This document shows, one piece after another, positions 1 through 64,000 of a stretch of DNA of 64,000 bases; within the stretch, counting starts at the first letter, position 1, and each line of letters starts with the position of its first letter. Location: assembly GCA_964620345.1 (NCBI GenBank), contig CAZUHK010000001.1, positions 4,544 through 68,543 of the forward strand. Direction: 5' to 3'. The stretch comes from an uncultured Planctomycetaceae bacterium. GTDB taxonomy: Bacteria > Planctomycetota > Phycisphaerae > Phycisphaerales > Zrk34. The notes under the pieces are model-generated. The model was not told where the DNA came from, ran no database searches, and saw only the letters and a list, made by a program, of their open reading frames with translations. The position numbers and the translations under genes are program-made.

Positions 1-44
1 GAAATCCCTCCCGCCATGCCGACCGGATACGAGATCAGGCCCAG

Positions 45-881
45 TCATTGGCGTGGCCTCTCTGAAGACTTGCTCCGAGAGGAATGCTTGAACGGCGCCA
101 CAAGCATTTCCCACAGCGTCCGCCAGAGCCGACCGCCTTCGTCATCGTGCAGGCCGAGCTCGATGGTTTCCGGTCGATCGCGCAAGCGAAAGGTGCGAAA
201 ACAGCGGTCCCAGATCGACAGCACGCTGGCGTAGTTCGAGTCGGTCTCCGGCTGCTCGCGTGAATGATGCACCCAGTGCATGCGGGGCGTGACGATCACC
301 AACCGAAGCCAGCGATCCGCCCGGGCCGGCAGTCGCACGTTGCTGTGGTGAAACAGAATGACCGGCAGCAGGACGGTTTCATAGACCAGCAACTGAGCCA
401 TGGTCATGCCCAGCAGCGGCAACACCAGCAGCCGGGCGAGGAACGAAAAAGCGATCTCCCCGGTGTGGAAACGGAAGGCGGAGGTCGCGTCCATCTCCCG
501 GTCGCTGTGATGAACCGCATGGAACCGCCACAGCAGCGGCACGCGATGATTCAGCCGATGCCATAGATACATCCACGCATCGAACACGATCAGCACGACG
601 ATCCAGTTCACCCAAGCCGGCGCCGACATCCAATGCCCGACGCCGAACGCTTGCTGAGCCGACCACTGCGTGACCAGCAGCATCATCGACGCGAACGGCA
701 CGGCGACAACCAGCGTGTTCAACACCGCCAGCGCCAGGTTGCGCAGCCCGTGCCTGGCCCGGTCCCGTCGCTCCAGGTACATCGGTGCAACCGATTCGAG
801 CACCCACAGCACGACCAGCAGCACCGTCGCCGCAAGCGGTTTGGAAATCGAAAGCCAATCGATGGATTCCAGATAACTCAT
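45..881 (-). CDS. fatty acid hydroxylase / sterol desaturase superfamily membrane protein
   Basis: 278-aa ORF with TM segments and histidine boxes HRLNH, HAVHH, HHSN, HWVHH. Start lies 3 nt after the stop of the upstream PstS-like gene. Confidence 0.8.
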   Translation of the reverse strand: MSYLESIDWLSISKPLAATVLLVVLWVLESVAPMYLERRDRARHGLRNLALAVLNTLVVAVPFASMMLLVTQWSAQQAFGVGHWMSAPAWVNWIVVLIVFDAWMYLWHRLNHRVPLLWRFHAVHHSDREMDATSAFRFHTGEIAFSFLARLLVLPLLGMTMAQLLVYETVLLPVILFHHSNVRLPARADRWLRLVIVTPRMHWVHHSREQPETDSNYASVLSIWDRCFRTFRLRDRPETIELGLHDDEGGRLWRTLWEMLVAPFKHSSRSKSSERPRQ

Positions 882-884
882 GAT

Positions 885-1811
885 CTATCGCCGTTGCTTG
901 GCAAGACGCTGCGGTTGAACAGGAACAAAGGACTGGGCCTCGACCAGATCGTTCACCGCCGACGACCCGGCGTAATCAATAAACGCCTCGGCCAACGGCG
1001 AGCGTTCACCATGGGTCACCAGGTTCAGCGGGCGCGACATCGCAAATAAGCCGTCGCGGACGTTGGCGGCCGTCGGATCAACGCCGTCGGTCGGCAGCAG
1101 CCGAATCGGCACACCCCGGCCGATCTCATGGTCGGCGGTTCCGATCGAGACATAACCGATCGCGTTGACATCGCCGGCCACCGTGCGAATGCCCTGCTGA
1201 TTGTCGCCGACGACGACGCTGGGCTTGACCTCCGCGCTGGCCAGGCCGAAGTGCTTGAGGAACACATCGAGGGTCGCCCGCCCGTCGGCCTTGCTGACCA
1301 CGGTGATCGGGGCAACGACGCCGCCGACCTGCGACCAGTTGGTGAACCGGCCGGTGTAGATCGCAATCACCTGCTCATCCGTCAGCGACTGTGCCGGGTT
1401 GTCGCGGTGCAGAATCATCCCCACGCCGTCCCTCGCGATGGTGTGGGCGGCCAGGTCGGTTTCCTGCGGTTTGAGGGCGCGTGAGGTCATGCCGATGTCG
1501 GCCGCGCCGCGCCTGACGTCGGCGATGCCGCGCGATGAGCCGCCGGCCTGCACGTCGACGCGCACGCCGGGGTGGCGTTGCTCGAACCGCTTGGCGATCT
1601 CGCCGGCCAGCGGCGCGACGGTGCTCGAACCGGTCAGGACGAGTTGGCCCCGCAGGCCGCCGTCGGGCGCTTGGGCGGCCGATTCCCGCTCGCCGCAGCC
1701 GGGAAGCATCAACAGCGCGGCGGTCAGTGAAATGGCTGTGATGACGCAGCCCGCTCGCCGGGGACAGATTCGCCACGCGATGCGCTGTTTTGTTCGATGC
1801 GTTGTCCGCAT
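885..1811 (-). CDS. PstS-family (PBP-like 2) phosphate/oxyanion-binding lipoprotein, no adjacent permease
   Basis: Motif LTGSSTVAPLAGEIAKRF...VQAGGSSRGI...GMTSRALK. N-terminal lipobox LLMLPGC. Confidence 0.8.
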   Translation of the reverse strand: MRTTHRTKQRIAWRICPRRAGCVITAISLTAALLMLPGCGERESAAQAPDGGLRGQLVLTGSSTVAPLAGEIAKRFEQRHPGVRVDVQAGGSSRGIADVRRGAADIGMTSRALKPQETDLAAHTIARDGVGMILHRDNPAQSLTDEQVIAIYTGRFTNWSQVGGVVAPITVVSKADGRATLDVFLKHFGLASAEVKPSVVVGDNQQGIRTVAGDVNAIGYVSIGTADHEIGRGVPIRLLPTDGVDPTAANVRDGLFAMSRPLNLVTHGERSPLAEAFIDYAGSSAVNDLVEAQSFVPVQPQRLAKQRR

Positions 1812-1852
1812 GGTTTTGGTATCCGTTCTGGACTACCCCGGCGGGTGAATCG

Positions 1853-2428
1853 TCAGTCCATCGGGGCACGCAGGTCCGCGCGAAGCCACTGAGACCATTC
1901 GTCATCGTAGCCGTGCACGCGCGGCCCGCCGTCGAGCGGTCGGCCTTCGTTGGCCCACTGAAAGATGCCGCCTTTGAGGTTGAATATTGGCCGCTCCCCT
2001 TCGGCCTGCCGCATCACGCGCTCGGCGGCCAAACCGGACCGATAGCCGATGCTGCAGTAGAAAACCACGGGCCGACCGGCACCGGCGTGTTCGAGTATCT
2101 CGGCCGGCGGCGGGCCGTCTTTGAAGTCCGCCCAAAGCACGGCCCCGGGCAGATGACTGACCCGATACTCCCGCGCGGATCGGGTATCGACGAGCAACAC
2201 GTCAGCCGATTCGTCCGCTTCGATCATCGCCACCAATTGCGATTGGCTCAGCACCGGGGCGTCGTACGCTTCGACCGCCCATTGGGCCTTGGCGTCGAAC
2301 GCCGCCGACTGATCCGCCGCGTCGCGGTTCGAGCAGCCGCTCAACAACGCAACCGCTCCCATCATCAGCGCGATGGCGACACGCTTGGCGCGGGGCAGGC
2401 CTGATTCGGCGATTCCATTGATACGCAT
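1853..2428 (-). CDS. rhodanese-domain sulfurtransferase lipoprotein
   Basis: Active-site loop FYCSIGYRSG. Lipobox ALLSGC. Start is 12 nt downstream of the arsR stop. Confidence 0.8.
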   Translation of the reverse strand: MRINGIAESGLPRAKRVAIALMMGAVALLSGCSNRDAADQSAAFDAKAQWAVEAYDAPVLSQSQLVAMIEADESADVLLVDTRSAREYRVSHLPGAVLWADFKDGPPPAEILEHAGAGRPVVFYCSIGYRSGLAAERVMRQAEGERPIFNLKGGIFQWANEGRPLDGGPRVHGYDDEWSQWLRADLRAPMD

Positions 2429-2440
2429 CCCACTGCCCTT

Positions 2441-2815
2441 TCAATCTTCTCGATGAACACCACTGAACCGCAACTGACAGCAGCCCAGGTCGATGCTGTC
2501 GGCGGACGTGCGGGCATGAAGGTCCGATGCCAGCCGATACCGCACCGCCTTGCCATCGCGCTCGGCCACGACCAGGCCCGCGTCGCGCATGACGCGCAGG
2601 TGATGCGAGAGCAAGCTCTGATCGATCCGAAGCATGTCGTTGAGCTCGCCCACGCGTCGGGGGTGGTCCAGCAGCAGGCGCACCACGCCCAGCCGCGTCG
2701 AATCAGACAACACGCGAAGAATCTGCGCGCACGGGTCGGCGCTCTGCGGGGCGCGGGCGGGGCGGCGGGTGCGGGGCGTTTGCATGTTGGGGCCTTCATA
2801 TGAACGGGCGTTCAT
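2441..2815 (-). CDS. arsR: ArsR/SmtB family transcriptional regulator
   Basis: HTH region ELNDMLRIDQSLLSHHLRVMRDAGLVVAERDGKAVRYRL. No ELCVCDL site, but a vicinal Cys pair (LGCCQL) near the C-terminus. The true start may be the internal Met at 2785. Confidence 0.85.
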   Translation of the reverse strand: MNARSYEGPNMQTPRTRRPARAPQSADPCAQILRVLSDSTRLGVVRLLLDHPRRVGELNDMLRIDQSLLSHHLRVMRDAGLVVAERDGKAVRYRLASDLHARTSADSIDLGCCQLRFSGVHRED

Positions 2816-2830
2816 TCATCCGGTCAAAGT

Positions 2831-2897
2831 GAACCCACGGCCGGGGGGGGGAGCCGTGGGTTCGGGTTGAACCCGCGGTTGGGGAAGCCGCGGGTTC
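2831..2897. repeat. two tandem related hairpins (stems GAACCCACGGC/GCCGTGGGTTC and GAACCCGCGG/CCGCGGGTTC) between arsM and arsR
   Basis: Read directly: 2831-2841 pairs with 2853-2863, and 2869-2878 pairs with 2888-2897. The single stem difference is compensated on both arms. Confidence 0.7.
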
Positions 2898-2919
2898 GGT
2901 CGGGAAACGGGCAAGTGAG

Positions 2920-4143
2920 CTAACAGCAGCCGGAATCGGGATCGCAGCAGGGCGAATCATCAGCCAGTTCAGTGGCCCGGTAGTCCAGGCCCTTGCTCTG
3001 GCGGGGCGGGCGGATCGCGGCATGGGCGCAATCAAAGGTCGGTGCATCTTCGATCGGCACGGCCTGGCGCGGCTCGACGCCGTTGACGTGACCGGCGTAG
3101 GGGCCCAGCGGATCGGTCATCAGTCGGTAGGTCTTCTCGCACACCGCCATGCGCTGGCCGCGGTGCAGCACGTGGCCGTCGTCATCGCGCACCTGCTTCC
3201 ACGGGCCGGTGTAGATCACCGCCTGATTGCGGTCCAGGCAAGGCCCTTCCTTGCCCTTGTACGCGCGGACGGTGACGGAGCGGAACTCGATGCCATCGAT
3301 CGTCTGCCACGGCTCATCCTGACGCTTGAGCAACTCGACGCCGTAGAAGCCGGCTTCCTCGAACATTTTGAGAAACCGATCCTCGCGGAATGCGCCTGAA
3401 AGGCAGCCGGACCACAGATGCGGGTCATTGAGAATCTCAGGCGTGGGGTCTTCGTCGCAGACAATGTCCGAGATGACCACGCGGCCGCCGGGCCGAAGCA
3501 CGCGATGCATTTCGCCGAAGAGCTGCTGCTTCTCTTGGGTACGCACGAGGTTCAGCACGCAGTTGCTCACGATCAGATCGACGCTGTTGTCAGCGACGAG
3601 CGGTTCATCCCGGCGAAGCCGATCGCAATACGCGCGGTACTCATCGGCCTGCTCGACGCTGGTGATCGGGTTGTCCGCCAGCCACGCGGCGGCACGATCG
3701 AGGTCGAGCGCCATGTCCTGAATCCGTGCCTTGCGGAACGCGACGTTGCGACAACCGATTTTCTCCGCCATCTGGTCCTGATGCTTTCGGGCCAGCGCCA
3801 ACATCGCGTCGTTGAAGTCCAGGCCGATGACGCGGCCGGCCGCCCCGACCTTCTGGGCGAGGATGTAACACACCTTGCCCGCGCCGCAGCCCAGGTCCAT
3901 CACCACGTCGCCGGCGCGGGCGTGGGCCGATGGATCGCCGCAGCCATAATCCTTCTCGATGATCTCGTCGGGCAGCATCTTCAGATATTGCGCGTCGTAC
4001 TCGGCCGTGGGGCAGCACAGCCCCGGCTCGAACGTCCGGGCCCCCTTGGCGTAGCGATCACGAATCGCGTGTTCCAGCGACGAGCCATCCGATTCGGACA
4101 CGCCCGGGTGGCGCGGATCGCTTTGCAGCAGGTGTGCATTCAT
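2920..4143 (-). CDS. arsM: arsenite S-adenosylmethionine methyltransferase (ArsM-like)
   Basis: SAM motif VMDLGCGAGK. ArsM-type cysteines (GLCCPT, DYGCGDP, SNCVLNL, WSGCLSGA). Cys-rich C-terminal tail SPCCDPDSGCC. Start chosen at MNAHLL; the ORF is open to 4197. Confidence 0.8.
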   Translation of the reverse strand: MNAHLLQSDPRHPGVSESDGSSLEHAIRDRYAKGARTFEPGLCCPTAEYDAQYLKMLPDEIIEKDYGCGDPSAHARAGDVVMDLGCGAGKVCYILAQKVGAAGRVIGLDFNDAMLALARKHQDQMAEKIGCRNVAFRKARIQDMALDLDRAAAWLADNPITSVEQADEYRAYCDRLRRDEPLVADNSVDLIVSNCVLNLVRTQEKQQLFGEMHRVLRPGGRVVISDIVCDEDPTPEILNDPHLWSGCLSGAFREDRFLKMFEEAGFYGVELLKRQDEPWQTIDGIEFRSVTVRAYKGKEGPCLDRNQAVIYTGPWKQVRDDDGHVLHRGQRMAVCEKTYRLMTDPLGPYAGHVNGVEPRQAVPIEDAPTFDCAHAAIRPPRQSKGLDYRATELADDSPCCDPDSGCC

Positions 4144-4638
4144 GTTTGTTGATTCCACTTCCATCGGCCCGACCTGGCCGCATCCATTGTAACGCACGGT
4201 TTGCTTGCGGTTAGCGGTATGTCGTGCTCGTCCGCCGGACCTTACGCCTGCGGATCAGGAATTCTTGACCTCCGATCGCCGCATCGCCCCAGCACGGTCA
4301 GGCCCATCCGCCACGCGCGGCCCGCGGCCACCTCGCCGCCGACATGCCGCCGACCAGACCTTGCACCAGTCATTGATCCACTTCGCCTTCAACACCGCCT
4401 TCACCGCCGGATGCTGGGCCAGCGACTTCTACCAACGCCAACGCGCCAAGGAAAAAGCACACTACACCGCTGGCATCACCAGGTCGGGCCAAACGGGAAA
4501 CGTCGGTTACTGTTTTACCCGGTGCCCCTGCCTCGGTAGGTGGTTTAATGGCGGCAGTCAGGGTCACGGAGCTAAGATGTCCCAAGCGATCGGGCACCCG
4601 ACCCCGACCTTCCGAACGAGTCCAAACAGGGAGCTTCC

Positions 4639-6486
4639 ATGCCACCGATCACCGCGTCCACACGTCAGCCGCTGCTGCCATGGCTGCTGCTCGCCCTGCT
4701 GTTGCCGGGCGGCCGGACCTTATTGGCCGCCGATCCGCAACCGGTCCGGCGGGATTTCGGCTACATCACCGACGGCCACCACTACCGGGAAATCTGGTGG
4801 CGCGAATACCGATCCGATGAGGCCACGGCGCTGCTGCTGCATTTCAACCCGCCACGGTCTGTCGCCTGGGCCCGGCCGGGCGACCGCAAGATCGCCGCGG
4901 CAGAAGAACCGGCGAACGAAGAGATCGACGCCCTGTTCGCCGACGCCCTCGACGAAAACAAGGCCGATGCCGGGCTGGGGATGGATGTCGGACTCAAGGT
5001 GGAAAAATCCATGGGACGCGACCGCGACGAAGTCCCCCCCGATGGTGTCGTTTACGACTACAGCCCGAATGAGGTCTCGATCAACCTGCCCGAGGGCATC
5101 GCCAAAACAGAGAATGGCCGATTCGACGCAGGGCTGGCGTTTTCCGGCCGGGCCGGCTTGCGACTGGTGATCGGCAAGCGCGGCTCGGTCGAGTCCATGG
5201 AAGGATGGTTCTACCCGGAGAAACTGCCCAAGGAGGAACCGGTCGGCCTGCTGGCCAGTCGCGCCGACGGGGCGCGGCTGCTGTTGCGCCCCGATGGACA
5301 CGTCGAGCTGCGATGGCGGAAATCTGCCAACAACACCGCATGGAAAAGTCTGCGAAGCAAAGACCCCATCGAACCGGGGCAATGGACACACATCGCCGTC
5401 TACGACTGGCTGACCCACCACGTGGAGGAATTCAGGGGCCACCGGCCGGAAATCCGGCTCGGGATCAACGGCAAGGTCAGCGCAAGCACCAAAACGCGAT
5501 ACCAAAAACCTGCGGGCGAGCACTTCATGAAGCCCGGCGTCTTCTTCATCGGCCAACGTCCCGACGGCGATGGCTTGTTCACCGGCCGCATGGACGAAAT
5601 CCGCGTGGCCAGCCGACGACGCTACGTCGAACCGACCGACCAGCCGTGGCTCGATCCCCAACGCAGCAACGCGGTGAACTTCGCCCCCCCCGACTTCCCG
5701 GAGGATACCCGCGTCTTTCACGCAGACTTTGAAAGCCCCAAATTGCCCGTCGCTTCCAAACCCGATGCCCGCATCGACTGGGACCCGGGCGAAGACGCCT
5801 CGTTCGAAGATATGCAGATCGACGGTCCCTACGGCCGGGCTCTGGTGATCGATCCGGCGCTGGGGTTTGCGAAGATCCCCATCCACGGCCTGGACCCGCA
5901 CCAAGGCACCTTCGAGATGTTCATCAAGCCCATGAACTGGGACAACCATCAGTACGCCGCGACGAAATGGCGGAATTACCGCATGGCCGTCGCCCGCTTC
6001 ATGGGCCGCCACAAGCCCAGCGGCCGCATCGTCGAGTTCATGCGCATCACCATCCCCCGCGCCTCGATCTTCGACCGGCCGGCACAGACCATGCGCCCCG
6101 GCCAGTGGAGCCACCTGATATTCACCTGGTCCCGGGAAGACCGCCACGACAGCGAGTGGGGCAAGCGCCCCGCCGGCACACCCGCGACGGGCTTGAAGGG
6201 GCTGCGCAACGGCCGGGACATCTGGATCGTCAACCTCGAACGCGATGGCGAGCTGATCCAGACCGACGAGGACCTGGACAAAATCGAGCCGCGCTACGTG
6301 GAGCTCGGCATTGCCCAGGACATCGCGGCCTGGCAGTACGAGCGGCCCACGATCGCCGTGGACGAGGTCATCGGACACGATCGGCCGCTGAACCAAGCGC
6401 AGCAGATCCGCGCCTGGACGCGCTGGGGCGGGCCCAGGCCCGAACCGGACGAGGCGACCGAGGCCGATGAGAAAGACGGCGGATGA
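4639..6486 (+). CDS. secreted LamG/concanavalin-like domain protein
   Basis: Signal peptide PLLPWLLLALLLPGG. Two jelly-roll-like segments ending in GRMDEIRVA- and VDEV-type motifs. Confidence 0.65.
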   Translation: MPPITASTRQPLLPWLLLALLLPGGRTLLAADPQPVRRDFGYITDGHHYREIWWREYRSDEATALLLHFNPPRSVAWARPGDRKIAAAEEPANEEIDALFADALDENKADAGLGMDVGLKVEKSMGRDRDEVPPDGVVYDYSPNEVSINLPEGIAKTENGRFDAGLAFSGRAGLRLVIGKRGSVESMEGWFYPEKLPKEEPVGLLASRADGARLLLRPDGHVELRWRKSANNTAWKSLRSKDPIEPGQWTHIAVYDWLTHHVEEFRGHRPEIRLGINGKVSASTKTRYQKPAGEHFMKPGVFFIGQRPDGDGLFTGRMDEIRVASRRRYVEPTDQPWLDPQRSNAVNFAPPDFPEDTRVFHADFESPKLPVASKPDARIDWDPGEDASFEDMQIDGPYGRALVIDPALGFAKIPIHGLDPHQGTFEMFIKPMNWDNHQYAATKWRNYRMAVARFMGRHKPSGRIVEFMRITIPRASIFDRPAQTMRPGQWSHLIFTWSREDRHDSEWGKRPAGTPATGLKGLRNGRDIWIVNLERDGELIQTDEDLDKIEPRYVELGIAQDIAAWQYERPTIAVDEVIGHDRPLNQAQQIRAWTRWGGPRPEPDEATEADEKDGG

Positions 6487-6732
6487 GTTGTCAGCCCGAC
6501 CGCAGATCGCACGTCGCTGAGAAGTTGAATGCCCCGATCCCCCGGCCGACCGCCGCCCAGATGCCTCAAAAGCCCTGAGGGTCGCCACACCGATCTCGCT
6601 CGCCCATAAAGCACTTACCGCTTAGCGCAATCGGCGCTGTCGCCGTGGTCCGATTACCCCTCGCGGACCCGCTCAACACGAACCCCGACCGGGAGCGAGC
6701 GGTCGTCGGGCGGGGGACCGGGCGGGCGTGGG

Positions 6733-7749
6733 TCACCCCAGCATCTTTGCGATATCGACCGGGTTGCCCGTCTGGCAGCTCTCGACCGCGGCGCAGACCA
6801 TGGCGAAGCTCTTGATGTTGTCGTGGCATTCGCTCTGGGGGACCGTGCCGTGGGCCAGGAACCGGAGCATCTCGCGGATCGCCGCGTGCTGGCCGCGGAC
6901 GTCGGGCTGCTCGGCCCGCACATCCACCGCGGTCGGCTCGGGCGTGAAGCCATCGCCATCGCTGCGGTAGCCGGTGGCGCGTTGGTCGTGCTCGTAATGG
7001 AGCGAGCCATCGGTGCATTGGAAGCGCCAGTCGCCGTCCCATGAATTGTGCCGGCCCCGGGCGCACCACGAGCCGGCGTAGCTGAAGCGCACCTGGTCGG
7101 TCATGCGAAACACCGCGTGCGCGGCGATGCCATCGCGGCCCCAGGAGTCGGGCGTGTTGAAGTCCTCGGCGTAGACGCGCAGCGGATCGACGCGGCCCAT
7201 CTTGCGGGCCAGGTCGAAGTGGTGGATCGCCATGTCGACCAGCAGCACGTGGTCCATCGCCGCGCGGAAGCCGCCGAAGTTCGAGCGGAGAAAGAAGTCG
7301 CACTTGATCGCGGTAAGCCGGCCGAGGGTGGCGTTGCCGACCGCCTCGGCGACGTCGAGCACGCCCGCGTTCCACCGCCGGCTCTGGCTGACCATGTACA
7401 TCATGCCGGTCTGTTCGGCCGTGGCGACCATGCGCCTGGCCTGCTCGAATGTCTCGGCCATGGGCTTTTCGCCGATGACGTGCCGGCCGGCTTCGAGCGC
7501 CTTGCAGGTCACGTCGGCGTGGGCGGACGGCACGGTCAGGTCCACCACGAAGTCGCAGGCGTGATCGGCCAGCGCCTTGTCCAGGTCGTCGTACGCCACG
7601 GCGCCGTCGACCTCGTGCTCTTCGATTCTCTGCTCGGCCGCCTGCTTGCGCAGATCGACCACGGCGGGGATGCTCACCCCCTCGGCCAGCAGCGACTTGA
7701 ACCACGGGTGGGAAATGCCCCCCGCGCCGACGACGATTGCTTGTGCCAT
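6733..7749 (-). CDS. Gfo/Idh/MocA family oxidoreductase
   Basis: N-terminal Rossmann IVVGAGGIS and the EKP motif (VIGEKPMAE). Confidence 0.85.
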   Translation of the reverse strand: MAQAIVVGAGGISHPWFKSLLAEGVSIPAVVDLRKQAAEQRIEEHEVDGAVAYDDLDKALADHACDFVVDLTVPSAHADVTCKALEAGRHVIGEKPMAETFEQARRMVATAEQTGMMYMVSQSRRWNAGVLDVAEAVGNATLGRLTAIKCDFFLRSNFGGFRAAMDHVLLVDMAIHHFDLARKMGRVDPLRVYAEDFNTPDSWGRDGIAAHAVFRMTDQVRFSYAGSWCARGRHNSWDGDWRFQCTDGSLHYEHDQRATGYRSDGDGFTPEPTAVDVRAEQPDVRGQHAAIREMLRFLAHGTVPQSECHDNIKSFAMVCAAVESCQTGNPVDIAKMLG

Positions 7750-7776
7750 GTCAGATCGTTCCTGTTCGATTCGGCC

Positions 7777-8553
7777 CTACAACAAATGCGTTTCGAGGAA
7801 AGCCACCGTCGTCGCCAGCAGGCGTTCGCGGTCGGGCACCTCGGTGAAATCGTGATCGGCGGTGGTCATCTCGATCCGCTCGCACGGGCGGTGGAGCTGG
7901 GCGCACCGCCGCTGGTAGTGTCGCGATTCGTCGACATCGACCACCTCATCGGCGGTGGAATGGAAGACGATGATCGGCGCATCGCTGTCGGCGAGGCGAG
8001 CGGGGGTGTTGACCGCGTCGAGCGCGGCGACGAAGCCGGCGCCGAGCTTCAGGCCACGGTACGGCGCCCAGCCCTGGTGTTCGAGCACGGCGCGCAGACC
8101 GGTCTTGGCCGTGGCGCCGAAGGTGCGCGGCATGTCGTACACCGGCGCCCACAGGGCCAGCGCCGCGGCGTTTCGCTCGGCGTCGATCGCCACGGCCGGC
8201 AGCGCCCCCAGCGACACGCCGACCCACGCCAGCTTCCGGTGGTCGCACCACGGCTGGGCCGCGGCCCAGTCGGCCACGGCGCGGCAGTCGTCGATCATGC
8301 GCCCGATGGTGTGTTCGGTGAAGTCGCCGGTCGATTCGCCGCAGCCGGACTGATCGAAGCGGACGCAGGCGATGCCGACCGCGTTGAGCCGGCGGGCGAA
8401 CTCGACCTGGTGATAGCTCTTGCCCAGCCGATTACCCGTCAGGCCGTGGACCACGAAGACCGTGGGCCGGGGGCCATCGCCCTCATCAGGCCGATCGACG
8501 GACACGGCGAGCCGCTCGTCGCCGCTGGGTATGTGATGGAACGTCATCGCCAT
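7777..8553 (-). CDS. alpha/beta hydrolase
   Basis: HGLTGN oxyanion region and nucleophile elbow GVSLGA. Start set at MAMTFHH; the upstream part of the ORF is acidic low-complexity. Confidence 0.75.
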   Translation of the reverse strand: MAMTFHHIPSGDERLAVSVDRPDEGDGPRPTVFVVHGLTGNRLGKSYHQVEFARRLNAVGIACVRFDQSGCGESTGDFTEHTIGRMIDDCRAVADWAAAQPWCDHRKLAWVGVSLGALPAVAIDAERNAAALALWAPVYDMPRTFGATAKTGLRAVLEHQGWAPYRGLKLGAGFVAALDAVNTPARLADSDAPIIVFHSTADEVVDVDESRHYQRRCAQLHRPCERIEMTTADHDFTEVPDRERLLATTVAFLETHLL

Positions 8554-8705
8554 GGCGGGCGATTGTAATGCAATGCGCCGCGCATTGTCCTCGTCCGCGT
8601 CATCGTCATCGTCCGCGTACTCGGTCCTCCATTGCAACGCTTCGATTACGATTACGAGGATGAACGAGGGCGCGACGGTCACGGCGTGATCGCTATGATG
8701 CGGAG

Positions 8706-9503
8706 ATGGCGAGCAAACGGACGAGGGCCGACGATTTTCCCCCCGAGCTTCGCGACGCGTCGCGCGGGCCGCGGCTGCACAAGGCGATGGCCGAGGCGGG
8801 CGTGGGCTCGCGTCGTGCCTGCGAGCGGTTGATCGAGCAGGGGCTGGTAACGGTCAACGGCCACCGCGTGACCGAGCCGCCGGTGTGGATTGACCCGGCG
8901 CAGGATCACATCGCGGTGGACGGCAAGCCCGTGGCGCGCAAGAAGCGTGAGCTGGGCAAGCTGTACCTGATGGTGAACAAGCCGCGCGGGGTGATCTGCA
9001 CCAACCGCGACGAGCTGGGCCGGCGGCGGGTGATCGACCTGGTGCCCCACCACCAGCGGCTGCACTGCGTGGGCCGGCTCGACGCCGATTCGACCGGCCT
9101 GGTCCTGCTGACCAACGACGGCGAGCTGACGCACAAGCTTGCCCACCCCAGCCACGAGGTGGCCAAGACGTATCGGGTCACCATCCAGGGCCGGCTCGAC
9201 GAGGCCGCGGTCGATCGGCTGACAAACGGCATCTTTCTGGCCGACCGCACCGGCACACAAGGCAAGGCCCGCGCGACGAAGGTGCGCTTCGTCGATCGCG
9301 ATCGCGAGCGCACGCGGCTGGAGATCACGCTCCGCGAAGGCCGCAACCGCGAGATCCGCCGCATGCTCGCCAAGCTCGGTCACAAGGTGACCAAGCTGCG
9401 CCGCGTGGCGATCGGCGGCGTGGTGCTCAAAGCCGTGGCCTCGGGTCAGTGGCGGGCGCTGAGCCGCGCCGAACTCAGCACGCTGCGCAAGGCCGGCGGA
9501 TAG
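8706..9503 (+). CDS. pseudouridine synthase, RsuA/RluB family
   Basis: S4 domain (RLHKAMAEAGVGSRRACERLIEQGLVTVNG) and catalytic GRLDADSTGLVLLTNDG. Confidence 0.85.
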   Translation: MASKRTRADDFPPELRDASRGPRLHKAMAEAGVGSRRACERLIEQGLVTVNGHRVTEPPVWIDPAQDHIAVDGKPVARKKRELGKLYLMVNKPRGVICTNRDELGRRRVIDLVPHHQRLHCVGRLDADSTGLVLLTNDGELTHKLAHPSHEVAKTYRVTIQGRLDEAAVDRLTNGIFLADRTGTQGKARATKVRFVDRDRERTRLEITLREGRNREIRRMLAKLGHKVTKLRRVAIGGVVLKAVASGQWRALSRAELSTLRKAGG

Positions 9504-9621
9504 AGCAGGTTGCAGCGTGGCGTGGCGTCTGTCGGGCGCCACACCTTGTCCCCAAGGGCAAGGTGTGATGCCGTCCGCGCTCCCGCACACCTTGCCGCTA
9601 AAGCGGACAAGGTGTGATGCC
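9503..9621 (+). repeat. palindromic repeat unit (copy 1, 9503-9570) plus a second related hairpin (9586-9617)
   Basis: The 68-nt unit is about 88 percent identical to the reverse complement of 54681-54748. The stem CACACCTTG...CAAGGTGTG occurs twice here, each time followed by ATGCC. Confidence 0.7.
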
Positions 9622-9689
9622 CACGATGGCGGATAGGGAGCCGGGATTGCGAAGCCCGGATGTGCGGCGCCCGCTTCGCCGGTTCGCGG

Positions 9690-12600
9690 TCAGTTCGGTT
9701 CCGACCGGGCCTCGCCGAACACATCGCGCCAGGCCCTGGTCAGGCCGGTGAATTGCTTCACATCGCGATTGGGGTTGTCGAGCGTGCCGGTCACGCGGAT
9801 GGTGACCAGTTGATTGCGCACCGCGTCGACCAGGTCGGTCACCGGCCCCAGGTCCAGGCCGGACGGGTTGGAACTGGTCAGGGTGATGTCGAGCTTCTCG
9901 CTATCCATCACGAGCGAGCCCTCGCCGGCCATTCGCATGTGAGGGGATTCGACCACGATCTGCTCGAACACGATCTTGCCGTCCTTGATGTAGTAGCTCA
10001 CGTCGGCCCGCTCGAAGCGTTTGGTGGTCGGCAGCGACAGGTGGGTGATGTGCAAGAGCCCCAGGGCCAGCGGCAGTTGGTACATGTCGCCCTCGCGGAC
10101 CTGGATCTGCCCGCGGCCGCGGACCTTGCCCGCCTCGCCCCAGCCGCCCTCGACGTTGAACGAGGCGGTGAGGTCGCCGTCCATCTTCGGCGCGTCGGCC
10201 TCGGGGGCTTGGCCGCGATGCAGGAAGGTCTCCAATCGCACGTCGCTCAGCGCCAGGCGGAACGAATACCGCTTGCGGTCGAGCATGATGCTGCCGCTGC
10301 CGGCCACGGCGCCTTCGTACAGCCGGCCGCGCAGGTCGGTGATGTTCAGCAATGGCGAATCGCCCACCGATTGCACCGCGGCGGTCAGGTCGGTGATGGT
10401 GCGGCCGCGGACGCTGAGGCGCTGGGCCTCGATCTTGGCGCGGACGCGCGGGTGCTCGCGCCCGGCGACGGCGGTGATCGCCAGTTTCACCACCGCGTCG
10501 ATGTGCTGCACCGGCACGCCCAGGTCGGCCCTGGCGTTGGCGCTGCGCACCTGGCCGACGATCGACCGCACCGTCTGGCCGTCCTCGGCGCCGGGCGACA
10601 GTCGCACCCGCGTGAAGTCGGCGTCGAACCTGCCGTCGATGCCCAGCGCGTCGATCAGCTCACGCACCGCGCCGGGCAGCGCGCGGCGCAGCTCGTCGGT
10701 GACCTTCTCGCCGCGGGCCTTGATCGCGAGCTCGGCCACGGGCGCCTCGCCGAGCTTCAGGTCGCCGTCGAGCGTGACGCGGCTGCCGCCCAACTCGCCC
10801 TCGATCGCGTCGAAGCGAATCTTGCCCGGCGTGATGACCACTTCGCCCCGGGCGTCCTTGAGGGTGACGCGCTTGTCGTCACGCAGGTAGCTGAACGACT
10901 CGGGCCGCACACGCACGGTGACATCGGCCGGATCATCACCGGTCTGATTGAGCGCGGCGGTCGCGTCGAATCGCCCGCGCGGCCCGAACCGCTCGACCCA
11001 CTTCGGCCAGGCCGGGTCGATCGGCGTGTACGGCCTGGCCAGATCGAGCAGGGGATCGGAGAAGTCCAGCCCCCGGGCGTCGATCGTCAGGTCGAGCCGG
11101 CGGCGCCGCTCGCCCCAACCCGCCTCACCGTCGAGCACGATGCGGCCTTCGCCGCGGTGGCCGGTGACCTTCTCAAACTTCACCTTCTCCAGCGAGACGG
11201 CCACCTGGCCTTCGAGCTTGTCCAGCGCGAACCGCCCCCGGCCGGGCTCGACCTTCGTCTCTTCCAAGTCGATCAGCAGTTGCACGTCCGGCTCGCCGTT
11301 GGCGGGCTCGTGGGTGATCTGACCGGCGAGGTTGATGTAACCCGAGGCGTGCAGGTCGCGCACGAACTGGTCTTGGGGGCGCGGCAGCGCGTCGAGCAGA
11401 ACAGCGTCGATCGGCAGGCGCGCCTTGACCCGCAGGTCGGGCCGCACTTCGACCATCCTCGGTTCTGCGTCGGCCGGGGCATGTCGTGCATCATTGCCCT
11501 CGCGTCCAGGCGGCAGCGCGATGTCGCCTTCCAGCCAGCCCACGCCGCCGTGCAGCCCGCGCCCGCGCACGCCGGTCAAGTGCAGGTTGTTCCGCGCGAT
11601 CGCCAGCTTGCCGCCGGACAACCGCAAGGGATACGGAAAATGCTTGAACACGATGCCCGCCTCGCGGATGTCGATGTCCGCGGCGACCTGCGTGCGTGTC
11701 TCGGTGCCCGGCTCACGGGTGACGTAGACCACCGCGTCGACCCGACCGCCGAGGTCGAACACCGGCGTTTGCAGCGCCGCGCCGAGCTCGGCGATCTGCC
11801 GCTCGATCGCCTCGGCGCCATCGGGGTCGAGCGTCGCGTCGATCTGCTCGAGCCGACGGCGAAGCGCCGACGCCCGCTCTTCGAGCTTGTTGTAACGGTC
11901 GTTGGTCAGGAAGTGACCGGCCTGAGCCATGCGCTCGAACGCCCGCTCGTTGAACAGCAGTTCGAGCGCCGCGCGGTACTTGGGCTTGAGCGCGGCGTAC
12001 AGATGCTCGTCGATCGGCACGTCGGCCGCGGCGATCTGGATGTCCACCGCCGGCGCATCCATGGAAGGGGTGATCACGCCCGCCACCGTCGCCGTGCCCC
12101 CGCCGCTGGTTCGACCGATCAACGAGAGCACGCGGAACTGCTCGGCGTTGAACGAAACCCGGCCGCGGCAATCGCTCAGTTCGTAGGGGAATCGCTCGAA
12201 CCGCACGCGCGCCGATTCGATCACCGCGGTGCCTTCGTAGGCGACCGGCGCCGGCTCGCTGCCCTGGCCGGGCTCGCGCCAGACCTTCATCGTCATCCGC
12301 CGAAGCTCCCCCGAGGGCGTGAGCATGCGGAAGACCTTCTGCACGGGCGTGGGCATGGCATAGATGTCGCGCGGCTCGGTGGGGATATCGAACGGCTCGG
12401 TTTCCAGGCCGATCTCAAACGGCGCGTCGAGCTGATAGCCGCGCAGCGTGCCGGCGACGGTGTAACCCAGGCCTTCGATCTGACCGACCAGCGGCTCGAC
12501 GATGCGGATGCCCGCGGCGTCGAAGCGGATCAACCCGGCGACATCGGTCATGCGATACCGCCGCCCGGCGCCCGGCAGGCGCGGCAGCGTCATCGCCAGT

Positions 12601-13541
12601 TCCGCCACGCGCACCTGCGCCCGCCACCCGTCGGCCTGATCGTAGGCGAAGTTCAGCTCGGGCAGTTGGCCGGCGGGGTCGAGCTCGTCGAGCACCGACC
12701 GCGCCGCGGTCGGCAGCAGGTCGCGGTAGCGGTCGTTGATGCCCAGCCCTTCGACGCGCGCCTGGGCGACGGCCTGGTGGATGTCGATCGCGCCGATGAC
12801 CCGCAAGCCCGCGTCGCGCGGCGCGACGCCGGCCAGTTCCTCCAGACGCAGGTGAAACAGTCCCGGCTGATCGCTATCGACGGTGACCTGGCCGTGCATC
12901 AGCAGCTCGGCCGAGACCTCGAACCGGTCGTTGTGAATCTCCCCGAACCGGTAGCGGGCGCGGTCGAGTTCCACGCGCGGCAACCGGGGCCACTGGGTCA
13001 TGTCGGCCGGCCCGCGCTCGTCGGGGTCCAGGTGCTGAACATTGAAGCGCGGCCGGGGCGCCTCGCCGGTCTCGGGGGTTCGGGGATCGATGATCTCGGC
13101 GAGGGTGAACACCGGCCGGCGCATGGTGATGGCCAGCGGCTGGACGTCCCCGCGCCACAGGTGGGCCGGGTCGCAGGTCATGATGATGTCTTCGGTGCGG
13201 AAGACCTCGGCGCCCTCGCCGGCAAGCTCCGGCGCGCGGACACGGACATCGCTGAGGTGGATCACGCCGCTCAGATCGAGTCGGGCCGAGCCGATGCTCA
13301 CCTCCCCGCCGGTGATCCGCTCCAGTTCGGCGCGGGCCATGTGGGCCACGCGCGTGGGCGAGAGGACGAACCAATACCCGCTGACCAGCAGGAGCAGGAG
13401 AATGATGATGCACGACACACCCGCCCGGCGGCAGCGTCGCCAGAACGTGGCCTTGGAGCAGTTGGTCGGGCGATCCGGCAAGGCGGGCGTTCCCAGGGGG
13501 ATGAGCGAGCCGCGTGCGGAGGCGTCAGGCACGAGCGGCAT
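9690..13541 (-). CDS. very large membrane-anchored AsmA/TamB-like envelope protein (family assignment tentative)
   Basis: 1283 aa counted from the Met at 13541. Single N-terminal TM (CIIILLLLLVSGYWFVL), then long beta-rich repetitive sequence. Confidence 0.55.
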   Translation of the reverse strand: MPLVPDASARGSLIPLGTPALPDRPTNCSKATFWRRCRRAGVSCIIILLLLLVSGYWFVLSPTRVAHMARAELERITGGEVSIGSARLDLSGVIHLSDVRVRAPELAGEGAEVFRTEDIIMTCDPAHLWRGDVQPLAITMRRPVFTLAEIIDPRTPETGEAPRPRFNVQHLDPDERGPADMTQWPRLPRVELDRARYRFGEIHNDRFEVSAELLMHGQVTVDSDQPGLFHLRLEELAGVAPRDAGLRVIGAIDIHQAVAQARVEGLGINDRYRDLLPTAARSVLDELDPAGQLPELNFAYDQADGWRAQVRVAELAMTLPRLPGAGRRYRMTDVAGLIRFDAAGIRIVEPLVGQIEGLGYTVAGTLRGYQLDAPFEIGLETEPFDIPTEPRDIYAMPTPVQKVFRMLTPSGELRRMTMKVWREPGQGSEPAPVAYEGTAVIESARVRFERFPYELSDCRGRVSFNAEQFRVLSLIGRTSGGGTATVAGVITPSMDAPAVDIQIAAADVPIDEHLYAALKPKYRAALELLFNERAFERMAQAGHFLTNDRYNKLEERASALRRRLEQIDATLDPDGAEAIERQIAELGAALQTPVFDLGGRVDAVVYVTREPGTETRTQVAADIDIREAGIVFKHFPYPLRLSGGKLAIARNNLHLTGVRGRGLHGGVGWLEGDIALPPGREGNDARHAPADAEPRMVEVRPDLRVKARLPIDAVLLDALPRPQDQFVRDLHASGYINLAGQITHEPANGEPDVQLLIDLEETKVEPGRGRFALDKLEGQVAVSLEKVKFEKVTGHRGEGRIVLDGEAGWGERRRRLDLTIDARGLDFSDPLLDLARPYTPIDPAWPKWVERFGPRGRFDATAALNQTGDDPADVTVRVRPESFSYLRDDKRVTLKDARGEVVITPGKIRFDAIEGELGGSRVTLDGDLKLGEAPVAELAIKARGEKVTDELRRALPGAVRELIDALGIDGRFDADFTRVRLSPGAEDGQTVRSIVGQVRSANARADLGVPVQHIDAVVKLAITAVAGREHPRVRAKIEAQRLSVRGRTITDLTAAVQSVGDSPLLNITDLRGRLYEGAVAGSGSIMLDRKRYSFRLALSDVRLETFLHRGQAPEADAPKMDGDLTASFNVEGGWGEAGKVRGRGQIQVREGDMYQLPLALGLLHITHLSLPTTKRFERADVSYYIKDGKIVFEQIVVESPHMRMAGEGSLVMDSEKLDITLTSSNPSGLDLGPVTDLVDAVRNQLVTIRVTGTLDNPNRDVKQFTGLTRAWRDVFGEARSEPN

Positions 13542-13654
13542 TGTAGCCGCCGCCGGGGCGCGGCCACAGGCACGCCGCCCCGCGCCCGTCGCGGGCAGTG
13601 CGCATATCGGCAATTCACGGCGCATCAAGCCGCTTTTCCCGAACCTCGGCCGCT

Positions 13655-15232
13655 TCAGGCCGGCTGGAACGTCGCCTCGGCGGGTGTCGCGCCGCCGGCT
13701 CGCGCCACGCCCCGGCCGTTCGCCGCCAGCGCCGTCAGCAGGTGGTACGCCGTCTCAACCGCATCGGCCTCACCCGCGGCTTGGGCGAGCTGCGCCGCGG
13801 TCTGCGCACCATCGGCCACGGCCAGTTGATCGACCAGGGCCCGCTGCAATTCCAGCACGCTCGCCGCGGCCTTCTTGCCCGCTTCGACGCCCGGCTGGTG
13901 ATACGCATTGATATTCACCAGCGACGCGTAGAACCCCACCGCCCGTTCGTACAGCGCGATCAGCACGCCGATGTGATACGCATCAACCCGCGGCACGGTG
14001 ATCGTCATCGACTCGCGCCCGGCCTCGTGCAGCGCGGCGCGCGTGCCCAGGTGCAAACCCCGCAGGTAATCACCGCTGGTCACGCCCGGCTCGACCTCGA
14101 TGCCATCGCCATCCTCCAGCGTCGTGATGAACGTGACGAAAAAGTTGTTCAACCCATCGCGCAACTGCTGCACATAAGCGTGTTGATCGGTCGAGCCCTT
14201 GTTGCCGTACACCGCGATGCCCTGGTGGACCACGTTGCCATCCAGGTCGTGCCGCTTGCCCAGCGATTCCATGACGAGCTGCTGCAGATACCGGCTGAAC
14301 AGCAGCAGGCGATCCTTGTACGGCAGGACGACCATGTCCTTGTCGCCTCGGCCGCGGGTCGCGTGATGCCACATCAGCGCCAGCAGGGCCGCGGGATTGG
14401 CCGGCGTGTCGTGCCGGCGGGTGACTTGATCGCACGCGCGGGCGCCGGCGAGCAGTTGGTCGATGTCGATGCCCTGCAGCGCCGCGGGCAGCAGGCCCAC
14501 CGCGCTGGTCTGGCTGGTGCGCCCGCCGACCCAGTCCCACATGGGCAACCGCGCCAGCCAGCCCTGGGCTTGGGCGATCTGATCGAGCTGGCTGCCCTGG
14601 CCGGTGACGGCCACGGCGTGCTGAGGAAAGTCGAGGTTGGCCGCGTCGTAGGCGGCCTTGGCGGTGAGCATGCCGTTGCGCGTCTCGGGCGTGCCGCCGG
14701 ACTTGGAGATCACCACGCACAGCGTGTTGTCCAGCTCCAGCCCAAGCTCGTCGAGCGTGCGGGCCATGCCATCGGGGTCGGTGTTGTCAAAGAAGTAGGG
14801 CTTGAGTCGGTCTTCACCGGGGTGGCCCAGCGCGTCTGCGACGAACTGCGGGCCCAGGGCGCTGCCGCCGATGCCGATCACCAGCAGGTTCCAGAACCGC
14901 TCGTCGTACTGCGGCTTGATGACCTGGCCGTGCACATCGGCGGCGAACTGTTTCACGCCGGCGATCGCATCGTGGATCGCCGCGGTCAGCTCGGGCTGGG
15001 GCGCGCGCTCGGCGTCGCGCAGCCAGTAATGACCGACCATGCGCCGCTCGTCGGGGTTGGCGATCGCGCCGGCTTCCAGCTCGTCCATCGCGGCGTAGGC
15101 CGCGGCCATCGGCGCGGCCATGCGATCGAACCAGTCGTCGGCGAAGTTCATGCGGCTGATGTCGAGCGTCAGGCCGATCGAATCGGCGACGCACAGCCGG
15201 TCGCAGTAGCGTTGCCAGAGCGAAGCGGTCAT
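13655..15232 (-). CDS. pgi: glucose-6-phosphate isomerase
   Basis: 525 aa starting MTASLWQRY, with PGI-like blocks ([36 protein letters not shown]). ATG confirmed at 15232. Confidence 0.9.
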
Positions 15233-15302
15233 GGATGCGAAACTCCTGGGTGGTCGGGTCGTGCGCGGGTTGGGTATAGTAACCGACCCGCCACCCTCCG
15301 CG

Positions 15303-16307
15303 ATGCCTGCCGTGACCGACCCGACGCTGAAATTCATCCTGTTCGCCGTGATCAGCGCCGCCGGCCTGGCCGGGGGGTACACCGCGCGGCGGCGCGGCTG
15401 GCTGGCCGAGCGGCACAGCCGAATCGTACACCTGATCACGCTGGTCGCGCTGTGGTCGCCGGTGTTCCTGCTGGCGTTCTGGCGGCTGGACCTCGACTTC
15501 GATCTGGTGCTGATCATGCTGCTGCAGCCGGTGTTCATGCTCATCGGCTGGGGCGTGTGCGCGGTGGTCGCACGGCTGATCAATTTCCCCGCCGAACACC
15601 GCGGCGAGCTGATCCTCTGCGCGGCGCTATCCAACCAGGGCATCACGCTCGGCGCCTACCTGTGCTTCGTCCTGCTCAAGCCGGGCCAGGAAGCGATGAA
15701 CTACGCCATCGCCTACGTCACGAGCATGGTCATCTTCATGGTGATCATCTTCTACCCGGTGGCGCACACCTACGAGCGGCGCAAGCGTCACGCCGCCGGG
15801 GGCCAAGCCGGCGCGTTCAGCTTCGCCCGGCTGATGCGCGAGTCGTTCCTCTCGCTGCGCGGCGCGCCGCTGTTCGCCGGGCTGATCGGCACGGCGCTGA
15901 ACACGATGGACGTGCCGGTGCCGCGGGCGATCGACGACAGCCCGCTGGTGAACGCGCTGCTGTACGCCGGATCGTTCGGCGCCTACTTCGGCAACGCGAT
16001 GTCGCTGCGCCTGGGCGATGCGCGCGGCTACCTCAAGCACCACGTCACCCTGGCGATCATCAAGTTCGCCATGGTGCCAGCGATCTTCGCCGGCCTGCTG
16101 CTGGGCGCGCTGCCCGCGGTGGGGCTGGGCCTCTCGGAGTTGCCCACGCAGGTGCTGCTGCTCTCGGCGTTCATGCCCGCGGCCATGAACAGCGTCATCA
16201 TCGCCAACCTCTTCCAACTCGACGCCCGCATGGCCAGCTCGCTGTGGCTGACCAGCACGGCCCTGTTCCTCGTGGGCGTGCTGCCGATCATCCTCTGGGT
16301 GGTCTGA
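15303..16307 (+). CDS. AEC (auxin efflux carrier) family membrane transporter
   Basis: About 10 TM segments. Start set at [11 protein letters not shown]. Confidence 0.65.
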
Positions 16308-16312
16308 CGCGG

Positions 16313-17380
16313 CTACGCCTCGAGCGACAGCTTGCCATCGTGCTTCGCGAACGCGGCGATTGCCTTGGCCTCGCTGTGTACGCGGATGTTCAGTTGAGTC
16401 GTGCGGGTCTGGCCGGGCTTGAGGGTTTTCTCGTGCCTGGGCTGTTCGCCGGTGGGGTACGGCGAGCCGGCCATCGGTTCGATGCCGCAGACGTACATGC
16501 CCGGGCAGAAGTTCTGCCAGAGCATGACGCGGGGGATCTGCTTGAGCTTGAAGCTGAGCTCCAGCGCCAGGCCGAGCTTGGGATTGATGATGCCCACGTG
16601 GGCGATGCCCTCGCGGTCGGCGTTGGGCGTGATGATGCCGCCGCGCGAGCCGTGGATGAACGCATCGGTCGGGGCCGGCACGTCCTTCCACCCCTCCAGC
16701 GACCCGGGCACGGCGACTTCCTGCGCCTCGTCCGGCCAGGGCCAGAAACGGCCGGACAACACCAGCTTCGCCCCCTCATCCAGCAGCGGCCAGCCGAGGT
16801 TGCAGTGGTACATCAGCGCATGGGGATTGGGGCGCGGGTCGCGATTGGTCGTGCGGTCGGTGATCGTGATGGCGTTGTGGCCGAGGGTGGAGCGGATCGC
16901 GCGTTCGACGACGACGTTGGGCCCGTAGCCGCGAGTGTCGGCGATGGTCGCGTCGATGCCGATGTCGTGGCGTTGGCGCCACGGGTCGGGCTGGACGGTG
17001 GTGTTGACCTCAGCGGGCGTGTTGGAGTGGTGGCCGTGCAGGCCGGTCGGGCCGGTCTTCTCTTCGCGGTTGTGGCCGATGTACACCGGCCCGCACGTGG
17101 TCATCAGCCCGCCGGGCCAGCCGGTGAGCCAGTCGCTGTCGTGGTGATGCGCGTGGTTGGGCGGCTTGATGCCGTTGGGGGTGAGGTAGGCCAGCGAGCG
17201 CTGATTGAGCGCGGCGTCGACGAGGTCGGCGCCGCGGTCGAGCGCGATGGTGTACCGCAAGCCCCCGCCGGTGTTGACGAAAGCGACGCGGCTGCCGGCC
17301 TCGCGCCCGCGGTCGAGCGTGGCGGTGGTAATCCCGCCGATCTGGCGGACGTTCTCAAAACGATCGGCGGGGATGTTCAT
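16313..17380 (-). CDS. aldose 1-epimerase-like protein (DUF4432 type)
   Basis: 355 aa with His-rich mutarotase-like blocks (HGHHSNTP, MYHCNLGWP). Confidence 0.65.
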   Translation of the reverse strand: MNIPADRFENVRQIGGITTATLDRGREAGSRVAFVNTGGGLRYTIALDRGADLVDAALNQRSLAYLTPNGIKPPNHAHHHDSDWLTGWPGGLMTTCGPVYIGHNREEKTGPTGLHGHHSNTPAEVNTTVQPDPWRQRHDIGIDATIADTRGYGPNVVVERAIRSTLGHNAITITDRTTNRDPRPNPHALMYHCNLGWPLLDEGAKLVLSGRFWPWPDEAQEVAVPGSLEGWKDVPAPTDAFIHGSRGGIITPNADREGIAHVGIINPKLGLALELSFKLKQIPRVMLWQNFCPGMYVCGIEPMAGSPYPTGEQPRHEKTLKPGQTRTTQLNIRVHSEAKAIAAFAKHDGKLSLEA

Positions 17381-17556
17381 CGGCCTGGCTCCGAGGATCG
17401 GTGTTGGCGGCCGATGATACCGCGCCGGGCGATCGGGCAGGCGGGGCCTGGTTCATGTGGCTGACCCCGCATCCATTCCGCACTCAAGTTTGGCAAGCAT
17501 CTGGATGATTGATAGCACAATGATATAACACGCGGCAGACCATCGGAGACCCCGTC

Positions 17557-17784
17557 ATGGCTGACCTGCTGATTCGAAATCTGGACACCGAGACGCTCAA
17601 GCGGCTCAAGCAGCGTGCCAAGCAGTCCGGCCGCTCGCTTCAGAGCGAGACCAAGCGCATCCTGGAACAGGCGGCGGGCCGGACCGTTGATGAAGCCCTG
17701 GAGGTCGCCGCCCGCTGGCGCAAGAAGCTGGGCAAGCGATCCACCGACAGCGCCGAGATGTTGCGTGAGGACCGGGCGCGATGA
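17557..17784 (+). CDS. vapB: RHH antitoxin (FitA/VapB-like)
   Basis: MADLLIRNLDTETLKRLKQRAKQSGRSLQSE. ATGA overlap with the downstream PIN gene. Confidence 0.75.
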   Translation: MADLLIRNLDTETLKRLKQRAKQSGRSLQSETKRILEQAAGRTVDEALEVAARWRKKLGKRSTDSAEMLREDRAR

Positions 17785-18191
17785 GCCGAACCGTCGTCGA
17801 CGCCAGCGTCCTGATCAAGCTCTACATCAACGTGGCCGGATCGCGTCGTGCGACGACGGCGATCAAGAAGGCCCAAGCGTTGTTCGGGCCCGATCTGCTC
17901 TGGCCTGAGGTGGGCAACATCCTCTGGAAATACGTCCGTCGCGATGAGTTGGAAGGTGAGAACGCCGGGGCGATGCTCGCCGACATGATCCAGATGCCGA
18001 TCCAGATCACGGCCACGCGGGATGTCATCACGCAGGCGTTGCAGATCGCCCCGCTAACGGATCGAACGGTGTACGACAGTGTGAACCTGGCGACTGCGGT
18101 GCAGACCAAAGCCGTGTTGCTGACGGCCGACGAGCGGCTGGTCAACGCGCTGGCGCAGACACCGTGGTCGAGATTCGTGCGTGGTCTGTAG
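17781..18191 (+). CDS. vapC: PIN-domain toxin VapC
   Basis: N-terminal VVDASVLIK acidic motif, size 136 aa, coupled to the antitoxin. Confidence 0.8.
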   Translation: MSRTVVDASVLIKLYINVAGSRRATTAIKKAQALFGPDLLWPEVGNILWKYVRRDELEGENAGAMLADMIQMPIQITATRDVITQALQIAPLTDRTVYDSVNLATAVQTKAVLLTADERLVNALAQTPWSRFVRGL

Positions 18192-18501
18192 GCCGGGCAT
18201 CACGCGGCCTCGGGCTTCTTTTTTGGCCGCTGGTCAAGTCCTCTTTGTCAGCGGCTTGCGCTGGCAAAGTCTCGTTGACTTGCAGCCGCTCTGCCTTCTT
18301 GCCGGTGAATTTCTCTCAACGCTGGACGATCACCGGTTGCGTTCGCGGCGCTGCTTATCGCGTCGGACCGATCGCCGGCCGATGTCCAAACGCCTGGCGA
18401 CCGCCGCGACACCCCGGCCTCGATCCACCACCATTGGCCGAAAGTCCTTCGCGTACGCCATGAGTTAGGCCGGCGAGTCATCGTGTGATGCCCGGCCACT
18501 G
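18191..18501 (-). mobile_element. 311-bp IS630/Tc1-mariner-like deletion derivative (MITE-like)
   Basis: Exact 13-bp terminal inverted repeat: GGCCGGGCATCAC (18191-18203) and GTGATGCCCGGCC (18485-18497). TA on both flanks (18189-90, 18502-03). The right end reads TA|CAGTGGCCGGG inward. An internal 43-codon HTH remnant is present. Confidence 0.55.
18330..18461 (-). pseudogene. truncated transposase N-terminus (IS630-like HTH)
   Basis: Hand translation gives MAYAKDFRPMVVDRGRGVAAVARRLDIGRRSVRRDKQRRERNR then stop. It resembles IS630 N-termini (M..AYS.DLR.RVV....G.S...AARRF.VS.SSV). Confidence 0.4.
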
Positions 18502-18503
18502 TA

Positions 18504-18536
18504 GAAAAACACGGCGGCCCGGAGTGGCCGCCGTGT
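18504..18536 (-). terminator. intrinsic terminator of flagellin gene 1
   Basis: Stem CACGGCGGCC (18510-19) pairs with GGCCGCCGTG (18526-35), loop CGGAGT. A U-run follows on the minus strand (AAAAA at 18505-09). Confidence 0.7.
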
Positions 18537-18565
18537 CGTGCTCAGGGTGTGCGCCTCAGCCCGGT

Positions 18566-20017
18566 TTAGCCGAGCAGGGCCAGGACGTTCTGGGGCTGGC
18601 TGTTGGCGATCGCCAGCACGTTGGTCGCGGCGTTGACCAGGATCTGCGAGCGGGTGAGGTTCGCCGTCTCTTCGGCGAAGTCGGTGTCGCGGATCTGGCT
18701 CTCGGCCGCGGAGGTGTTCTCCAGGGCCACGCCCAGCGAGCGGACGGTCGTGGCCAGCGTGTTCTTCTGGAACGCACCGAGCCGGCCCCGCAAGCTCGAC
18801 ACGTCGTCGATCGCATCGCGGATGACCAACTGAGCGTTGTCCACATCACCGTCCTGGACGTTGGCGGCGCCGCCGGACGCCAGGGCGTTGAGGAAGCCGT
18901 TGGCGTTGGAGCCCAGCCGACCGGTGGTGACCGCGTCGATGCTCAACGAGACCTTGCCGGCCAGGTCGATCTTGGGCGAGATGTTGAACGTCGCGCCGCC
19001 ACCGGTGATGTCGAAGGTGGAGTTCGCGCCATCGGTGTTGTTGCCGCTGGCGAGGGTGACTTCCACATCGAGCGAGCCGGAGCTGACGCGAGCGGTCAGG
19101 CCGTCCACCGAGGCCTGCTGGCCGTTGATGGTCACCACCGCGTCGACGCCCGAGTCGGTCACGTCGTTGGTGCCGCCGCCCGGGGGGTTGGCCGTGATCG
19201 CGGTGTCGAAGGCCGCGTCGCCGGCGATCTTCTTGACCGAGCTGAACTGCGAGGAGCCGAACTCGGTCGAGTTGAACTTCACGAAGTCCGTGCTGGTGGT
19301 CGCGCTGATGCCGGTGGCGTCCTTGAAGACGTTGACGGCCGTGGCGATTTCGGCGCCGGTGGTGCCCGAGGCGAAGGTGAACTGCTGGATGCCTTTGTTG
19401 CCGGCGACCTCGATGGTCAGCGAGGTGCCGCTGAGGGTGTTGCCCGTACCGGCCGAGAGGAAGCTCACGGCGGTCTGGGCGCTGGTGACGGTGTCGACGC
19501 TCACGCCGACCGACCCGCCGGTGGGGATCTTGGCCGCATTGACCTTGACTTCATTCAGCTCCGACTGGGTCACACCGCTGGTCGTGAACGCGAAGGTGCC
19601 GTTGAGCAGCTTGACGCCCTGGAAGCTGGTGGAGTTGGCAATCCGGTCGATCGACTGCAGGATCGAGTCGATCTGCAACTGATTCGCTTCCTTTTCCGAA
19701 GCGGTCAGGCCCGCGTCGTTGGCCGAGGTGTCGACCAGCGATTCGAGCTCGGTCAGCAGGCCGCTGATCTCGATCAGGCCGCCTTCGGCGATGTTCACCA
19801 CCTGGTCGGCACGTTCGACGTTGCCGATCGCGGCGGTGATGGCGGCCTTCTCGGCTCGCAGGTTCTCGCTGGCGATCAGTCCGGCCGGGTCATCGGCGCC
19901 GCGGTTGATCCGCAGGCCGGTGCTCAGCCGCTCAAGACTGGTCTTCAGCGTGCTGTTTTGCTGGTTCAGAACGCGCTGGGCCAGCATGGACGGGACGTTG
20001 GTGTTGATTCTGCTCAT
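18566..20017 (-). CDS. fliC: flagellin
   Basis: N-terminus MSRINTNVPSMLAQRVLNQQ...LSTGLRINRGADDPAG and a conserved flagellin C-terminus. Confidence 0.9.
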   Translation of the reverse strand: MSRINTNVPSMLAQRVLNQQNSTLKTSLERLSTGLRINRGADDPAGLIASENLRAEKAAITAAIGNVERADQVVNIAEGGLIEISGLLTELESLVDTSANDAGLTASEKEANQLQIDSILQSIDRIANSTSFQGVKLLNGTFAFTTSGVTQSELNEVKVNAAKIPTGGSVGVSVDTVTSAQTAVSFLSAGTGNTLSGTSLTIEVAGNKGIQQFTFASGTTGAEIATAVNVFKDATGISATTSTDFVKFNSTEFGSSQFSSVKKIAGDAAFDTAITANPPGGGTNDVTDSGVDAVVTINGQQASVDGLTARVSSGSLDVEVTLASGNNTDGANSTFDITGGGATFNISPKIDLAGKVSLSIDAVTTGRLGSNANGFLNALASGGAANVQDGDVDNAQLVIRDAIDDVSSLRGRLGAFQKNTLATTVRSLGVALENTSAAESQIRDTDFAEETANLTRSQILVNAATNVLAIANSQPQNVLALLG

Positions 20018-20216
20018 GACGTGTCCTCCCTGAGCACTTTCACTGCTGTGGGCCGCTCACCGCGAGCGGTTGCCTTGCCGGGCAAACTCCGTTGCCTGGT
20101 TTGTCGAACCCGTCGGTACGCCCGGGCGAGTTCCGCGGCCTGGGGCCGTCTTTGTCCGTTCGTTCATGGCCGCGTGTCTGTCGCGACCGTGTCGGTCTGC
20201 GGTTGGGTATCGGTTG

Positions 20217-20243
20217 TCCTGATTCGGCAGTTGAGCGACCGTT
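20217..20243 (-). promoter_or_regulatory. conserved block upstream of flagellin 1 (AACGGTCGC..TGCC..ATCAGGA), shared with flagellin 2
   Basis: By-eye alignment with 22053-22080: 9 identical 5-prime nt and 7 identical 3-prime nt, including a GGA motif. Confidence 0.35.
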
Positions 20244-20429
20244 CGATAAAGCTCGAAAAATTTTTCGGCGTTATCGGAACCGGCCCTGCCGACCCGTCCA
20301 GCGGCCCTCGCCGCCAACGACCCGCACAGTCCATCGTCGCTCGCCGACCAGCCCCTACAAGCGCCAAGCTCGGCATCCGCGACACGCTCGTTCATCGGTC
20401 AATCCCCGACCGCCCTTTGCCCAAACCAC

Positions 20430-20459
20430 AAAAAAACGGACCCTCGCGATGAGGGTCCG
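20430..20459 (-). terminator. intrinsic terminator of flagellin gene 2
   Basis: Stem CGGACCCTC (20437-45) pairs with GAGGGTCCG (20451-59). Seven U follow on the minus strand (A-run 20430-36). Confidence 0.75.
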
Positions 20460-20534
20460 GTAAGAAGCGGCCTGTGGCTTGGCCGTGGCCGGCGGGATCG
20501 AACGCGGCCGAACGTCCGGCCGCTGCGGGTCAGT

Positions 20535-22004
20535 TTACTGCAGCAACTGGAGCACGTTCGCCGCGTTGGAGTTGGCCGTGGCCAGCACGTTCGTGCCCAC
20601 GTTGCTAAGCAACTGCGCCCGCGTCAGGGCGCTGGTCTCGGCGGCGAAGTCGGCGTCGCGAATCTGCGATTCGCTGGCCGTGACGTTTTCCAACGCGATC
20701 TGCAGCGAGCGGATATTGGTCTGCAGCGTGTTCCGCTCAAACGCCCCGAGCTTGCCGCGGGTGACCGAGACCTGGGTGATCGCCTCCTCGATGATCGCGC
20801 TGGCCTCGCGGAAACTGCCGTTGACCAGCGAGTTCTCGCCGCCGCTGACGACCGATGAGAGAAAGCCGTTCACCGAATCACCCAGGTGGCTGGCGGCGAC
20901 CGACTGGATGCCGAAGGACACCTGCTGGCTGGTCTCGACGACCGGGCCGAGCTGGAACGTCGCCCCCCCGCCGGTGATGGTAAAGCTCTTGGAGCCGGCG
21001 GTCTGGGCGAAGGCATCGGTGAGCTGCATCTCGACGTTCAGCGCGGTGGAGTTGAGCTTGATCTTCGTGCCGTCGCCCAGGGCGAGGTTGCCGTTGATCA
21101 GAGCCAGCACGTCTTCGCCGGTGTCGCGACTGATGGCCGCGGCGCCGGCGCCCAGGGCATCGTGGGTGACGAAGAAGTCGCCGCCGGTGGTGCCCGGGAG
21201 CTTGCGGACGGAGGTGAACGCATCGGTGCCGAAGCCGTCGCTGGTGAACTGGATCGCGCTGGTGCCGGCGCCGGCGGCGCCGCTGGTGAGCGTGGCGGCG
21301 ACGCCCGTGGCGTCGGTGATCCGGTTGATCGCGAAGCTCATCGCGCTCAGCGCGGTGCCCGAGACGAACTGCAGCACCTCCACGCCCTTGCTGCCGGCCA
21401 CCTCGATGGTGACCGAGCTGGTCAGCACGCCCGAGCCGGTCGAAAGGAAAAGGTTGGCCTTCTCGGCGCTGGTCACGACCTCGACGGAGACCGGCAGGGT
21501 GTCGTTGGTGCCGAAGTTGGCCTGGAAGATCGACACATCGCTGATCGCGCTGGTCGCCACACCGCTGGCCACGTAGTCCAGCGAGCCGTTGAGCAGCTTG
21601 AGGCCGGCGAAGCTGGTGGTGTTGGCGATGCGGGTGATCGAGGCGATCGCATCGTCGACCTGAAGCTGGTTGGCCTCGATCTCTTCCTTGCTCAGGCCGC
21701 CTTCGTTGGACGCCTCGACGATCAGCGACTTGATGCTGGTCAGCAGGTTGGCGACCTCGGCCAGCGCGGCCTCGCCGGTGGCGATGACGTTGGTGGCGCG
21801 TTCGGCGTTGCCGATGGCCTGGCCCACGCCCTCGATCTCGCTGCGCAGGCGCTCGGAGACGATCAGGTCCGCCGGGCCGTCGGCGCCGCGGTTGATCCGC
21901 AGACCCGTGCTGAGCCGTTGCAGGCGCACCTGCAGGTCGGCATTGGTCCGCTGAAGATTGTGCTGAGCGATGAGGGACGGAACATTGGTGTTGATCCTAG
22001 CCAT
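20535..22004 (-). CDS. fliC: flagellin (second paralogue)
   Basis: MARINTNVPSLIAQHNLQRTN...LSTGLRINRGADGPAD and a conserved C-terminus. Confidence 0.9.
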   Translation of the reverse strand: MARINTNVPSLIAQHNLQRTNADLQVRLQRLSTGLRINRGADGPADLIVSERLRSEIEGVGQAIGNAERATNVIATGEAALAEVANLLTSIKSLIVEASNEGGLSKEEIEANQLQVDDAIASITRIANTTSFAGLKLLNGSLDYVASGVATSAISDVSIFQANFGTNDTLPVSVEVVTSAEKANLFLSTGSGVLTSSVTIEVAGSKGVEVLQFVSGTALSAMSFAINRITDATGVAATLTSGAAGAGTSAIQFTSDGFGTDAFTSVRKLPGTTGGDFFVTHDALGAGAAAISRDTGEDVLALINGNLALGDGTKIKLNSTALNVEMQLTDAFAQTAGSKSFTITGGGATFQLGPVVETSQQVSFGIQSVAASHLGDSVNGFLSSVVSGGENSLVNGSFREASAIIEEAITQVSVTRGKLGAFERNTLQTNIRSLQIALENVTASESQIRDADFAAETSALTRAQLLSNVGTNVLATANSNAANVLQLLQ

Positions 22005-22052
22005 GTCAATCCTCCTTGATTGTGGCTAAGCGGAGCGCCGAGCCGGCGTACA

Positions 22053-22080
22053 TCCTGATGCCGGGCAACGGGCGACCGTT
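22053..22080 (-). promoter_or_regulatory. conserved block upstream of flagellin 2, containing CAUCAGGAUGUA (CsrA-site-like)
   Basis: Shares AACGGTCGC and ATCAGGA with 20217-20243. Confidence 0.35.
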
Positions 22081-22115
22081 GGGTTGACAGAACAGTCGTG
22101 CGGCTTGGCCGCGGT

Positions 22116-22388
22116 TTATTCCTTCTGGCCGTTCGACGCGCCGGGGGGGCCCGGCCGATCCGAACGACGCAGTTTTTCGTTGGCCTTGTTCAAATCTTCG
22201 ATGCGCACCTGCGAGGCCTCGCGGTTCTCGCGCTTGATCGCCTCGTAGACTTCCTTGCGGTGCACCGGGACGGTCGACGGGGCGCTGATGCCCAGCCGAA
22301 CCTTGTCGCCTCGAATATCCACGATCGTGATCTCGATGTCGTCGCCGATCATGATCGTCTCGTCGCGCTGTCTTGAAAGAACCAGCAT
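22116..22388 (-). CDS. csrA: carbon storage regulator CsrA
   Basis: [47 protein letters not shown]. Confidence 0.95.
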
Positions 22389-22575
22389 GGTGGGCTTCCT
22401 TCCATGAAACCTGGCCCGGGGTGTGTTCCGAATCGGGCCGCTGGAGTGTATCGCCGACGCTTCCGTGCGTCGGTCCCCTGTCGGGGCATTCCTGATCGGC
22501 CGCCGTGACGGGGGTCATGGCGTCGATCATCCGTGTTCCGTGGGGGTTGTGGGCGTTTGGGGTCCACATGGTCGT

Positions 22576-23016
22576 CTACGCCGTGGCCGCGGCCGCGCCG
22601 GTGTCCAGCAGCGGCACGCGCGTGTTGTAGCGGCGGTCGGCCAGCACCAACTGCTCGCCTCGCTTGTGCGTCGTGTTGATCACCAGCGGGCCCTGCAGGT
22701 TGCCCGTGAGCACGCTGCCGCGCTTGTTCACGATGACGAACACCTGCGCGTCGTCCTCATGGTCGACGCCCAGGTCGTTCATCTGCTCGGTCTTCAGCGG
22801 CACCTGGTAGCCCTGGACGAACAGCGACGGGTCGGTCACGACGAACGCCAGCTCCGGCGTGTCCACCGCCTGAAGCCAATAGAAGTACCCGTCGTCGCTG
22901 GGCTGAATCAGCACGTACCGCTTGTACCGCGCGAATCCGAGCAGCCCCTTGGGGAACTCGATCACGCGGTCGTCGGCCACTTCCACCTGCCCGAACCTTG
23001 AGGTTTCCACGATCAT
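22576..23016 (-). CDS. fliW: flagellar assembly factor FliW
   Basis: MIVETSRFGQVEV..VIEFPKGLLGF...YFYWLQAVD.PELAFVVTDP. ATG confirmed at 23016. Confidence 0.9.
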   Translation of the reverse strand: MIVETSRFGQVEVADDRVIEFPKGLLGFARYKRYVLIQPSDDGYFYWLQAVDTPELAFVVTDPSLFVQGYQVPLKTEQMNDLGVDHEDDAQVFVIVNKRGSVLTGNLQGPLVINTTHKRGEQLVLADRRYNTRVPLLDTGAAAATA

Positions 23017-23141
23017 GATGCACCGAATCCTTTTCACCGGCCCATATCCATCCTGGATCGCCCCGCGTCCGTGCGGGGCCGACATCCTGTCTTCACCACG
23101 CCGAACGGGCCACGGCCCGGCGCGGCGGCGGTAAGCCCGCG

Positions 23142-25061
23142 CTACCGCAGAAAATCCAGCAAACTCAAACTCAGCATCCGCTGGCCGGCCAACTGACCGG
23201 CCTGGAGCTGCTGCTGCAATTGTGTAAACCGCGAAATCACTTCGTTGAAATCCGCATCCTGCAAATCACTGATCAACGAGCGCGTCTGCACCGCGCGCTC
23301 CTCGAGCCGATCGCTCTGCTGCAGAACCTGCCGCGCCCGCACGCCCATCTGCGCCCGAGCCGAGGCGACCTGACTGATGTCCTGGTGAATCATCGAGCCG
23401 GCCTCGGTAATCAGGTCTTCATCGTCGCCCAGCAGGCCGTCGCGCAGCATCATCAGGTGCGTGAACACGCTGGCGGTGCGGACCTGGGCCACGTCGTCGC
23501 CGGCGATCGTGGCGGCCGCGCCCACGTCCTGGCGGATGCCCAGGTCCGTCGCGGCGTGGGACTGGCCGAGGTTGACCACGCCAAACGCATCGCCGCCGAC
23601 GGTCGTATCGGTCAGCGCCAGGCCGTTGCCATCGGCCGCGAGCGACGCGGTCACCGCGCCGCCGCCGGCGGCGTTGATCGCGGCGATCACGTCGCCGATC
23701 GTCGCCGCGGCGCTGAGGTCCACGTCGATGTCGCTGCCATCGTGCAGGTGCAGGCGGATGTCATCGCCGCTGGCGGTGCTCACGCCGCGGCCGAAGTTCA
23801 GCTCGCCCAGCTTGGTCGTCGTGTCAAAGCTGCGCAGGCCCAGGTCGGTCGCGGTGGTGCCGCCGGCGTTCTCGCCGATGCTCAGCTTCGAGCCGGACAC
23901 CTCGTTGACCAGGTTAAGCCCGTCGCCCGCGGCGTTGATTTCCAGCCGCACGCCGATGTCCGCCGCATCCACCCGATTCATCATCTCCCGCACGCTGGTG
24001 GCGCCGGCGAAGCTGATGACCTTGCTCTGCCCGCCCTGGGTGACCTTCAGGCCGCTGGCCAGATCCAGCCCGCCGGCGAACGCGGCCACGGAAGTCTGCT
24101 CGGTCAGGTGGCGGTTGAGGTCGCCGCCGCTGGCCACCCCGCCGCTGGCGCCCAGGTCGATGCCCAGGTCGGCCGCGGTGATGCCCGTGCCGATGTCGCT
24201 GATCGTGATGGTGTGGCCGGCGCTGGCGGTCAGGTCGAACTGATGGGCGCCGATGCTCAATGCCCCGGCGGTCGGGTCGATGCTGTCGATCGCGTTGTTG
24301 ATCCGCTCGACGATGTCCTGCGCCCGGTCGGCGCCGCGCAGGTCGACCTGCACGTCGCTGCCGTCGATGTCGACGGTGATCGTACCCAGCGTCAGGCCCA
24401 GGTTGCGGGCGCCGTCCATTTCATCCAGCCGCGTGTCGGCGTCGAGGCGGGGGTTTAAGTCAACCGTGCCGGCCACCCGCTGCGACAGCGCGCCGAATGC
24501 ATCGGCCCCATTGCTGTTCACGCCCAGCGCGTTGAGCAGGCCCAGGTCGGCCTGCAGGTCTTCCCGCGGGCCGATGTACCGCACGCCGCCCTGGTCGTCG
24601 ACAAACGGCTGCTGATCGGCATTGGCCCCGCCGAACAGGTACACGCCGCGCACCTGGCGGTTGGCGATGCCCAGCAGCGACGTGACCATCGCGTCGATCA
24701 CCGCGGCCTGATTGGCGCGGGTCTGCGGCGTGGAGCCGACGCCCACCTGGCTGGAGGCGATGCCCTCGGCCTCGAGCAGCAGATCGCTGACGTCGGCCAA
24801 GGCCTGGTCGGTCGTGTCGATCGTCGCCTGGGCCCGGCCGAGGTTGATCCGCTGCTGCTCGAATTGCCCGAGCGTGCGCTGCAGCGTGGTCAGCGAGCCG
24901 ATCACCGATGAATCGTCGCTGGGGCGGTTGATCCGCTTGCCGGTCGACAACTGCTGCTGCGCGTCGAGCAGTTGGGTGTTGGTGCGCCGCAGGTTGCTCA
25001 ACATCGTGTCGGCCACGAGGTTGCCCGAGATGCGTGCCAGATTGGAAGGGATCGAACTCAT
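23142..25061 (-). CDS. flgL: flagellar hook-associated protein 3 FlgL (long, 639 aa)
   Basis: N-terminus with QQQLSTGKRINRPSDDS and a flagellin-type C-terminal helix. Position is directly after flgK. Confidence 0.85.
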   Translation of the reverse strand: MSSIPSNLARISGNLVADTMLSNLRRTNTQLLDAQQQLSTGKRINRPSDDSSVIGSLTTLQRTLGQFEQQRINLGRAQATIDTTDQALADVSDLLLEAEGIASSQVGVGSTPQTRANQAAVIDAMVTSLLGIANRQVRGVYLFGGANADQQPFVDDQGGVRYIGPREDLQADLGLLNALGVNSNGADAFGALSQRVAGTVDLNPRLDADTRLDEMDGARNLGLTLGTITVDIDGSDVQVDLRGADRAQDIVERINNAIDSIDPTAGALSIGAHQFDLTASAGHTITISDIGTGITAADLGIDLGASGGVASGGDLNRHLTEQTSVAAFAGGLDLASGLKVTQGGQSKVISFAGATSVREMMNRVDAADIGVRLEINAAGDGLNLVNEVSGSKLSIGENAGGTTATDLGLRSFDTTTKLGELNFGRGVSTASGDDIRLHLHDGSDIDVDLSAAATIGDVIAAINAAGGGAVTASLAADGNGLALTDTTVGGDAFGVVNLGQSHAATDLGIRQDVGAAATIAGDDVAQVRTASVFTHLMMLRDGLLGDDEDLITEAGSMIHQDISQVASARAQMGVRARQVLQQSDRLEERAVQTRSLISDLQDADFNEVISRFTQLQQQLQAGQLAGQRMLSLSLLDFLR

Positions 25062-25078
25062 CGTGGGTCTTCAGTCGT

Positions 25079-26788
25079 TTATACGAGTCCCAGGAGGGTT
25101 TGCATCAGTTCGTCCACGACCGAAAGAAACCGGGCCGAGCCCTGGTAGGCCCGCTGGAACGCCAGCAGGTTGATCGCCTCTTCATCGATGCTCACGCCGC
25201 TGACCGCTTCGCGCTGGGCGTTGAGCGATTCGACGATCACGTCGGCCGACTCGACATTCTGCCCGGCCCGCTCGGCGCGGACGGCGAAGTCCTCGACGTG
25301 GGCCGACCACACATCGCTGATGCTCCGGCCGTCCAGCGCATCCAGCGCCTTGTTCTGAAGGGCGGCGATCTCCAGCGCGTTGGCGTTGTCGCCGGCCACG
25401 TGGTTCTGCGTCGCCGCGAGCTTGCTCGGCGTGTCGATCAGCGATTGATTCACGCCGATGTCCGACGCATCCTTGCCCGTGAAGTAGGTGTTGATCCCCA
25501 GCGCCGCCAGCACGCCCGAGGTGTCGTCGGCGAAGCTGAAGGTGAAGTCCGATGAATCGGCGCTGATGTTCAGCCGGCCGTCGGGCGTGACCGAGGCGCT
25601 GACGTTGGCCACCGCGTCGATCGCCGCGGCCAGGTCGTCCATGGACATGTCCGGCCCGCCGATGCCGTCGAGGTCGATGTTGATCAACGACGTGCTGCGC
25701 GCGCCGGTCGATTCCTGCGTGACGTGCAGCTCGAAACTGCCGTGGCCGGGCACGAAGTCGAGCTTCGCGTCGGCGTTGGTCAGCGACAGCGCCGGGTCGG
25801 CCGTCTGGTACGTGCCGGTCACTTCGTTCAAGCCGGTCCGGCCCTGGCCCTGGCTGTGGACGCGATTGAGCTGGAGGATGAGCGTCGACGCGAATTCGTT
25901 GAGCGCATCGATCGCACCGACCATGTCCTGCTCGCGGGCCTGGGCCAAAGCGCCGACCCGCCCGGAGTTGGCGGTGAGGAACGTGCCGTCTTCCTTGACG
26001 CGGAGCTGAACATCCAGGCCGTCGCCGCTGTCGTCGCTGACGAAGTCGACCTTGACGCCGCGGCTGACCGAGCCGATGACCAGCGGGATGCCGCCGAGGA
26101 ACACGTCGGTCGCGCCGCTTTGCTGCTCGACGGTGGAGACGTCGAAGAACTCGGCGAGCTGGCCGATGAGCTGGTCGCGCTGATCGCGCAGGCCATTGGC
26201 GCCGCCGGCGCCGCCTTCGAGCGTGGCGATCCGCCGGTTGAGCACGGCGATCTGATCGAGGATGCCGTCGGCCTGGTCGGCCAGGCCCTTGATCTGATCG
26301 TCGAGTTGGCCGCGCGCGGCGACCAGGTCGCCGTGCACCTGCTGCACAAACCCGGCCAGCGACGCGCCCTGCTGGACCACGAGCGTCCGCAGCGAGCTTT
26401 CGGAGGGGTTGTTGGCCAGCTCGCTCCAGGCGGCGAAGAACTCGCCGAGCCGGCTGCTCAGGCCGGTGTCGCTCAGGTCGTTCTGAATCGATTCGATCTG
26501 GCTGAGCAGATCCTGCCGGGCCAGCGAGGCCTGCTGGTCGCTGACCGCGGCGCGGAGTCGGCCCTGCAGCGCGGCGTCGACGTTGCGGATCACGCTCTCC
26601 AGCCGCACCCCGGTGCCGATGAAAATGCCCGCATCGACCCGCACGTCGGTCGCCGCCTTGAGCACGGGTGACTGGCGCGTGTAACCGGGGTTGGCGGCGT
26701 TGGCGAGGTTGTTGCCCGCCACCTCCAGCGCGGCCTGGTTGGCCGCCAGGCCGCTGCGCCCGATCGATAATGCGGAGGTGAGACTCAT
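25079..26788 (-). CDS. flgK: flagellar hook-associated protein 1 FlgK
   Basis: MSLTSALSIGRSGLAANQAALEVAGNNLANAANPGYTRQ. Confidence 0.9.
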   Translation of the reverse strand: MSLTSALSIGRSGLAANQAALEVAGNNLANAANPGYTRQSPVLKAATDVRVDAGIFIGTGVRLESVIRNVDAALQGRLRAAVSDQQASLARQDLLSQIESIQNDLSDTGLSSRLGEFFAAWSELANNPSESSLRTLVVQQGASLAGFVQQVHGDLVAARGQLDDQIKGLADQADGILDQIAVLNRRIATLEGGAGGANGLRDQRDQLIGQLAEFFDVSTVEQQSGATDVFLGGIPLVIGSVSRGVKVDFVSDDSGDGLDVQLRVKEDGTFLTANSGRVGALAQAREQDMVGAIDALNEFASTLILQLNRVHSQGQGRTGLNEVTGTYQTADPALSLTNADAKLDFVPGHGSFELHVTQESTGARSTSLINIDLDGIGGPDMSMDDLAAAIDAVANVSASVTPDGRLNISADSSDFTFSFADDTSGVLAALGINTYFTGKDASDIGVNQSLIDTPSKLAATQNHVAGDNANALEIAALQNKALDALDGRSISDVWSAHVEDFAVRAERAGQNVESADVIVESLNAQREAVSGVSIDEEAINLLAFQRAYQGSARFLSVVDELMQTLLGLV

Positions 26789-26801
26789 CGGTTCGTGCCG
26801 T

Positions 26802-27305
26802 TCATCCGGTCGTGTGAAAACTGCTTACGGTCGCGCTGGCGGTGGCCACGCGCCCCCGCCGCTCGTACGTGCCGCCGCCGCCCACGTGCTGCACGATGGA
26901 CTGGACCATGCCCTGCACGTGGTTGAGCAGGCCTTCCATGGCGGTTCGGGTCACGCGGCTTTCGTGTCGGACCTCGTCGATGCGCTGGTGGATCATCTGC
27001 CGCAGCGTCAGCAGCCGGCCGCGGGTCGGCTCGCCGACCGCGTCAGCGATCTGCCCCAGGCGCAGCGGTCGCTGGGCCTGGGGCGCGATCGACTGGGTCA
27101 GCGCGGCCACCACGCGCTGACGCTCTTTTTCGATCTGCCCGATCCGCTGCACGTGACGGTTCTCCGCCCGCGTGCAGCGATCGACCTCCGCCGGTCGCGC
27201 CGTGCGCAACGCCTGCCGCTTGCGCCGGATCAGCTCGAGCATGCCATCGTGCTCGGCCAGCAGCTCCCGCAGGTGCCGCTCGAGTTGTCGTAGCTGTTCA
27301 TCCAT
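26802..27305 (-). CDS. flgN: FlgN-like flagellar chaperone
   Basis: Helical 167-aa protein immediately upstream of flgK, with FlgN-like composition. Confidence 0.6.
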   Translation of the reverse strand: MDEQLRQLERHLRELLAEHDGMLELIRRKRQALRTARPAEVDRCTRAENRHVQRIGQIEKERQRVVAALTQSIAPQAQRPLRLGQIADAVGEPTRGRLLTLRQMIHQRIDEVRHESRVTRTAMEGLLNHVQGMVQSIVQHVGGGGTYERRGRVATASATVSSFHTTG

Positions 27306-27672
27306 GGCGGTTGTTCCGCGTGATCTGCTGCACGATCGAATCGACCAGTCCCTGCGCGTCGCGCCGGGCCATGCGGTCGGCCAGGGTCATGTCCAGTTGG
27401 GCGCCGAACGCCTCCTCGCCCCGGCCGCCGTGGAACAGGTCGCTCTTGAACGCGGTATCGCGGGCCTGCTTGAGCAGCGGCAGGAACAGGGCCTGGCCGA
27501 CGAGCTGTTCGGTGGCCTCGCGGAGGCGGGCGTCCTGCGATTCCTGCGTGCGCGCGGCGTCGAGCGCGCGATCGAAAGCGTGCGCGGCCACGGCCCGGTC
27601 GGATCGTGGTTGGGACTGGCCAATGCGATCCAGGCCGGCGAAGCTCGTGATGTCGATCGAAGCAGGGGGCAC
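27298..27672 (-). CDS. flagellar rod-binding protein (FlgJ N-terminal-domain type)
   Basis: Hand-identified GTG start at 27672, 5 nt after the flgI stop. Motif VGQALFLPLLKQARDTAFKSDLFHGGRGEEAFGAQLD. Confidence 0.65.
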   Translation of the reverse strand: MPPASIDITSFAGLDRIGQSQPRSDRAVAAHAFDRALDAARTQESQDARLREATEQLVGQALFLPLLKQARDTAFKSDLFHGGRGEEAFGAQLDMTLADRMARRDAQGLVDSIVQQITRNNRHG

Positions 27673-27677
27673 GTGCG

Positions 27678-28784
27678 TTAGTCCTCCAGCACCAGCTTGG
27701 CGTGCAGCTTGCCGGTGCGGTGAATCTCCTTGACGATGGCGATGCGGTCCTCGGCGGGCACCTTGAGCTGGTTGAACGCGGCCAGCAGGTCGGCCAGCTT
27801 CGCGCCGCCGCGGCGGTCGGGGTCCAGCGCCATGAACCCATCCTGCTCGACGCGCGGCGCCTCGGGCGTCGCGGCGGGGCGCGGCGTGATCGTGGTGATC
27901 GTCAGCCCCGCGTGCGAAACCACGACCGGCGAGATCTCCACGTCCCCGGTCATCACGATCGTGCCGGTGCGCTGGTTGACCACGACGCGCGCCTCGGTCC
28001 GCACCAGCGTCGAGTCGAACTGGATCTCCATCACCTGCGCGATGAACGGCGCGGGGTTGGCCCGCTCGCGCCCGGGCACCTGGATGATGATGTTCTTCTG
28101 ATCGACCGCCATCGCGATCGGCGGGCTGTCGGGGGCCATCAGGTCGTTGATGAGCGTGGCCAGCATGTTGGCCATCGGCCAGGTCGCGTTGGGCTGATCC
28201 AGCACGAGGGTGACCCGGCCGTGCTGATCGACGTTGCGGCTGGCGATGTTCTGCGTGAGCGTGGCGCCGCGCTTGATCGTGCCGACGGTGGGCGAGTCGC
28301 GCTGTTCGATCTCGACGCGGCCCTCGGCGAAGGCGAAGATCGGCGAGCCGGGGATCGGGCCGTACAGCGGCGTCATGAAGAGCCGGCCGTCCTTGAGCGA
28401 CGACGCGGCGCCGACGCTGGCGACCTGCACGTCGACTGCGTCGCCCTCGCGCACGCCGCCGGCGGGCGCCTTGGCGGTGATGCTCACGATGGCGACGTTC
28501 TTGACGTTGGCCAGCTCGGCCGCGACGACGTTGGGATCGACCAGCCGCTGCATCATCGCCGCCAGCGGGCGCATGGCCGGCTGGAACTTGCCACCATCGC
28601 CCGTGCCCTTGAGGCCGACCACCAGACCCATGCCCACCAGCTTGCTCGACTCCGAGCCCTTGAGCCGGACGATGTCCTGCACCTGCACCGCCGCGGTCGC
28701 CGACGCGGACGCCGCGAGCAACGCGACCAGCCCGAGCACGATCGTTGATTTCAGATTGCCGATTCGCAGATGCACTTGGCACAC
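27678..28784 (-). CDS. flgI: flagellar P-ring protein FlgI
   Basis: VQDIVRLKGSE..LVGMGLVVGLKGTGDGG. GTG start 6 nt after the flgH stop. Confidence 0.9.
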   Translation of the reverse strand: MCQVHLRIGNLKSTIVLGLVALLAASASATAAVQVQDIVRLKGSESSKLVGMGLVVGLKGTGDGGKFQPAMRPLAAMMQRLVDPNVVAAELANVKNVAIVSITAKAPAGGVREGDAVDVQVASVGAASSLKDGRLFMTPLYGPIPGSPIFAFAEGRVEIEQRDSPTVGTIKRGATLTQNIASRNVDQHGRVTLVLDQPNATWPMANMLATLINDLMAPDSPPIAMAVDQKNIIIQVPGRERANPAPFIAQVMEIQFDSTLVRTEARVVVNQRTGTIVMTGDVEISPVVVSHAGLTITTITPRPAATPEAPRVEQDGFMALDPDRRGGAKLADLLAAFNQLKVPAEDRIAIVKEIHRTGKLHAKLVLED

Positions 28785-28790
28785 TCTCGC

Positions 28791-29492
28791 TTAGAAGTTG
28801 AACAGGAAATCCATGGCCTTGGTCAGCACGCCCTTCTTCGATGCGTTGCGGATCTCGCCCTTGTGCTGCTTGCTCACCCGCAGGTCGAACATCTGCGTGC
28901 TGAGCACGGCGTTGTCGGCCGTCACGTCCTCGGCCCGAACGTAGCCGGTCACCGTGATGGTGACCTGCTCGTTGTCGTTGTGAATGTGGGTGCGGGCCTC
29001 GAGCGCGAGCACGCCGTTGGGCTTGACGTCCACGACCTGCGCGGTCAGGCGGGTGACGACCTCATCGCGGCGCTCGTAGTCGCCCTCGCCCTCGAACTCG
29101 TTGTCGAACCCGACGCTGACGCGCGGCACGCCGGCGCTCAGCGCCGCGGGCTTGACCTGAAGGTCGCCCAGCAGGTCGCGCAGATCGATGAACGCCTCTG
29201 CCTGGCCCTCGACCTCGACGCTCTTCTCGGTGTTCAGCTCGCCCTCGCTGGTCGCGGCGCTGGATTCACGCACGATGATCGTGACCAGGTCGTGGACGAG
29301 GAATTTACGCGGCTCGGGCACGGCCACGGCCAGGTACGAGCCGGCCTGCATGTACCGATTGACCGGCTTGCCGTCCTCGCGCTGCGGTGCGGAAACCGGC
29401 TGCATCATGTACAGCGACGAGCTGTTGTCCTGGGCCAGGGCCACCGCGGCCATCGCCCCCAGCACGATCAGAATGGTCAAGCGGCACATCAC
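28791..29492 (-). CDS. flgH: flagellar L-ring protein FlgH
   Basis: Signal peptide, size and position match. ATGA overlap with flgA. Confidence 0.85.
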   Translation of the reverse strand: MMCRLTILIVLGAMAAVALAQDNSSSLYMMQPVSAPQREDGKPVNRYMQAGSYLAVAVPEPRKFLVHDLVTIIVRESSAATSEGELNTEKSVEVEGQAEAFIDLRDLLGDLQVKPAALSAGVPRVSVGFDNEFEGEGDYERRDEVVTRLTAQVVDVKPNGVLALEARTHIHNDNEQVTITVTGYVRAEDVTADNAVLSTQMFDLRVSKQHKGEIRNASKKGVLTKAMDFLFNF

Positions 29493-30640
29493 GAATCACC
29501 TCCGGTCTGGTCCTGGTTGTCTTGTTCGCCGTCGAGCAGCATGACCGCCTGCCGCGGGCCGCTCACGCGGGCCTGATAAAGCTGCCGCGTGCGCGGGTGG
29601 CGGACGGTGATGATCTGGTCGGCCCCGCCGTCGTCGAGCGCGCGAGCGGTGGTCTTGATCACCAGCCCGCCGCTGATCGTGCGCAGCGTCACGGTCTGGC
29701 CTCGCTCGACCAGCAGCGGGGGCTTGACATCGCCATCGCTCAGCACGTCGCCCTCACGCAGCGTGCGGTCGGCGACCTGGCCGACCAGCGCCGCGGCGTC
29801 GGTCAGCGGCCGATCGCGGCCGGTGTCCAGCCATTGCATCTGGCTGCGCAGATCGTCGGCGGTGAGGGTCTGGCCACGCGCGATGCGCCCGGTGGCGATC
29901 ACGACGTTGCGCTGCATCCGCACGTCGGCGCTCAGACGCAGCGTATCGACGAGCTGATCGCCGCGGTACTGGCGAACGGTCAGCGGGATGTGGCCGGCGG
30001 TGTCGCGGTTCTGCGGGTCGATCTCGAAGCGGCCGTCGGCCTCGGTCCGCTGCCACACGGGGCTGGCGTCCTGATGCCAGTCGATCTTCATCCGCTCGGC
30101 CGGCACGCCGCCGCGTTCGAGCAGGTAGGCATGCACGATCTGCCGAAGCGTGCGGCCGGCATCGGCCGCGTCCACCGTCGGAACCGGATTGGCCTGCACC
30201 GCGGCGTCCTCGACGATCGGCTCGTCGGCCGGCGCATGGCGCGGTTCATCCGGCGCGACCCGTTCGATGCGCAGCGACTGGTGGCCCCGCAACGACAGCC
30301 GGCCCCAGTGCACGCCGCGGTCGTCGAGCAGTTGCCTGACCTGCTGCCGCGTGATCCGCACCTGCGCACTGTCGTCCGCAAAGGTGGCGAGGGTCACTTC
30401 GCCCAGCGCCTCGGCGTGCTCGCCTTCAAGGCGCGCGATGTCGGCCAGCGTCACGGTGTCGCCGGTCACTTCGACGCTGCTGCGCAGCGTGATGCGGTCG
30501 GCGAAGCCCGTGCCGATCAGCAGCAGCCCCAGCAGGAACGCCTTGAGCAGCAGCAGCGAAACGTCCTGCGTATCCCGCGGGTCGCGGGCAGACCGCTCAG
30601 GGCGGGCTTGAGCGATCGGGTTGTGTGGCAAAGTCGTCAT
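29489..30640 (-). CDS. flgA: flagellar P-ring formation chaperone FlgA (long, 383 aa)
   Basis: C-terminal SAF/FlgA block (LREGDVL...VERGQTVTL...GLVIKTTARALDDG). Confidence 0.75.
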   Translation of the reverse strand: MTTLPHNPIAQARPERSARDPRDTQDVSLLLLKAFLLGLLLIGTGFADRITLRSSVEVTGDTVTLADIARLEGEHAEALGEVTLATFADDSAQVRITRQQVRQLLDDRGVHWGRLSLRGHQSLRIERVAPDEPRHAPADEPIVEDAAVQANPVPTVDAADAGRTLRQIVHAYLLERGGVPAERMKIDWHQDASPVWQRTEADGRFEIDPQNRDTAGHIPLTVRQYRGDQLVDTLRLSADVRMQRNVVIATGRIARGQTLTADDLRSQMQWLDTGRDRPLTDAAALVGQVADRTLREGDVLSDGDVKPPLLVERGQTVTLRTISGGLVIKTTARALDDGGADQIITVRHPRTRQLYQARVSGPRQAVMLLDGEQDNQDQTGGDS

Positions 30641-30655
30641 CGGTCAGTCAGTCGT

Positions 30656-31465
30656 TTAGAGTCGTCGGAGGTTGCCCACGACCTGCAGGGCCTCGTCGGC
30701 GGCCTGGATGGTCTGGCTGTTGAGCTCGAAGGCGCGCTGGGCCTTGATCAGTTCCACCAGTTCTTTGACGGGGTCGACATTGGAGGCCTCGAGGAAGCCC
30801 TGGATGAGCGTGCCCACGCCGTCCTCGCCGGGCAGGGCCTCCACGGGCGGGCCGGACGCCTCGGTCTCCACAAAGATGTTGTTGCCGATCGGCCTCAGGC
30901 CCTTGGGATTCACGAAGGTGGTCAGTTCCAGTTCGCCCACGGTCGTGGGCGTCGGCGAGCCGGGCTGCTGGACGAGCACCTGACCGTCGGCGGTGATCTC
31001 GATGCTGGTCGCGTCGACGGGGATGTTCGGCGCGTCCAGCAGGCGCGGGCCCTGGGAGTTGCCCAGAACGATCTCGCCGTCGGAGTTGACGAAGAAGTTG
31101 CCCGCGCGGGTGAAGCCGATGCCGCTGCCTTCGTCTTCGAGGATGTCCACGGCGAAGAAGCCGTCGCCGTCGATCATCACGTCCAGCGGCTGGCCGGTCT
31201 CGATGGGCGAGCCCTGGCTGAAGTTGAAATCGGTGTTGGCCACGCGAACGCCCAGGCCCACGAAGATGCCCGCGGGCCGCTGGTCGCCGTTGGCGTTCTC
31301 CACGCCCGGCTGGGCCTTCTCCTGGTAGAGCAGATCCTCGAAGTTCGCCCGCTGGCCCTTGAACGCGGTGGTGTTCACGTTCGCCAGGTTGTTGGCGATC
31401 ACGTCGATCTGCGTGGAGATCGCGTTCATCCCGGTCGCGGCGGTATGGAGGGCGACGGTCGCCAT
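30656..31465 (-). CDS. flgG: flagellar distal rod protein FlgG
   Basis: ALHTAATGMNAISTQIDVIANNLANVNTTAFK and a conserved C-terminus. Confidence 0.9.
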   Translation of the reverse strand: MATVALHTAATGMNAISTQIDVIANNLANVNTTAFKGQRANFEDLLYQEKAQPGVENANGDQRPAGIFVGLGVRVANTDFNFSQGSPIETGQPLDVMIDGDGFFAVDILEDEGSGIGFTRAGNFFVNSDGEIVLGNSQGPRLLDAPNIPVDATSIEITADGQVLVQQPGSPTPTTVGELELTTFVNPKGLRPIGNNIFVETEASGPPVEALPGEDGVGTLIQGFLEASNVDPVKELVELIKAQRAFELNSQTIQAADEALQVVGNLRRL

Positions 31466-31478
31466 TGGCGTGGGTTCC

Positions 31479-32258
31479 TTACTGCGGGATGCGGCCCAGG
31501 GTGTTCACGGCCCGCTCCAGCAGCAGGTCGTGGTACTTCAGCAGCGTGGCGTTGTCGTTGATCGCGCGGGTGGTCTGGATCATCGCGACCATCTCGCGGA
31601 TCGAATCGACGTTGGATGCTTCCAGGTAGCCCTGGCGGATCTGCCCGGGCGCCTGGGCTTCACTTTCCAGTGCGGCCGGCGGGGCCTGGTACACCCCGCC
31701 GCCCAGGTGCTTGAGCGTTTGGTCGGCGGTGACGCTCGCCAGCTTGATCTGCGCGACCGGGTCGCCGGCCTGGCGGATCACACCGGTCTGATCGACCTGC
31801 ACGGGCAGCGCGGGGTTGAGGCGAATCGGCTGGCCGGCGGTGTCGAGCACGGCGTGTCCGGCGGCGGTGGTGACCAGCCGGCCATCGGCGGTGAGGGTGA
31901 GCCGGCCGTCGCGCGTGGCGCGGGTGGCCTGCTGGCCGTCCTCATCGACCCGCACGGCGAAGAACCCTTCGCCGGCGATCGCGAGGTCCAGGTCGTTACC
32001 GGTGGGCGTGAGCCGGCCGGGGCGCAGGTCGGTTTCGGTGGGCCGAACGAACGTGCCGCCGCCCAGCCGATCCAGCAGGTCGTGCTCGAGGCCGTGGGGC
32101 CCGGGGTCTTCGCGGCTCTCGGGCAGTCGCTGGGTGAAGGCGGCCAGGTCGCGGCGGAAGGCGGTGGTGCTGGCGTTGGCCAGGTTGTTGGCAATGACGT
32201 CCTGGCGATGAAGATTCGTCAGGACGCCCGAAGCGGAGAGGTACATCCCGTAGTTCAT
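31479..32258 (-). CDS. flgF: flagellar proximal rod protein FlgF
   Basis: MNYGMYLSASGVLTNLHRQDVIANNLANASTTAFRR. ATG at 32258 preceded by GGAGG. Confidence 0.85.
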   Translation of the reverse strand: MNYGMYLSASGVLTNLHRQDVIANNLANASTTAFRRDLAAFTQRLPESREDPGPHGLEHDLLDRLGGGTFVRPTETDLRPGRLTPTGNDLDLAIAGEGFFAVRVDEDGQQATRATRDGRLTLTADGRLVTTAAGHAVLDTAGQPIRLNPALPVQVDQTGVIRQAGDPVAQIKLASVTADQTLKHLGGGVYQAPPAALESEAQAPGQIRQGYLEASNVDSIREMVAMIQTTRAINDNATLLKYHDLLLERAVNTLGRIPQ

Positions 32259-32479
32259 CCGCGCACCTCCATGTGCACGGGGCCGGTGGGCCGAGCTTCG
32301 GGATCGGCGGCTCCTCCTTGGTCCGCCATGGATTCGTGATGCGCCGCCGCGGCCGCCTCGTACTGATGAAGCGTTTGGGCGGCGCGAGCCAGACGCACAA
32401 GGGCGGCACCGAGGTCGGCGTCGCCGGAGTGGTTGAGAATGTCGATCCATCGCTTGGTCAACGCTTGTGCCTCCTGCAC
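32255..32479 (-). CDS. small hypothetical protein, translationally coupled to flgF
   Basis: 74-aa ORF whose TGA overlaps the flgF ATG (ATGA). An internal TTG start (32461-32463) is preceded by GGAGG. No recognisable family. Confidence 0.35.
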   Translation of the reverse strand: MQEAQALTKRWIDILNHSGDADLGAALVRLARAAQTLHQYEAAAAAHHESMADQGGAADPEARPTGPVHMEVRG

Positions 32480-32745
32480 CCGGCGTCGATGGTGTAGCTA
32501 CACAGTCGCGGCGGGAAATTCGCAAGAGATGTGCCGGGAGCGCGCCAGACGCCCGAAAACGGCGATCGCGCGCTGTTATCGGGGCTTTGGCGGTCGGCGA
32601 TCGGTTGCGTGAAGCCGCAAGCGGCAAGAGGCGCAGGCGCAAGAGTTGCCCGCGGTCGGCAAGGGTTGCGCGGCGCGGCGGGCGTTCGATGCGCGGCGCG
32701 CAACCATCTACAATGCACGCCTTCACCCGGCTGGAATGGCGCGAC

Positions 32746-33873
32746 ATGGCCTTTGATCCGATTCCCGACATCCTCAATGAGCTTCGCGCCGGGCGGATGA
32801 TCGTGCTGATCGACGACGAGCGGCGGGAGAACGAGGGCGACCTGGTCTGCGCCGCGGAGCACGTCACGCCCGCCACGGTCAACTTCATGGTCACCGAGGG
32901 CCGGGGCCTGCTGTGCGTCGCGCTCGACGGCGCCATCTGCGATGCCCTGGACCTCGCCCCGCAAGCCGCGGCCAACACCAGCCAGCTCGCCACGGCGTAC
33001 ACCGTGACGGTCGACGCCGCGGCGCGGTTCGGCATCAGCACCGGCGTATCCGCGGTGGATCGGGCGACGACCATCCAGCGGCTCGCCGCGGCCGACGCCC
33101 GGCCGGCCGACTTCGCCAAGCCCGGCCACGTCAACCCCCTGCGCGCCCGCGACGGCGGCGTGCTGGTCCGCACCGGCCAGACCGAAGGCAGCGTCGACCT
33201 GTGCAAGCTCGCCGGCCTGCGCCCCGCCGCGGCCATCATCGAAGTGATGAACCCCGATGGCTCCATGGCCCGGCTGGACGACCTGCGGAAAGTCTGCGCC
33301 ACGCACGACCTGAAGATGTGCTCGGTCAGCGATGTGATCGCCCATCGCCTGGTCGGCGAACACATGATCGAGCGGATCGACGAAGTGCCGTTCGAGACGC
33401 CCGAGGGGCCGTTCCGGCTGGTCGCTTATCGCAGCAGGGTCGATCCGCTGCCGCACGTGGCGCTGTGCGCCGGCCGCGTCGGGTGCGAGCCGATCGACGA
33501 ACCGGTGCTGGTGCGGATGCACAGCCAGAACCTGCTGGGCGATGTGTTCGGCGACTGCGGCCAGCCCAGCGGCGACACGCTGCACCGGGCCATGAAGATG
33601 ATCCAGGACGCCGGCGAAGGCGCGATCGTCTACATGCGCCAGGACGGCATGGGCACCGGCCTGCTGGCGCGTCTTCAGACCCTGCACGACGACCAGGAGC
33701 CGGCCCGCCGCGAGGTCCGCGCGGCGATGAGCAAGTTCGACTACGGCGTGGGCTCGCAGATCCTCCGCGACCTGGGCGTCAGGAAGATGCGCCTGCTGAC
33801 CAACCACCCCCGCACGCTCCACGGCCTGGAGGGCTTTGGCCTGAGCATCGTCGAGCACGTCAAGGTGGAGTAG
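32746..33873 (+). CDS. ribBA: 3,4-dihydroxy-2-butanone-4-phosphate synthase fused to a degenerate GTP cyclohydrolase II-like domain
   Basis: RibB block LRAGRMIVLIDDERRENEGDLV. The C-terminal GCHII-like domain lacks most zinc cysteines (HSQNLLGDVFGDCGQPSG). Confidence 0.85.
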   Translation: MAFDPIPDILNELRAGRMIVLIDDERRENEGDLVCAAEHVTPATVNFMVTEGRGLLCVALDGAICDALDLAPQAAANTSQLATAYTVTVDAAARFGISTGVSAVDRATTIQRLAAADARPADFAKPGHVNPLRARDGGVLVRTGQTEGSVDLCKLAGLRPAAAIIEVMNPDGSMARLDDLRKVCATHDLKMCSVSDVIAHRLVGEHMIERIDEVPFETPEGPFRLVAYRSRVDPLPHVALCAGRVGCEPIDEPVLVRMHSQNLLGDVFGDCGQPSGDTLHRAMKMIQDAGEGAIVYMRQDGMGTGLLARLQTLHDDQEPARREVRAAMSKFDYGVGSQILRDLGVRKMRLLTNHPRTLHGLEGFGLSIVEHVKVE

Positions 33874-33950
33874 GGAGCAGCCGGAAGTCGCAAGTGGAAA
33901 GTCGGAGGTCGCAAGTCAGAAGTGGGGTCGGCACTGGGAGCTGACGCCGA

Positions 33951-34220
33951 CTATCGGGGCTCGGCTCCGTCGGGCGGGTCGAATGCGGGCGGCGGGGGTT
34001 CATCGTCGGGCTCGGTGGGCTGGGTCGATTCGAGTGCATCGCCGAGCGTCTTGCCCACGTCGCGGGCCAGATGCTCGGCCCCCTGCACGCCAAGAAACAG
34101 GATTTCGCGGAAGAAACGCCGCCGTTCGGTCGATACCAAAGGCGGAGCGTCCTCTGGGCCGGCCGGCGGGCCGTCGGCGTTGGGCGTCGTGTCGCTGGAT
34201 GGGCGGTCGGGGTCGCTCAC
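33951..34220 (-). CDS. hypothetical small acidic/proline-rich protein
   Basis: 89-aa ORF with GTG start and GC3-rich codons. No family recognised. Confidence 0.3.
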   Translation of the reverse strand: MSDPDRPSSDTTPNADGPPAGPEDAPPLVSTERRRFFREILFLGVQGAEHLARDVGKTLGDALESTQPTEPDDEPPPPAFDPPDGAEPR

Positions 34221-34288
34221 GCTTGGCTCGCCGGGGTGCGGCCAGTATGCTAACCGACCGATCGCGTCGCACGAAACAAGGAACTCGC

Positions 34289-34975
34289 ATGTCGCGCACC
34301 ATTGGCCTCATCACGCTCGCCGCGCTGCTCATCGTGACCGGCTGCGCCCGCAGCCACAGCGCCAAGTTTCCCTACGGCCGATCGATCGATCGCCACAACT
34401 TCATGTCCACGCCCGACATGCCGCTGTCCGTGTCGATCAAGGACACGATCAGTGGCGAGGAACTGCTGCGGGTGGACGTGCCGGTTTACAAGCAGTTGAT
34501 CCTCGACTTCGAGCACAAGCACGACTGGACGCCGGCTCAGACGCCGGGCCTGCCGGCGGAGTATGTCACCTGGCAGGTGGTCGATGCCGGCCGCCTGCTC
34601 GTGGGCGGCGTGGATGGCAAGCTCAAAAACCGCATGGATCTGCGAGGCAACCCGGTGATCGTGAAGGTCGACATCCGCGATCATGAGCCGGCGGACGGGA
34701 CGCCGGAGTACCCGTCCGCAGATGACACGCCGGGCGACCCGGTGGCGCCGCCGGACCAGCCCGACGATCCCCAGCCCCAGCCCCGGCCCGCCGCGGAGCA
34801 GCCGACCAACGGCACGCCGCGCGGCCCGGCCGTGCGCACCTATCCCAAAGCGCCGGCCCAAGCCGAGCCGGACCAGCCCGAACGGACGGACGACGAAGCC
34901 GACCAGCCCGACGCCGACGCGCGCACCCCCGTCGAAGACCAGGCCGGCGAAGACCTCGACGACGCACTGGACTGA
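34289..34975 (+). CDS. lipoprotein with disordered Pro/Asp/Gln-rich C-terminal tail
   Basis: MSRTIGLITLAALLIVTGC lipobox. ATG confirmed at 34289. Confidence 0.65.
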   Translation: MSRTIGLITLAALLIVTGCARSHSAKFPYGRSIDRHNFMSTPDMPLSVSIKDTISGEELLRVDVPVYKQLILDFEHKHDWTPAQTPGLPAEYVTWQVVDAGRLLVGGVDGKLKNRMDLRGNPVIVKVDIRDHEPADGTPEYPSADDTPGDPVAPPDQPDDPQPQPRPAAEQPTNGTPRGPAVRTYPKAPAQAEPDQPERTDDEADQPDADARTPVEDQAGEDLDDALD

Positions 34976-35122
34976 TCGGCCGGTCGTGTCAATCTGGCAA
35001 ACCGGGTGAACTTCGGGGCACCGCGCGGGCCGCACAGCCCATCGCCCTTGCAATTTTGCTTCATTTGTCGCCCGAAACTCGGCGATTGGGTCTTGCCTTG
35101 TGGCCACGGTGGGCTACATTAG

Positions 35123-35464
35123 ATGCATCCACCGAAGCAACGGGGCAGAACGATGAACGATCCCGATGGCTATTTCACCGGCCCGGACGACCCGTACCAC
35201 GGCCAGGGTTTTCGACAGGTCACCGCACTGCCGCAGTGGCGGGTGCTGTTGCACGATGACGAGGTGCACGATCAGGGCCACATGATCGACGCGCTGACCG
35301 GCCACACGCCGCTGAGCCGCGCCGCGGCCACGCAGCGCGTCGTCGACGCCCACCGCGATGGCACGGTCAACCTGTTGACCTGTCACCAGGAACTGGCCGA
35401 GCTCTACTGCCTGCAACTGTCCAAGCAGAACCTGATCGTCACCATCGAACGCGCGGTCGAATAA
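35123..35464 (+). CDS. clpS: ATP-dependent Clp protease adaptor ClpS
   Basis: WRVLLHDDEVHDQGHMIDAL...AATQRVVDAHRDGTV. Alternative start at 35153. Confidence 0.75.
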   Translation: MHPPKQRGRTMNDPDGYFTGPDDPYHGQGFRQVTALPQWRVLLHDDEVHDQGHMIDALTGHTPLSRAAATQRVVDAHRDGTVNLLTCHQELAELYCLQLSKQNLIVTIERAVE

Positions 35465-35494
35465 ACCTTGAGCGCCGCGGCTTCGCCGTGCCCT

Positions 35495-36133
35495 TCAGCC
35501 GACCAGAAACGGATTGGTCGCCCGCTGGGTACCGATCGTCGTCGCCGGCCCATGCCCCGGATACACGCGCACCGGATCCGGCAGCGTCATCAGTTGCTCC
35601 CGGATCGACCGCATCAGCGCCGCGCCATCGGAATGGGGAAAGTCGTACCGACCGATCGACCCGGCAAAGAGCGTGTCGCCCACGATCGCCACGCCGGCGT
35701 CCGGCTGGTAGAGCGTGATGCCGCCGGGCGAATGGCCGGGGGTATGACGCACCTCGAAGCTCAGATCGCCCAGCTTCAGTGGCGCGCCCGGCTCGATCGC
35801 GCCGGTCGGGTCCGGCGCCCGCATCGGCATGCCGAACGGCCCCGAAAGGTTGTTCGCCGGGTCGCCGGGGTAACTCTGCTCAACCGGATGGATCAGCACC
35901 GGTAAATCAGCGAAGGCGTTGGTGATCGGCGCGATGCCCGCGATGTGATCGAGGTGGCCGTGGGTCAGGATCAGCTTGCTCGGTGTCAGCCCCCGGCGGC
36001 GGACGTAATCGATCATCGCCTCGGGCTCGAAGCCCGCGTCGACCAGCCAGCAATCCCCGCCCGCGGCCAGCACGTAGCAGTTGGTCTGCCACATGCCCAG
36101 CGTGAACATTTCGATATGCAGCGCGTCGCTCAT
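35495..36133 (-). CDS. MBL-fold metallo-hydrolase (glyoxalase II-like)
   Basis: THGHLDHIAG motif, 212 aa. Confidence 0.85.
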   Translation of the reverse strand: MSDALHIEMFTLGMWQTNCYVLAAGGDCWLVDAGFEPEAMIDYVRRRGLTPSKLILTHGHLDHIAGIAPITNAFADLPVLIHPVEQSYPGDPANNLSGPFGMPMRAPDPTGAIEPGAPLKLGDLSFEVRHTPGHSPGGITLYQPDAGVAIVGDTLFAGSIGRYDFPHSDGAALMRSIREQLMTLPDPVRVYPGHGPATTIGTQRATNPFLVG

Positions 36134-36157
36134 GCGGCCAATGGTAACACAGCGGAT

Positions 36158-36185
36158 TTGCCTGCCCCGCCTGACCGGGTATACT
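36158..36185 (+). promoter_or_regulatory. sigma70-like promoter TTGCCT-16 nt-TATACT
   Basis: -35 at 36158-63 and -10 at 36180-85, 10 nt upstream of the leader-peptide ATG. Confidence 0.4.
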
Positions 36186-36195
36186 TCCAGCCGAC

Positions 36196-36252
36196 ATGCA
36201 GCACCGTTCGACCATCATCGCCGGCATCATTACCATGACCGAACTTCGGTAG
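36196..36252 (+). CDS. Ile-rich leader peptide MQHRSTIIAGIITMTELR
   Basis: Hand-translated 18-codon ORF with 4 Ile (ATC ATC .. ATC ATT) and 3 Thr. Its stop codon lies inside the antiterminator strand. Confidence 0.5.
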   Translation: MQHRSTIIAGIITMTELR

Positions 36253-36283
36253 GGCTGGCGATCGTACGCACGAGACACACAAG

Positions 36284-36307
36284 CCCTGCCGGACGGCGGG
36301 GTTTTTT
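36284..36307 (+). terminator. attenuator terminator upstream of cimA
   Basis: Stem CCCTGCC (36284-90) pairs with GGCGGGG (36295-301), followed by TTTTTT (36302-07). The alternative pairing 36247-56 with 36282-91 (10 bp) excludes it. Confidence 0.55.
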
Positions 36308-36345
36308 CGTGACCCGCCGGCCCGGCGCATCGACAGGACACCGCC

Positions 36346-37950
36346 ATGAGCGATGACAAGCCCCGCCGACGGATCGAAATCTACGACACCACGCTGCGCG
36401 ACGGCACCCAGGCCGCGGGCGTTTCGCTGTCGCTGATCGACAAGATCAAGATCACCAAAGCCCTGGACGCGATCGGCGTGGACTACATCGAGGGCGGCTA
36501 CCCCCTTTCCAACCCCAAGGACGTGGCCTACTTCGAGCAGGTCCGCGATCTGGACCTGCGGCACGCGAAGATCTGCGCGTTCGGCATGACCCGGCGCAAG
36601 GACATCGACGTGCAAGAAGACGCGGGCATGCAGGCGCTGGTCCGGGCCGGCACCCCGGTCGTCACGATCGTCGGCAAGACATGGGATTTGCACGTGGACC
36701 AGGTGCTGCGCGTCAGCCGGGATGAGAACCTGGCGATGATCGAAGAATCGGTGGCGTTCTGCGCCCAGGGCGGTCGCGAGGTGTTCTACGACGCCGAGCA
36801 TTTTTTCGACGGCTACGAGGCGAACCCGGACTACGCGACGAAGACCGTGCAGGCCGCGGTCGCCGGCGGGGCCAGCCGCGTCGTGCTGTGCGACACCAAC
36901 GGCGGGAGCTTGCCCGAGCGCGTCGCCCGCATCGTCGATGAGATCCGTTGCGTGCTGGGCAAGGACGTGAAGCTCGGCATCCACACGCACAATGACGCGG
37001 GCTGCGCCGTGGCCAACGCGCTCGCCGCCGTCCGCCGCCAGTGCGTGCAGGTGCAGGGCACGATCAACGGCATCGGCGAGCGCTGCGGCAACGTCGACCT
37101 GACCACCGTCATCGCCAACCTCATGCTCAAGATGAAGCACGACTGCCTGGCCGGCCCCGACGCCCTGCTCGGGTTGACCGAGATCAGCCGCTTCGTCTAT
37201 GAGCTGGCGAACATGAACCTGCGCGAGCATCAGCCGTACGTCGGCTCGGCCGCGTTCGCCCACAAGGGCGGCATGCACGTGCACGCGGTCAACCGCATCG
37301 CCCACAGCTACGAGCACGTCGATCCGGCGTCGGTGGGCAACACGCGGCAGATCCTCGTCAGCGAGTTGTCGGGCGTGAGCAACGTCACGGCGCTCATCGG
37401 CGACAAGTTCGGCGCCGCGGCGGACAAGGACCTGCAGCGCCGCGTGCTGGGGCGCGTGCAGGAGCTCGAACACGCCGGCTACCAGTTCGAGGCCGCCCGC
37501 GCCAGCTTCGAGCTGCTGGTCCGCAGCGAGCTGGGCCAACGCAAGGACTACTGGCAGCTCGACCACTACCGTTGCGTGATCCTCAAGACCGACTCGACCG
37601 AACCGACGACCGAGGCGATCGTCAAGGTCACGGTCGACCGCACGCTTGAGCACCACGTGGCCGAGGGCGACGGCCCGGTCAACGCGCTGGACGCGGCGCT
37701 GCGCAAGTGCCTCAAAAACCACTACCCGCAACTGGCCGACATCCACCTGCGCGACTTCAAGGTGCGCGTGGTCAACGCCACGCAAGAAACCGCCGCGAAG
37801 GTGCGCGTCACGACCGACTTCGCCGTGGTCGACCCCGACGCGGCCGATGAATACTTCAGCACCATCGGCGTGAGCGAGAACATCGTCGAGGCCTCCTGGC
37901 AGGCGCTGATCGACGCCTTCGAGTACCACCTGCTCAATCGCGGCGCGTGA
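36346..37950 (+). CDS. cimA: (R)-citramalate synthase
   Basis: IEIYDTTLRDGTQAAGVSLSLIDKIKITKALDAIGVDYIEGGYPLSNPKD. 534 aa with a LeuA-type C-terminal domain. Confidence 0.85.
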   Translation: MSDDKPRRRIEIYDTTLRDGTQAAGVSLSLIDKIKITKALDAIGVDYIEGGYPLSNPKDVAYFEQVRDLDLRHAKICAFGMTRRKDIDVQEDAGMQALVRAGTPVVTIVGKTWDLHVDQVLRVSRDENLAMIEESVAFCAQGGREVFYDAEHFFDGYEANPDYATKTVQAAVAGGASRVVLCDTNGGSLPERVARIVDEIRCVLGKDVKLGIHTHNDAGCAVANALAAVRRQCVQVQGTINGIGERCGNVDLTTVIANLMLKMKHDCLAGPDALLGLTEISRFVYELANMNLREHQPYVGSAAFAHKGGMHVHAVNRIAHSYEHVDPASVGNTRQILVSELSGVSNVTALIGDKFGAAADKDLQRRVLGRVQELEHAGYQFEAARASFELLVRSELGQRKDYWQLDHYRCVILKTDSTEPTTEAIVKVTVDRTLEHHVAEGDGPVNALDAALRKCLKNHYPQLADIHLRDFKVRVVNATQETAAKVRVTTDFAVVDPDAADEYFSTIGVSENIVEASWQALIDAFEYHLLNRGA

Positions 37951-37954
37951 CGAT

Positions 37955-39346
37955 GTGCCGCGGTATCCTCTGTGGTCGTCCGTTTCCCGGAGCATTGCGT
38001 TGAACGTGCTGGACTGGCTGGATCGGTTGCCGCGACGGCAGTTGCTGACGCTGGTGTTTCTGGGGGCGTTGGCCGGGAACGTCGCGGCCGTGGTGACCAG
38101 CAAGGGCAACCAGCCGCCCAAGCCCGGCGACGGGGTCGATTACGATTCGATCGCGTTCGCCCTCGTCCACGGCCACGGCTACGCGCGCTACAGCGGCCAC
38201 CCGGATTTCCAGACGCCTTACCTCAACGCGCAGGACGCGGAGCGCGTGGCCGAATACACCCAGATGTTTCAGCACGCCGGGCCACCGGCGCCCACGGCCT
38301 ACCGCCCGCCGGGCCTGCCGCTGATGCTCGCGGGGATTTACGGTTCGGTCGGCCGACACTTCATGGTCTGGCGGCTGGTCAACGCCACGTTCATCGCCCT
38401 GGCGGTGACGCTCGCGGCATCGCTGGCGTTTCGCCTGGCCGGGCAGTGGGCGGCGATCTTCTGCGGCATCATCGGCGCCGCCGACCCCTCGCTCAAACGC
38501 TACGCCGGCAACCTGCTGGCCGAGGGCATGGCCATGCTGATGGTCGTTCTGCTCGCCTGGGCCCTGGTGAAGCTCTTCGAGCACCGCTCGATGCTTCGCG
38601 CGGCGCTGGTGGGCCTGACGCTGGGCGTGATGGTGCTGGTCCGATCGATCTTCCTGATCTGGCTGCCGCTGACGCTGGCGGCCGCGGCGTTCCTGTGGAC
38701 CTGGCCCCACCGCTCGGCCCGGCGCGTCGTGCCGGCCACGGCGCTGCTGCTGGGCGCGGCGCTGCTGGCGCCCAGCCCCTGGTGGGCGCGCAACGTGATC
38801 GCGCTCGACGCCTTCATGCCCACCGGAACCCAGGGCGGCATCGGCCTGCCCGGCGGTTACTCCGATCAGGCCCTGGCCAACTCCGGCTTCTGGATCAGCG
38901 CGACCGATCACGTGCCGGAACTGGTCAAGGCCAAGCAAGAACTGCACGCCTCGAACCGCACGCCGCTGCGGATCGAACGCGACCTGTCCCGCGCCGGCAC
39001 GGCGTTCGTCATCGGGTGGATGGCGGATAATCCGGTGGGCGTGCTGAAGCTGATGGCACTCAAGGGCTATCACCTGTGGACGCGGCCGTCGACGATCCAG
39101 GGCCTGATCTTCGCCTGCCTCGGGCTGCTGGGTGTGCGATGGTGCTGGCGGCGGCGCGACGCGGCGGCGCTCGTGCCGTGGCTGCTGATCGGCTTCAACA
39201 TGCTCGCCGCGATGGCCACCTACGTGACCCACGGCGGGCGGTTCATCGTCGCGGTGCTGCCAATGCTGCACATCGTCGGCGCGATCGGCCTGTGGCGGCT
39301 GATCGATCATTTCGACCATCGCGACAAGGCCGTGGCCGACGCTTGA
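37955..39346 (+). CDS. GT-C fold glycosyltransferase (ArnT/PMT, GT39/GT83-like), paralogue 1
   Basis: Polytopic membrane protein. First-loop acidic motif GDGVDYDSIAFAL and AYRPPGLPLMLAGIY. GTG start; exact start uncertain. Confidence 0.7.
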   Translation: MPRYPLWSSVSRSIALNVLDWLDRLPRRQLLTLVFLGALAGNVAAVVTSKGNQPPKPGDGVDYDSIAFALVHGHGYARYSGHPDFQTPYLNAQDAERVAEYTQMFQHAGPPAPTAYRPPGLPLMLAGIYGSVGRHFMVWRLVNATFIALAVTLAASLAFRLAGQWAAIFCGIIGAADPSLKRYAGNLLAEGMAMLMVVLLAWALVKLFEHRSMLRAALVGLTLGVMVLVRSIFLIWLPLTLAAAAFLWTWPHRSARRVVPATALLLGAALLAPSPWWARNVIALDAFMPTGTQGGIGLPGGYSDQALANSGFWISATDHVPELVKAKQELHASNRTPLRIERDLSRAGTAFVIGWMADNPVGVLKLMALKGYHLWTRPSTIQGLIFACLGLLGVRWCWRRRDAAALVPWLLIGFNMLAAMATYVTHGGRFIVAVLPMLHIVGAIGLWRLIDHFDHRDKAVADA

Positions 39347-39407
39347 GCGTTTTGTTGACCGTCCGCACAGGCCTGATTAGAGTCGGCCGTTTTCCCAGGA
39401 AGCCCGG

Positions 39408-40751
39408 ATGTCGGCCACCACGATCCTCGAACGCATCTCCCGGCGGACGCTGTTCTGGGTGGTGTTCGCAATCGCGATGGTCAGCAACGTCGTGGTCATG
39501 CTCGTCCTGCGCGGCAATCTGCCGCCGACGGCCGACGATGCGATGAGCTACGACTGCATCGCGGTGCAGATCGCCGCGGGCAACGGCTTCGCCCTGGACA
39601 CCCGCGATCCGGAATACCTGCGGGCCTATCGCGAGGCGCCCAATGCCCGCGAGTACAGCTTGGCCGAGCCCGATGCCTCGGTGCCCGCGCGGCCGACCGC
39701 TTTCCGTCCGCCGGGCCTGCCGTTCGTCCTCGCGGGCATTTACCAGAGCTTCGGTCGGGTGTTCATCATCTGGCGACTGATCGGCTGCGCGCTGATCGCT
39801 CTGGCGATCGCGACCGCGGCGGTCGTGGCCGATCGGCTGGGCGGGCGCGGCGTGGCGACGATCGCCGCGGTCATGGGCAGCGTCGATCCAAACCTCAAGG
39901 TGTACGCCGGGCGATACTTCACCGAGTCGATGGCGATCGCGGGCATGGCGCTGCTGCTGTGGGTGCTGGTGCGGCTGCTGCAGGCCCGCACCGCGCGCTG
40001 GGCCCTGGCGACGGGCGCGACGATCGGCCTGCTCATCCTCGCGCGCAACCTCTACGTCGTGCTCATCCCGGCGATCATCTTCGCGGGCGTGGTGCTCGCC
40101 GTGCTGTACCGGGATCGCGCGGCGATGGTGCTTCGGCTCGCGCTGCTGTGCCTGATTCCCGCGGTGTTGATTCCGATGCCCTGGTGGGTGCGCAATTGCC
40201 TGCTGCTGGATGCGTTCATGCCCACCGGCACGCAGAGCGGCTTTGGCATGCCCGGCGGCTGGTCGGATGCGACGATCGCCAACGACGGCTTCTGGGCCGC
40301 GCCGGAGGTGGAGATTCCCGAGTTTGTCGCACTCCATCGCGAACTGGAATGGACCGGCGAACAGGGCACGATCAGCGAGCGCATCTTCGCCCGGCGCGGC
40401 GTCGCCTACGCCGGGGCGTGGATCGCCGAGCACCCGGTCGCGGCGGTGAAGCTCGCGCTGCGAAAGGCGTGGCTGCTGTGGACGCGCGACCGGGCGCTGC
40501 ACGCCGCGGCATTCATGCTGCTGGGCCTGTTCGCCCTGGCCGACCGCCGACGCCGCTCGGTCGCGTGGTGGGCCCCGTGGGGGCTGGTGATCCTCACGAC
40601 GCTGGCGGCGATGGCCAGTTGGGTCACCGAGGGCGGTCGGTTTATCCTGCCGCTCATGCCCGCGCTGTTCGTGCTCGGCGCCCTGGGCGGCTGGCACGCG
40701 ATCGAGCGCCTGTTCCCCGCCGCCGCGCAAGCCGAGCCGACGCATGACTGA
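39408..40751 (+). CDS. GT-C fold glycosyltransferase (ArnT/PMT-like), paralogue 2
   Basis: Same architecture as paralogue 1: ADDAMSYDCIAVQI and AFRPPGLPFVLAGIY. Confidence 0.7.
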   Translation: MSATTILERISRRTLFWVVFAIAMVSNVVVMLVLRGNLPPTADDAMSYDCIAVQIAAGNGFALDTRDPEYLRAYREAPNAREYSLAEPDASVPARPTAFRPPGLPFVLAGIYQSFGRVFIIWRLIGCALIALAIATAAVVADRLGGRGVATIAAVMGSVDPNLKVYAGRYFTESMAIAGMALLLWVLVRLLQARTARWALATGATIGLLILARNLYVVLIPAIIFAGVVLAVLYRDRAAMVLRLALLCLIPAVLIPMPWWVRNCLLLDAFMPTGTQSGFGMPGGWSDATIANDGFWAAPEVEIPEFVALHRELEWTGEQGTISERIFARRGVAYAGAWIAEHPVAAVKLALRKAWLLWTRDRALHAAAFMLLGLFALADRRRRSVAWWAPWGLVILTTLAAMASWVTEGGRFILPLMPALFVLGALGGWHAIERLFPAAAQAEPTHD

Positions 40752-42219
40752 AACACAGACCGCCCCATCCACCGCCCCGCCGCCGCGCATCCCCGCCGAC
40801 CCCGAGCACGCGGCCTACCAGAAATCGCACATCGACTACTGGCAGCGCATCGCCAGCGAGATGCGCAAATGGCGGGGCTTGGGCGATTACTACCACCGGC
40901 GCCTGGCGGAGGTGTTCGGCCTGATCGTGCCGCCGGGCCTGCGGGTGCTGGAGCTGGGCAGCGGCACCGGCGACCTGCTGGCCGCGCTCGAGCCGTCGCG
41001 CGGCGTGGGCATCGACTTCGCCCCCGCGATGCTCGACAAGGCCCGCGCGGCGCACCCCGACCTCGAGTTCCACCCGGCCGATGCCCACAGCTTCGAGATC
41101 GACGGCCCGTTCGACGCGGTGATCCTCTCGGACCTGGTCAACGAGCTGTGGGACGTGCAGGCCGTGCTCGAGCGCGTCGAAAAGCTGTGCCACCCGGGCA
41201 CGCGGATCCTGATCAACACCTACAGCCGACTGTGGGAGTGGCCGCTGGCGGCCGCCGGGGCGAGCAAGCTGGCCCGGCCCCGGCTCAAGCAGAACTGGCT
41301 GACCGTCGACGACCTGGGCAACCTGCTGGAGCTGTCGGGCCTGGAGCTGATGCGCACCAGTCAGGAGGTGCTCTGGCCCGTGCGCACACCGATGATCGAT
41401 TCGTTGTTCAACAAGTTCCTCGTGCGGCTGTGGCCGATCAGGCACCTGGCGCTGACGAACCTTGTGGTGGCCCGGCCCAAGGGTCGGCCGATCGAGCGCG
41501 AGCCGATCGTCAGCGTGGTCGTCCCGGCCCGCAACGAGGCGGGCAACATTCCGCAGATCGTCCGCCGCACACCCGACATGGGCGCCGGCACGGAGCTGAT
41601 CTTCGTCGAGGGCGGCTCGAGCGACGACACCTGGCAGGCGATCCAGCACGCCGTCGCGGCCGACACGACCGGCCGCATGAAGTGCATGCAACAGACCGGC
41701 AAGGGCAAAGGCGACGCGGTGCGGCTGGGCTACGCCCACGCGACCGGCGAGGTGCTGATGATCCTCGATGCCGACATGACCGTCCCGCCCGAAGACCTGC
41801 CGCGGTTCTACCAAGCGCTGCGCGATGGCCACGGCGAGTTCATCAACGGCGTGCGACTGGTCTACCCCATGCAGGATCAGGCGATGCGCTTGTTCAACCT
41901 GCTGGGCAACAAGTTCTTCAGCGCCACGTTCAGTTGGCTGCTGGGCCAGCCGATCAAGGACACGCTGTGCGGCACGAAGGTGATGTGGAAGCGCGACTAC
42001 GAGAAGCTCGCGGCCAACCGCCACTACTTCGGCGACTTCGACCCGTTCGGCGATTTCGACCTGCTGTTCGGCGCCGCCAAGCTCAACCTCAAGATCATCG
42101 ACCTGCCCATCCGCTACCGCGCCCGCACCTACGGCGATACGAACATCGACCGCTGGCGGCACGGCTGGCAACTGATCAAGATGGCCTGGTTCGCCGCGGG
42201 GCGGATCAAGTTCGTCTGA
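40744..42219 (+). CDS. bifunctional class I SAM methyltransferase / family 2 glycosyltransferase
   Basis: N-terminal VLELGSGTGDLL. C-terminal GT2 blocks VSVVVPARNEAGNI and DADMTVPPEDL. 8-nt overlap with the upstream gene. Confidence 0.85.
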   Translation: MTETQTAPSTAPPPRIPADPEHAAYQKSHIDYWQRIASEMRKWRGLGDYYHRRLAEVFGLIVPPGLRVLELGSGTGDLLAALEPSRGVGIDFAPAMLDKARAAHPDLEFHPADAHSFEIDGPFDAVILSDLVNELWDVQAVLERVEKLCHPGTRILINTYSRLWEWPLAAAGASKLARPRLKQNWLTVDDLGNLLELSGLELMRTSQEVLWPVRTPMIDSLFNKFLVRLWPIRHLALTNLVVARPKGRPIEREPIVSVVVPARNEAGNIPQIVRRTPDMGAGTELIFVEGGSSDDTWQAIQHAVAADTTGRMKCMQQTGKGKGDAVRLGYAHATGEVLMILDADMTVPPEDLPRFYQALRDGHGEFINGVRLVYPMQDQAMRLFNLLGNKFFSATFSWLLGQPIKDTLCGTKVMWKRDYEKLAANRHYFGDFDPFGDFDLLFGAAKLNLKIIDLPIRYRARTYGDTNIDRWRHGWQLIKMAWFAAGRIKFV

Positions 42220-42261
42220 CCCTCACCGGACGCGCGGATCCGCGATCCGCCGCGAAACCCA

Positions 42262-43038
42262 ATGCCCTCACGATTCGGCGGCAGACTGCGCAACGCTCTG
42301 GCTCACCCGCTGACCCGCGGGCTGGACCTGGACGACCCGGGCACGACCGACCTGCGCCGGCGGATCATCCACGACAATCGCTTCCTGTACCGCGTGTATT
42401 GTGACTGGTACCGTCGGATCGCCGCGCGCGTGCCCGCGGGTGAGCGGCCGGCGCTCGAGCTGGGCAGCGGCGCGGGGTTCATGCACCGGTTCGTGCCGGG
42501 GCTGATCCGCTCGGATGTCTGGCCGATCGGCGGCATGGACCTCGTGGCCGACGCGCATCGCCTGCCGTTCGCCGACGCCGGGCTGCGGGCGATCACGATG
42601 CTCAACGTGCTGCACCACCTGCCCGACGTCGAGCGATTCTTTGGCGAAGCGGCGCGGTGCGTGGCGCCCGGCGGGGCGATGGTGATGAGCGAGCCGTGGG
42701 TCTCGCCATGGTCGCGGTGGGTGTACACGAAGCTGCACCACGAGCCGTTCGACCCGGCGGCGGCGGGCTGGCGATTCGCGTCGAGCGGGCCGCTGTCCGG
42801 CGCCAACGGGGCGCTGCCGTGGCTCATCTTCCAGCGCGATCGCGAACGCTTCGAGCGGCAGTTCAAGCAGTGGCGAATCGCCGAGGTCCGCCCGCACACG
42901 CCGCTGCGCTACCTGCTCAGCGGCGGCGTGTCGATGCGGCCGCTGATGCCGGGCTTCACGCACGGCCTGTGGCGAGCGCTCGAGTGGCCGCTGGCGCGGG
43001 CGGCGATGTTCGCGCTGGTCGTGCTGCGGCGCATCTGA
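42262..43038 (+). CDS. class I SAM-dependent methyltransferase
   Basis: ALELGSGAGF ... LNVLHHLPD ... PGGAMVMSEP. Confidence 0.75.
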   Translation: MPSRFGGRLRNALAHPLTRGLDLDDPGTTDLRRRIIHDNRFLYRVYCDWYRRIAARVPAGERPALELGSGAGFMHRFVPGLIRSDVWPIGGMDLVADAHRLPFADAGLRAITMLNVLHHLPDVERFFGEAARCVAPGGAMVMSEPWVSPWSRWVYTKLHHEPFDPAAAGWRFASSGPLSGANGALPWLIFQRDRERFERQFKQWRIAEVRPHTPLRYLLSGGVSMRPLMPGFTHGLWRALEWPLARAAMFALVVLRRI

Positions 43039-43089
43039 ACACCAGCGGCACCGCTGGATTATCGACACGCTCAACCGCCTGCCGCAAGC

Positions 43090-44760
43090 TCACTCGCCCC
43101 AGCGCTTGCCTTTGGCGTCGGTGCCGCAGAGGCAGACCTTCATGCCCAGGGCGTCGGCCATCGCGGCCTTGGCGAACATCGCCTTGTCAGCTTCATCGGC
43201 GCTGTGGGCGTAGACCACCTGGATGTGGTTGGCCTTGTGGCGGGCCATCATCTGATCGCGACTCACGCCGTAGGTCACCGCGTGCATGATCGGCCACTGC
43301 GGCGTGGTCGAATCCCAGCGGCGCTGCGTCTCCTCGATCGGCAGCTCGATCACCTTGGCGCGGCCCAGGTCCATGCAAAGCTTGTCGTTCTCGATGAAGA
43401 TGCGGCTCCAGACGATCTGGCCGGGCTTGCTGATGCCCTTGATCGTCGAGCCGCCCAGGCGGAAGTACATCGGCGGCTGCCGCTCGCCGACCGCCCCGGC
43501 CCAGCCGTTGATGAAGTGGCTCGGCGGCACGGAGCCGGATATCTCAAACACCCACACGTATTCGTTCGTCGTGCCGCTGGCGTCCCAATCCCCCCAGCGC
43601 AGGTCGTGCAGCGTGTTCTCGACCGGCTGGCCCATCGCCTTGTGCACGCGGTAGGTCATCAGCCCGTCCAGCCCCGCGCATTCGTCCACCTCGTTGAAGT
43701 GCGGCAGCGGCTCGCCGGCGTAAAGCTCCTTGTCGCCGGCGTGATTCCATACCGCGGGGCGGACGCTGTCGTTGAGCGTGCCCTCGACCAGGTCGCTGGC
43801 CGGCAGCAGATCCTTCAGGCCCTGCTGGTACTGGATGCCGATGGTGTGGCAACCGAAGTCGTCGGCGATGCGCAGGGCCGCGGCGTATGTCTTGCACTGC
43901 TCGAGCACCTGGTGCTCGGTCAGGTCGGTTTGCTCATCGGGGCCGAAGTCGAACTTCATGCCCCGGTCCAGATACCACTGGTAGATGCGGCGGGCGTCGT
44001 CGGCGGCGGTCTTGCGCGACTCGGCGTACAGGGCCGACTGGCTCAGCCGCTCCTTGTACACGCCGGTCGGGTTGAGCAGGTGATCGGGGATGATCGCGTT
44101 GAACATGCCCATGCACCCCTCGTCGAACACGCCCATGATGGCCTTGTGTGTCTGCAGTTGCCTGGCCAGGGCCTCGCCGAGCTTGCGCTGCTTCGAGGGG
44201 ATCTTGACGTCCTTGAGCTTGGTCACGTGGCTGGTCTTGTGGCTGACCTTGCCCTTGTCCAGCCAGCGTGCGAGCTTCTTGCCGAACGACGGGTCGGCGA
44301 AATCCTCGCTCCAAAGCGTCGAGTATTTCACCCCGGCCTTGGTCAGCGAGCCGTTGAGGTTGAGCATGCCCACCAGCCCGGGCCACTGGCCCGACCAGTT
44401 GGCGACGGTGAGGATCGGCCCGTTGTGGCTGATCAGTCCGTGCAGCACGTGGTGCGAGTATTGCCACACCGCCTCGGCGACGATCAGCGGCGCCTCGGGG
44501 TCGATGCCCGCGAAGACGCACATGCCTTCCTTCTGGCTGCCGATGAAGCCGTGGCCTTCGTCGTTCTTGTAAGGATGGGCGCGCTTCAGCGTCCAGCCGC
44601 ACTCTTTCACCGCGGCGGTCAGCTCGTCCTCCATCTGTTTCTGCGCCGCCCAGCAGTTCTGGTTGGCGCTCAAGCGCAGGTCGCCGTTGGCGATCAGCAG
44701 CGCGGTGTTCTTGCCAGCGGGCTTGGGCTTGTCGACTTTGGGGATCTGATAGTCGGCCAT
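43090..44760 (-). CDS. L-fucose/arabinose isomerase-like protein (family assignment tentative)
   Basis: 556-aa soluble protein divergent from an RbsD/FucU gene. The N-terminal domain resembles the sugar isomerase family. Confidence 0.5.
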
Positions 44761-44875
44761 GGTCCGTTGCTCCCAGGGGGTTGCCTGTTGAAAAGTGCCG
44801 AAGCAAAAGCGTAAGCGAAAGCCGCTGTGCGCGTCCAGCGTGTGACGTTATGCTGCCGGCCGAAAGGAACCCACC

Positions 44876-45331
44876 ATGCTCAAAGGCAAGCTGATCCACC
44901 CCGACATCCTCGAAGCCCTGGGCAACTGCGGCCACGGCTCGCGAATCCTCATCGCCGATGGCAATTATCCCTTCAGCACGACCCAGGGGGACAATGCCTC
45001 GCTGGTCCCGCTGAACCTCTCGCCGGGCGTGGTCAACTGCACGCAGGTGCTCGAGGCGATCGTCGCGGCCGTGCCGATCGAAGCCGCCGCGGTGATGCAA
45101 ACGCTCGACGAGGGCCCCTACGCGATGGACCAGGATCCGCCGATCTGGGGCGAGTTCGAGCGGATCCTCAGCGACGCCGGCTACGACGTGCCGCTGGAGC
45201 AGATCGAGCGGTTCGACTTCTACGACACCGCCTGCGACGACGAAACCGCCCTGGTCATCGCCACCGGCGAGCAGCGCATCTACGCCAACCTGCTGCTGAC
45301 CCTCGGCGTGGTGATGCCCGAGCGGCAGTAG
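44876..45331 (+). CDS. RbsD/FucU family sugar mutarotase
   Basis: MLKGKLIHPDILEALGNCGHGSRILIADGNYP. Confidence 0.85.
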   Translation: MLKGKLIHPDILEALGNCGHGSRILIADGNYPFSTTQGDNASLVPLNLSPGVVNCTQVLEAIVAAVPIEAAAVMQTLDEGPYAMDQDPPIWGEFERILSDAGYDVPLEQIERFDFYDTACDDETALVIATGEQRIYANLLLTLGVVMPERQ

Positions 45332-45370
45332 CGTGCCCAAACTGCCCCCGCAGAAATAGCTCCCCCCTAA

Positions 45371-45396
45371 AGCCCGGCCACCGCCGTGGCCGGGCT
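45371..45396 (+). terminator. terminator-like 11-bp hairpin after the FucU-like gene (no U-tract)
   Basis: AGCCCGGCCAC-cgcc-GTGGCCGGGCT. Confidence 0.4.
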
Positions 45397-45463
45397 CGCT
45401 CCCCGGCTCCCTCCTTGGCTTCCCACTGGCTCCCCCCTGGCTTCCCTCCGCCCCCCTTCCCAA

Positions 45464-45492
45464 TTGACCACCGCGCGCCACCCCCCTACTTT
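45464..45492 (+). promoter_or_regulatory. sigma70-like promoter TTGACC-17 nt-TACTTT, placed for a leaderless ygfZ mRNA
   Basis: The -10 ends 6 nt before the ATG at 45499. Confidence 0.35.
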
Positions 45493-45498
45493 CCACCC

Positions 45499-46584
45499 AT
45501 GGCCAGCCCCTCCCCCCTGCAAGCGCGATTCGACGATGCCGATGCGCAGTTCACCGCGTTCGGCCACACGCCCATCGTCGCGATGCACGACGTGGTCGAA
45601 ACCGAGTACGGCCGCCTCCGCGCTGGCGCGACGGTGATGGATGGCCCACACCGGGCACTGATCCAGCTCACCGGGACCGACCGCCTGTCGTTCCTGCACA
45701 ACCTGCTCAGCCAGAACGTGGGCTCGATGCCGACCGGCTCGGGCGCCCGCAGCTTCCTGCTCGACGCCAAGGGCCACATCCTCGGCGACATGGTCGTGCT
45801 GCACGACGAAGTGCGCACGCTGCTGGACGTCGACGCGATGGACACCGCGGGCCTGATTGCCGAGCTCGACAAGCTGCTTTTCGGCGAAGACGTGCAGATC
45901 GCCGATGAGTCGGCGAAGTTCCATCGCCTCTCGCTGCACGGCCCGGCGGTCGCGGCGCGATTGGGCACGAGCGACGACGACTGGCCGGCGTTCGAGCAGC
46001 GACCGGTGAGCATCGGCGGCCTCGAAGGCCTGGCCTACCGCGACGATCAGTGCGGCGTGCCGGGCCTGCACCTGTGGCTGGCGGCGGAGGACGTGGCCAA
46101 GGCGTGGGAAACGCTGACCGATCCCCAGCGCGACGATCGCGTGCGGCCGCTTGGCTGGCTGGCGTTCAACATCGCCCGCATCGAGGCCGGCACCCCGCTG
46201 TACCACATCGACTTCGGCCCCGACTCGCTGCCGGGCGAAACATCCATCGCCGACACGCGCATCAGCTACACCAAGGGCTGCTACCGCGGGCAGGAGATCG
46301 TCGCGACGATGAAAGACCGCGGCCACCCGTCCAAGCGGCTGGTGCGCTTCACCGCCGAGGCCGACGCCCTGCCCACCGCCGGCACGCCGATCACCGCAGA
46401 AGACGCCGGCGACGCCAGGGCCGTGGGCGCCGTGACCAGTTCGACCATGTCGCCGCTCAAGGGCAACGCGCCCATCGGCATCGCCATGGTCAAATGGGGC
46501 CTGCACGAACCGGGCACGCAACTGTGGTCGCCGGCGGAGGGGGCGCGGGTGAGAATCACGCTCGGCGCGCCGACTTCTTTTTGA
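45499..46584 (+). CDS. ygfZ: folate-binding protein YgfZ (GcvT-like)
   Basis: Signature YTKGCYRGQEIV and a GcvT-like N-terminal domain. Confidence 0.8.
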   Translation: MASPSPLQARFDDADAQFTAFGHTPIVAMHDVVETEYGRLRAGATVMDGPHRALIQLTGTDRLSFLHNLLSQNVGSMPTGSGARSFLLDAKGHILGDMVVLHDEVRTLLDVDAMDTAGLIAELDKLLFGEDVQIADESAKFHRLSLHGPAVAARLGTSDDDWPAFEQRPVSIGGLEGLAYRDDQCGVPGLHLWLAAEDVAKAWETLTDPQRDDRVRPLGWLAFNIARIEAGTPLYHIDFGPDSLPGETSIADTRISYTKGCYRGQEIVATMKDRGHPSKRLVRFTAEADALPTAGTPITAEDAGDARAVGAVTSSTMSPLKGNAPIGIAMVKWGLHEPGTQLWSPAEGARVRITLGAPTSF

Positions 46585-47041
46585 GGCGTCGCTCAGGGTG
46601 AATCGCCGGACCTTTGCCCCTAACCGCATCAAGCGTCGTGGTGCGAACAAAATCAGACAAACCACGAAACCCTTCTTGGCGAGCCGCCTCTTCGATCTGG
46701 TATCGCTCGTCTGCGGTCAAACGAACATTTACCTGTTCAGTGCGCTTGTTTTCCGTTGCGGGCGCGGGCGGCCTCTGCCCCTGCTCCAACAAGAACGCAA
46801 TTGCAGTGCCTAGCATTTGGCGCGTCTTACTGATGCACTGGTTCGGAGTCTTGGCGAATGCAAAAACATTCGGCATTTCCAGGACCGTCCCACTGCAGCC
46901 GCCGTACTCCGGTTCATCTTTCACAATGATCCGATATTTCGGCGCCAGTTCTTCGGCTTGCCGCAGGAGTTCTGCGTCAAATGGGGCGTCAATCGCCTTG
47001 CGCTTTCCCACTGCGGATTGCCCGTTCGACCTGTCGGACAT
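46556..47041 (-). CDS. hicB: HicB-family antitoxin with C-terminal RHH
   Basis: YRIIVKDEPEYGGCSGTVLEMPNVFAFAKT plus VNVRLTADERYQIEEAARQEG. The 3-prime end overlaps ygfZ by 29 nt on the opposite strand. Confidence 0.8.
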   Translation of the reverse strand: MSDRSNGQSAVGKRKAIDAPFDAELLRQAEELAPKYRIIVKDEPEYGGCSGTVLEMPNVFAFAKTPNQCISKTRQMLGTAIAFLLEQGQRPPAPATENKRTEQVNVRLTADERYQIEEAARQEGFRGLSDFVRTTTLDAVRGKGPAIHPERRLKKKSARRA

Positions 47042-47219
47042 AGATCGGCTCTACCTTTCCACGGTGGACGGAAATGATGCAGTTGGGTTGGCCAGCTTTC
47101 GTGAAAATATGGTGAGAACCACTGATACGTGCAAGAGACCAACCTGCCTGCTCCAGTTTCTTCTGTACGACACCAAAGCGCATCTCTGAGCGCATGAGCG
47201 TCTCCAATGAATACGACAT
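46989..47219 (-). CDS. hicA: HicA mRNA interferase toxin
   Basis: KKLEQAGWSLARISGSHHIFTK. Confidence 0.85.
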   Translation of the reverse strand: MSYSLETLMRSEMRFGVVQKKLEQAGWSLARISGSHHIFTKAGQPNCIISVHRGKVEPIYVRQVERAIRSGKAQGD

Positions 47220-47344
47220 CCCGCCGCGTGCAGATGTCTAGTCTGTTGGATCGCTTGAGCTTGGGTGTCTTGGGCACAGTGGCGTGCATATCGGCTGCGC
47301 GGCCAGCCATCGTTGAAGGAGTATATCGTTCGATATACGCGGCG

Positions 47345-48919
47345 TCAATTCGCCAACTCACCGAACAGCGCCAGCGGCTTGGCGGTGCGGATGGTGACCG
47401 GGACGATGGCGCCGACGAGGGATTCATCGCCGTCGAAGATGACGATCAGGTCGCCGGGGGTGCGGCCGGAGAGTTGGACGGGCTCGGCGAGCGCGGTGGC
47501 CCCCCCGGCGTGGTCGCTGAAGCGACCACGCCGGGCGCCACGCAGGGCGCCGCCGATGCGCACTTCCACGTTCGACTCCTCGCGCTGCTTGCGGGCGTGA
47601 GCGCTGGCGCCTTCGACCAGCACGTCCACCGTCCGTCCCACGTAGCTCGCGTGAATCTGGCCGCTGATGCGGCTCTGCACGGCCAGCAGCGCGTTGTTCC
47701 GCATCCGTTTCACCTCGTCGGGCACGTCGTCGTGGAACCGGTCGATCGCGAGCGTGCCGGGCCGGGGTGAATACTTGAAGATGAAGCTGTTCTTGAAGCG
47801 GCAGCGTTCGACCAGATCGACGGTCTTCGCGAAATCCGCGTCGGTCTCGCCGGGGAAGCCGACGATGAAATCGCTGGCGAGCTGGATGTCGGGCATGAAC
47901 GCGCGGGCCCGATCGACGAACGCCACGTACTCATCCGCGGTGTACTCGCGGTTCATCGCGGCCAGCACGCGATCCGAACCCGACTGCGCCGGCACGTGCA
48001 GGTACTGACAGATGCGCGGCGATTCGGCCATCACCGCCAGCACGTCGTCGCCGAAGTCGCGCGGGTAGCTGGTGACGAAGCGCAGGCGTCGGATCGCGGG
48101 CACCTGCTCGTGAATCCGCCGCAGCAGGTCGGCGAAGGTGGTGACGCGCCGGCCGACGTTCCACCGGCTCTGGGCCCGCTTGAACGCATCGCGCCCCGGG
48201 CCGACCTGCGGCTGCTCGCGCCCGCCGATCGTCACCGCCGCGCCGTGGTCGTAGCGGTAGTGGTTCACCGTCTGGCCCAGCAGCGTGATCTCGATCACCC
48301 CGGCCTCGGCGAGCTTGCGGCACTCGTCCACGATGTGGTCCGGCGGGCGATGCACCTCGGCGCCGCGGGTGAACGGCACGACGCAGTACGTGCAGAACTT
48401 GTTGCACCCGCGGGTGATCCTGACGTACGCCGAGCCGCGGTGCTGTTCGGGCGACATCGAGCGCGACAGGTCGAGCAGCTCGAGCTGATCTTCCGCGGCC
48501 GCGAGCGTGCCGCTGCGGCGGTGGGTGTTGCCCTGCAGCGCGATCTGCTTGTCGGCGGTCTTCATCGCGTTGTCGATGAGCATGGGCACCTTGTCCAGCT
48601 CGCCGGGGCCGGCCATCAGGTCGATCTGCGGCAGGCGCGAGGCCATGTCCGCGCCGTCGCGCTCGGCCATGCAGCCCAGCACGCCGATCACCACGCCCGG
48701 CCGCTTGTCCTTGAGCTCGCCCAGCCGCGAGTAGACCTTGTTCTCCGCCTGCTCGCGCACCGAGCAGGTGTTGAACAGAACCACATCCGCCCCATCGCGG
48801 TCGTCGGTGAACGCATACCCCAGCGAGCGCAGCGACGACGTGACCAGCTCACTGTCCAGCACGTTCATCTGGCAGCCGAAGGTTTCGAGATAGACGGTCT
48901 TTCGCGGCGAATCCGACAT
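47345..48919 (-). CDS. miaB: tRNA-2-methylthio-N6-dimethylallyladenosine synthase MiaB
   Basis: VYLETFGCQMNVLDSE, radical-SAM CNKFCTYC, TRAM domain at the C-terminus. Confidence 0.9.
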   Translation of the reverse strand: MSDSPRKTVYLETFGCQMNVLDSELVTSSLRSLGYAFTDDRDGADVVLFNTCSVREQAENKVYSRLGELKDKRPGVVIGVLGCMAERDGADMASRLPQIDLMAGPGELDKVPMLIDNAMKTADKQIALQGNTHRRSGTLAAAEDQLELLDLSRSMSPEQHRGSAYVRITRGCNKFCTYCVVPFTRGAEVHRPPDHIVDECRKLAEAGVIEITLLGQTVNHYRYDHGAAVTIGGREQPQVGPGRDAFKRAQSRWNVGRRVTTFADLLRRIHEQVPAIRRLRFVTSYPRDFGDDVLAVMAESPRICQYLHVPAQSGSDRVLAAMNREYTADEYVAFVDRARAFMPDIQLASDFIVGFPGETDADFAKTVDLVERCRFKNSFIFKYSPRPGTLAIDRFHDDVPDEVKRMRNNALLAVQSRISGQIHASYVGRTVDVLVEGASAHARKQREESNVEVRIGGALRGARRGRFSDHAGGATALAEPVQLSGRTPGDLIVIFDGDESLVGAIVPVTIRTAKPLALFGELAN

Positions 48920-48951
48920 CGCGGCGATTATAGCCCGGCGGCGCGGGCCGA

Positions 48952-49833
48952 TCAGAGTCGGCCGTCGTACGCCGCGGTCCAAAGCTCGAACCAGTAGGCG
49001 AGCTGCTGATACGGGGCGTACTGCTGGTAATGCTCGCGGGCCGCGGCGGCGACGGCCGGCGCATCGCCGCTGCCGCCGTGGCGCTGGCGGAAGTGGCGGA
49101 TGGTTTCGGAGTCCACGGCCAGGCGATCGAAGCGGTCGAGCAGTTGCAGCACGTTGCTCGCGGCGTAGTCGCCGAAGCCGTGGATGGCGCGCAACGCTTC
49201 GTACAGTTCATCGCTGGTGCGGCCGGGCCGCTCGAACCACGCCAGGTCGAGTCGGCCTTGGTGAACCTCACGCGCAAGCCGGACGATACGCTCGGCGCGG
49301 TAGCCGACCCTGCACGCCTGCTTGAGCTTCGCCGGGCTGCACCGCGCGATCTCCGCGGGCGTGGGGAAGTCGCCATCGCGACCGACGTGCTCGCAGATCA
49401 GGCGGTTCATCTGCATGGTATTCGCCCACGCCACGTTGCAGCCGGTGATCGTCTTGACCATGTCCTCGAACATCGTGGGTGAGCGGAGCAGCCGGCCGAA
49501 GTTCCACCGTCGGGCCTCGGGGTTGAGGCGCTGGAAGCGATCGAACAGGCGCGGGTCGGTGTTCAGGTGCAGCATCCGCGCGACCTGCTGCTTGAGCGTG
49601 GCGTGGTGAGCCCGGGCGACTTTGCGATGGCAGCGGATCGTCGACACCCCACGCCGCGCCTCGTGCGTCACCGCCGCGCGGACCACCCGCCCCGCCGCAT
49701 CGCGCAGCGGCCGGTGCAGCGTGCGCGTCGGCTCGTCCCACCGGTTGGGCGCGAGGACGAAATATCCGTAGCTGCACACCGCGGCGCGCAGGTCGAAACG
49801 GCGCGGCGTGGGGAGAGTGAGCGTCGTGGGCAT
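48952..49833 (-). CDS. HhH-GPD superfamily DNA glycosylase (AlkA-like)
   Basis: HhH region LRAIHGFGDYAAS and TITGCNVAWANT. Start set at MPTTLTL. Confidence 0.65.
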   Translation of the reverse strand: MPTTLTLPTPRRFDLRAAVCSYGYFVLAPNRWDEPTRTLHRPLRDAAGRVVRAAVTHEARRGVSTIRCHRKVARAHHATLKQQVARMLHLNTDPRLFDRFQRLNPEARRWNFGRLLRSPTMFEDMVKTITGCNVAWANTMQMNRLICEHVGRDGDFPTPAEIARCSPAKLKQACRVGYRAERIVRLAREVHQGRLDLAWFERPGRTSDELYEALRAIHGFGDYAASNVLQLLDRFDRLAVDSETIRHFRQRHGGSGDAPAVAAAAREHYQQYAPYQQLAYWFELWTAAYDGRL

Positions 49834-49927
49834 GGGCGGAGTATAGCCCCCGGAGCTTGCGGCTCCCGGCGTGCTGGCCGACAATGATCGCCACGGCAAA
49901 CCAAGGGGCGGCGTCTTGCAGATTCAG

Positions 49928-50308
49928 ATGGAGCTATCGCGGATCCTGATCGCCGAGACGCGCGATTACCAGCTCATCGAGCTGCGCGAGGTGGACGGCG
50001 AGCGGCGCCTGCCGATCGTCATCGGCCTGTTCGAGGCCGCCGCCATCGAACGCCGGCTCAAGGGCATCGAAATCCGCCGGCCCCAGACGCACGACCTGCT
50101 GGCCCAGACCATCGAAGCGATGGGCGGCCGGCTCGAACGCATCCTCATCAACGACCTGCGCGACGACACGTTCTTTGCCCGCCTCGTGGTCGACCGCGAC
50201 GGCGAGCGGATCGACATCGACAGCCGCCCGTCCGACGCGATCGCCCTGGGCATCGCCAACGACGTGCCGATCTTTGTCGAAGCGCATGTCCTCGACGCCG
50301 CTCACTGA
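49928..50308 (+). CDS. bifunctional nuclease family protein (DUF151)
   Basis: LPIVIGLFEAAAIERRLKG...RPQTHDLL...IDSRPSDAIALG. Confidence 0.8.
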   Translation: MELSRILIAETRDYQLIELREVDGERRLPIVIGLFEAAAIERRLKGIEIRRPQTHDLLAQTIEAMGGRLERILINDLRDDTFFARLVVDRDGERIDIDSRPSDAIALGIANDVPIFVEAHVLDAAH

Positions 50309-50316
50309 AAGCGCCC

Positions 50317-51144
50317 ATGCCCAAGCCCGATCCGTCCCGCATCGATGTCGCCCCGTTCCGCGTGCCGGCGGGCAATGCGGTGGACCTGCACCAGTGGCCG
50401 ACCAAGACCTCGCCGGGCATCGGCCGCGAGGCCGGCAGGCAATTGCAGCACAAGCTCGAGAAGCGCCTCAGCGATCTGCAGGAAGTCTTCTACGCGCAGC
50501 ACAAGCACGCGCTGCTGATCGTGTTTCAGGCGATGGATGCCGGCGGCAAGGACTCGACCATCCGCCGCGTGTTCGGCCCGCTGGACCCGCAGGGCATGCA
50601 CGTGGCGGACTTCAAGCGTCCCACGGCCCGGGAGTTGGATCACGATTTTCTGTGGCGCATCCACCGCCGCACGCCGCCGCGGGGCATGATCCACGTCTTC
50701 AACCGCTCGCACTACGAAGACATCCTCATCGTGCGCGTTCACAACATGGTGCCCGAGCCGCGCTGGGCCAAGCGCTACGACCACATCAACGCCTTCGAGC
50801 GGATGCTGGCCGACGAGGGCACGACGATCGTCAAGTTCTTCCTGCACATCTCCAGGGACTACCAGCGCAAACGGCTGCAGCGTCGGCTGGATCGGCCGGA
50901 CAAGCACTGGAAGTTCAACCCCGAAGACCTGGCCGAGCGGGCCAAGTGGGACGACTACCAGCACGCCTACGAAGCGGCGATCGAGCGCTGCAAGGCCGAT
51001 CACGCGCCGTGGTACATCGTGCCGGCCGAGCGCAAGTGGTACCGTTGCCTGGTCGTGGCGCAGGTGCTGATCGACCTGCTGGAATCGATGGGGCTTGAGT
51101 ATCCCAAGCCCACGTTCGACCCGTCCGATATCACGATCGAGTAG
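50317..51144 (+). CDS. ppk2: polyphosphate kinase 2 family protein
   Basis: LLIVFQAMDAGGKDSTI ... FNRSHYEDILIVRVH. Confidence 0.9.
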   Translation: MPKPDPSRIDVAPFRVPAGNAVDLHQWPTKTSPGIGREAGRQLQHKLEKRLSDLQEVFYAQHKHALLIVFQAMDAGGKDSTIRRVFGPLDPQGMHVADFKRPTARELDHDFLWRIHRRTPPRGMIHVFNRSHYEDILIVRVHNMVPEPRWAKRYDHINAFERMLADEGTTIVKFFLHISRDYQRKRLQRRLDRPDKHWKFNPEDLAERAKWDDYQHAYEAAIERCKADHAPWYIVPAERKWYRCLVVAQVLIDLLESMGLEYPKPTFDPSDITIE

Positions 51145-51297
51145 GCCGCGGCGCCGCCGGTCATTCGGCCTTCACCGCCCAGACGTTACAGCCCAACCGC
51201 GAGCGACGGGTTGGATTGTCGCACGGTTAATGTCGCGCGGGGCCTCGCCGATGGTTGGCATGGATCAGACACAAGCCCGACACAGGAGGTGTTCGAT

Positions 51298-51780
51298 ATG
51301 GGCCAACCCAATGGCGTGCGGATCGGCGAGCTGCTGGTGGAAGCCGGCGTGCTCAGCCGCGAGCAGGTGGACGAGATTCTCGCCGAGCAGAAGCGCATCG
51401 GCCGGCCTTTCGGCGACCTGGCCGAGCGGATGTTCAGCGTCGAACCCCAGGCCATCGAGCGCGCCTGGATCGAGCAGTACATCGCCCTGGGCACCGAGGT
51501 CGATCTGGACACCCAGCACGTCGACATCGAGGTGCTGCGCCTGCTCAACCGCCGCCAGGCCTGGCAGTTCCGCCTGCTGCCGCTGCGTCGGGAGCACGAG
51601 GAGATGGTCGTGGCCACCACGCGCCACGACCTGCCCCGCGCGGTCAACTTCGCGTGGCGGAAGTTGAACGACCCGGTCTTCTTCGTGATCGCCAAGCGCC
51701 CGCAGCTCGAACGGTTCCTGATGGAACACTACCCCTGGCCGGCGATGGCCGAGTACGAAGCGCTCGCCGCGTCGCTGTGA
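51298..51780 (+). CDS. stand-alone MshEN (T2SSE N-terminal) domain protein, predicted c-di-GMP receptor
   Basis: RIGELLVEAGVLSREQVDEILAEQ fits the 24-residue MshEN motif RLGxxLLxxGLIxxxxLxxxLxxQ. AGGAGG lies 8 nt upstream of the ATG. Confidence 0.75.
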   Translation: MGQPNGVRIGELLVEAGVLSREQVDEILAEQKRIGRPFGDLAERMFSVEPQAIERAWIEQYIALGTEVDLDTQHVDIEVLRLLNRRQAWQFRLLPLRREHEEMVVATTRHDLPRAVNFAWRKLNDPVFFVIAKRPQLERFLMEHYPWPAMAEYEALAASL

Positions 51781-53091
51781 TTAATCGGTGGATGGCGCGG
51801 GCTCATCGCCCGGCAGGCCGCAGACGCGCACCGCGCCGGGGCCCAGGGTGATCGCGTTCTTGCCCTGGCGTTTGCTCTTGAGCATCATGTCATCGGCGAT
51901 CTGAACCAGCGCTTCACCGGTCTGCCCGTCCCACGGGTAGCTGGCCAGGCCGCCGGAGATGGTGAGCGTGCCGCGCGCCAGGTCGCCGAGCTTGGGGAAC
52001 TTGTGCTGGCAGATCGCCTGCTGGAACCGGGCCGCGGCGCGGCGGACCGAATGCGGGTGCTGCGAGTCGATCTTGCGCGGGGCGTCGGCGTCCCAGAAGA
52101 TCACCGCGAACTCATCGCCGCCGACCCGAGCCACCACGTCGTGCCGGCGGACCACGGTCTGCATCAGCCGCGCCGCCTCACGCAGAATCTCATCGCCCGC
52201 GGCGTGGCCGTACTCATCGTTGTACCGCTTGAAGTCGTCGATATCGAACAGCATCAGCGTCACGCGGAAATGCTGCTCGGCGGCCCGGCGAAGGATCGAT
52301 TCGAGGAACTGCCGGAAGTATCGCCGATTCCAAGCGCCCGTCAGCTCGTCGCGCATCGCCAGCCGCTTGAGCTCGATGATCCGCCGCTCCACCGCCAGCC
52401 ATTTCGCGGCCCAGTCGGCGTGGGCGATCAGCTCGCGGTCGCTGTGATCGTCGCTCACCAGGTACCCCAGCGATTGCTCGCCGCGCATGATCGGCACGCA
52501 GGCGTGGGCGTCGAGGTCCGGCTCCGCGGCCCAGAGCAGCGTATTCCCCACACGCCGACGCAGCAGCTTCACGATCGTGTCGCACAGCGACCCACGCTCG
52601 GCGAGCAACTGGTCGATCAGCACCCCGGCCTCGGCGTCGTGATCGACGCTCGACGACGGCGCGGGCTGCGGGGACTGGCGCGGCAGCTCAGCCCGCGGCG
52701 CGGGCGTTTGGACCGGCAGTTCGTCGCGATGAGCAACGATGTCCGCCAAGGCATCGGCCAGCTCGCCTCGCCGCAGCGGCGTGACGAAGTAGTCATCGAA
52801 GCCCAGCCGCACGGCGCGCATCGCCGCCGGCTCGTGCGCCGGATCGACCACCAGCAGCAACCGCGCATCGCTGCCCGCCAGCTCGCGCAGGGCCCGGGCG
52901 GTGGCGGCTTCCTCGCCGAGCATCGGTTCGATCGAGCCGACCACCGCGTCGATCGGCCGGTCGGCCAGCTCGCCCAGGGCTTGAAGGTAATTGCCGACGC
53001 GCACCGCCGGCGCCGCGCCGGCGCCGGTTCCGGGCCAGTCGGCGTCGCCGACGTAGATCACGCGCGAGCTGTGGGGCGCCGTGATGTTCAT
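51781..53091 (-). CDS. diguanylate cyclase (GGDEF) with degenerate receiver-like N-terminal domain
   Basis: RDELTGAWNRRYF ... RRHDVVARVGGDEFAVIF, i.e. intact GGDEF and an RxxD I-site. Confidence 0.85.
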   Translation of the reverse strand: MNITAPHSSRVIYVGDADWPGTGAGAAPAVRVGNYLQALGELADRPIDAVVGSIEPMLGEEAATARALRELAGSDARLLLVVDPAHEPAAMRAVRLGFDDYFVTPLRRGELADALADIVAHRDELPVQTPAPRAELPRQSPQPAPSSSVDHDAEAGVLIDQLLAERGSLCDTIVKLLRRRVGNTLLWAAEPDLDAHACVPIMRGEQSLGYLVSDDHSDRELIAHADWAAKWLAVERRIIELKRLAMRDELTGAWNRRYFRQFLESILRRAAEQHFRVTLMLFDIDDFKRYNDEYGHAAGDEILREAARLMQTVVRRHDVVARVGGDEFAVIFWDADAPRKIDSQHPHSVRRAAARFQQAICQHKFPKLGDLARGTLTISGGLASYPWDGQTGEALVQIADDMMLKSKRQGKNAITLGPGAVRVCGLPGDEPAPSTD

Positions 53092-53582
53092 GCCCGCTCG
53101 CCCTCCGATTCGTCCGGCCAATCGCCCAGCAGCATCGCCAACTCCTGCTCGCTGAGCAGCGGTTCGTCGTCGGCCGGCGGCGGGTCCAGGTCGCGCGGCA
53201 ACGGATCGTCGGGCGGCGCGGATGGCGCGGCCGGTTCGGGTCGCTCGCGCGCGTCCGTCCACCGCGCCAGGGCCGGGCGGTTCTGCCAGTCGTACCGCCA
53301 GACCGGCACGCGGGGGTGATACTCCGCCACCGCCGCGCGCAGCGCCTCGGCCGAGCGCAGCATGCTCGGCTCGACGATCACCAGCACGTGCCCGGCCGGC
53401 TCACGCTCGCGCGCCAGCGCGACCATCACCGCCGGGGCGTCGTGTACCTCGGCGACGCGCACCTCGCGGCGGCGCAGGCCTTCGACCAGATCGACCGGCG
53501 CGTCGTAGCCGCGCGGCAGCCAGAGCGTACACCTTGCCGTGCCGCCGCCGTCGGCCTCGTTCTGTGTCGCGCGTCTCTGCAT
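53088..53582 (-). CDS. hypothetical protein, translationally coupled (ATGA) to the GGDEF gene
   Basis: 164-aa ORF with GC3-rich codons and an acidic/proline-rich tail. Confidence 0.5.
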   Translation of the reverse strand: MQRRATQNEADGGGTARCTLWLPRGYDAPVDLVEGLRRREVRVAEVHDAPAVMVALAREREPAGHVLVIVEPSMLRSAEALRAAVAEYHPRVPVWRYDWQNRPALARWTDARERPEPAAPSAPPDDPLPRDLDPPPADDEPLLSEQELAMLLGDWPDESEGERA

Positions 53583-53742
53583 ATCGCCGTCATAATTCTA
53601 CCGCGCGGCGCGGCCGAGGCCCGCGGAATCCGCCCCGAGCCGCCAATCACCCGCCGCCGCGCCGTTGCCGGCCGCACGCCTTGCCCAGCTTCACCCGCAT
53701 CGCGACCGCGCCGGCCGCCGGCTTGTGCTACCCTCTCGCGGC

Positions 53743-54588
53743 ATGTCGCTGCTGGCGCTGACCATGCCCTTCGCCGATTCGCCTCACCCCGCGCTCAGTT
53801 GGGCGCTCGCGGGCGCGGCGGTGGTGATCATCGGCATCGCCAAGAGCGGCTTCGGCGGCGGCGTGGGCATCATCGCCGTGCCCATGTTCATCTACGCGCT
53901 CGATTCACCGGCCAAGGGCATCGGCACGCTGCTGCTGCTGCTGATCGCCGCGGACATCTTCAGCGTCTATCACCACTGGGGCACGTGGGACAAGCTCAAC
54001 CTCAAACGCATCTACCCCGCGTCGCTCGTGGGCATCGCGATCGGGGCGATGATGCTCGCGGCGTTCACCACGCGCGCCGACGGCGGGGCCGTGGCCCAGA
54101 CCGCCGGCTCCGAGCGGGCGCTCAAGCTCATCGTCGGCATCATCGCCGCGGCCTACCCGCTGCTCGATCAGGTCAAGGCCCGCTACGCCGCGCACTGGTC
54201 GATCAAACCCACCTGGCTGGCCGGGTCGATCGCGGGGCTCACCGCGGGCGTCGCCTCCACACTTGCCCACGCCGCCGGACCGGTCACCAGCATCTACCTG
54301 CTCGGCCAGCACATGGACAAGCAACGCTTCATCGGCACCAGCGTCATCTACTACTTCACCATCAACTCGATCAAGGTCGTCCCCTACCTGATCCTCGGCC
54401 TGATCGCGACCGACACGTTCGTCCTGCAGCTCATGCTCCTGCCGCTGATCCCCGTGGGCACGTTCACCGGCACCCGACTGCACCGGATCATGAGCGAAAA
54501 GGTGTTCCGCAACGTCATCATGGTGCTGATCTTCGTCACAGGGTTGCAGATGATTACGGGGTTCAACCCGCTGGCGCTGTTGCGCTGA
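53743..54588 (+). CDS. TauE/SafE family sulfite exporter-like membrane protein
   Basis: IGIAKSGFGGGVGIIAVP and about 8 TM segments. Confidence 0.85.
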   Translation: MSLLALTMPFADSPHPALSWALAGAAVVIIGIAKSGFGGGVGIIAVPMFIYALDSPAKGIGTLLLLLIAADIFSVYHHWGTWDKLNLKRIYPASLVGIAIGAMMLAAFTTRADGGAVAQTAGSERALKLIVGIIAAAYPLLDQVKARYAAHWSIKPTWLAGSIAGLTAGVASTLAHAAGPVTSIYLLGQHMDKQRFIGTSVIYYFTINSIKVVPYLILGLIATDTFVLQLMLLPLIPVGTFTGTRLHRIMSEKVFRNVIMVLIFVTGLQMITGFNPLALLR

Positions 54589-54615
54589 CGCGGGACAAGC
54601 CCCGCGGCTAAATGC

Positions 54616-54842
54616 GTGGCGGCGCGGTATCATCAACTCGTCATGGCCGAAACCGGGAACGAACTGTCACCGCAGGACGCCATCACACCTTGCCCTTCGG
54701 GGCAAGGTGTCGCACCCGACAGACGCGGCGCAACGCTGCAACCTGCTCGAGCCGACACTACAGCACCAAGCAAGTTGCGGCTTACGCGGTCCGAGAGAAT
54801 GACGGTTGGCTGGTCATCACGGCGATCGTCAAGTACTTCTAA
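54616..54842 (+). pseudogene. DUF4258-like toxin gene interrupted by a 68-nt repeat (tentative)
   Basis: The N-terminal part (ARYHQLVMAETGNELSPQDA) and the C-terminal part (KQVAAYAVRENDGWLVITAIVKYF) are in different frames. Removing 54681-54748 joins them in frame. The stop is 10 nt before the DUF2283 gene. Confidence 0.4.
54681..54748 (-). repeat. palindromic repeat unit (copy 2), reverse orientation relative to 9503-9570
   Basis: About 60 of 68 positions identical by eye. Stem ACACCTTGCCC-ttcg-GGGCAAGGTGT. Confidence 0.7.
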
Positions 54843-54852
54843 GGCCCCGATC

Positions 54853-55092
54853 ATGAAGCTCACCTACGACCCGGAACACAACATCGCGTACCTGCGGCTG
54901 CGGGAGGCGGGCGCGCAGGTGCAGACGGTGACGCTCAGCGATGAGGTGAACGTCGACCTGGCGCCCGGTGGCACGCTCTACGGCATCGAACTGCTGAATG
55001 CCGACGCTCAGTTGAGCAACGGCGGCAAGAACCTGTTCGAGGTGCTCAACCAGGTCTCGGGCGAATCGCGCGAGTTGGTCCTGCCGTTGTAG
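54853..55092 (+). CDS. DUF2283 domain protein (antitoxin-like partner of DUF4258)
   Basis: MKLTYDPEHNIAYLRL ... GTLYGIELLNA. Confidence 0.8.
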   Translation: MKLTYDPEHNIAYLRLREAGAQVQTVTLSDEVNVDLAPGGTLYGIELLNADAQLSNGGKNLFEVLNQVSGESRELVLPL

Positions 55093-55147
55093 GCCGGCAC
55101 GATCGTGTCATGACGGCCCGGCATCGGCCGCGTACAATCGGGGTGAG

Positions 55148-56398
55148 ATGAGCAGCGACACGAACAATCCACTCGCCGCCGCGGCGCGGCGGTTGTACAT
55201 GGACAACGCCGCGACGAGTTTTCCCAAGCCCCGCGCTGTGGTCGACGCGATGGTGCGGTACAGCACCGAGCTGGGCGCGTCGCCGGGGCGGGGCAGTTAT
55301 CGCGAGTCGGTCGAGTCGGGCCGGCTTCTCGATCAGTGCCGGCAGCGGATCAGCACGCTGATCAACGGCGAAGACCCGTCGCAGGTGGTGTTCACGCTCA
55401 ATTGCTCCGATGCGTTGAACCTGGGCATCAAGGGCGTGGTCGGCGCGGCCGCGGCGCGCGGCGACAAGCCCCACGTCATCACCACCGACCTGGATCACAA
55501 CTCGATCCTGCGGCCGATCAACCGGCTGGTGCGCGATGGGCTGGTCGAGCAGACGCGTGTGCCGATCGATCCACAGACCGGGTTGGCCGACCCGGCGGAC
55601 ATCGCCCGCGCCATCAAGCCCCACACCAAGCTCATCGCCCTGCTGCATGCATCCAACGTGACCGGCACGATGCAGGACATACAGACGATCGGCGACATCG
55701 CGGCCGAGCACGGGGTGCTGTATCTGGTCGACGCCGCGCAGTCCCTGGGCCATTACCCGATCGACGTGCGGGCGATGCACGTCGACCTGCTGGCGGCGCC
55801 GGGGCACAAGGGGCTGCTCGGCCCGCTGGGCACGGGGCTGCTGTACATCCGCCCCGGCGTCGAGCGATGGATGACCACGCTGCGCGAAGGCGGCACCGGG
55901 TCGGTCAGCGAAAGCGACGATCAGCCCGAGTTCATGCCCGACCGGTTCGAGGCCGGCTCGCACAACACGCTGGGCATCGTGGGCCTCAACGAAGGCGTGA
56001 AATACATCCTCGACCGCGGCGTGGAAAGCATCTGGGCCCACGAGCGGGCGCTGATCAAGACGATGCTCGAATCGCTGACCGATTGGGGGCAGATGCCGGG
56101 GTTCACGCTGTTCGGCCCGACGGGAATCAAGCACCGCTGCGGGGTGTTCAGCGTGAAGATCGACGGGCTGGCGCCGCACGAACTGGCGGGCGTGCTGGAA
56201 ACGCGGTACGGCATCCTCACCCGCGCGGGCCTGCACTGCGCGCCGGGGGCGCACGGCACGATCGGCACGACTTGCGGGGGTGGGACGACGCGGCTGAGCT
56301 TCGGGCCGTTCCTTACGATCCAGGACGTGAAGTACGCCGCCGACGCGCTGGGGCAGATCTGCCACACGATGGCCGACGCGGCGACCGCGAGCGGGTGA
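55148..56398 (+). CDS. aminotransferase class V / cysteine desulfurase family PLP enzyme
   Basis: YMDNAATSFPKP ... VDAAQSLGH ... APGHKGLLGP. Confidence 0.85.
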   Translation: MSSDTNNPLAAAARRLYMDNAATSFPKPRAVVDAMVRYSTELGASPGRGSYRESVESGRLLDQCRQRISTLINGEDPSQVVFTLNCSDALNLGIKGVVGAAAARGDKPHVITTDLDHNSILRPINRLVRDGLVEQTRVPIDPQTGLADPADIARAIKPHTKLIALLHASNVTGTMQDIQTIGDIAAEHGVLYLVDAAQSLGHYPIDVRAMHVDLLAAPGHKGLLGPLGTGLLYIRPGVERWMTTLREGGTGSVSESDDQPEFMPDRFEAGSHNTLGIVGLNEGVKYILDRGVESIWAHERALIKTMLESLTDWGQMPGFTLFGPTGIKHRCGVFSVKIDGLAPHELAGVLETRYGILTRAGLHCAPGAHGTIGTTCGGGTTRLSFGPFLTIQDVKYAADALGQICHTMADAATASG

Positions 56399-56475
56399 GG
56401 GGCAAAAAATAAACCGCCAATTCACTTGCCCGGCCGCGTCGCACGAACGATGATGTTAATGGCGGTGGAGCGATC

Positions 56476-56799
56476 ATGTTCGGAAACGAGCGTCAATTCG
56501 AGCCCGGCGACTTGGTCGTGTACTGCAAGACCAAGCACTCGCCGCGTCCCGGGCCCCGCGCCAAGCAGATCGACCCGGAGCCCCGCGGCGAGGATTACAC
56601 CTACCGCGTCGATAAATACTGGGTGGTGATGGACCTGCGCGACACCGGCGACGTCGTGGTCCAGACGCGCCGCGGCAAGCGGCACCTGCTGCCCGCCGAC
56701 GACCCCAACCTCCGCCACGCCACGCTGAGCGAGCGCTGGCTCAAGGCCCGGCGATTCCCCGCGTTCGACCCGGCGCTACCCGCATCAGCCGCACCTTGA
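56476..56799 (+). CDS. hypothetical protein
   Basis: 107-aa ORF with GGTGGAG 5 nt upstream of the ATG. No family recognised. Confidence 0.55.
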   Translation: MFGNERQFEPGDLVVYCKTKHSPRPGPRAKQIDPEPRGEDYTYRVDKYWVVMDLRDTGDVVVQTRRGKRHLLPADDPNLRHATLSERWLKARRFPAFDPALPASAAP

Positions 56800-57233
56800 A
56801 CTACCTGCCCGATCAGCCGCGGATCGATTACGAAGGCCGACGCCGCGCGCAGCAATCGCGGTACGTGGCCATGCTGCTGTATGCGTTGCCGTTCGTGCTG
56901 CTGCCGCTGGTGCTGGGCGGTCTGACGCTGTGGCGCGGGCTGCCATCGGAGCAGGTGCGCGTGATGCGCGATGAGGCCGCAGCGCTGCACGGGCGGATGG
57001 AAGAAGCCGAGGACTTGGGCGAGCTGACCGCGTTGCAAGCGCGGATCGAGCGACTCGAAGCGGCGATCGCCGAGTCCGAATCCCGCCGGGCCCAGTACAT
57101 CGCCGCCCGCGTGTGGGCCAGCGGCTTCTGCGCGATCGGCCTGGTGCTGCTGGCGGCGTGGGCGGTGGCGCTGGTCAAGCTCACGCGGCAACGCACGCTG
57201 GCCGATCCCCGCTGGCCACCGGCGCAACCGTGA
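56796..57233 (+). CDS. hypothetical membrane protein with central coiled coil
   Basis: TTG start overlapping the upstream stop (TTGA). Two TM segments flank an Ala/Glu-rich helix. Confidence 0.45.
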   Translation: MNYLPDQPRIDYEGRRRAQQSRYVAMLLYALPFVLLPLVLGGLTLWRGLPSEQVRVMRDEAAALHGRMEEAEDLGELTALQARIERLEAAIAESESRRAQYIAARVWASGFCAIGLVLLAAWAVALVKLTRQRTLADPRWPPAQP

Positions 57234-57234
57234 A

Positions 57235-58281
57235 TCATTCCGCCTGGGCTTGGGCCATCGCGATCCGCGTCACACCGGCCTGCTTGAGCGCGTCCATCAC
57301 GCCGACCACGTGCCTGAGCGGCGTTTTCCGGTCGGCCCGGATGATGACACGCGAGTCGTCCGCCACGCGCCCGCGCAGTTGTTCGAGAGAACTCGGCTGG
57401 CCATCGACGATCAACTCGCCGGCCTCGTTGATGTTCACGACCAGCGTCGCCGGAGCCGGCGCGGCCTCGCCCGGCAAAGCCACGCCCAACTCATCGGGAT
57501 CGGCGAACGCCTCTTTAAGCCACCGCTTCATGTGCGCCCACGAGCGATGGTCGGCCCGCTTGTCGTAGCTCACGCCGTCCATGCCGTAGCCATCGGCGCC
57601 GGGGTTGGTGAAGCTGTGCTTCGCCCCGCCGTACATCACCATCTGCCAGTCGGCGCCGCTCCGGTTCATCCCCTGGGTCAAGGCGGTGATCGCGGCGGGC
57701 TCGGTAAACCCGTCGGCCGCGCCGTGGCAGACCAGCACCGCGGCCTTGATCTTCTCGTCGCCCGTCGGTGCCGGCAGCGACCCGTGAAAACTCACCACCG
57801 CGTCGAGGTCCGCCCCGCCGATCGCGAGGTTCAGCACCGTCGAGCCGCCGAAACAATAGCCGATCGCACCGAGCTTCTCGCCATCGGTCTGCGGCTGGTC
57901 GGCCAGCACCTTCAGCCCGACCTTGGCGCGGGCCATCCATTGATCCTTGTCCTGGTTGAGGTGCCCGGCCCACTGCCCGGCCTGCTTGGGGTCGGCCGTG
58001 ACCTTGCCCCGGCCGTACATGTCCGCCGCGAACGCGACGTAGCCCAGCGCGGCCAGCATGCGGGCGCGTCTCTTGGCGTAATCGTTCAGGCCCCACCATT
58101 CGTGGATGACCAGCACGCCCGGCCGCTTGCCCTCGACCGCGTCGTCGTAGGCCAGGTAGCCGACGAGTTCGACATCCCCGTGGGTGTAGGTCATGTCCTT
58201 CGTGACGACCTCGCCATGAGCGAGGCCGGCCAAAGCGGTGGCGATGAACAGAATCGATACGGTGCGCGGTGCCTGATGCAT
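57235..58281 (-). CDS. secreted dienelactone hydrolase fused to an ExbD/TolR-type C-terminal domain
   Basis: Signal peptide. DLH blocks VIHEWWGLNDY and GAIGYCFGGS. C-terminal LVVNINEAGELIVDGQP...VIIRADRKTPLRHVVGVMDALKQAGVTRIAMA. Confidence 0.8.
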   Translation of the reverse strand: MHQAPRTVSILFIATALAGLAHGEVVTKDMTYTHGDVELVGYLAYDDAVEGKRPGVLVIHEWWGLNDYAKRRARMLAALGYVAFAADMYGRGKVTADPKQAGQWAGHLNQDKDQWMARAKVGLKVLADQPQTDGEKLGAIGYCFGGSTVLNLAIGGADLDAVVSFHGSLPAPTGDEKIKAAVLVCHGAADGFTEPAAITALTQGMNRSGADWQMVMYGGAKHSFTNPGADGYGMDGVSYDKRADHRSWAHMKRWLKEAFADPDELGVALPGEAAPAPATLVVNINEAGELIVDGQPSSLEQLRGRVADDSRVIIRADRKTPLRHVVGVMDALKQAGVTRIAMAQAQAE

Positions 58282-58335
58282 GGGCGTGTCCCTTGGTTCG
58301 GTGTTTGCCAGGCACCATTCTAACTCACCGGGGGA

Positions 58336-58614
58336 ATGACGCACGAAACGTCGACATCCGCTCACGGACGAGCACGAGCGATGGTACGCGTTGCAGAAAC
58401 TTGCGGTACCGTGCGGGACCAAGGGATACCCCGGCAGGATTCGAACAACAGCGATGAATCTCGGGGAAACAGCGATGATGAGTGCAACGACGGTGCAAAA
58501 TCCGGTGCATCGCTATCGCTGAATGAAGTCATTGAAGCATGGCCACGGCTCACACCTGCCCAGCGTGTGCGGGTGCTGGCGATCGTGCGCCAGTCGATCG
58601 GGGGTGCGACGTGA
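58336..58614 (+). CDS. element ORF A (reading frame crosses attL; start unclear)
   Basis: C-terminal part NEVIEAWPRLTPAQRVRVLAIVRQS looks protein-like. The stop overlaps the GTG of the next ORF (GTGA). The only ATGs (58336, 58381) lie in the host flank. Confidence 0.3.
   Translation: MTHETSTSAHGRARAMVRVAETCGTVRDQGIPRQDSNNSDESRGNSDDECNDGAKSGASLSLNEVIEAWPRLTPAQRVRVLAIVRQSIGGAT
58387..58446 (+). repeat. attL: displaced copy of the tRNA-Arg 3-prime end plus 40 nt of downstream flank
   Basis: Identical to 62442-62502 except for one missing C (CCCC versus CCCCC). Confidence 0.85.
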
Positions 58615-59030
58615 TCAGTTGTGCGTTGAACGTATCCGAGGAGTTGGGCGTTTGGCTGGAGGTGTTCGACGGCGATCGCCTGGCGGTGTTCCCGGTCACT
58701 GAACCACAGCGGGCCGAGTTGGTGGGCCTGGTCACGGCGGTGGTGCATATCGGCGGCGAGCGGTGGCGGCTGTCGATTAGCCGGCGGGGCGTCGTGCGAC
58801 TGTTGGACCCGAACGGCTCATTCGCGTCCGACCTGTCGGGGCTGCTGGATCGCTTCGGGGACGGGCCAACAGTCCAGCGTTCGCAGCACGACCAGGACGC
58901 GGCGTCGTTTCAGCGGGGCAGAAAGATGATGCCGGGGTGTCGGGGTGGCGAACGCCCGACTCGCCCGGGTGGTGACGGTCGAGAATCGCACAGCCGCAAG
59001 CCGGGCGAAACTGGGGGAACCGTCCAATGA
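58611..59030 (+). CDS. element ORF B, hypothetical
   Basis: GTG start coupled to ORF A. The stop overlaps the Rep ATG (ATGA). Confidence 0.45.
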   Translation: MISCALNVSEELGVWLEVFDGDRLAVFPVTEPQRAELVGLVTAVVHIGGERWRLSISRRGVVRLLDPNGSFASDLSGLLDRFGDGPTVQRSQHDQDAASFQRGRKMMPGCRGGERPTRPGGDGRESHSRKPGETGGTVQ

Positions 59031-60280
59031 GCGCAGGCCTTCGACGTGAGCCGATCTCTCAAGATGAGCAGCCCCCGGCCGCGAGCGGCCGTAAGGCCGC
59101 CGCGGCTGGGGTGCTTAGTCTTGACACAGAGGTTTCTAATTCTACGGACGCTGTGGAGGGTATCTTCCCGGTGCCGTTGGGCGGGCGTCTGGATCCGATC
59201 GGCGGCAAGCGCAAGCGATACGAGGACTGGCTGCGGGTCAAGGCGTTGCTGTCACGGATGACGGCGGGCGTGTTCCTCACGCTGACGACGGATCGCAGCA
59301 AGTGGACACGCTTTCGGATCATCGAGCGTTGGTACGCGATGGCGGCGGGCGATCGCGAGAAGCTGGGTCTGACGGCGACGGAGATCAACACGCTGCCGGT
59401 CGAAGAACTGGCGTACCGTTTCCAGGCGATCTACGTCAGCCGGTTCCTATCTCACCGGCTGGGGTTCAAGGTGTGGGTTCGCGTGGTCGAGCCGCAGACC
59501 CGCAGCGGCAATGGCTGGATGCACTGGCACTGCGTGGTTGAAGTGGCGGGCACACGTTGGGACACCGGCAATCGTCGCAAGCCGATCGATCTCAAGGGCC
59601 TGGCCAACGCCTGTTGGTCGGTCTGGCGTGACGATTACGAGTTCGGCATGGTGGATGTGCAGTTGGTCAAGTCGCATGACCGTCTCGCGTCGTACCTGTC
59701 GAAGTACATCACCAAGGCCTGGCCAGCGATACCCCGTTGGGTGCTTGAATCTTCCCGTGGCGTGCGTCTGGTGGGCTTCGCCAAGGCGGCGGGTGTGATC
59801 GTGCGGGACGTCATGGGCCTGCCTGAATCGTCGTCAGACGACGACGACGGGGACGACGACGGGGACGAGGACAAGCGGAAGGCGAAGCGTGCGAAGCGTC
59901 GCCCGTTGATCGACCGGCTCACTGAATCGGGGATGTCCTGCAACGTGATCCAGCGGCACGGGCGGTGTGCGTGGGCAGGGATGATTGACGCTCCGCTGTG
60001 GGCGTTGTTCGAGCTGGTGCCGGCGGTGCCCGGCTTGCGGATCGTGCGGCGTACGTGGCAGACGTTCAAGGGCCAGGTCGAGAAGATGGGCCTGGTCTGG
60101 GCGGGCGAGTGGACGCGGGACGGGCCGAGGTCGGCGATGAATCGGGTCATGACGGCTCTTGAACGGCATGGCCTGTTGGAGCGGATCGACCTGGAGAAGC
60201 GACGACGCCGGGAGCAGATGTTGGACAGTTGGGAACTGATGCAGTGGGAGCTTGAACAGGGGGTGTGCGGTGCTTGCTGA
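59027..60280 (+). CDS. HUH-superfamily rolling-circle replication initiator / relaxase-like protein (two-Tyr type)
   Basis: Motif I FLTLT (aa 83-87), motif II HWHCVV (aa 166-171), motif III YLSKYITK (aa 223-230). No Walker A motif. Confidence 0.7.
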   Translation: MSAGLRREPISQDEQPPAASGRKAAAAGVLSLDTEVSNSTDAVEGIFPVPLGGRLDPIGGKRKRYEDWLRVKALLSRMTAGVFLTLTTDRSKWTRFRIIERWYAMAAGDREKLGLTATEINTLPVEELAYRFQAIYVSRFLSHRLGFKVWVRVVEPQTRSGNGWMHWHCVVEVAGTRWDTGNRRKPIDLKGLANACWSVWRDDYEFGMVDVQLVKSHDRLASYLSKYITKAWPAIPRWVLESSRGVRLVGFAKAAGVIVRDVMGLPESSSDDDDGDDDGDEDKRKAKRAKRRPLIDRLTESGMSCNVIQRHGRCAWAGMIDAPLWALFELVPAVPGLRIVRRTWQTFKGQVEKMGLVWAGEWTRDGPRSAMNRVMTALERHGLLERIDLEKRRRREQMLDSWELMQWELEQGVCGAC

Positions 60281-60581
60281 TCTTCTCGCGATGTCTCATC
60301 CGATTGAGTTCTTCGGGCTGCCGGTGCCCTGGTGGCTGCTGGGCCTGGGTCTCCTGGTCCTCGTCGTGGCGGCCGCGGTCGAGACCTTCCCTTCGCTTCG
60401 TCTGGCTGTCGGTGCGGTCGTCTCGGTCGGCCTGGTCGGCTGGCTGCTGGTGTCCTGGATTGCTGACGGCCGCTGGGCCGGGGTGCTGTTCGTGCTGCTG
60501 GTGGGTTCGCTCGCGGTCTGGCCGCACGTGGCGCCCGTGGTGCGGGTCTGGTGGTGCAGCGTGCGCCGGAAGGGTTGGTGA
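60270..60581 (+). CDS. element small membrane protein (3 TM)
   Basis: Hydrophobic ORF. Likely GTG start preceded by AGGGGG. Overlaps the Rep 3-prime end. Confidence 0.4.
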   Translation: MLADLLAMSHPIEFFGLPVPWWLLGLGLLVLVVAAAVETFPSLRLAVGAVVSVGLVGWLLVSWIADGRWAGVLFVLLVGSLAVWPHVAPVVRVWWCSVRRKGW

Positions 60582-60610
60582 GCGGAGAACGAAACTTGTG
60601 AACTGGACGC

Positions 60611-60639
60611 TTGACAAGCCGTTCCGTACTCGTCATACT
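60611..60639 (+). promoter_or_regulatory. strong sigma70-like promoter TTGACA-17 nt-CATACT inside the element
   Basis: -35 at 60611-16 and -10 at 60634-39. The ATG of the RHH gene is 10 nt after the -10. Confidence 0.55.
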
Positions 60640-60649
60640 GGTGTCACCC

Positions 60650-61039
60650 ATGAAAGATAACAAAGCAAAAATCACAATCTCAATCTCTCCCGATCTCCTG
60701 CGTCGCATCGACGCGGTGGCCGAAGCCCGCGAGATGAAGCGATCAACGCTGATGGAGCGCATGCTGGGCAACCAGATTGAGGAACAGGAGGAATTCCTGC
60801 TCGGCATGGAGAAGCCGCTAGATCGGGCCGTCGCCAGAGTGCTGCTGCGGAATCCGAAGGTGATGAAGGCAATGTCGGTTGTGGTTGGCGAACACATCTC
60901 TGACGAGCAGATCGAACGTGCGAAGCGTGAGCTTCCGAACGAACTGGCTCGTGGGAAGAATCGGGAGGCCGTGAAGAAAGCACGGGAGAAGGCGAAGCGT
61001 GCACGTGCAGAATCAGACGGCGAGGTCGCATTCAGTTGA
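60650..61039 (+). CDS. ribbon-helix-helix (CopG-like) regulator
   Basis: KITISISPDLLRRIDAVAEAREMKRSTLMERML followed by a charged helical tail. Confidence 0.75.
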   Translation: MKDNKAKITISISPDLLRRIDAVAEAREMKRSTLMERMLGNQIEEQEEFLLGMEKPLDRAVARVLLRNPKVMKAMSVVVGEHISDEQIERAKRELPNELARGKNREAVKKAREKAKRARAESDGEVAFS

Positions 61040-61057
61040 TTCCGGAGGACACAGGCG

Positions 61058-61240
61058 ATGGACAAACTACTGCTCACCTACCGCGAAGCGGCGATGCTGC
61101 TCGGAGTCTGTGAGCGCAAGCTGGCGGACATGGTGAAGCGTCGCGAGATTCCATGCGTGCGGATTAAGCGATCGGTGCGGTTCCGCCGCGAAGCGCTCTG
61201 CCGTTGGGTCGAGCAACTCGAGCAACAAGGGGCGGCGTGA
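61058..61240 (+). CDS. xis: excisionase-family HTH DNA-binding protein
   Basis: LLTYREAAMLLGVCERKLADMVKRREIPCVRIKRSVRFRREAL. GGAGGA lies upstream. The stop overlaps the int ATG (TGATG). Confidence 0.8.
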   Translation: MDKLLLTYREAAMLLGVCERKLADMVKRREIPCVRIKRSVRFRREALCRWVEQLEQQGAA

Positions 61241-62520
61241 TGGCGAGCATCATCACCAGCAAGTCGGGCCATCGAACCATCCAGTTCAAAGGCGGCGACG
61301 GTCGGCGGCCGAAGATCACGCTCGGCAAGGTGTCGCGCAAGCGGGCCGAGTCTCTCCGGGCCAAGGTGGAAGACTTGGTCTCGGCGAGCATCACCGGCGA
61401 GTCGCCCAGGGCGTCAACCGCGGAGTGGCTCAAAATCATTGGCGACGATCTGCACGCGAGGATTGCGCACGCCGGGCTGGCTGATCCAAGGTCGAGCCGC
61501 GAGGCGGAGAAGCTGGGGCCGTTTACCCGCGAGTACATCGCGAGCCGCACAGACGTGAAGCCGGGCACGGTCAAGAACCTGACGGTTGCCGCTGAAGCCT
61601 TGGTGGGTTTCTTCGGTGCGGGCCGGTCGATGAAATTGATCACGCCGGGCGATGCCGAAGCGTTCCGCGTGCACCTGCTGGGCAATTGGTCGGACAACAC
61701 GGTGCGGCGCATCTGTGGTCGCGGCCGCCAGTTCTTCCGTGCCGCGATGCGTCGGGGGTTGGTCGCCGCCGAGCCGTTCGCCGACATTGCCTGTGCGGTC
61801 GGCACCGATACATCGCGATTCCGCTTCGTCACACTCAACGAGATCGCTCGTGTCCTGGCGGCTTGTCCCGATGCGGAGTGGCGGGTGATCTTTGCTCTGA
61901 GTCGCTTCGGTGGATTGCGGTGCACGTCGGAGCATTTGTCGCTGCGGTGGGAAGACATCGATTGGGAACATAACCGCATGACGGTGCGCAGCCCGAAGAC
62001 CGAGCACCACGAGGGCAAGGCGTCGCGTCTGGTGCCGCTGTTCCCCGAGCTGCGGGTAGGCCTGCTACCGCTGTTCAGCGAGTGCGAAGCTGGCACAGTG
62101 CATGTGATCAACAGGTATCGCGATCACGGGGTCAACCTTCGCACGCAGGCCCATCGCATCATCAAACGTGCGGGCCTCGAGCCGTGGCCGAAGGTGTTTC
62201 ACAACATGCGGGCGTCGCGTGAGACCGAACTGTGCGACGAGTACCCCGAGCACGTCGTGTGTGCGTGGATCGGTAACAGTAAGGCGGTGGCGAGAAAGCA
62301 CTACCTGCATGTGACCGACGATCATTGGGCACGAGCGACCCGTGTTGCAGTGGTGCAGAAAGCGGTGCAGCAAGCTGCCGCATCGGACCGCAACGGGAAG
62401 CACGGCGAACCGGATGAAGTTTCGAAGTCGCGGCGGTGCAGCGCGTTGCAGAAACTTGCGGTACCGTGCGGGACCAAGGGATACCCCCGGCAGGATTCGA
62501 ACCTGCGACCTCAGCTTTAG
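61240..62520 (+). CDS. int: tyrosine-type site-specific integrase
   Basis: Catalytic blocks GLRCTSEHLSLRWEDID, HNMRASRETEL, ARKHYLH. The last 27 codons run through attR and the tRNA antisense strand. Confidence 0.9.
   Translation: MASIITSKSGHRTIQFKGGDGRRPKITLGKVSRKRAESLRAKVEDLVSASITGESPRASTAEWLKIIGDDLHARIAHAGLADPRSSREAEKLGPFTREYIASRTDVKPGTVKNLTVAAEALVGFFGAGRSMKLITPGDAEAFRVHLLGNWSDNTVRRICGRGRQFFRAAMRRGLVAAEPFADIACAVGTDTSRFRFVTLNEIARVLAACPDAEWRVIFALSRFGGLRCTSEHLSLRWEDIDWEHNRMTVRSPKTEHHEGKASRLVPLFPELRVGLLPLFSECEAGTVHVINRYRDHGVNLRTQAHRIIKRAGLEPWPKVFHNMRASRETELCDEYPEHVVCAWIGNSKAVARKHYLHVTDDHWARATRVAVVQKAVQQAAASDRNGKHGEPDEVSKSRRCSALQKLAVPCGTKGYPRQDSNLRPQL
62442..62502 (+). repeat. attR: direct repeat overlapping the 3-prime 21 nt of tRNA-Arg
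   Basis: 61 nt, identical to attL apart from one additional C. Confidence 0.85.
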
Positions 62521-62555
62521 GAAAGCCGTGCTCTATCCATCTGAGCTACGAGGGC
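62482..62555 (-). tRNA. tRNA-Arg (anticodon CCT)
   Basis: Hand-folded 74-nt cloverleaf. Acceptor GCCCTCG/CGGGGGT, D arm GCTC/GAGC, anticodon arm CGGCT-TTCCTAA-AGCTG, T arm GCAGG-TTCGAAT-CCTGC, discriminator A, no encoded CCA. Confidence 0.9.
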
Positions 62556-62622
62556 GACGTGACCAGAATCGAATTGACCTTCGCGTGAGATGATATCCCA
62601 TGGGACTGAAGTCCACATTCAC

Positions 62623-64000
62623 TCACTCGCTTATCTCGTACGCCGTCTGGCCATCGAGCTCGAACACCGCGCCGGTGTCGGTCTGTTTGGCCGGCCGGAC
62701 CTTGTCGCCGGTGAGCACGTTGGTCAGCGTCCTGGGTGATGCCAGCGCCTTGGGCACGGTGATCTTCCGCGGCTGCTTCGCCGGGTCGACGACGAGGTGG
62801 CCGGCCAGCAGCGCCGCGCCCTTGTCGACGTAGCGGGCGCTACGCACGCCGTGCTGCTTGACGAACGCGACCAGCCACTTGTTCATCGGGTCGCTGACCA
62901 TGTCCTTGTAGGACTCGAAGGAGATCGGCGACTTGAAGACGGTGTCCTGCTTGGGATTGACCATCGCGAACCCGCCGTCGAGGTTGTAAGCCGAGCCCGA
63001 GCGGTAGACCAGCCGGTGGCGTCCGGCGTGGGCGATCTGGCCGAGGAACGCTTCGCTGCCGGTGTGGGAGCTGTAGCCGTTGCCTGCCAGGTCGGCGCTG
63101 AAGGTCTCGTGCCACATGAAGAAGTCGGGCGAGAGCTGCTTGCCGAAGCGCAGGATTTCGTGCATCAAGCTGTAGGCGCTGGTCATCGACTCGGCGGGGA
63201 AGCGTTGGAAGGGACGGGTTTGGGGGGGCGCGAAGTCGGGCGGGAAGGGCACGCCGCCGCAGTCCCAGAAGATCCCGTCGATGCCGAAGTCTTCGACGTA
63301 CTGGCGGACGGTGGCGAGGTAGTAGTCGCGGACCTCGGGGTGGTTGTAGTTCAGCCCGTTGTAGAGGTCGAACGATCCCAGGGAGAAGCTGTCGTAGGGC
63401 CGGCCATCGTCGCCGAGCAGTCGCCAGTGGTGTTTGATGTCGCCGGGGTTGCCCAGGCCCGCGAAGGACATCCAGACGAAGGCGTGGCCGCCGAGGTTTC
63501 GGATCGTTTGGCCAAGCTTCTGCATGCCCTTGTCGCCGCCGTAGAGGGGGCTGGGCGACAGCGAGCCGGCCGAGCAGTCCCAGCACCCGGGCCGCACATC
63601 GTGGCCTGCGACGCCGAAGCCGGTGATGCCCAGTTCGTCGTGGAGGTATTTGGCGTGGTCGGCCATCTCCTCGAAGCCGCGCTGCCGCCGCTGCCACCAG
63701 TGCAGCCAGAACCAGGTCGTGTGATAGAACCAGTCGGCCGGCTCTTCGTACAGGACGAACGCGTTGGCCATCCGCTCGAGCATCTGCTCGCGCCCGCCGT
63801 TGCCCCAATACAGACTGACCTCCGGCGGGTAGACGATCTCGTTGGCGCCCAGGCGATCGTGATAGGCGAACTGGGCCTTGATCGCGTCGTGCTCGTAATC
63901 CCAGTGCATGCCGACGTTCGGCCGCTGGGCCGTGATCCACAGCCACCGCCCGTCCGCGTGGTAGTAGGCGGCGCCGGGGAGCATCTGCACGCCGGGGTGG
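62623..64000 (-). CDS. glycoside-hydrolase-like (TIM-barrel-like) protein, 5-prime partial at window edge
   Basis: The frame is open to position 64000. Motifs GIDGIFWDCGG and HAFVWMSFAG. Function tentative. Confidence 0.6.
   Translation of the reverse strand, partial: HPGVQMLPGAAYYHADGRWLWITAQRPNVGMHWDYEHDAIKAQFAYHDRLGANEIVYPPEVSLYWGNGGREQMLERMANAFVLYEEPADWFYHTTWFWLHWWQRRQRGFEEMADHAKYLHDELGITGFGVAGHDVRPGCWDCSAGSLSPSPLYGGDKGMQKLGQTIRNLGGHAFVWMSFAGLGNPGDIKHHWRLLGDDGRPYDSFSLGSFDLYNGLNYNHPEVRDYYLATVRQYVEDFGIDGIFWDCGGVPFPPDFAPPQTRPFQRFPAESMTSAYSLMHEILRFGKQLSPDFFMWHETFSADLAGNGYSSHTGSEAFLGQIAHAGRHRLVYRSGSAYNLDGGFAMVNPKQDTVFKSPISFESYKDMVSDPMNKWLVAFVKQHGVRSARYVDKGAALLAGHLVVDPAKQPRKITVPKALASPRTLTNVLTGDKVRPAKQTDTGAVFELDGQTAYEISE

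Follow-up and report, generated by a model that had tools for sequence, protein, structure and literature searches.

Classical attenuation is well documented chiefly for Proteobacteria, Actinobacteria and certain Firmicutes. The enterobacterial ilvGMEDA and ilvBN operons are controlled by leader-peptide attenuators (ilvL and ivbL respectively), which are multivalent for Ile, Val and Leu, have a longer 5' UTR and use a Shine-Dalgarno sequence. In T-box control, uncharged tRNA is bound by the RNA itself, translation not being needed; in Deltaproteobacteria, such an RNA with Ile specificity has been predicted in front of a cimA/leuA-like gene. In Corynebacterium glutamicum, leader peptides were found at trpE, leuA, ilvB and aroF by RNA-seq (PMC3890552), and the ilvBNC attenuator is leaderless, has three hairpins and is described by an AAT/AT/T model, the function of its terminator being debated (PMC11857589). 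Our literature search found no description of leader-peptide attenuation for cimA or in Planctomycetota, and no paper on an Ile T-box before a cimA/leuA-like gene; one article names Planctomycetes only in a survey of leader gene-structural gene distances (PMC4833913).

The element described here precedes a cimA gene in a 64,000-nt window (the whole stretch of DNA analysed), and its coordinates are collected in Table 1. In general design it follows the ilv, thr, leu and trp attenuators of enterobacteria, and on sequence comparison and RNA folding we consider it very probable that it is a ribosome-mediated, Ile-specific leader-peptide transcription attenuator of cimA, answering to charged tRNA-Ile. 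The mechanism itself would be textbook, and a Planctomycetota family of cimA attenuators appears undescribed. Like ilvL and ivbL, the locus combines a branched-chain codon run, four segments with mutually exclusive pairings (2:3, 3:4 and, as a candidate here, 1:2) and an intrinsic terminator before a biosynthetic gene. However, the planctomycete leader is Ile-only and apparently near-leaderless where the enterobacterial leaders are multivalent, its stop codon lies inside the antiterminator arm, its target is cimA, the entry to the threonine-independent pathway, rather than the ilv operons, and no sequence relationship is detectable. The closest known design is the leaderless three-hairpin ilvBNC attenuator of C. 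glutamicum, with which the element would share a leaderless leader mRNA, a high-GC host and anti-antiterminator, antiterminator and terminator hairpins. In both cases several amino-acid genes have leaders of their own, the corynebacterial aroF (DAHP synthase) leader being paralleled by an aromatic-run leader in the present genome. The two differ in phylum and in targets (cimA, ileS and thrS here, not ilvBNC, leuA or trp), and the terminator here is canonical, with compensatory changes among relatives, whereas the corynebacterial one is debated. With T-box control of isoleucine synthesis the element would have in common the sensing of tRNA-Ile charging, the same pathway step and antitermination, but it has no T-box match and its codons are read in frame.

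Table 1 Coordinates of the cimA leader, its pairing segments and the flanking genes within the window.
Feature	Position	Strand	Details
Sigma70-like promoter	36158..36185	+	-35 TTGCCT 36158-63; 16-nt spacer; -10 TATACT 36180-85
Leader ORF	36196..36252	+	ATG 36196; 18 codons; peptide MQHRSTIIAGIITMTELR; TAG 36250-52
Regulatory codon block	36214..36231	+	Ile-Ile 36214-19, Ala-Gly, Ile-Ile 36226-31; proposed ribosome stall site
Anti-antiterminator (1:2) hairpin	36205..36268	+	36218-25/36254-61, 36233-34/36252-53, 36238-42/36246-50
Segment 2, antiterminator 5' arm	36245..36256	+	UUCGGUAGGGCU; includes leader stop codon 36250-52
Segment 3	36281..36293	+	Common to antiterminator 3' arm 36282-93 and terminator 5' arm 36281-90
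Segment 4	36295..36307	+	Terminator 3' arm 36295-304; T6 run 36302-07
cimA, (R)-citramalate synthase, 534 aa	36346..37950	+	TIGR00977 656.7 bits, cut-off 450
MBL-fold hydrolase gene, divergent	35495..36133	-	PF00753, 123 bits

The promoter, leader ORF, Ile and Thr codons, terminator, antiterminator and 38-nt gap before cimA, all part of the first-pass annotation of this DNA, were found in place on re-reading, and its naming of the downstream gene as cimA was upheld by a TIGR00977 score well above the cut-off (Table 1). A consensus promoter scan of positions 35000-39000 returned this promoter as the sole sigma70-like match (0.3 in shuffles). The leader ATG stands 10 nt past the -10 box and no Shine-Dalgarno sequence is present before the leader ORF; because the start codon is this close to the box, the leader 5' UTR would be only ~0-3 nt. 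Among 28 curated homologous leaders, a TAnnnT box lies 6-10 nt 5' of the start codon in 26 and TTGCC-like -35 boxes are recurrent, an arrangement without space for a Shine-Dalgarno sequence which therefore points to leaderless or near-leaderless leader mRNAs. Judged by the spacing from -10 box to ATG, the leader mRNA at our locus is probably of this kind, and the frame-specific codons described below, together with the -10 box 6-10 nt before the start, suggest that the leader is translated.

The codon content of the leader ORF sets it apart within its genome. At least four Ile in six codons occur in 2 of 7,444 ORFs (ATG-started, 12-30 codons, both strands of the 3.2-Mb genome, 67% GC), of which the leader ORF is one, in agreement with the earlier remark that such a run is rare in this GC-rich genome; the second Ile-rich short ORF is on contig C39 and has no terminator behind it. 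A strict terminator scan covering both strands of the 3.2 Mb gave 92 terminators, and the leader ORF was the sole Ile-rich short ORF with its stop <=70 nt from one of them. The arrangement of an Ile run and a terminator before cimA is thus not chance. Thr codons are found at codon positions 6, 13 and 15 of the leader. The 28 homologous leaders are 14-24 codons long with 3-7 Ile codons each, and the ORF is intact in every one (28/28). ATH triplets in these leaders are distributed 138, 6 and 0 over frames 0, +1 and +2, and this confinement to one frame implies that the leader sequence is selected as codons and not as RNA alone. ATC and ATT are used interchangeably (69:68) in the leaders; ATC makes up 92% of Ile codons in the genome. 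From the last Ile codon to the stop there are 4-9 non-Ile codons (median 6) in the homologous leaders, a spacer which is barely enough to hold segment 2 clear of a stalled ribosome.

The terminator is a hairpin of 10 bp (36281-90 with 36295-304, loop GGAC, -16.8 kcal/mol by RNAfold), reading CCCTGCC-GGAC-GGCGGGG and then T6, and the cimA ATG at 36346 lies 38 nt past the T run. A consensus promoter/terminator scan did not list it, perhaps, at a guess, as its stem runs into the T run; its support comes from RNAfold and the separate strict scan. The hairpin is 96.9% paired over 28 sequences, with compensatory changes at four pairs and a covariation score reached by 0 of 500 shuffles. In related loci the leader stop and the terminator arm are separated by 28-39 nt in most cases, with a median of 31 nt.

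The competing antiterminator is a 10-bp pairing of 36247-56 with 36282-91 which holds the leader stop codon; proposed in the first-pass annotation, it is present with one G.U pair and can be extended to 12 bp (36245-56 with 36282-93). The whole 2:3 hairpin (36245-93) folds at -23.7 kcal/mol (RNAfold). As also proposed, it is exclusive with the terminator, the two sharing segment 3 and folding alternatively by ribosome position. In an order-level alignment (A1), the antiterminator core CGGUAGGG / CCCUGCCG is nearly invariant and 82% paired, and no antiterminator covariation was detected in A1 because both arms hardly vary. A class-level alignment (A2; 57 matches, 54 distinct sequences) is more informative on this point: the 12-bp helix is 81.7% paired, compared with 31-51% in slid registers, and antiterminator covariation was 0.163 against 0.080 in shuffles and was reached by 0 of 500 shuffles, a signal that stems from the deeper comparisons, where kinship inflates counts. 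The clearest position is the pair 36247/36291, for which A2 has 25 sequences with C:G, 20 with G:C, two with a wobble and three unpaired. The first-pass annotation had named an alignment of relatives as a check on its reading, and in this comparison the Ile run is conserved and both the terminator and antiterminator stems covary.

The position of the leader stop codon within the antiterminator recurs across the phylum, where the 14-nt stretch most complementary to the terminator 5' arm spans the leader stop in 53 of 60 loci (~20% expected from the scanned positions). Stop type and terminator arm also go together, TAG accompanying 32 of 34 CCCTGCC arms and TGA 10 of 11 CCCTCAGG arms, and the segment 2 duplex is stronger with arms of its own class than with those of the other class (-13.3 vs. 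-8.4 and -9.5 vs. -4.9 kcal/mol). This association matches the prediction of the attenuation model, though it is confounded with phylogeny.

A third hairpin, the anti-antiterminator, pairs segment 1 with segment 2 (-21.3 kcal/mol) and is included in the RNAfold minimum free energy (MFE) structure of the full leader, the 5' side of its helix at 36218-25 falling inside the Ile block. Across the 28 leaders, the best duplex between coding region and segment 2 averages z = -1.17 relative to codon shuffles; z lies below -1 in 16 of the 28 and at ~0 in some. The position of segment 1 is variable, and for that reason we rate the 1:2 helix as a moderately supported candidate across homologues. The addition of this hairpin would turn the earlier two-state reading into the classical four-segment design.

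Constrained folding, another check named in the first-pass annotation, yielded the predicted structure at each ribosome placement. Without a ribosome, the MFE structure of the whole leader is 1:2 plus 3:4 (-40.2 kcal/mol), the termination state. With an Ile codon in the A site and RNA free from ~36232 or ~36244, the MFE structure is 2:3 (-31.1 or -24.4 kcal/mol respectively), which is more stable than the terminator (-16.8 kcal/mol) and forms ahead of segment 4 synthesis. With the ribosome at the stop codon and RNA free from ~36265, 3:4 alone is possible (-16.8 kcal/mol). In silico, these three ribosome placements reproduce the three states of the classical attenuation model. Taken with the conserved elements, the covarying antiterminator and the frame-specific Ile codons, the three folding states sustain the attenuation reading put forward in the first-pass annotation.

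In the mechanism we propose, transcription would start at, or ~3 nt from, the leader ATG, and the leader would be translated while RNA polymerase is still in the leader. When Ile-tRNA is scarce, the ribosome would stall on the Ile codons (36214-31), occluding segment 1 and leaving segment 2 free to pair with segment 3 once this is made, so that the terminator would be blocked and transcription would read through into cimA. When Ile-tRNA is plentiful, the ribosome would reach the TAG at 36250-52 and mask segment 2, the 3:4 terminator would form and transcription would stop at the T run. If no ribosome is loaded, the 1:2 hairpin would sequester segment 2, again giving termination. We infer leader translation, stalling, termination in vivo and its efficiency, and the response to Ile from sequence and folding models.

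The divergent arrangement of the MBL-fold hydrolase gene and cimA is kept in 16 related loci and, as the upstream gene is divergent on the - strand, the + strand terminator cannot serve it. The regulatory domain of IlvA (PF00585) was not found in the present genome and 20 relatives, but was detected in five control genomes. Its absence implies that citramalate synthase is likely the sole committed entry to isoleucine in the lineage, which would make Ile-only leaders sensible and strengthens the earlier argument that Ile-specific control of cimA is logical. Downstream, GT-C glycosyltransferase-like genes begin 4 nt past cimA, without a terminator between them. Read-through would supply these genes as well, unrelated though they are, an oddity in a switch specific to Ile; however, the GT-C neighbour is unique to the present genome and stands next to cimA in no relative examined, which leaves cimA as the conserved target.

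CimA was detected at E <= 1e-100 in 24 of 41 genomes (the present genome and 40 related), and cimA orthologues sharing 65-79% identity stand behind the same leader layout. Every related cimA locus whose 5' region is intact (23 of 23) keeps this layout, in which a -10 box is followed by a short Ile-rich ORF, CGG-TAG being its usual end, then by a GGCTGGCGATCG-like sequence and CCCTGCC-loop-GGCrGGG-T6; GGG comes after the stop codon in all 23. The closest cimA loci carry the record labels Phycisphaeraceae, Phycisphaerae and Planctomycetota. An Ile/Val-rich leader and terminator precede cimA in many of 80 further loci, which span Phycisphaerae, Tepidisphaerales, Pirellulales, Gemmatales, Planctomycetales, Isosphaerales and MAGs labelled Kuenenia, a Gemmata-type locus (L099) being among the phylum-wide carriers. 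A covariance model (R1) derived from the 28 leaders had matches in 51 of the 201 whole genomes of the class against which it was run, and the best 30 loci, at one or two per genome, were all directly 5' of cimA (25), ileS (2) or thrS (3), the ileS and thrS identities being confirmed with TIGR00392 and TIGR00418. Five genomes have additional second copies before ileS (e.g. MHKTTDSIAIIITSPKNR and MQQAPLIIAIIIGSPDLR), whilst the thrS copies come from one family with the Thr-run leader MHRPTTTTTTTTATRHRG (Thr8). The present genome has a single R1 match, and its own ileS and thrS are without a leader. It does contain a second device of the same design before DAHP synthase, made up of a promoter, a leader with a Phe/Tyr/Trp run (MMTRRFYFWRFFFSGGKRSAEGIAQG) and a 13-bp terminator.

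Three other readings were weighed against Ile-specific attenuation. The attenuator might sense the general status of translation or its coupling to transcription, or act via Rho or the translation of cimA, rather than respond to isoleucine through an intrinsic terminator. Any slowing of the leader ribosome 5' of segment 2 would favour the antiterminator and the 1:2 hairpin would give termination upon failed translation initiation, yet Ile codons are ~six-fold enriched (27.5% of residues in the 28 leaders vs. 4.7% in the proteome proxy), with Val at 1.0% and Leu at 3.0%, and are the sole conserved coding feature, and the targets of the family, cimA and ileS, fit isoleucine rather than translation at large. 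As for Rho or translational control, the hairpin with its T6 run is canonical and, at 38 nt from the cimA ATG, clear of the AGGA ribosome-binding site, and the distance from terminator to cimA is unconstrained in relatives (16-268 nt), a freedom which argues for transcriptional rather than translational control. We regard this reading as unlikely.

The short ORF could alternatively encode a functional small hydrophobic peptide, with the hairpin as its own terminator and cimA expressed from a separate promoter. The ORF, promoter and terminator do make a complete small transcription unit, and Ile-rich peptides could be membrane-active, but beyond the Ile run neither the sequence nor the length (14-24 codons) is conserved, and the consensus scan placed no promoter-like site in the gap from terminator to cimA, which shrinks to as little as 16-24 nt in relatives. 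The C:G to G:C flip at 36247/36291 is telling here: with it, CGG (Arg) becomes GGG (Gly) at the last sense codon and the first nucleotide of the terminator loop compensates, and since the last leader residue is altered whilst the pairing is kept, this is direct evidence of selection on RNA pairing and not on the peptide sequence. The Thr-codon design before thrS and the aromatic-codon design before DAHP synthase likewise fit amino-acid sensing, and we give a peptide gene very little credence.

It is equally hard to credit an incidental ORF in a riboregulator that binds a ligand, a tRNA or a protein (T-box-like, riboswitch or TRAP-like). Terminator/antiterminator switching is common to all such classes and an Ile T-box has been predicted before a cimA-like gene in Deltaproteobacteria, but a search of Rfam over 35900-36600 returned no family at threshold and, with E-values as high as 10 admitted, nothing for the T-box; the ATH triplets keep to one frame of an ORF intact in 28/28, whose start codon has a fixed spacing to the -10 box and whose stop codon is inside segment 2, and the region from start to stop has no conserved structure besides the 1:2 pairing. 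The best Rfam match, Thr_leader (RF00506), scored 21 bits (E = 0.2), its gathering threshold being 55; this and a weak match to P9 reflect just the ACC/AUU codons and the terminator. Thr_leader also has an ACC/AUU/AUC-rich leader and then a GC-rich terminator, and the match is one of shared design, not homology. On the evidence above we rejected an independent small-peptide gene, a T-box or riboswitch, and control at the level of translation.

Ile-specific attenuation of cimA in this genome may be one case of something wider. We lean, by a little, towards the view that the element in the window belongs to a so far undescribed regulon of leaderless leader-peptide attenuators spanning the phylum, responding to Ile at cimA and ileS, to Thr at thrS and to aromatic amino acids at DAHP synthase, in which the stop codon is placed in the antiterminator and segment 2 mimics the 3' arm of the terminator. 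The cimA element itself would extend classical attenuation to Planctomycetota, where we found no description of it, and to a new target, citramalate synthase, which takes the committed step when isoleucine is made independently of threonine. As Ile and not Leu codons precede this LeuA-like enzyme, the function of cimA could be annotated from its regulatory context. The Arg-to-Gly change that ends the leader peptide, with its compensation in the loop of the terminator, is a clear case of RNA constraint prevailing over coding sequence, and the leader may offer a compact, ready-made Ile-responsive switch of ~150 nt. Work by Gottshall and colleagues in PNAS in 2014 is said to have claimed a spatial separation of transcription and translation for Planctomycetota. 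Leader-peptide attenuators work only with ribosomes close behind RNA polymerase, and their presence throughout the phylum, Gemmata-type genomes included, would therefore be genetic evidence for coupling. The element may thus provide a simple genetic handle on transcription-translation coupling in Planctomycetota and, if the regulon reading is true, genetic evidence that the two processes are coupled throughout the phylum.

The architecture predicted upstream of cimA recurs at other amino-acid genes, both in the source genome and in its relatives (see table). The second attenuator of the source genome, on contig C26, has a promoter (TTGACC-17-CATAAT) separated by a 12-nt gap from a leader encoding MMTRRFYFWRFFFSGGKRSAEGIAQG, a Phe/Tyr/Trp run, which is followed by a terminator with a 13-bp stem and T5 and then by a DAHP synthase gene (profile NF006421, 457 bits). 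UCCGCA...UGCGGA is a candidate antiterminator here, and its formation would precede synthesis of segment 4, the 3′ arm of the terminator.

In several Phycisphaerales genomes, the Ile-leader model (a covariance model from 28 homologous cimA leaders, run on 201 genomes of the class) detected a second copy of an Ile leader and terminator in front of ileS. Peptides of these copies include MHKTTDSIAIIITSPKNR and MQQAPLIIAIIIGSPDLR, and the downstream gene in L136 was identified as ileS by TIGR00392 (677.8 bits); the source genome's own ileS carries no Ile leader of this type. The same model also detects Thr-run leaders upstream of thrS (TIGR00418, 638.7 bits), because the architecture is common to both. 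One of these encodes MHRPTTTTTTTTATRHRG with terminal codons GGC-TAG, and the terminator takes the form GCCCGGCCGC...GGCCGGG-T5. Besides the cimA leader, only one other short open-reading frame in the source genome, on contig C39, has at least four Ile in six codons; it has no terminator downstream and is probably located within a gene or antisense to one.

Attenuators, related leaders and neighbouring features
Feature	Location	Strand	Remark
Aromatic leader attenuator, same design	source genome, contig C26, stop codon of the leader at about position 8090 (+ strand numbering)	minus	outside window
Ile leader and terminator before ileS	L136:333-443		
Ile leader and terminator before ileS	L137:308-421		
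Ile leader and terminator before ileS	L138:3023-3130	minus	
Ile leader and terminator before ileS	L140, L112, L116		
Thr-run leader before thrS	L141, L143, L145, L146, L148		family f2 of same order
Thr-run leader before thrS	L129, L134, L135		additional loci
Short Ile-rich ORF MIIISLIRPVMCSRPWASIMPMSPVWK	source genome, contig C39, 17835-17918	+	
Two PMT_2-like GT-C membrane glycosyltransferase paralogues	window 37955-40751	+	

Across the window leader (36214-36231) and its 28 homologues, ATT makes up half of the Ile codons (68/138), compared with 6.8% ATT and 92% ATC in long open-reading frames of the source genome, a reference taken from that genome alone, the leaders coming from its relatives too. 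Selection may account for the high share of ATT, favouring either slower decoding or a less structured stall region. Pro, Ser, Thr and Arg are abundant in the non-Ile tail of the 28 homologues (window equivalent 36232-36252), as in TPRPTR, SPSPR and SPPR, and Arg is the final residue in 23; RNA pairing dictates at least the last leader codon (CGG or GGG).

Downstream, the GT-C pair begins 4 nt beyond the stop codon of cimA, and a scan of window positions 35000-39000 detected no terminator separating cimA from the pair. This arrangement is peculiar to the source genome among the loci compared, and it is therefore there that read-through of the attenuator may spill into the unrelated GT-C genes.

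Follow-up and report, generated by a model that had tools for sequence, protein, structure and literature searches.

What kind of mobile element pairs an integrase and an excisionase with a rolling-circle initiator at a tRNA gene, with neither structural nor transfer genes? Such a locus, a minimal element of ~4.1 kb in tRNA-Arg(CCT), had been described in the 64-kb stretch of DNA analysed here (the window), with three options left side by side: an integrated rolling-circle plasmid, a satellite or mobilizable element, or the remnant of a small ssDNA virus. That description was borne out by the flanking repeats, the domain matches and the family of the HUH Rep, and the first option proved the best supported, through capsid-free relatives and the presence of related Rep genes on ~2-kb circles. 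Our best reading, to which we give a probability of about 0.7, places the element among integrated rolling-circle plasmids (episomes), in a family associated with Planctomycetota.

Boundaries, gene content and replication initiator

The window contains a single tRNA gene, tRNA-Arg(CCT) (ARAGORN; Rfam score 64.7 bits), and two direct repeats that flank the element and, as the first-pass annotation had it, differ by one C (Table 1). An exact repeat of 60 nt far exceeds what chance would produce. The difference lies in a C-run, with four C's in attL (58429-58432) and five in attR (62484-62488). The composition read earlier for the repeat also agreed with ARAGORN and the sequence: attR spans the last 21 nt at the tRNA 3' end (62482-62502, T-loop to discriminator) and 40 nt outside it, and, because the acceptor stem requires all five C's, attR is the working tRNA end. 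In the chromosome, the element would occupy the tRNA-Arg(CCT) 3' end and preserve the gene with its own copy of that end.

Table 1 Features of the element and its tRNA target, in window coordinates
Feature	Position	Strand	Basis or remark
attL, left direct repeat	58387-58446 (60 nt)		displaced tRNA 3' fragment + 40 nt; one C short
ORF A, predicted int 3' end in circular form	58447-58614	+	rebuilt attP
P' arm, GGTGCA pair 12 nt apart	58492-58509	+	candidate integrase arm-type site
ORF B, 139 aa	58611-59030	+	no family match; GTG start overlaps tail stop codon
rep, 417-aa two-tyrosine HUH rolling-circle initiator	59027-60280	+	motifs FLTLTTD, HWHCVVE, YLSKYITK
Candidate double-strand origin / nick site, CTTAGTCTTGAC…AATTC	59114-59143	+	nucleotide-level conservation, 5' part of rep
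103-aa protein, three hydrophobic segments	60270-60581	+	variable cargo position
Sigma-70-like promoter, TTGACA-17-CATACT	60611-60639	+	consensus scan; main non-coding gap of element
RHH (CopG-type) regulator, 129 aa	60650-61039	+	RHH_1 match
xis, excisionase-family HTH protein, 60 aa	61058-61240	+	HTH_17, TIGR01764
Tyrosine integrase, integrated state, 426 aa from ATG	61240-62520	+	ends inside tRNA gene
P arm, GGTGCA pair 12 nt apart	62352-62369	+	candidate arm-type site in int coding sequence
attR, right direct repeat	62442-62502 (61 nt)		supplies working tRNA 3' end
tRNA-Arg(CCT), integration target	62482-62555	-	ARAGORN, Rfam

The gene content read from the letters alone was upheld by Pfam, PHROGs and NCBIfam models for the RHH regulator (RHH_1, 21.6 bits; cutoff 20.5), the excisionase-type protein (HTH_17, 43.8 bits; TIGR01764 'excise', 45 bits; cutoff 28.8) and the tyrosine integrase (Phage_integrase, 33.5 bits; cutoff 27.1; phrog_1 integrase, 4e-30), the last with catalytic Arg, His-x-x-Arg and Tyr present in the translation read by eye and with its end, as claimed, inside the tRNA. 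The coupling described for the first four ORFs likewise agreed with their coordinates: the stop of ORF A overlaps the start of ORF B (GTGA, 58611-58614), the stop of ORF B that of rep (ATGA, 59027-59030), and the GTG of the 103-aa protein at 60270 gives an 11-nt overlap with rep. A further overlap, between the xis stop and the int start (TGATG, 61238-61242), had gone unmentioned. The three membrane-spanning segments claimed for the protein after rep were found as hydrophobic segments; this protein is unique to the window element among related elements, and ORF B has a homolog only in L004. Searches with Pfam, PHROGs, NCBIfam and PADLOC confirmed that the element contains no capsid, portal, coupling-protein or type IV secretion gene. 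The internal promoter proposed ahead of the RHH gene corresponds to a sigma-70-like site directly upstream of its ATG (60650), the one strong match on the coding strand in a scan that used the sigma-70 consensus alone, Planctomycetota promoters being poorly known.

The 417-aa protein is identified, from its motifs, family and structure matches, as a two-tyrosine HUH rolling-circle initiator. HUH motifs I-III are all present, with a Y-x-x-x-Y pair, and H166, H168, Y223 and Y227 are invariant across 60 relatives; the family comprises about 230 clusters. The earlier HUH call held at the level of motifs, relatives and structure, although not for the window Rep against its own family model: 56 of the 60 relatives match Pfam REP_ORF2-G2P (best 8.5e-12), whereas the window Rep scores 23.4, under the cutoff of 27.8. 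Phage_GPA was matched by 12 of the 60 and Rep_1 by 4. An AlphaFold model of Rep (pLDDT 88) gave 76 matches in BFVD (E<=1e-3), of which those with names are a Microvirus replication initiator and HRPV-1 protein 1, and weak fold matches to HUH domains in the PDB (E 0.1-1); a profile search of PDB sequences returned no match. Motifs I-III are common to the phiX174, P2 and pC194 initiators, with similarity at motif level only.

The integrase gene across the rebuilt attachment site

The first-pass annotation had taken ORF A as a separate gene and the element as two gene sets, and neither reading seems likely once attP is rebuilt. ORF A ends in a conserved tail (NEVIEAWPRLTPAQRVRVLAIVR), upstream of which the only canonical start is a GTG inside attL. 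Across the rebuilt attP, Int runs in frame into the conserved IEAWPRL…VLAVVR tail in eight of eight intact elements (the window element, L003, L004, L005, L006 and L014 by rebuilding; L027 and L028 by frame arithmetic). No ATG, GTG or TTG occurs from att to the tail in L014 and L005, and in five elements the tail stop is overlapped by the start of the next gene (GTGA or ATGA). Most likely, then, ORF A represents the int 3' end, cut off by integration. With ORF A as part of int, the two sets would join in the circle as one continuous, translationally coupled ring. A tail profile matched 51 proteins among 5.8 billion, all of 32-84 aa and none a fused Int-tail protein, so the fusion is reconstructed rather than observed; none of 50,697 phage records matched the tail, and the element integrases are only distantly related to those of phages. 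The tail's function is likewise inferred.

The rebuilt circle measures 4,056 bp, is 97.9% coding on one strand and has one promoter-like site. All seven reading frames lie on that strand in a closed, mostly overlapping chain, in the order promoter, RHH, xis, int (through attP, ending in the tail), B, rep and the membrane protein, beyond which the promoter follows again. GGTGCA pairs on both attP arms, together with a further copy at 62435, amount to five copies within about 240 bp, compared with a window-wide rate of 0.36 per kb; the pair geometry recurs in L003.

Integrase coding sequences also extend across attP in phage Mx8 and in SSV, and integration of Mx8 into a tRNA gives its intP, which contains attP, a new 3' end (PMC6070905, PMC4383910). 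The rebuilt attP of all eight intact elements shares this placement inside the integrase gene. Mx8, however, is a tailed phage of ~50 kb and SSV a fusellovirus, whereas the family described here is plasmid-like at 3.4-8 kb; the SSV gene is split near its 5' end, disrupting the enzyme, whereas here the catalytic domain stays whole.

Related elements and free circles

The same layout with flanking repeats is common to at least six other elements of 3.4-6.4 kb in Planctomycetota, at different tRNA genes: L003 (Isosphaeraceae; tRNA-Ile; 3.4 kb), L004 (Phycisphaeraceae; tRNA-Asp; 4.1 kb), L005 (Planctomycetales bacterium ZRK34; tRNA-His; 4.3 kb), L006 (tRNA-Val; 4.0 kb), L001 (tRNA-Asp; 6.4 kb), in which int is truncated and out of frame, and L014 (Natronomicrosphaera hydrolytica; 4.8 kb). 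Relatives are found in both Phycisphaerae and Planctomycetia, hence in two classes, and at six or more different tRNA targets. In one relative that bears the tail, a NikA-like protein accompanies an IS91-like Y2 HUH enzyme. Rep relatives also occur on three small circular contigs: L013 (1,951 bp; exact 55-nt terminal overlap) and L008 (about 1,970 bp; 124-nt overlap), with Reps each 36% identical to the window Rep, and L010 (about 1,860 bp; 123-nt overlap), with a Rep relative 27% identical. Apart from rep, a single ORF of 82-114 aa was noted in L008 and in L013. The Rep family had no match in PLSDB, INPHARED or IMG/VR, and is uncatalogued in the plasmid, phage and viral-contig collections searched.

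No relative carries a capsid gene. Another idea takes the element for the remnant of a small ssDNA prophage, one resembling a microvirus, inovirus or pleolipovirus and since stripped of its structural genes. That idea draws on the viral identity of the best structural matches to Rep, on the ORF2/G2P phage family as its Pfam model and on the small membrane protein after rep, but seven elements, in different genomes, have this minimal set in common, and no gene for a capsid, spike or morphogenesis ATPase occurs in any of them. Neither IMG/VR, searched by protein and by DNA motif, nor the 50,697 phage records contain a relative; the overlapping genes of the circle are intact and make it 98% coding, unlike decay; and the membrane protein is confined to the window copy. 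We consider such an origin highly improbable.

The wide spread of these elements without transfer genes implies that a route between cells must exist, and it leaves room for a mobilizable element or satellite whose HUH protein, as relaxase or packaging initiator, would chiefly pass a single strand to the conjugation pore or capsid of a helper, with no plasmid upkeep. Streptococcal integrative mobilizable elements employ Rep-type HUH and Rep_trans proteins as relaxases (PMC5357655, PMC7563843, PMC5714925), and the NikA-like protein and Y2 enzyme of the tail-bearing relative point the same way. The ~2-kb circles carrying Rep relatives alone instead argue for a replication initiator; moreover, a MOB relaxase, a coupling protein and an oriT-like hairpin were not found in the element, no helper prophage or conjugative element lies within the window, and conjugation is unreported in Planctomycetes, in which a mating-pore system is carried by one known plasmid only (bioRxiv 10.1101/2024.01.22.576637). 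Mobilization of this kind seems decidedly unlikely to us, and is compatible with the rolling-circle plasmid that we favour.

Proposed cycle and comparison with known systems

A candidate origin lies within rep, as do the origins in gene A of phiX174 and gene A of P2. Its 12-mer occurs once in the window and once per element, and the codons CTT-AGT-CTT are retained in 6 of 10 rep genes, although CTT accounts for 16% of the codons for Leu and AGT for 8% of those for Ser; in L005, the conserved block is kept 750 nt upstream of rep, within another ORF. The candidate resembles the pC194 origin core, TCTTATCTTGATAATAAG, its putative nick core TCTTGA being similar (PMC7072734), and the predicted nick inside rep would fall at a site resembling CTTAGTCTTG/AC. 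Neither the hairpin typical of many rolling-circle origins nor a single-strand origin was found in the element. Set beside pC194, phiX174 and P2, the element family differs in having no PLSDB match.

We propose that recombination between attL and attR, by Xis and Int, yields the 4,056-bp circle, on which Rep would nick the conserved site within the 5' portion of rep and prime rolling-circle replication by host enzymes. Integration would cut the ring inside int, between int and rep, so that the integrase loses its tail and B-rep is parted from the sole recognisable promoter; the replication genes would therefore be silent when integrated and switched on upon excision. In Tn916, as Celli and Trieu-Cuot are said to have described in 1998, excision reportedly joins the ends and lets transcription cross the joint into genes silent when integrated. 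Similar circularisation-dependent expression is proposed here for B-rep, but the gated function would be replication rather than conjugation, as suggested by the gene layout and the one promoter-like site.

We infer excision, replication and spread because no circular form, nor any empty site, was seen for the window element or any int-bearing relative. Logan contigs of the same organism (assemblies of two runs) break inside the repeat and show no circular junction, an absence that is uninformative because assemblies break at the repeat with or without circles. The loss of one C in attL may mean that the window copy is decaying, on whichever side crossover falls: to the left of the C-run, the excised circle would have four C's, with Int stopping at 58522 and its tail lost; to the right, the tRNA would be damaged once the element has excised. 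The window copy could thus be an immobilised fossil, a family member past productive excision, in keeping with similar small deletions in L003 and L005, the missing junction and the decay of int in L001. We regard this as possible but on balance unlikely: its seven reading frames are all intact with their overlaps, the repeats are otherwise identical across 60 nt, the assemblies would break at the repeat in either case, and tyrosine recombinases are not blocked by a deletion outside the strand-exchange region.

The closest parallel is pSAM2, with its rolling-circle replication and rep-xis-int operon (PMC2440964), and the element is best read as a pSAM2-type rep-xis-int core without the conjugation genes. 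The likeness covers the tRNA gene, tyrosine integrase and excisionase, a post-excision rolling circle with an HUH initiator and pC194-type nick site, and co-expression of rep, xis and int (PMC2440964). At 10.9 kb, pSAM2 is conjugative, with FtsK-like TraSA, spread genes and Kor/Pra/Pif control, none of which the element has, and it resides in a different host phylum; the gene order is also different, with rep coming after int on the circle of the element, where attP lies within int. A RepSA identity for the window Rep was rejected (13.6 bits; cutoff 34). Integrative mobilizable elements of Firmicutes are similarly small, with integrase, excisionase and a rolling-circle-type nuclease and no mating pore (PMC5357655, PMC5704250, PMC7563843). 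Their nucleases are Rep_trans/MobT proteins or canonical MOB relaxases, their oriT is defined and their conjugative helpers are known, whereas the element has a G2P/GPA-type nuclease, the relatives of which are found on free circles of ~2 kb.

A small integrative element in tRNA genes

The element in the window (W) is probably an integrative rolling-circle plasmid, minimal and non-conjugative, whose integrase/attP arrangement is like that of Mx8; its features and its relatives are listed in the table. As the first-pass annotation had read, the flanking direct repeats are identical save for one C (a run of four in the left repeat, attL, and of five in the right repeat, attR; the repeat finder output covers their ungapped portion), and attR spans the 3'-most 21 nt of the tRNA-Arg(CCT) gene plus 40 nt past its end. 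Because its five C's pair in the acceptor stem, attR is the functional tRNA end; attL is, to judge from its bases, a displaced and slightly damaged tRNA fragment. Islander defines tRNA-integrated genomic islands by an intact tRNA gene, a 3' fragment of it as direct repeats and a tyrosine integrase gene within or overlapping (PMC4383910), and the locus has each of these, the 3' fragment being the displaced one. Logan contigs that carry either rep or the flanking gene stop within or near the repeat.

Six related elements have the same layout, each with its own flanking repeats, and every relative with a named source organism comes from the Planctomycetota. Conserved synteny without repeats, which the first-pass annotation had named as evidence against a mobile element, was not found among them, and their tRNA genes differ. 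Rep, an HTH_17 excisionase, an integrase reading into the tRNA and a conserved integrase tail (first annotated as ORF A) are the common parts, usually together with an RHH protein; small variable genes precede or follow rep, and ORF B has a homolog in L004 only. The different tRNA targets, given the same architecture, imply repeated independent insertions, and the three groups into which the integrases fall by eye (W, L003 and L012; L004, L005 and L001; L006 and L014) imply that integration modules have been exchanged. A metagenome scan yielded five loci, most of them short.

In two relatives, cargo genes on the opposite strand lie between rep and the RHH gene: an HNH protein and a GmrSD_N protein (type IV restriction-like) in L001, and an ORF with a weak HEPN_RiboL-PSP match in L014. 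These tiny elements may carry defence genes; for ORF B, Rep, the membrane protein and the RHH protein of the window element, PADLOC returned no defence function. L014 itself constitutes a whole 4,853-bp contig of the isolate genome GCA_041821185.1, with 45 + 14 nt of flank outside 28-nt repeats, and one reason for a contig to end at repeats this short might be that integrated and excised forms were both present.

Features of the window element, its surroundings, related elements and circular contigs
Feature	Sequence	Position	Strand	Detail
Unmatched ORF pair	window	9660-17464	plus	1,389 and 1,288 aa
Flagellar genes	window	~23-33 kb
Host hydrolase gene	window	57235-58281	minus
attL	window	58387-58446		four C at 58429-58432
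Integrase tail (ORF A)	window	58447-58614	plus
GGTGCA pair, P' arm	window	58492/58504
Tail/ORF B junction	window	58611-58614		GTGA
ORF B	window	58611-59030	plus	139 aa
ORF B/rep junction	window	59027-59030		ATGA
rep	window	59027-60280	plus	417 aa
Candidate nick block	window	59114-59143
Near-palindrome	window	60610-60620		GCTTGACAAGC
Promoter-like site	window	60611-60639		TTGACA-17-CATACT
xis/int overlap	window	61238-61242		TGATG
int	window	61240-62520	plus
GGTGCA pair, P arm	window	62352/62364
Further GGTGCA copy	window	62435
attR	window	62442-62502		five C at 62484-62488
tRNA-Arg(CCT)	window	62482-62555	minus	ARAGORN (sole tRNA in window); Rfam 64.7 bits
Element, tRNA-Asp	L001			metagenome contig; 6.4 kb; HNH + GmrSD cargo
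Cargo	L001	11263-12683
Element, tRNA-Ile	L003			Isosphaeraceae MAG; 3.4 kb
attL/attR deletion site	L003	52-55 vs 3443-3446
Element, tRNA-Asp	L004			Phycisphaeraceae MAG; 4.1 kb
Element, tRNA-His	L005			Planctomycetales bacterium ZRK34, complete genome; 4.3 kb
attL/attR deletion site	L005	8751-8778 vs 13062-13091
Sigma-70-region-4-like ORF	L005	9160-9984		274 aa
Element, tRNA-Val	L006			203-kb metagenome contig; 4.0 kb
Element, partial tRNA at contig end	L014			Natronomicrosphaera hydrolytica AB-hyl4; 4.8 kb
Cargo	L014	2326-2964
Tail-bearing element, tRNA-Arg(ACG)	L027	9994-18331		8.3 kb; DUF3987 replicase
Tail-bearing element, tRNA-Val(CAC)	L028	6058-9865		3.8 kb; no Rep match
Circular contig	L008			JGI; 2,094 bp; 124-nt terminal overlap
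Circular contig	L010			JGI; 1,981 bp; 123-nt terminal overlap
Circular contig	L013			ENA; 2,006 bp; exact 55-nt terminal overlap

The integrase frame across attP

The circle junction, attP, was rebuilt in silico by joining the attR repeat to the sequence following attL; the predicted attP is GAAGTCGCGGCGGTGCAG-61-nt core-AACAGCGATGAATCTCGG, and the predicted empty attB is GAGCGATGGTA-core-CTGCGACCTCAGC. The frame of ORF A, whose conserved part is a 25-residue motif, (L/V)IEAWPRL(T/S)PxxRxxVLAVVR, is open across the whole att repeat in every element, and in the rebuilt attP of W, L003, L004, L005, L006 and L014 the integrase reads through to this motif. The window integrase is lengthened from 438 to 488 aa counting from an upstream TTG at 61204 (from 426 to 476 aa counting from the ATG at 61240). 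L001, with a truncated int, is the sole exception to read-through. Two tail-bearing elements without this Rep, L027 and L028, are in frame too, by arithmetic on their reported coordinates. All eight intact elements, at differing tRNA targets, keep the frame, an outcome with a chance of about 1 in 6,500 if they are independent. P0158, considered as a counter-example with the opposite tRNA orientation, proved on inspection to have the usual arrangement, in frame.

ORF A had first been read as a gene in its own right. The ORF and its junctions are present as described, but as an independent gene it was rejected: the rebuilt attP makes it most likely the end of the integrase gene, and in L014 and L005 the stretch from att to the motif lacks any ATG, GTG or TTG with which to start it. 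In five elements, the start of the next gene overlaps the tail stop (GTGA or ATGA), and ribosomes are therefore expected to come via the tail. A tail profile search among 5.8 billion proteins retrieved proteins of 32-84 aa alone and no fused integrase-tail protein, and several of the retrieved sequences have N-termini that are translated tRNA T-arms; tblastn of the tail found no match in INPHARED. The many small 'hypothetical proteins' of 30-80 aa with AWPRL…VLAVV beside tRNA fragments may be integrase 3' ends.

The Mx8 int gene contains attP and acquires a new 3' end, with altered activity, on integration, and SSV integrases likewise span attP (PMC6070905, PMC4383910). The window element has the Mx8-type arrangement (attP within the int ORF, C-terminus replaced on integration) in reconstruction only, and it extends this layout to small plasmid-like elements of another bacterial phylum. 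Because L027 and L028, unrelated Planctomycetota elements, have the tail without this Rep, the device belongs to an integrase clade and not to the Rep family; such a clade, built around a tail that runs through attP, may be phylum-wide. Separately, in eight Logan contigs from eight runs (L016-L023), a 59-aa tail-like ORF has a NikA-like protein and an IS91-like Y2 HUH transposase of 516 aa as its neighbours and lies downstream of an ORF without a Pfam record; these contigs look like a further type of HUH-bearing element that shares the tail.

The catalytic tyrosine is separated from the tail by ~100 codons of poor conservation, which are attP DNA, and here W has GGTGCA pairs spaced 12 nt apart in both arms (five copies in ~240 bp, against 0.36 per kb across the window). 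In L003, with an integrase 47% identical to that of W, GG(C/T)GCA pairs lie at equal distances from the core, and L004 and L028 have arm repeats of their own. These repeats are candidate arm-type integrase sites, and attP looks functional.

In three of seven elements (W, L003 and L005), the attL tRNA fragment is short by 1, 1 and 2 nt, within a G/C run of the acceptor/T-stem. In each of them, it is with the attR sequence that integrase and tail are in frame. The C missing from the window attL would cause excision either to damage the remaining tRNA or to unhook the tail, according to the point of strand crossing. Such deletions could reflect decay, lock the element against excision or serve to express the tail alone.

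Rep, its candidate origin and free circles

The first-pass annotation had made its reading depend on HUH Rep homology of the 417-aa protein, and this homology is present by motifs, family and model. Motif I (uuTuxx), motif II (HUH) and motif III (Y-x-x-x-Y…K) of two-tyrosine HUH endonucleases occur in order, and the residues invariant in a 60-member alignment (G163, H166, H168, W200, Y223, Y227 and P236) include the HUH histidines and the Y-x-x-x-Y pair. On an AlphaFold model built from this alignment (pLDDT 88, called confident), the motifs lie as expected (FLTLTTD on strand 81-88, HWH on strand 165-172 and YLSKY on helix 217-229). Rep itself scores 23.4 bits against REP_ORF2-G2P (PF23343), below the gathering cutoff of 27.8 for whole-protein membership; among its 60 relatives, 56 match that model at E<=0.01 (best 8.5e-12), 12 match Phage_GPA and 4 match Rep_1. 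Rep is, by these sequence scores, a divergent relative of REP_ORF2-G2P and not a scored member. A PDB sequence profile search returned nothing; Foldseek of the model against PDB gave weak matches, the meaningful ones being HUH nuclease domains, and a comparison with BFVD gave 76 matches at E<=1e-3, of which those with names are a Microvirus replication initiator and HRPV-1 protein 1. We conclude that Rep is an HUH initiator of the two-tyrosine class, of the same kind as phiX174 gpA, P2 gpA and the pC194 initiator, in a separate family.

Current Pfam cutoffs miss the family. A word-indexed protein search with Rep found itself and one homolog, to which a 60-sequence profile added almost nothing; the family came to light in an exhaustive profile search, with 230 cluster representatives at E<=1e-3, 31 of them at E<=1e-30. 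There was no tblastn match to Rep in 72,556 PLSDB plasmids or 50,697 INPHARED phage records, and IMG/VR scans by protein pattern and by conserved DNA block found no relative of the Rep family.

The phiX174 and P2 origins lie inside the initiator gene. Early in rep, a block (CTTAGTCTTGAC…AATTC) retains 80-88% nucleotide identity across elements whose Reps are 31-42% identical, and its 12-mer is unique in the window and present once per element, the ~2-kb circles included. The block codes for a short LSLD…NS peptide where the N-terminus of the Rep model is disordered (pLDDT below 50), and the codons CTT-AGT-CTT are retained in 6 of 10 rep genes, although CTT accounts for 16% of the Leu codons in these genes and AGT for 8% of the Ser codons. 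Within the block, the core TCTTGA is a match to the origin of pC194 type, TCTTATCTTGATAATAAG (PMC7072734), and pSAM2 has been assigned to the pC194 nick-site family (PMC2440964). We give even odds to the block being the origin, with CCTTAGTCTTGACACAGAGG as candidate nick substrate and cleavage predicted after TCTTG. Among inverted repeats, no convincing origin hairpin or single-strand origin was found. Considered as a promoter, the block was rejected, its TTGACA-like and TAATTC-like parts being only 10 nt apart. In L005, an ORF with a weak sigma-70 region 4 match is inserted between block and rep; the block (LSLDQEENKS/CTTAGTCTTGAC) persists there 750 nt upstream of rep, read in that ORF.

Rep relatives also occur on three circular contigs (L008, L010 and L013; implied circle size ~1.86-1.97 kb). 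L008 and L013, from separate projects, are 89-91% identical and encode just Rep and one ORF of 82-114 aa, and their Rep is 36% identical to the window's, nearer than those of L003, L005 and L014. GC content is ~54% in all three, which code little beyond Rep. Circular forms were found as these ~1.9-2.0-kb contigs; in Logan contigs and the tail profile search, none appeared of the window element or of an int-bearing relative. The free circles, which would be among the smallest replicons known, are the strongest evidence for Rep as a plasmid replication initiator and against its being only a relaxase or a viral relic.

These circles favour one of the three origins left open in the first pass, an integrated rolling-circle plasmid. 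For a remnant of a single-stranded DNA virus, no defining gene is present: Pfam and PHROGs found no capsid, pI/Zot ATPase or spike set of a Microviridae, Inoviridae or Pleolipoviridae provirus here or in the six relatives, the family has no match in IMG/VR or INPHARED, and the capsid-bearing relatives envisaged in the first pass did not appear in either database or among the six. Nor did Pfam, PHROGs, NCBIfam or PADLOC detect a structural, packaging, coupling or secretion protein among the element's ORFs, in agreement with the first-pass reading. For the third origin, a satellite or mobilizable element, a helper could mobilise the element; however, no relaxase, oriT or helper is identifiable, Pfam found no MOB-family domain in the element, and conjugation is unreported in Planctomycetota (bioRxiv 10.1101/2024.01.22.576637). 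The likest known systems to this integrative plasmid are pSAM2-type elements, by their rep-xis-int core, yet the window element belongs to another phylum, is without the FtsK-like Tra and spread genes of actinomycete integrative and conjugative elements (no such domain in any ORF by Pfam, PHROGs or NCBIfam), and its Rep scores 13.6 bits against the pSAM2 initiator model RepSA (PF20199; cutoff 34), which matched 1 of 60 relatives weakly. A survey of Planctomycetota plasmids covered 21 plasmids of 12.5-278 kb and reported no rolling-circle replicon and no conjugation (bioRxiv 10.1101/2024.01.22.576637); replicons of 2-6 kb, some free circles and some tRNA-integrated, fill a gap in that biology. 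The family could be a source of very small shuttle or integration vectors for this hard-to-manipulate phylum, in which two cultured strains carry members.

Gene order on the rebuilt circle

The RHH, excisionase and integrase assignments of the first pass held, each above curated cutoffs: RHH_1; HTH_17 (43.8 bits against 27) and TIGR01764 (45 bits against 28.8), which place the small HTH protein in the excisionase family; and Phage_integrase (PF00589, 33.5 bits against 27.1 over profile positions 2-171; phrog_1, 4e-30), with the tyrosine recombinase catalytic residues GGLR, HNMR and KHY read in translation. The couplings it had described between ORFs are likewise there, including an 11-nt overlap between rep and the 103-aa protein that follows, which has three hydrophobic segments, and xis and int overlap too. 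The promoter-like site that it had placed ahead of the second gene set lies 10 nt upstream of the RHH start codon.

Rebuilt in silico, the circle is 4,056 bp, 97.9% coding, with every gene on one strand in the order RHH, an 18-nt gap, xis, int-tail, B, rep, membrane protein and a 68-nt gap, which carries the sole strong coding-strand promoter match. Integration opens the ring within int, with the catalytic domain on one side of the break and the tail on the other. In the chromosomal state, the B-rep-membrane protein set adjoins a divergent host hydrolase gene and has no recognisable promoter, and RHH-xis-int retain theirs.

This layout suggests a tentative reading, to which we give a probability of roughly one in three, in which integration and excision would act as a master switch by topology alone: insertion would swap the integrase tail and disconnect rep, and excision would restore both. 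Exchange of the conserved C-terminal tail for a few tRNA-encoded residues may change integrase activity or direction, and, with attP inside int and all genes on a single strand behind one promoter, insertion would cut rep off from transcription. Tn916 transfer genes depend on circularisation, and expression of rep may similarly be confined mainly to the excised state. CopG-type proteins repress promoters on rolling-circle plasmids, and the RHH protein, by its place in the layout, may repress the promoter here. Such a split-integrase ring, if it works in this way, couples integration state to replication, a compact natural design in which a 4-kb replicon has silent integrated and replicating episomal states with almost no dedicated regulators. 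Rfam matched the tRNA alone and no antisense copy-control RNA family.

Among minor observations, the -35 element of the promoter-like site lies within a near-palindrome, a possible RHH operator. The product of the left-flank host gene unusually joins a dienelactone hydrolase domain to an ExbD/TolR-like domain at its C-terminus. Elsewhere in the window are flagellar genes (flagellin, FlgK and hook/rod proteins) and two very long adjacent ORFs with no Pfam match at E<=1e-5.

Follow-up and report, generated by a model that had tools for sequence, protein, structure and literature searches.

A Y2-type rolling-circle initiator gene in a 4-kb tRNA-integrated element of a planctomycete, with a candidate origin inside its own reading frame

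The open reading frame at 59027 to 60280 (plus strand) of the window, the 64,000-nt stretch of DNA that was analysed here, carries the motifs of a rolling-circle replication initiator, and raises the question of whether such a protein works as one and what it would replicate. Our reading, to which we assign a probability of roughly three in four, is that the frame encodes a functional Y2-type HUH rolling-circle initiator (Rep), and that this protein serves to replicate a 4.06-kb integrative mini-replicon residing in tRNA-Arg(CCT).

The Rep protein and its family

The first-pass annotation had assigned three rolling-circle motifs to this 417-aa frame, and each was recovered exactly where it had been placed, on the plus strand. 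Motif I, FLTLT (59273 to 59287; aa 83-87), has the uuTu form and lies on a predicted strand (aa 81-88) N-terminal to the HUH motif. Motif II, HWH (59522 to 59530; aa 166-168), supplies the metal-binding pair of histidines around a bulky hydrophobic residue, and is conserved in the family. Motif III, YLSKYITK (59693 to 59716; aa 223-230), places tyrosine on a helix followed by lysine; its putative catalytic residues, Tyr223 and Tyr227, stand at positions i and i+4 of one helix and are both conserved, as in Y2 proteins. In an alignment of 64 homologues with 21-44% identity, H166, H168 and Y227 were invariant (64/64 each), Y223, K230, E155 and Q157 were each kept in 63 sequences, T85, L86 and T87 each in at least 60, and K226 in 50. 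The conserved E155 and Q157 sit on the strand preceding the HUH motif. Since the motifs are conserved at such low identity, they are more than chance occurrences, and the expectation that homologues would keep the histidine pair and both tyrosines was borne out. These data confirm, at the level of sequence, that the gene encodes an intact Y2-type rolling-circle initiator with the active-site pattern of the phiX174 and P2 Reps.

Additional evidence came from structure prediction. The AlphaFold model of Rep (pLDDT 88, pTM 0.84) places Y223 and Y227 one turn apart on a predicted helix spanning aa 217-229, with a disordered leader at aa 1-34 and a second region of lower confidence at aa 271-290 (pLDDT 59-73). 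The latter belongs to a linker (59837 to 59902) between the HUH domain and a C-terminal domain, in which an acidic run, DDDDGDDDGDED (aa 271-282), is followed by a basic patch, KRKAKRAKRR (aa 283-292), much as the first-pass annotation had described. The acidic run varies across the homologues; the basic patch and a DRLxxSG motif are kept. The C-terminal domain itself (59897 to 60277; about 125 aa) is family-conserved and consists of alpha structure, two beta-hairpins and long helices. When modelled separately it reached a pLDDT of 89.6, and it had no structural match in the PDB (best E-value 0.07, TM-score at most 0.27) and no Pfam match. The absence of a helicase, also claimed earlier, agrees with a motif scan of Rep that did not find the Walker A pattern [AG]xxxxGK[ST] and with a Pfam search that detected no P-loop domain. 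The top PDB fold matches of the whole protein were HUH nuclease domains, those of parvovirus NS1, AAV Rep and geminivirus Rep, each individually non-significant (E 0.09-1.4, target TM-score 0.32-0.45). In a viral structure library 63 entries matched at E <= 1e-3; only one of these is named, as a Microvirus replication initiator.

Profile searches placed the family among the HUH Reps, as the motifs had led the first-pass annotation to propose. The Pfam family PF23343 matched 59 of the 64 homologues at E <= 0.01 (best 8.5e-12), Phage_GPA (PF05840) matched 11 and Rep_1 matched 7, and the PHROG family phrog_3419, "rolling circle DNA replication initiation", matched as well. PF23343 was also the best Pfam match of the window Rep, spanning motifs II-III (aa 149-230), with a score of 23.4 bits (E 7.2e-5) that falls below the gathering cut-off of 27.8 bits. 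Because many homologues match PF23343 though Rep lies below its cut-off, Rep looks like a member of a neighbouring or divergent clade. A Pfam match of Rep to RepSA was not significant (E 0.037). Searches with phmmer and profiles against PDB sequences gave low-complexity or chance matches only, and the NCBIfam and PADLOC libraries gave no match to Rep. No relative was found by tblastn in 72,556 PLSDB plasmids or in the INPHARED phages, and a scan of IMG/VR yielded no confirmed relative. A word-indexed search recovered one Rep relative only, and an exhaustive HMMER search was needed to reveal the family, which amounts to 198 clusters among 1.84 billion representatives; all related loci with named hosts come from Planctomycetota. 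The chemistry of Rep is thus that of a textbook HUH protein with two tyrosines, in a clade that is rare, previously uncharacterised and devoid of relatives in PLSDB, INPHARED and IMG/VR at the sensitivity used.

Among well-studied initiators, the best-supported relative is P2 gpA, which hhalign aligned to Rep across motifs I-III with a probability of 94.8% (E 5e-8). The P2 motifs FITLT, HWH and YIAKYISK align with those of Rep, and both proteins carry tyrosines four residues apart. The two differ in length (761 aa for P2 gpA vs 417 aa) and in the C-terminal domain of Rep, which has no counterpart in P2 gpA; the window Rep, in contrast to the 11 homologues mentioned above, does not match PF05840. 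The protein had originally been called phiX174-like. That description stands for the active-site pattern, the Y-x-x-K-Y-x-x-K arrangement being identical to the YVAKYVNK of phiX174 gpA (which also has HFH and FDTLTL), and probably for the layout of the origin. It does not stand for family membership: hhalign gave phiX174 gpA a probability of 8%, on motif II only and with no alignable similarity beyond it, and places Rep closer to P2 gpA. Unlike phiX174, moreover, the element described here is integrated and has no capsid or other virus genes.

The integrative element and its relatives

The rep gene lies in an element with the order orfB-rep-TM-RHH-xis-int, bounded by 61-nt att direct repeats. 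The left copy, attL (58386 to 58446), duplicates the tRNA 3' end and about 40 nt beyond it; the right copy, attR, spans 62441 to 62502. The integration target, tRNA-Arg(CCT) (62482 to 62555, minus strand), was the only Rfam match within the element. The tyrosine integrase gene int (61204 to 62520; phrog_1, E 4e-30) reads at its 3' end through attR into the antisense of the tRNA, and is preceded by the excisionase gene xis (61058 to 61240; HTH_17, TIGR01764) and by a ribbon-helix-helix (CopG/Arc-like) regulator (RHH; 60611 to 61039), all on the plus strand. A sigma-70-like promoter, TTGACA-17-CATACT (60611 to 60639, plus strand), agrees with the consensus at 10 of 12 positions, and the TTG annotated as the start of the RHH frame (60611) falls within it. 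Upstream of rep, orfB (58539 to 59030, plus strand; 163 aa) ends in a stop codon that overlaps the rep start (ATGA); it has no family match and is conserved in only one of the related loci (34% over 108 aa by tblastn). Downstream, an accessory gene (60252 to 60581, plus strand) encodes a 109-aa membrane protein (TM) with about three predicted hydrophobic segments as judged by eye, for which tblastn found no match in the related loci. Another frame runs out of attL (58336 to 58614, plus strand), and related elements keep its last 30 or so codons (..NEVIEAWPRLTPAQRVRVLAIV..), with 46-62% identity over 28-35 aa in four loci and 32% over 77 aa in a fifth (tblastn); an ORF of locus L008 contains a peptide resembling it. 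This frame may be a small gene, or may extend the C terminus of the integrase once the element has been excised as a circle. In an empty-site comparison, the right-flank gene was absent from all relatives among 30 genomes.

The order rep-RHH-xis-int recurs in Planctomycetota genomes and metagenome contigs. In eight loci rep is followed by an HTH_17 xis, an integrase or both, usually with RHH between, and the RHH regulator was conserved in six loci by tblastn. The related elements adjoin different tRNA genes. A further set of relatives is simpler still: close Rep homologues occur on Rep-only contigs with terminal repeats, which would correspond to circles of 1.6-2.0 kb. The repeats are 124 nt in L010 (unit about 1971 bp), 123 nt in L012 (unit 1858 bp) and 30 nt in L027 (unit 1614 bp); L011, with a repeat of 236 nt, is the unit of L012 from another contig record. 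Terminal repeats on metagenome contigs could alternatively derive from tandem copies.

Actinomycete elements of the pSAM2 type (RepSA) share with the present one integration at a tRNA 3' end, a tyrosine integrase with Xis, and a rolling-circle Rep whose gene precedes xis-int and is read in the same direction; they differ in size (11 kb vs 4 kb) and in hosts (Actinomycetota vs Planctomycetota for the named hosts of our relatives). In pSAM2 itself, rep, xis and int form an operon, and replication follows the rolling-circle mode with a pC194-family system (PMC2440964). The present element has no FtsK-like or TraSA-type transfer, spread, Kor or Pif genes, and none of its six ORFs matches FtsK/TraSA-type transfer or spread families.

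A candidate double-strand origin within rep

On the first pass, no nick-site hairpin had been recognised by eye. That observation is superseded by a candidate hairpin and box in the 5' end of rep (59073 to 59143, plus strand), and this origin candidate is a new result of the present analysis. The GC-rich hairpin, CCCCGGCCGCGAGCGGCC-GTAA-GGCCGCCGCGGCTGGGG (59073 to 59111), has a predicted folding energy of -26.8 kcal/mol (z = -6.9), and 0 of 200 shuffled sequences folded as well. It lies directly 5' of an AT-rich box, GCTTAGTCTTGACACAGAGGTTTCTAATTCT (59113 to 59143), with the core CTTGAC at 59120 to 59125 as the candidate nick site. Of 13 loci, 10 have an equivalent hairpin of unrelated sequence at this position; the adjacent hairpin reaches z <= -3.4 in 8 of the 13, and three loci have no significant hairpin. 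The hairpin is a candidate Rep-binding or cruciform part of a double-strand origin.

The box is conserved at the nucleotide level in 13 independent loci, with variants in L025 and L027, and its codon usage sets it apart from the genes around it. Leucine is encoded by CTT in 21 of 22 box codons, vs 48 of 417 (11.5%) in gene bodies, and GC3 is 0.2-0.5 in the box vs 0.6-0.84 in gene bodies. In L008 the box is found in another ORF, one that precedes rep; it is absent from L005. In nearly all loci the box is translated in one frame (LxLDxExxNS), and for this reason selection on the peptide might account for some of its conservation. Two other functions were considered and rejected. A sigma-70 promoter does not fit, with TTGACA and TCTAAT only 8 nt apart and no call at this position in a promoter scan. 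An operator for RHH, Xis or Int does not fit either, since the box is kept on the circular-looking Rep-only contigs, which lack all three genes.

The nick site of Rep is thus likely to lie inside the 5' end of the rep gene itself, and comparison with known origins leads to a more specific prediction, cleavage after G59123 in the CTTGAC core. The phiX174 origin, CAACTTG/ATATTAATAAC (the slash marking the nick), lies inside gene A, where it is read in the frame L-D-I-N-N, and has an AT-rich AAT-AAY stretch after its CTTGA core, an arrangement to which the box is similar. The P2 nick site is likewise inside gene A; the sequence there, GCGCCTCG/GAGTCC, bears no relation to that of the CTTGAC box. 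In pC194 the origin lies between genes, and the Rep_1 proteins of the pC194/pUB110 family use one tyrosine and a glutamate, not two tyrosines. The plasmids of that family resemble the element in being small replicons, and the Rep_1 profile matched the seven homologues noted above. At its origin pC194 reads TTCTTATCTTGATAATAA, and CTTA-TCTTGATA of pC194 shares a similar core with CTTAGTCTTGAC of the box. The nick site of the pC194 family has been given as CTTGAT (PMC2440964).

The presence of Rep and box together on Rep-only contigs with terminal repeats suggests that this pair could form a self-sufficient replicon, and suggests that the integrative elements are such a replicon joined to an RHH-xis-int module. 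In its general form this model states that the double-strand origin of the family is a translated hairpin plus a CTTGAC...AATTCC box in the stretch that encodes the disordered N-terminal leader, whether in rep or in whichever ORF stands first (L008), that rep and box alone make autonomous circles of 1.6-2.0 kb, and that the tRNA-integrating elements of Planctomycetota arose when this unit was joined to the RHH-xis-int cassette. We consider the model in this full form evenly poised between right and wrong.

An alternating two-tyrosine mechanism is established for phiX174 gpA and P2 gpA, and by analogy a replication cycle can be proposed for the element. Int and Xis would excise it at the 61-nt att repeats, whose anatomy is observed, to give a circle. 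Rep would bind the origin at the hairpin and box, a divalent metal being held by the HWH pair with E155 and Q157. One tyrosine of helix 217-229 would then cut the plus strand, probably at CTTG/AC between 59123 and 59124, and become linked to the 5' phosphate, while the 3'-OH would prime leading-strand synthesis by a host polymerase with a host helicase, which is invoked because Rep has no helicase domain of its own. After one round, the second tyrosine would cut the regenerated site and the first would rejoin the displaced strand. Copies might persist episomally or re-integrate. No single-strand origin was identified in the element.

The hairpin and CTTGAC box are a directly testable origin prediction, placed inside the rep frame as in phiX174 and P2. 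Model planctomycetes lack replicative plasmids, according to a 2025 paper (PMC11958385). If the reading of the origin is correct, rep and box together are a candidate replicative vector backbone for Planctomycetota, and a cassette of about 1.5 kb that stems from the phylum itself merits a trial in this role. The very compact rep-RHH-xis-int replicon, with its circular-looking Rep-only relatives, also offers a simple model for the joining of a plasmid to an integration module.

Alternative readings of the element

A different role for the same nicking chemistry, which relaxases and Reps share, would make Rep mainly a relaxase and the hairpin and box an oriT, in an integrative mobilizable element dependent on the conjugation or other transfer machinery of a helper, with replication secondary. 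Having no transfer genes of its own is what a mobilizable element would show, and integrative mobilizable elements with a Rep_trans-family relaxase are reported in one source (PMC7563843). However, neither a coupling protein nor a helper system can be seen within the window, the strongest profile matches are to replication initiators (P2 gpA, PF23343, Rep_1) and not to relaxase families, and the Rep-only contigs with terminal repeats favour autonomous replication. We therefore regard the relaxase reading as unlikely.

Still less probable is that the element is an inert relic, with the rep frame intact in an element that no longer excises or replicates. The two att copies differ by one indel of 1 nt, and the GC content of the element (63.5%) is close to that of the host (67%), which speaks for this reading. 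Against it, the 61-nt att repeats show no difference apart from that indel, the six ORFs are all intact, no catalytic residue is missing, and neither hairpin nor box is damaged.

The family assignment of Rep invites a further comparison, with filamentous phages. PF23343 (REP_ORF2-G2P), its best Pfam family, comprises Reps of the plectrovirus ORF2 and inovirus gpII type, and the small hydrophobic protein encoded after rep could be seen as a coat remnant, which would make the element a decayed or satellite inovirus-like prophage with a gpII-type initiator. One source describes Pf filamentous prophages that are integrated in the genome of their host and encode an excisionase (PMC7379572). Filamentous-phage genes are nonetheless lacking from the element: no Zot/pI morphogenesis ATPase (PF05707) was found in it or in the 95%-complete genome, and no PHROG structural family matched. 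Related elements do not keep the membrane protein, those of 3.3-4.9 kb hold only rep, RHH, xis and int, and the IMG/VR and INPHARED phages gave no confirmed matches. A prophage origin of this kind is accordingly very improbable.

That Rep is a Y2 HUH transposase of the IS91/ISCR or Helitron-like type, moving by rolling-circle transposition, we rate as the merest chance: such transposases share the HUH and Y-x3-Y motifs, and Zn_Tnp_IS91 and Helitron_like_N each weakly matched one of the 64 homologues, but Y2_Tnp matched none, the element is bordered by 61-nt att repeats, at the 3' end of a tRNA and beside a tyrosine integrase, the terminal repeats of the Rep-only contigs are those expected of circular replicons, and the Rep gene of the element is present in a single genomic copy.

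Rep as a two-tyrosine HUH initiator

The ORF at 59027-60280 (+), of 417 aa, is real, and the features ascribed to it by the first-pass annotation are all in place on the + strand: FLTLT of motif I (aa 83-87; nt 59273-59287), HWH of motif II (aa 166-168; nt 59522-59530), YLSKYITK of motif III (aa 223-230; nt 59693-59716), and an acidic run (aa 271-282) followed by a basic patch (aa 283-292). The helicase or Walker A motif that was said to be missing is indeed absent, with no Walker A motif in the sequence and no P-loop domain in Pfam. The start codon overlaps the stop of the upstream ORF (ATGA).

Direct family matches of Rep were weak but consistent with one another: Pfam PF23343 (REP_ORF2-G2P) spans motifs II-III at E 7.2e-5 and 23.4 bits, below its cut-off of 27.8, RepSA gives E 0.037 in Pfam, and phrog_3419, “rolling circle DNA replication initiation”, gives E 0.0034. 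A word-indexed homologue search returned one relative only, at 41% identity; HMMER, run exhaustively against 1.84 billion representatives, returned 198 proteins at E <= 1e-3, 25 of them at E <= 1e-30. In an alignment of 64 of these 198 homologues, with 21-44% identity to the query, the histidine pair and both tyrosines are kept (H166, H168 and Y227 in 64/64, Y223 in 63/64), as are K230, E155 and Q157 (63/64 each) and T85, L86 and T87 (at least 60/64 each). When the 64 homologues were scanned individually against Pfam, PF23343 matched 59, Phage_GPA 11 and Rep_1 seven. The family profile aligned with P2 gpA over all three motifs (94.8% probability, E 5e-8), so that the profile searches, through PF23343, Phage_GPA, Rep_1 and P2 gpA, all place the protein among HUH families. 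PhiX174 gpA does have the active site YVAKYVNK given in the first-pass annotation, and also carries FDTLTL and HFH. The label “phiX174-like” is thus apt for the motif pattern but not for family kinship, since the Rep profile matches phiX174 gpA around the HUH motif only, at 8% probability. On these profiles, Rep is nearest in sequence to P2 gpA and PF23343, not to phiX174. No relatives were found in PLSDB, INPHARED or IMG/VR, and in a sample of 401 genomes from the window's phylum just 2 gave a match.

An AlphaFold2 model built on the 64-sequence alignment (pLDDT 88, pTM 0.84) has residues 1-34 disordered; strand 81-88 carries motif I, strand 165-172 the HUH motif, and helix 217-229 the two tyrosines. 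A linker of low confidence spans the acidic run and the basic patch, and after it comes a separate C-terminal domain that, modelled alone, reaches pLDDT 89.6 and has no structural or Pfam match. Foldseek against the PDB placed the HUH domains of parvovirus NS1, AAV Rep and geminivirus Rep on top, at E 0.09-1.4 and none individually significant, while a library of viral predicted structures gave 63 matches at E <= 1e-3, the only named one being a Microvirus replication initiator. Together, the motifs, their conservation, the profiles and the modelled helix with both tyrosines support the earlier reading of Rep as an HUH initiator that has two tyrosines and no helicase domain.

A candidate origin within the rep frame

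Evidence for an origin came from DNA-level comparison of rep gene 5' ends, which detected a 31-nt AT-rich box with the consensus CCTTAGTCTTGACCAAGARGnAnnTAATTCC, represented in the window by GCTTAGTCTTGACACAGAGGTTTCTAATTCT at 59113-59143. Thirteen independent loci have the box at an equivalent position, and two more distant loci, L025 and L027, have variants of it. The box is considered conserved at the nucleotide level because its two Leu positions use CTT in 21/22 cases, as against 48/417 (11.5%) for Leu codons in the bodies of those genes, because the box has a third-position GC of 0.2-0.5 vs 0.6-0.84 in the gene bodies, because the proteins are just 30-45% identical, and because the encoded peptide (aa 30-40) lies in or beside the N-terminal region of low AlphaFold confidence. 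In the related locus L008, another ORF (6160-6984) carries the box in its 5' end, and rep has its own start at 7004; therefore, the leader plus box is separable from Rep. In locus L004, the start of rep has a 9-nt core, TAGTCTTGA, in a different frame. The box is also retained on Rep-only contigs without RHH, xis or int, which indicates that it travels with Rep; locus L005 is without it. In the box's own genome, there is one occurrence at the chosen stringency, and it occurs at about chance level elsewhere.

The first-pass annotation had seen no obvious nick-site hairpin by eye and proposed a search for conserved origins in homologous elements. That search yielded the box in 13 loci together with a GC-rich hairpin immediately 5' of it, and in the window a candidate hairpin does exist, at 59073-59111 (-26.8 kcal/mol, z = -6.9). 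Hairpin sequences are unrelated between loci; z is <= -3.4 in 8/13 and -2.3 in two, and three are without a significant hairpin.

The box (CTTAGTCTTGAC ... AATAAT/AATTCC) resembles the origins of phiX174, P2 and pC194, taken together, in core sequence and placement. The phiX174 origin, annotated at 4306, reads CAACTTG|ATATTAATAAC and lies inside gene A, where it is translated as L-D-I-N-N; the P2 nick site is within gene A; and the pC194 origin sequence is TTCTTATCTTGATAATAA, CTTGAT being cited as the site nicked in the pC194 family, where pSAM2 is placed (PMC2440964). From this analysis, the box is somewhat favored as the Rep nick site, with a probability of about 0.55.

The integrated element and its proposed cycle

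The element, 4.06 kb in size, is bounded by 61-nt direct repeats, identical but for one indel, at 58386-58446 and 62441-62502, the right one overlapping the 3' end of tRNA-Arg(CCT) (62482-62555, -). Every gene runs on the + strand: orfB (58539-59030; no family match), rep (59027-60280), a 109-aa membrane protein (60252-60581; no significant family match), an RHH regulator with family matches (60611-61039), an HTH_17 excisionase (61058-61240; TIGR01764, E 1e-11) and a tyrosine integrase (61204-62520; phrog_1, E 4e-30). In its own genome, a 3.2-Mb, 95%-complete assembly of 295 contigs, rep is in single copy.

The best-supported mechanism is a cycle like that of pSAM2, from which the element differs in having no transfer functions. 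Int and Xis would excise the element as a circle; with the metal bound by HWH and one of its tyrosines, Rep would nick the + strand at the box; the 3'-OH would be extended by host enzymes; the second tyrosine would serve termination and re-initiation; and the copies would persist or re-integrate. Lower weight is given to the use of Rep as a relaxase with the hairpin and box as oriT, to Rep acting as a Y2 transposase, and to the element being an inert relic. An inovirus remnant, likewise of lower weight, is opposed by the absence of Zot from the genome.

Neither the Rep chemistry nor the general type of element is new: tRNA-integrating RCR elements such as pSAM2, and HUH Y2 Reps, have been described (PMC2440964), and integrative mobilizable elements with Rep-type proteins are reported (PMC7563843). 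No description of rep-RHH-xis-int elements of Planctomycetota was found in the literature searched. What is new is a rare, uncharacterised Rep clade with its structurally unmatched C-terminal domain, the minimal rep-RHH-xis-int architecture in Planctomycetota with putative Rep-only circular relatives, and a concrete prediction of an origin located in the rep frame.

Several further observations concern the element. A near-consensus sigma-70-like promoter, TTGACA-17-CATACT (60611-60639), overlaps the annotated RHH ORF start and suggests a separate RHH-xis-int transcript. About 30 codons just inside attL (..NEVIEAWPRLTPAQRVRVLAIV..; 58510-58614), in the frame of ORF 58336-58614, are conserved in five related elements (46-62% identity), and L008 shows a similar peptide. 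After excision, this frame would extend the integrase ORF across attP; the integrase may therefore have one C-terminus in the integrated element and another in the circle. GC skew is positive over the whole element (+0.04 to +0.32 over 58450-62500) and negative in the left flank, which fits a single leading strand or rolling-circle asymmetry and could equally arise from one-strand gene orientation. A 455-aa protein of the right flank (62623-63990, -) has two paralogues, 35-36% identical, on own-genome contigs C3 and C122, and no match at E <= 1e-30 in 30 related genomes.

Related elements and Rep-only contigs

In eight related loci (L014, L016, L017, L018, L019, L026, L008 and L001), rep is followed by an HTH_17 xis and/or an integrase, usually with RHH between. 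These elements adjoin varied tRNA genes (Val, His, Asp, Gln, Ile), and the named hosts of related loci are Planctomycetota (Phycisphaeraceae, Isosphaeraceae and Planctomycetales bacterium ZRK34).

Metagenome contigs of 1.6-2.1 kb encode essentially Rep alone and have terminal direct repeats. L010 (2094 bp), whose Rep is 36% identical to the query (E 9e-68), has a 124-nt repeat and a unit of about 1971 bp; L012 has a 123-nt repeat and a unit of 1858 bp, as does L011, a separate metagenome contig record with a 236-nt repeat; and L027 has a 30-nt repeat and a unit of 1614 bp. Judged from their repeats, these are best read as putative circular Rep-only replicons of 1.6-2.0 kb, with tandem copies as the alternative.

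In L004 (G369:C19, 6700-9467), a rep homologue (6921-8111) lies inside a 2.75-kb segment bounded by 21-nt AT-rich direct repeats, ATCACTGTTATGTTAAAT(C/T)GG. The segment also contains palindromes and a tandem 34-nt repeat (8537-8604), shows no integrase, and may be an integrated Rep-only plasmid relying on a host recombinase. In L008 (Planctomycetales bacterium ZRK34, 6160-8017), the box leader is fused to a 274-aa ORF of unknown function, and the separate rep begins just before its own GGKLDP motif. The 6.4-kb element L001, in tRNA-Asp, carries GmrSD_N and HNH cargo (9263-10683) between rep and RHH, a probable modification-dependent nuclease.
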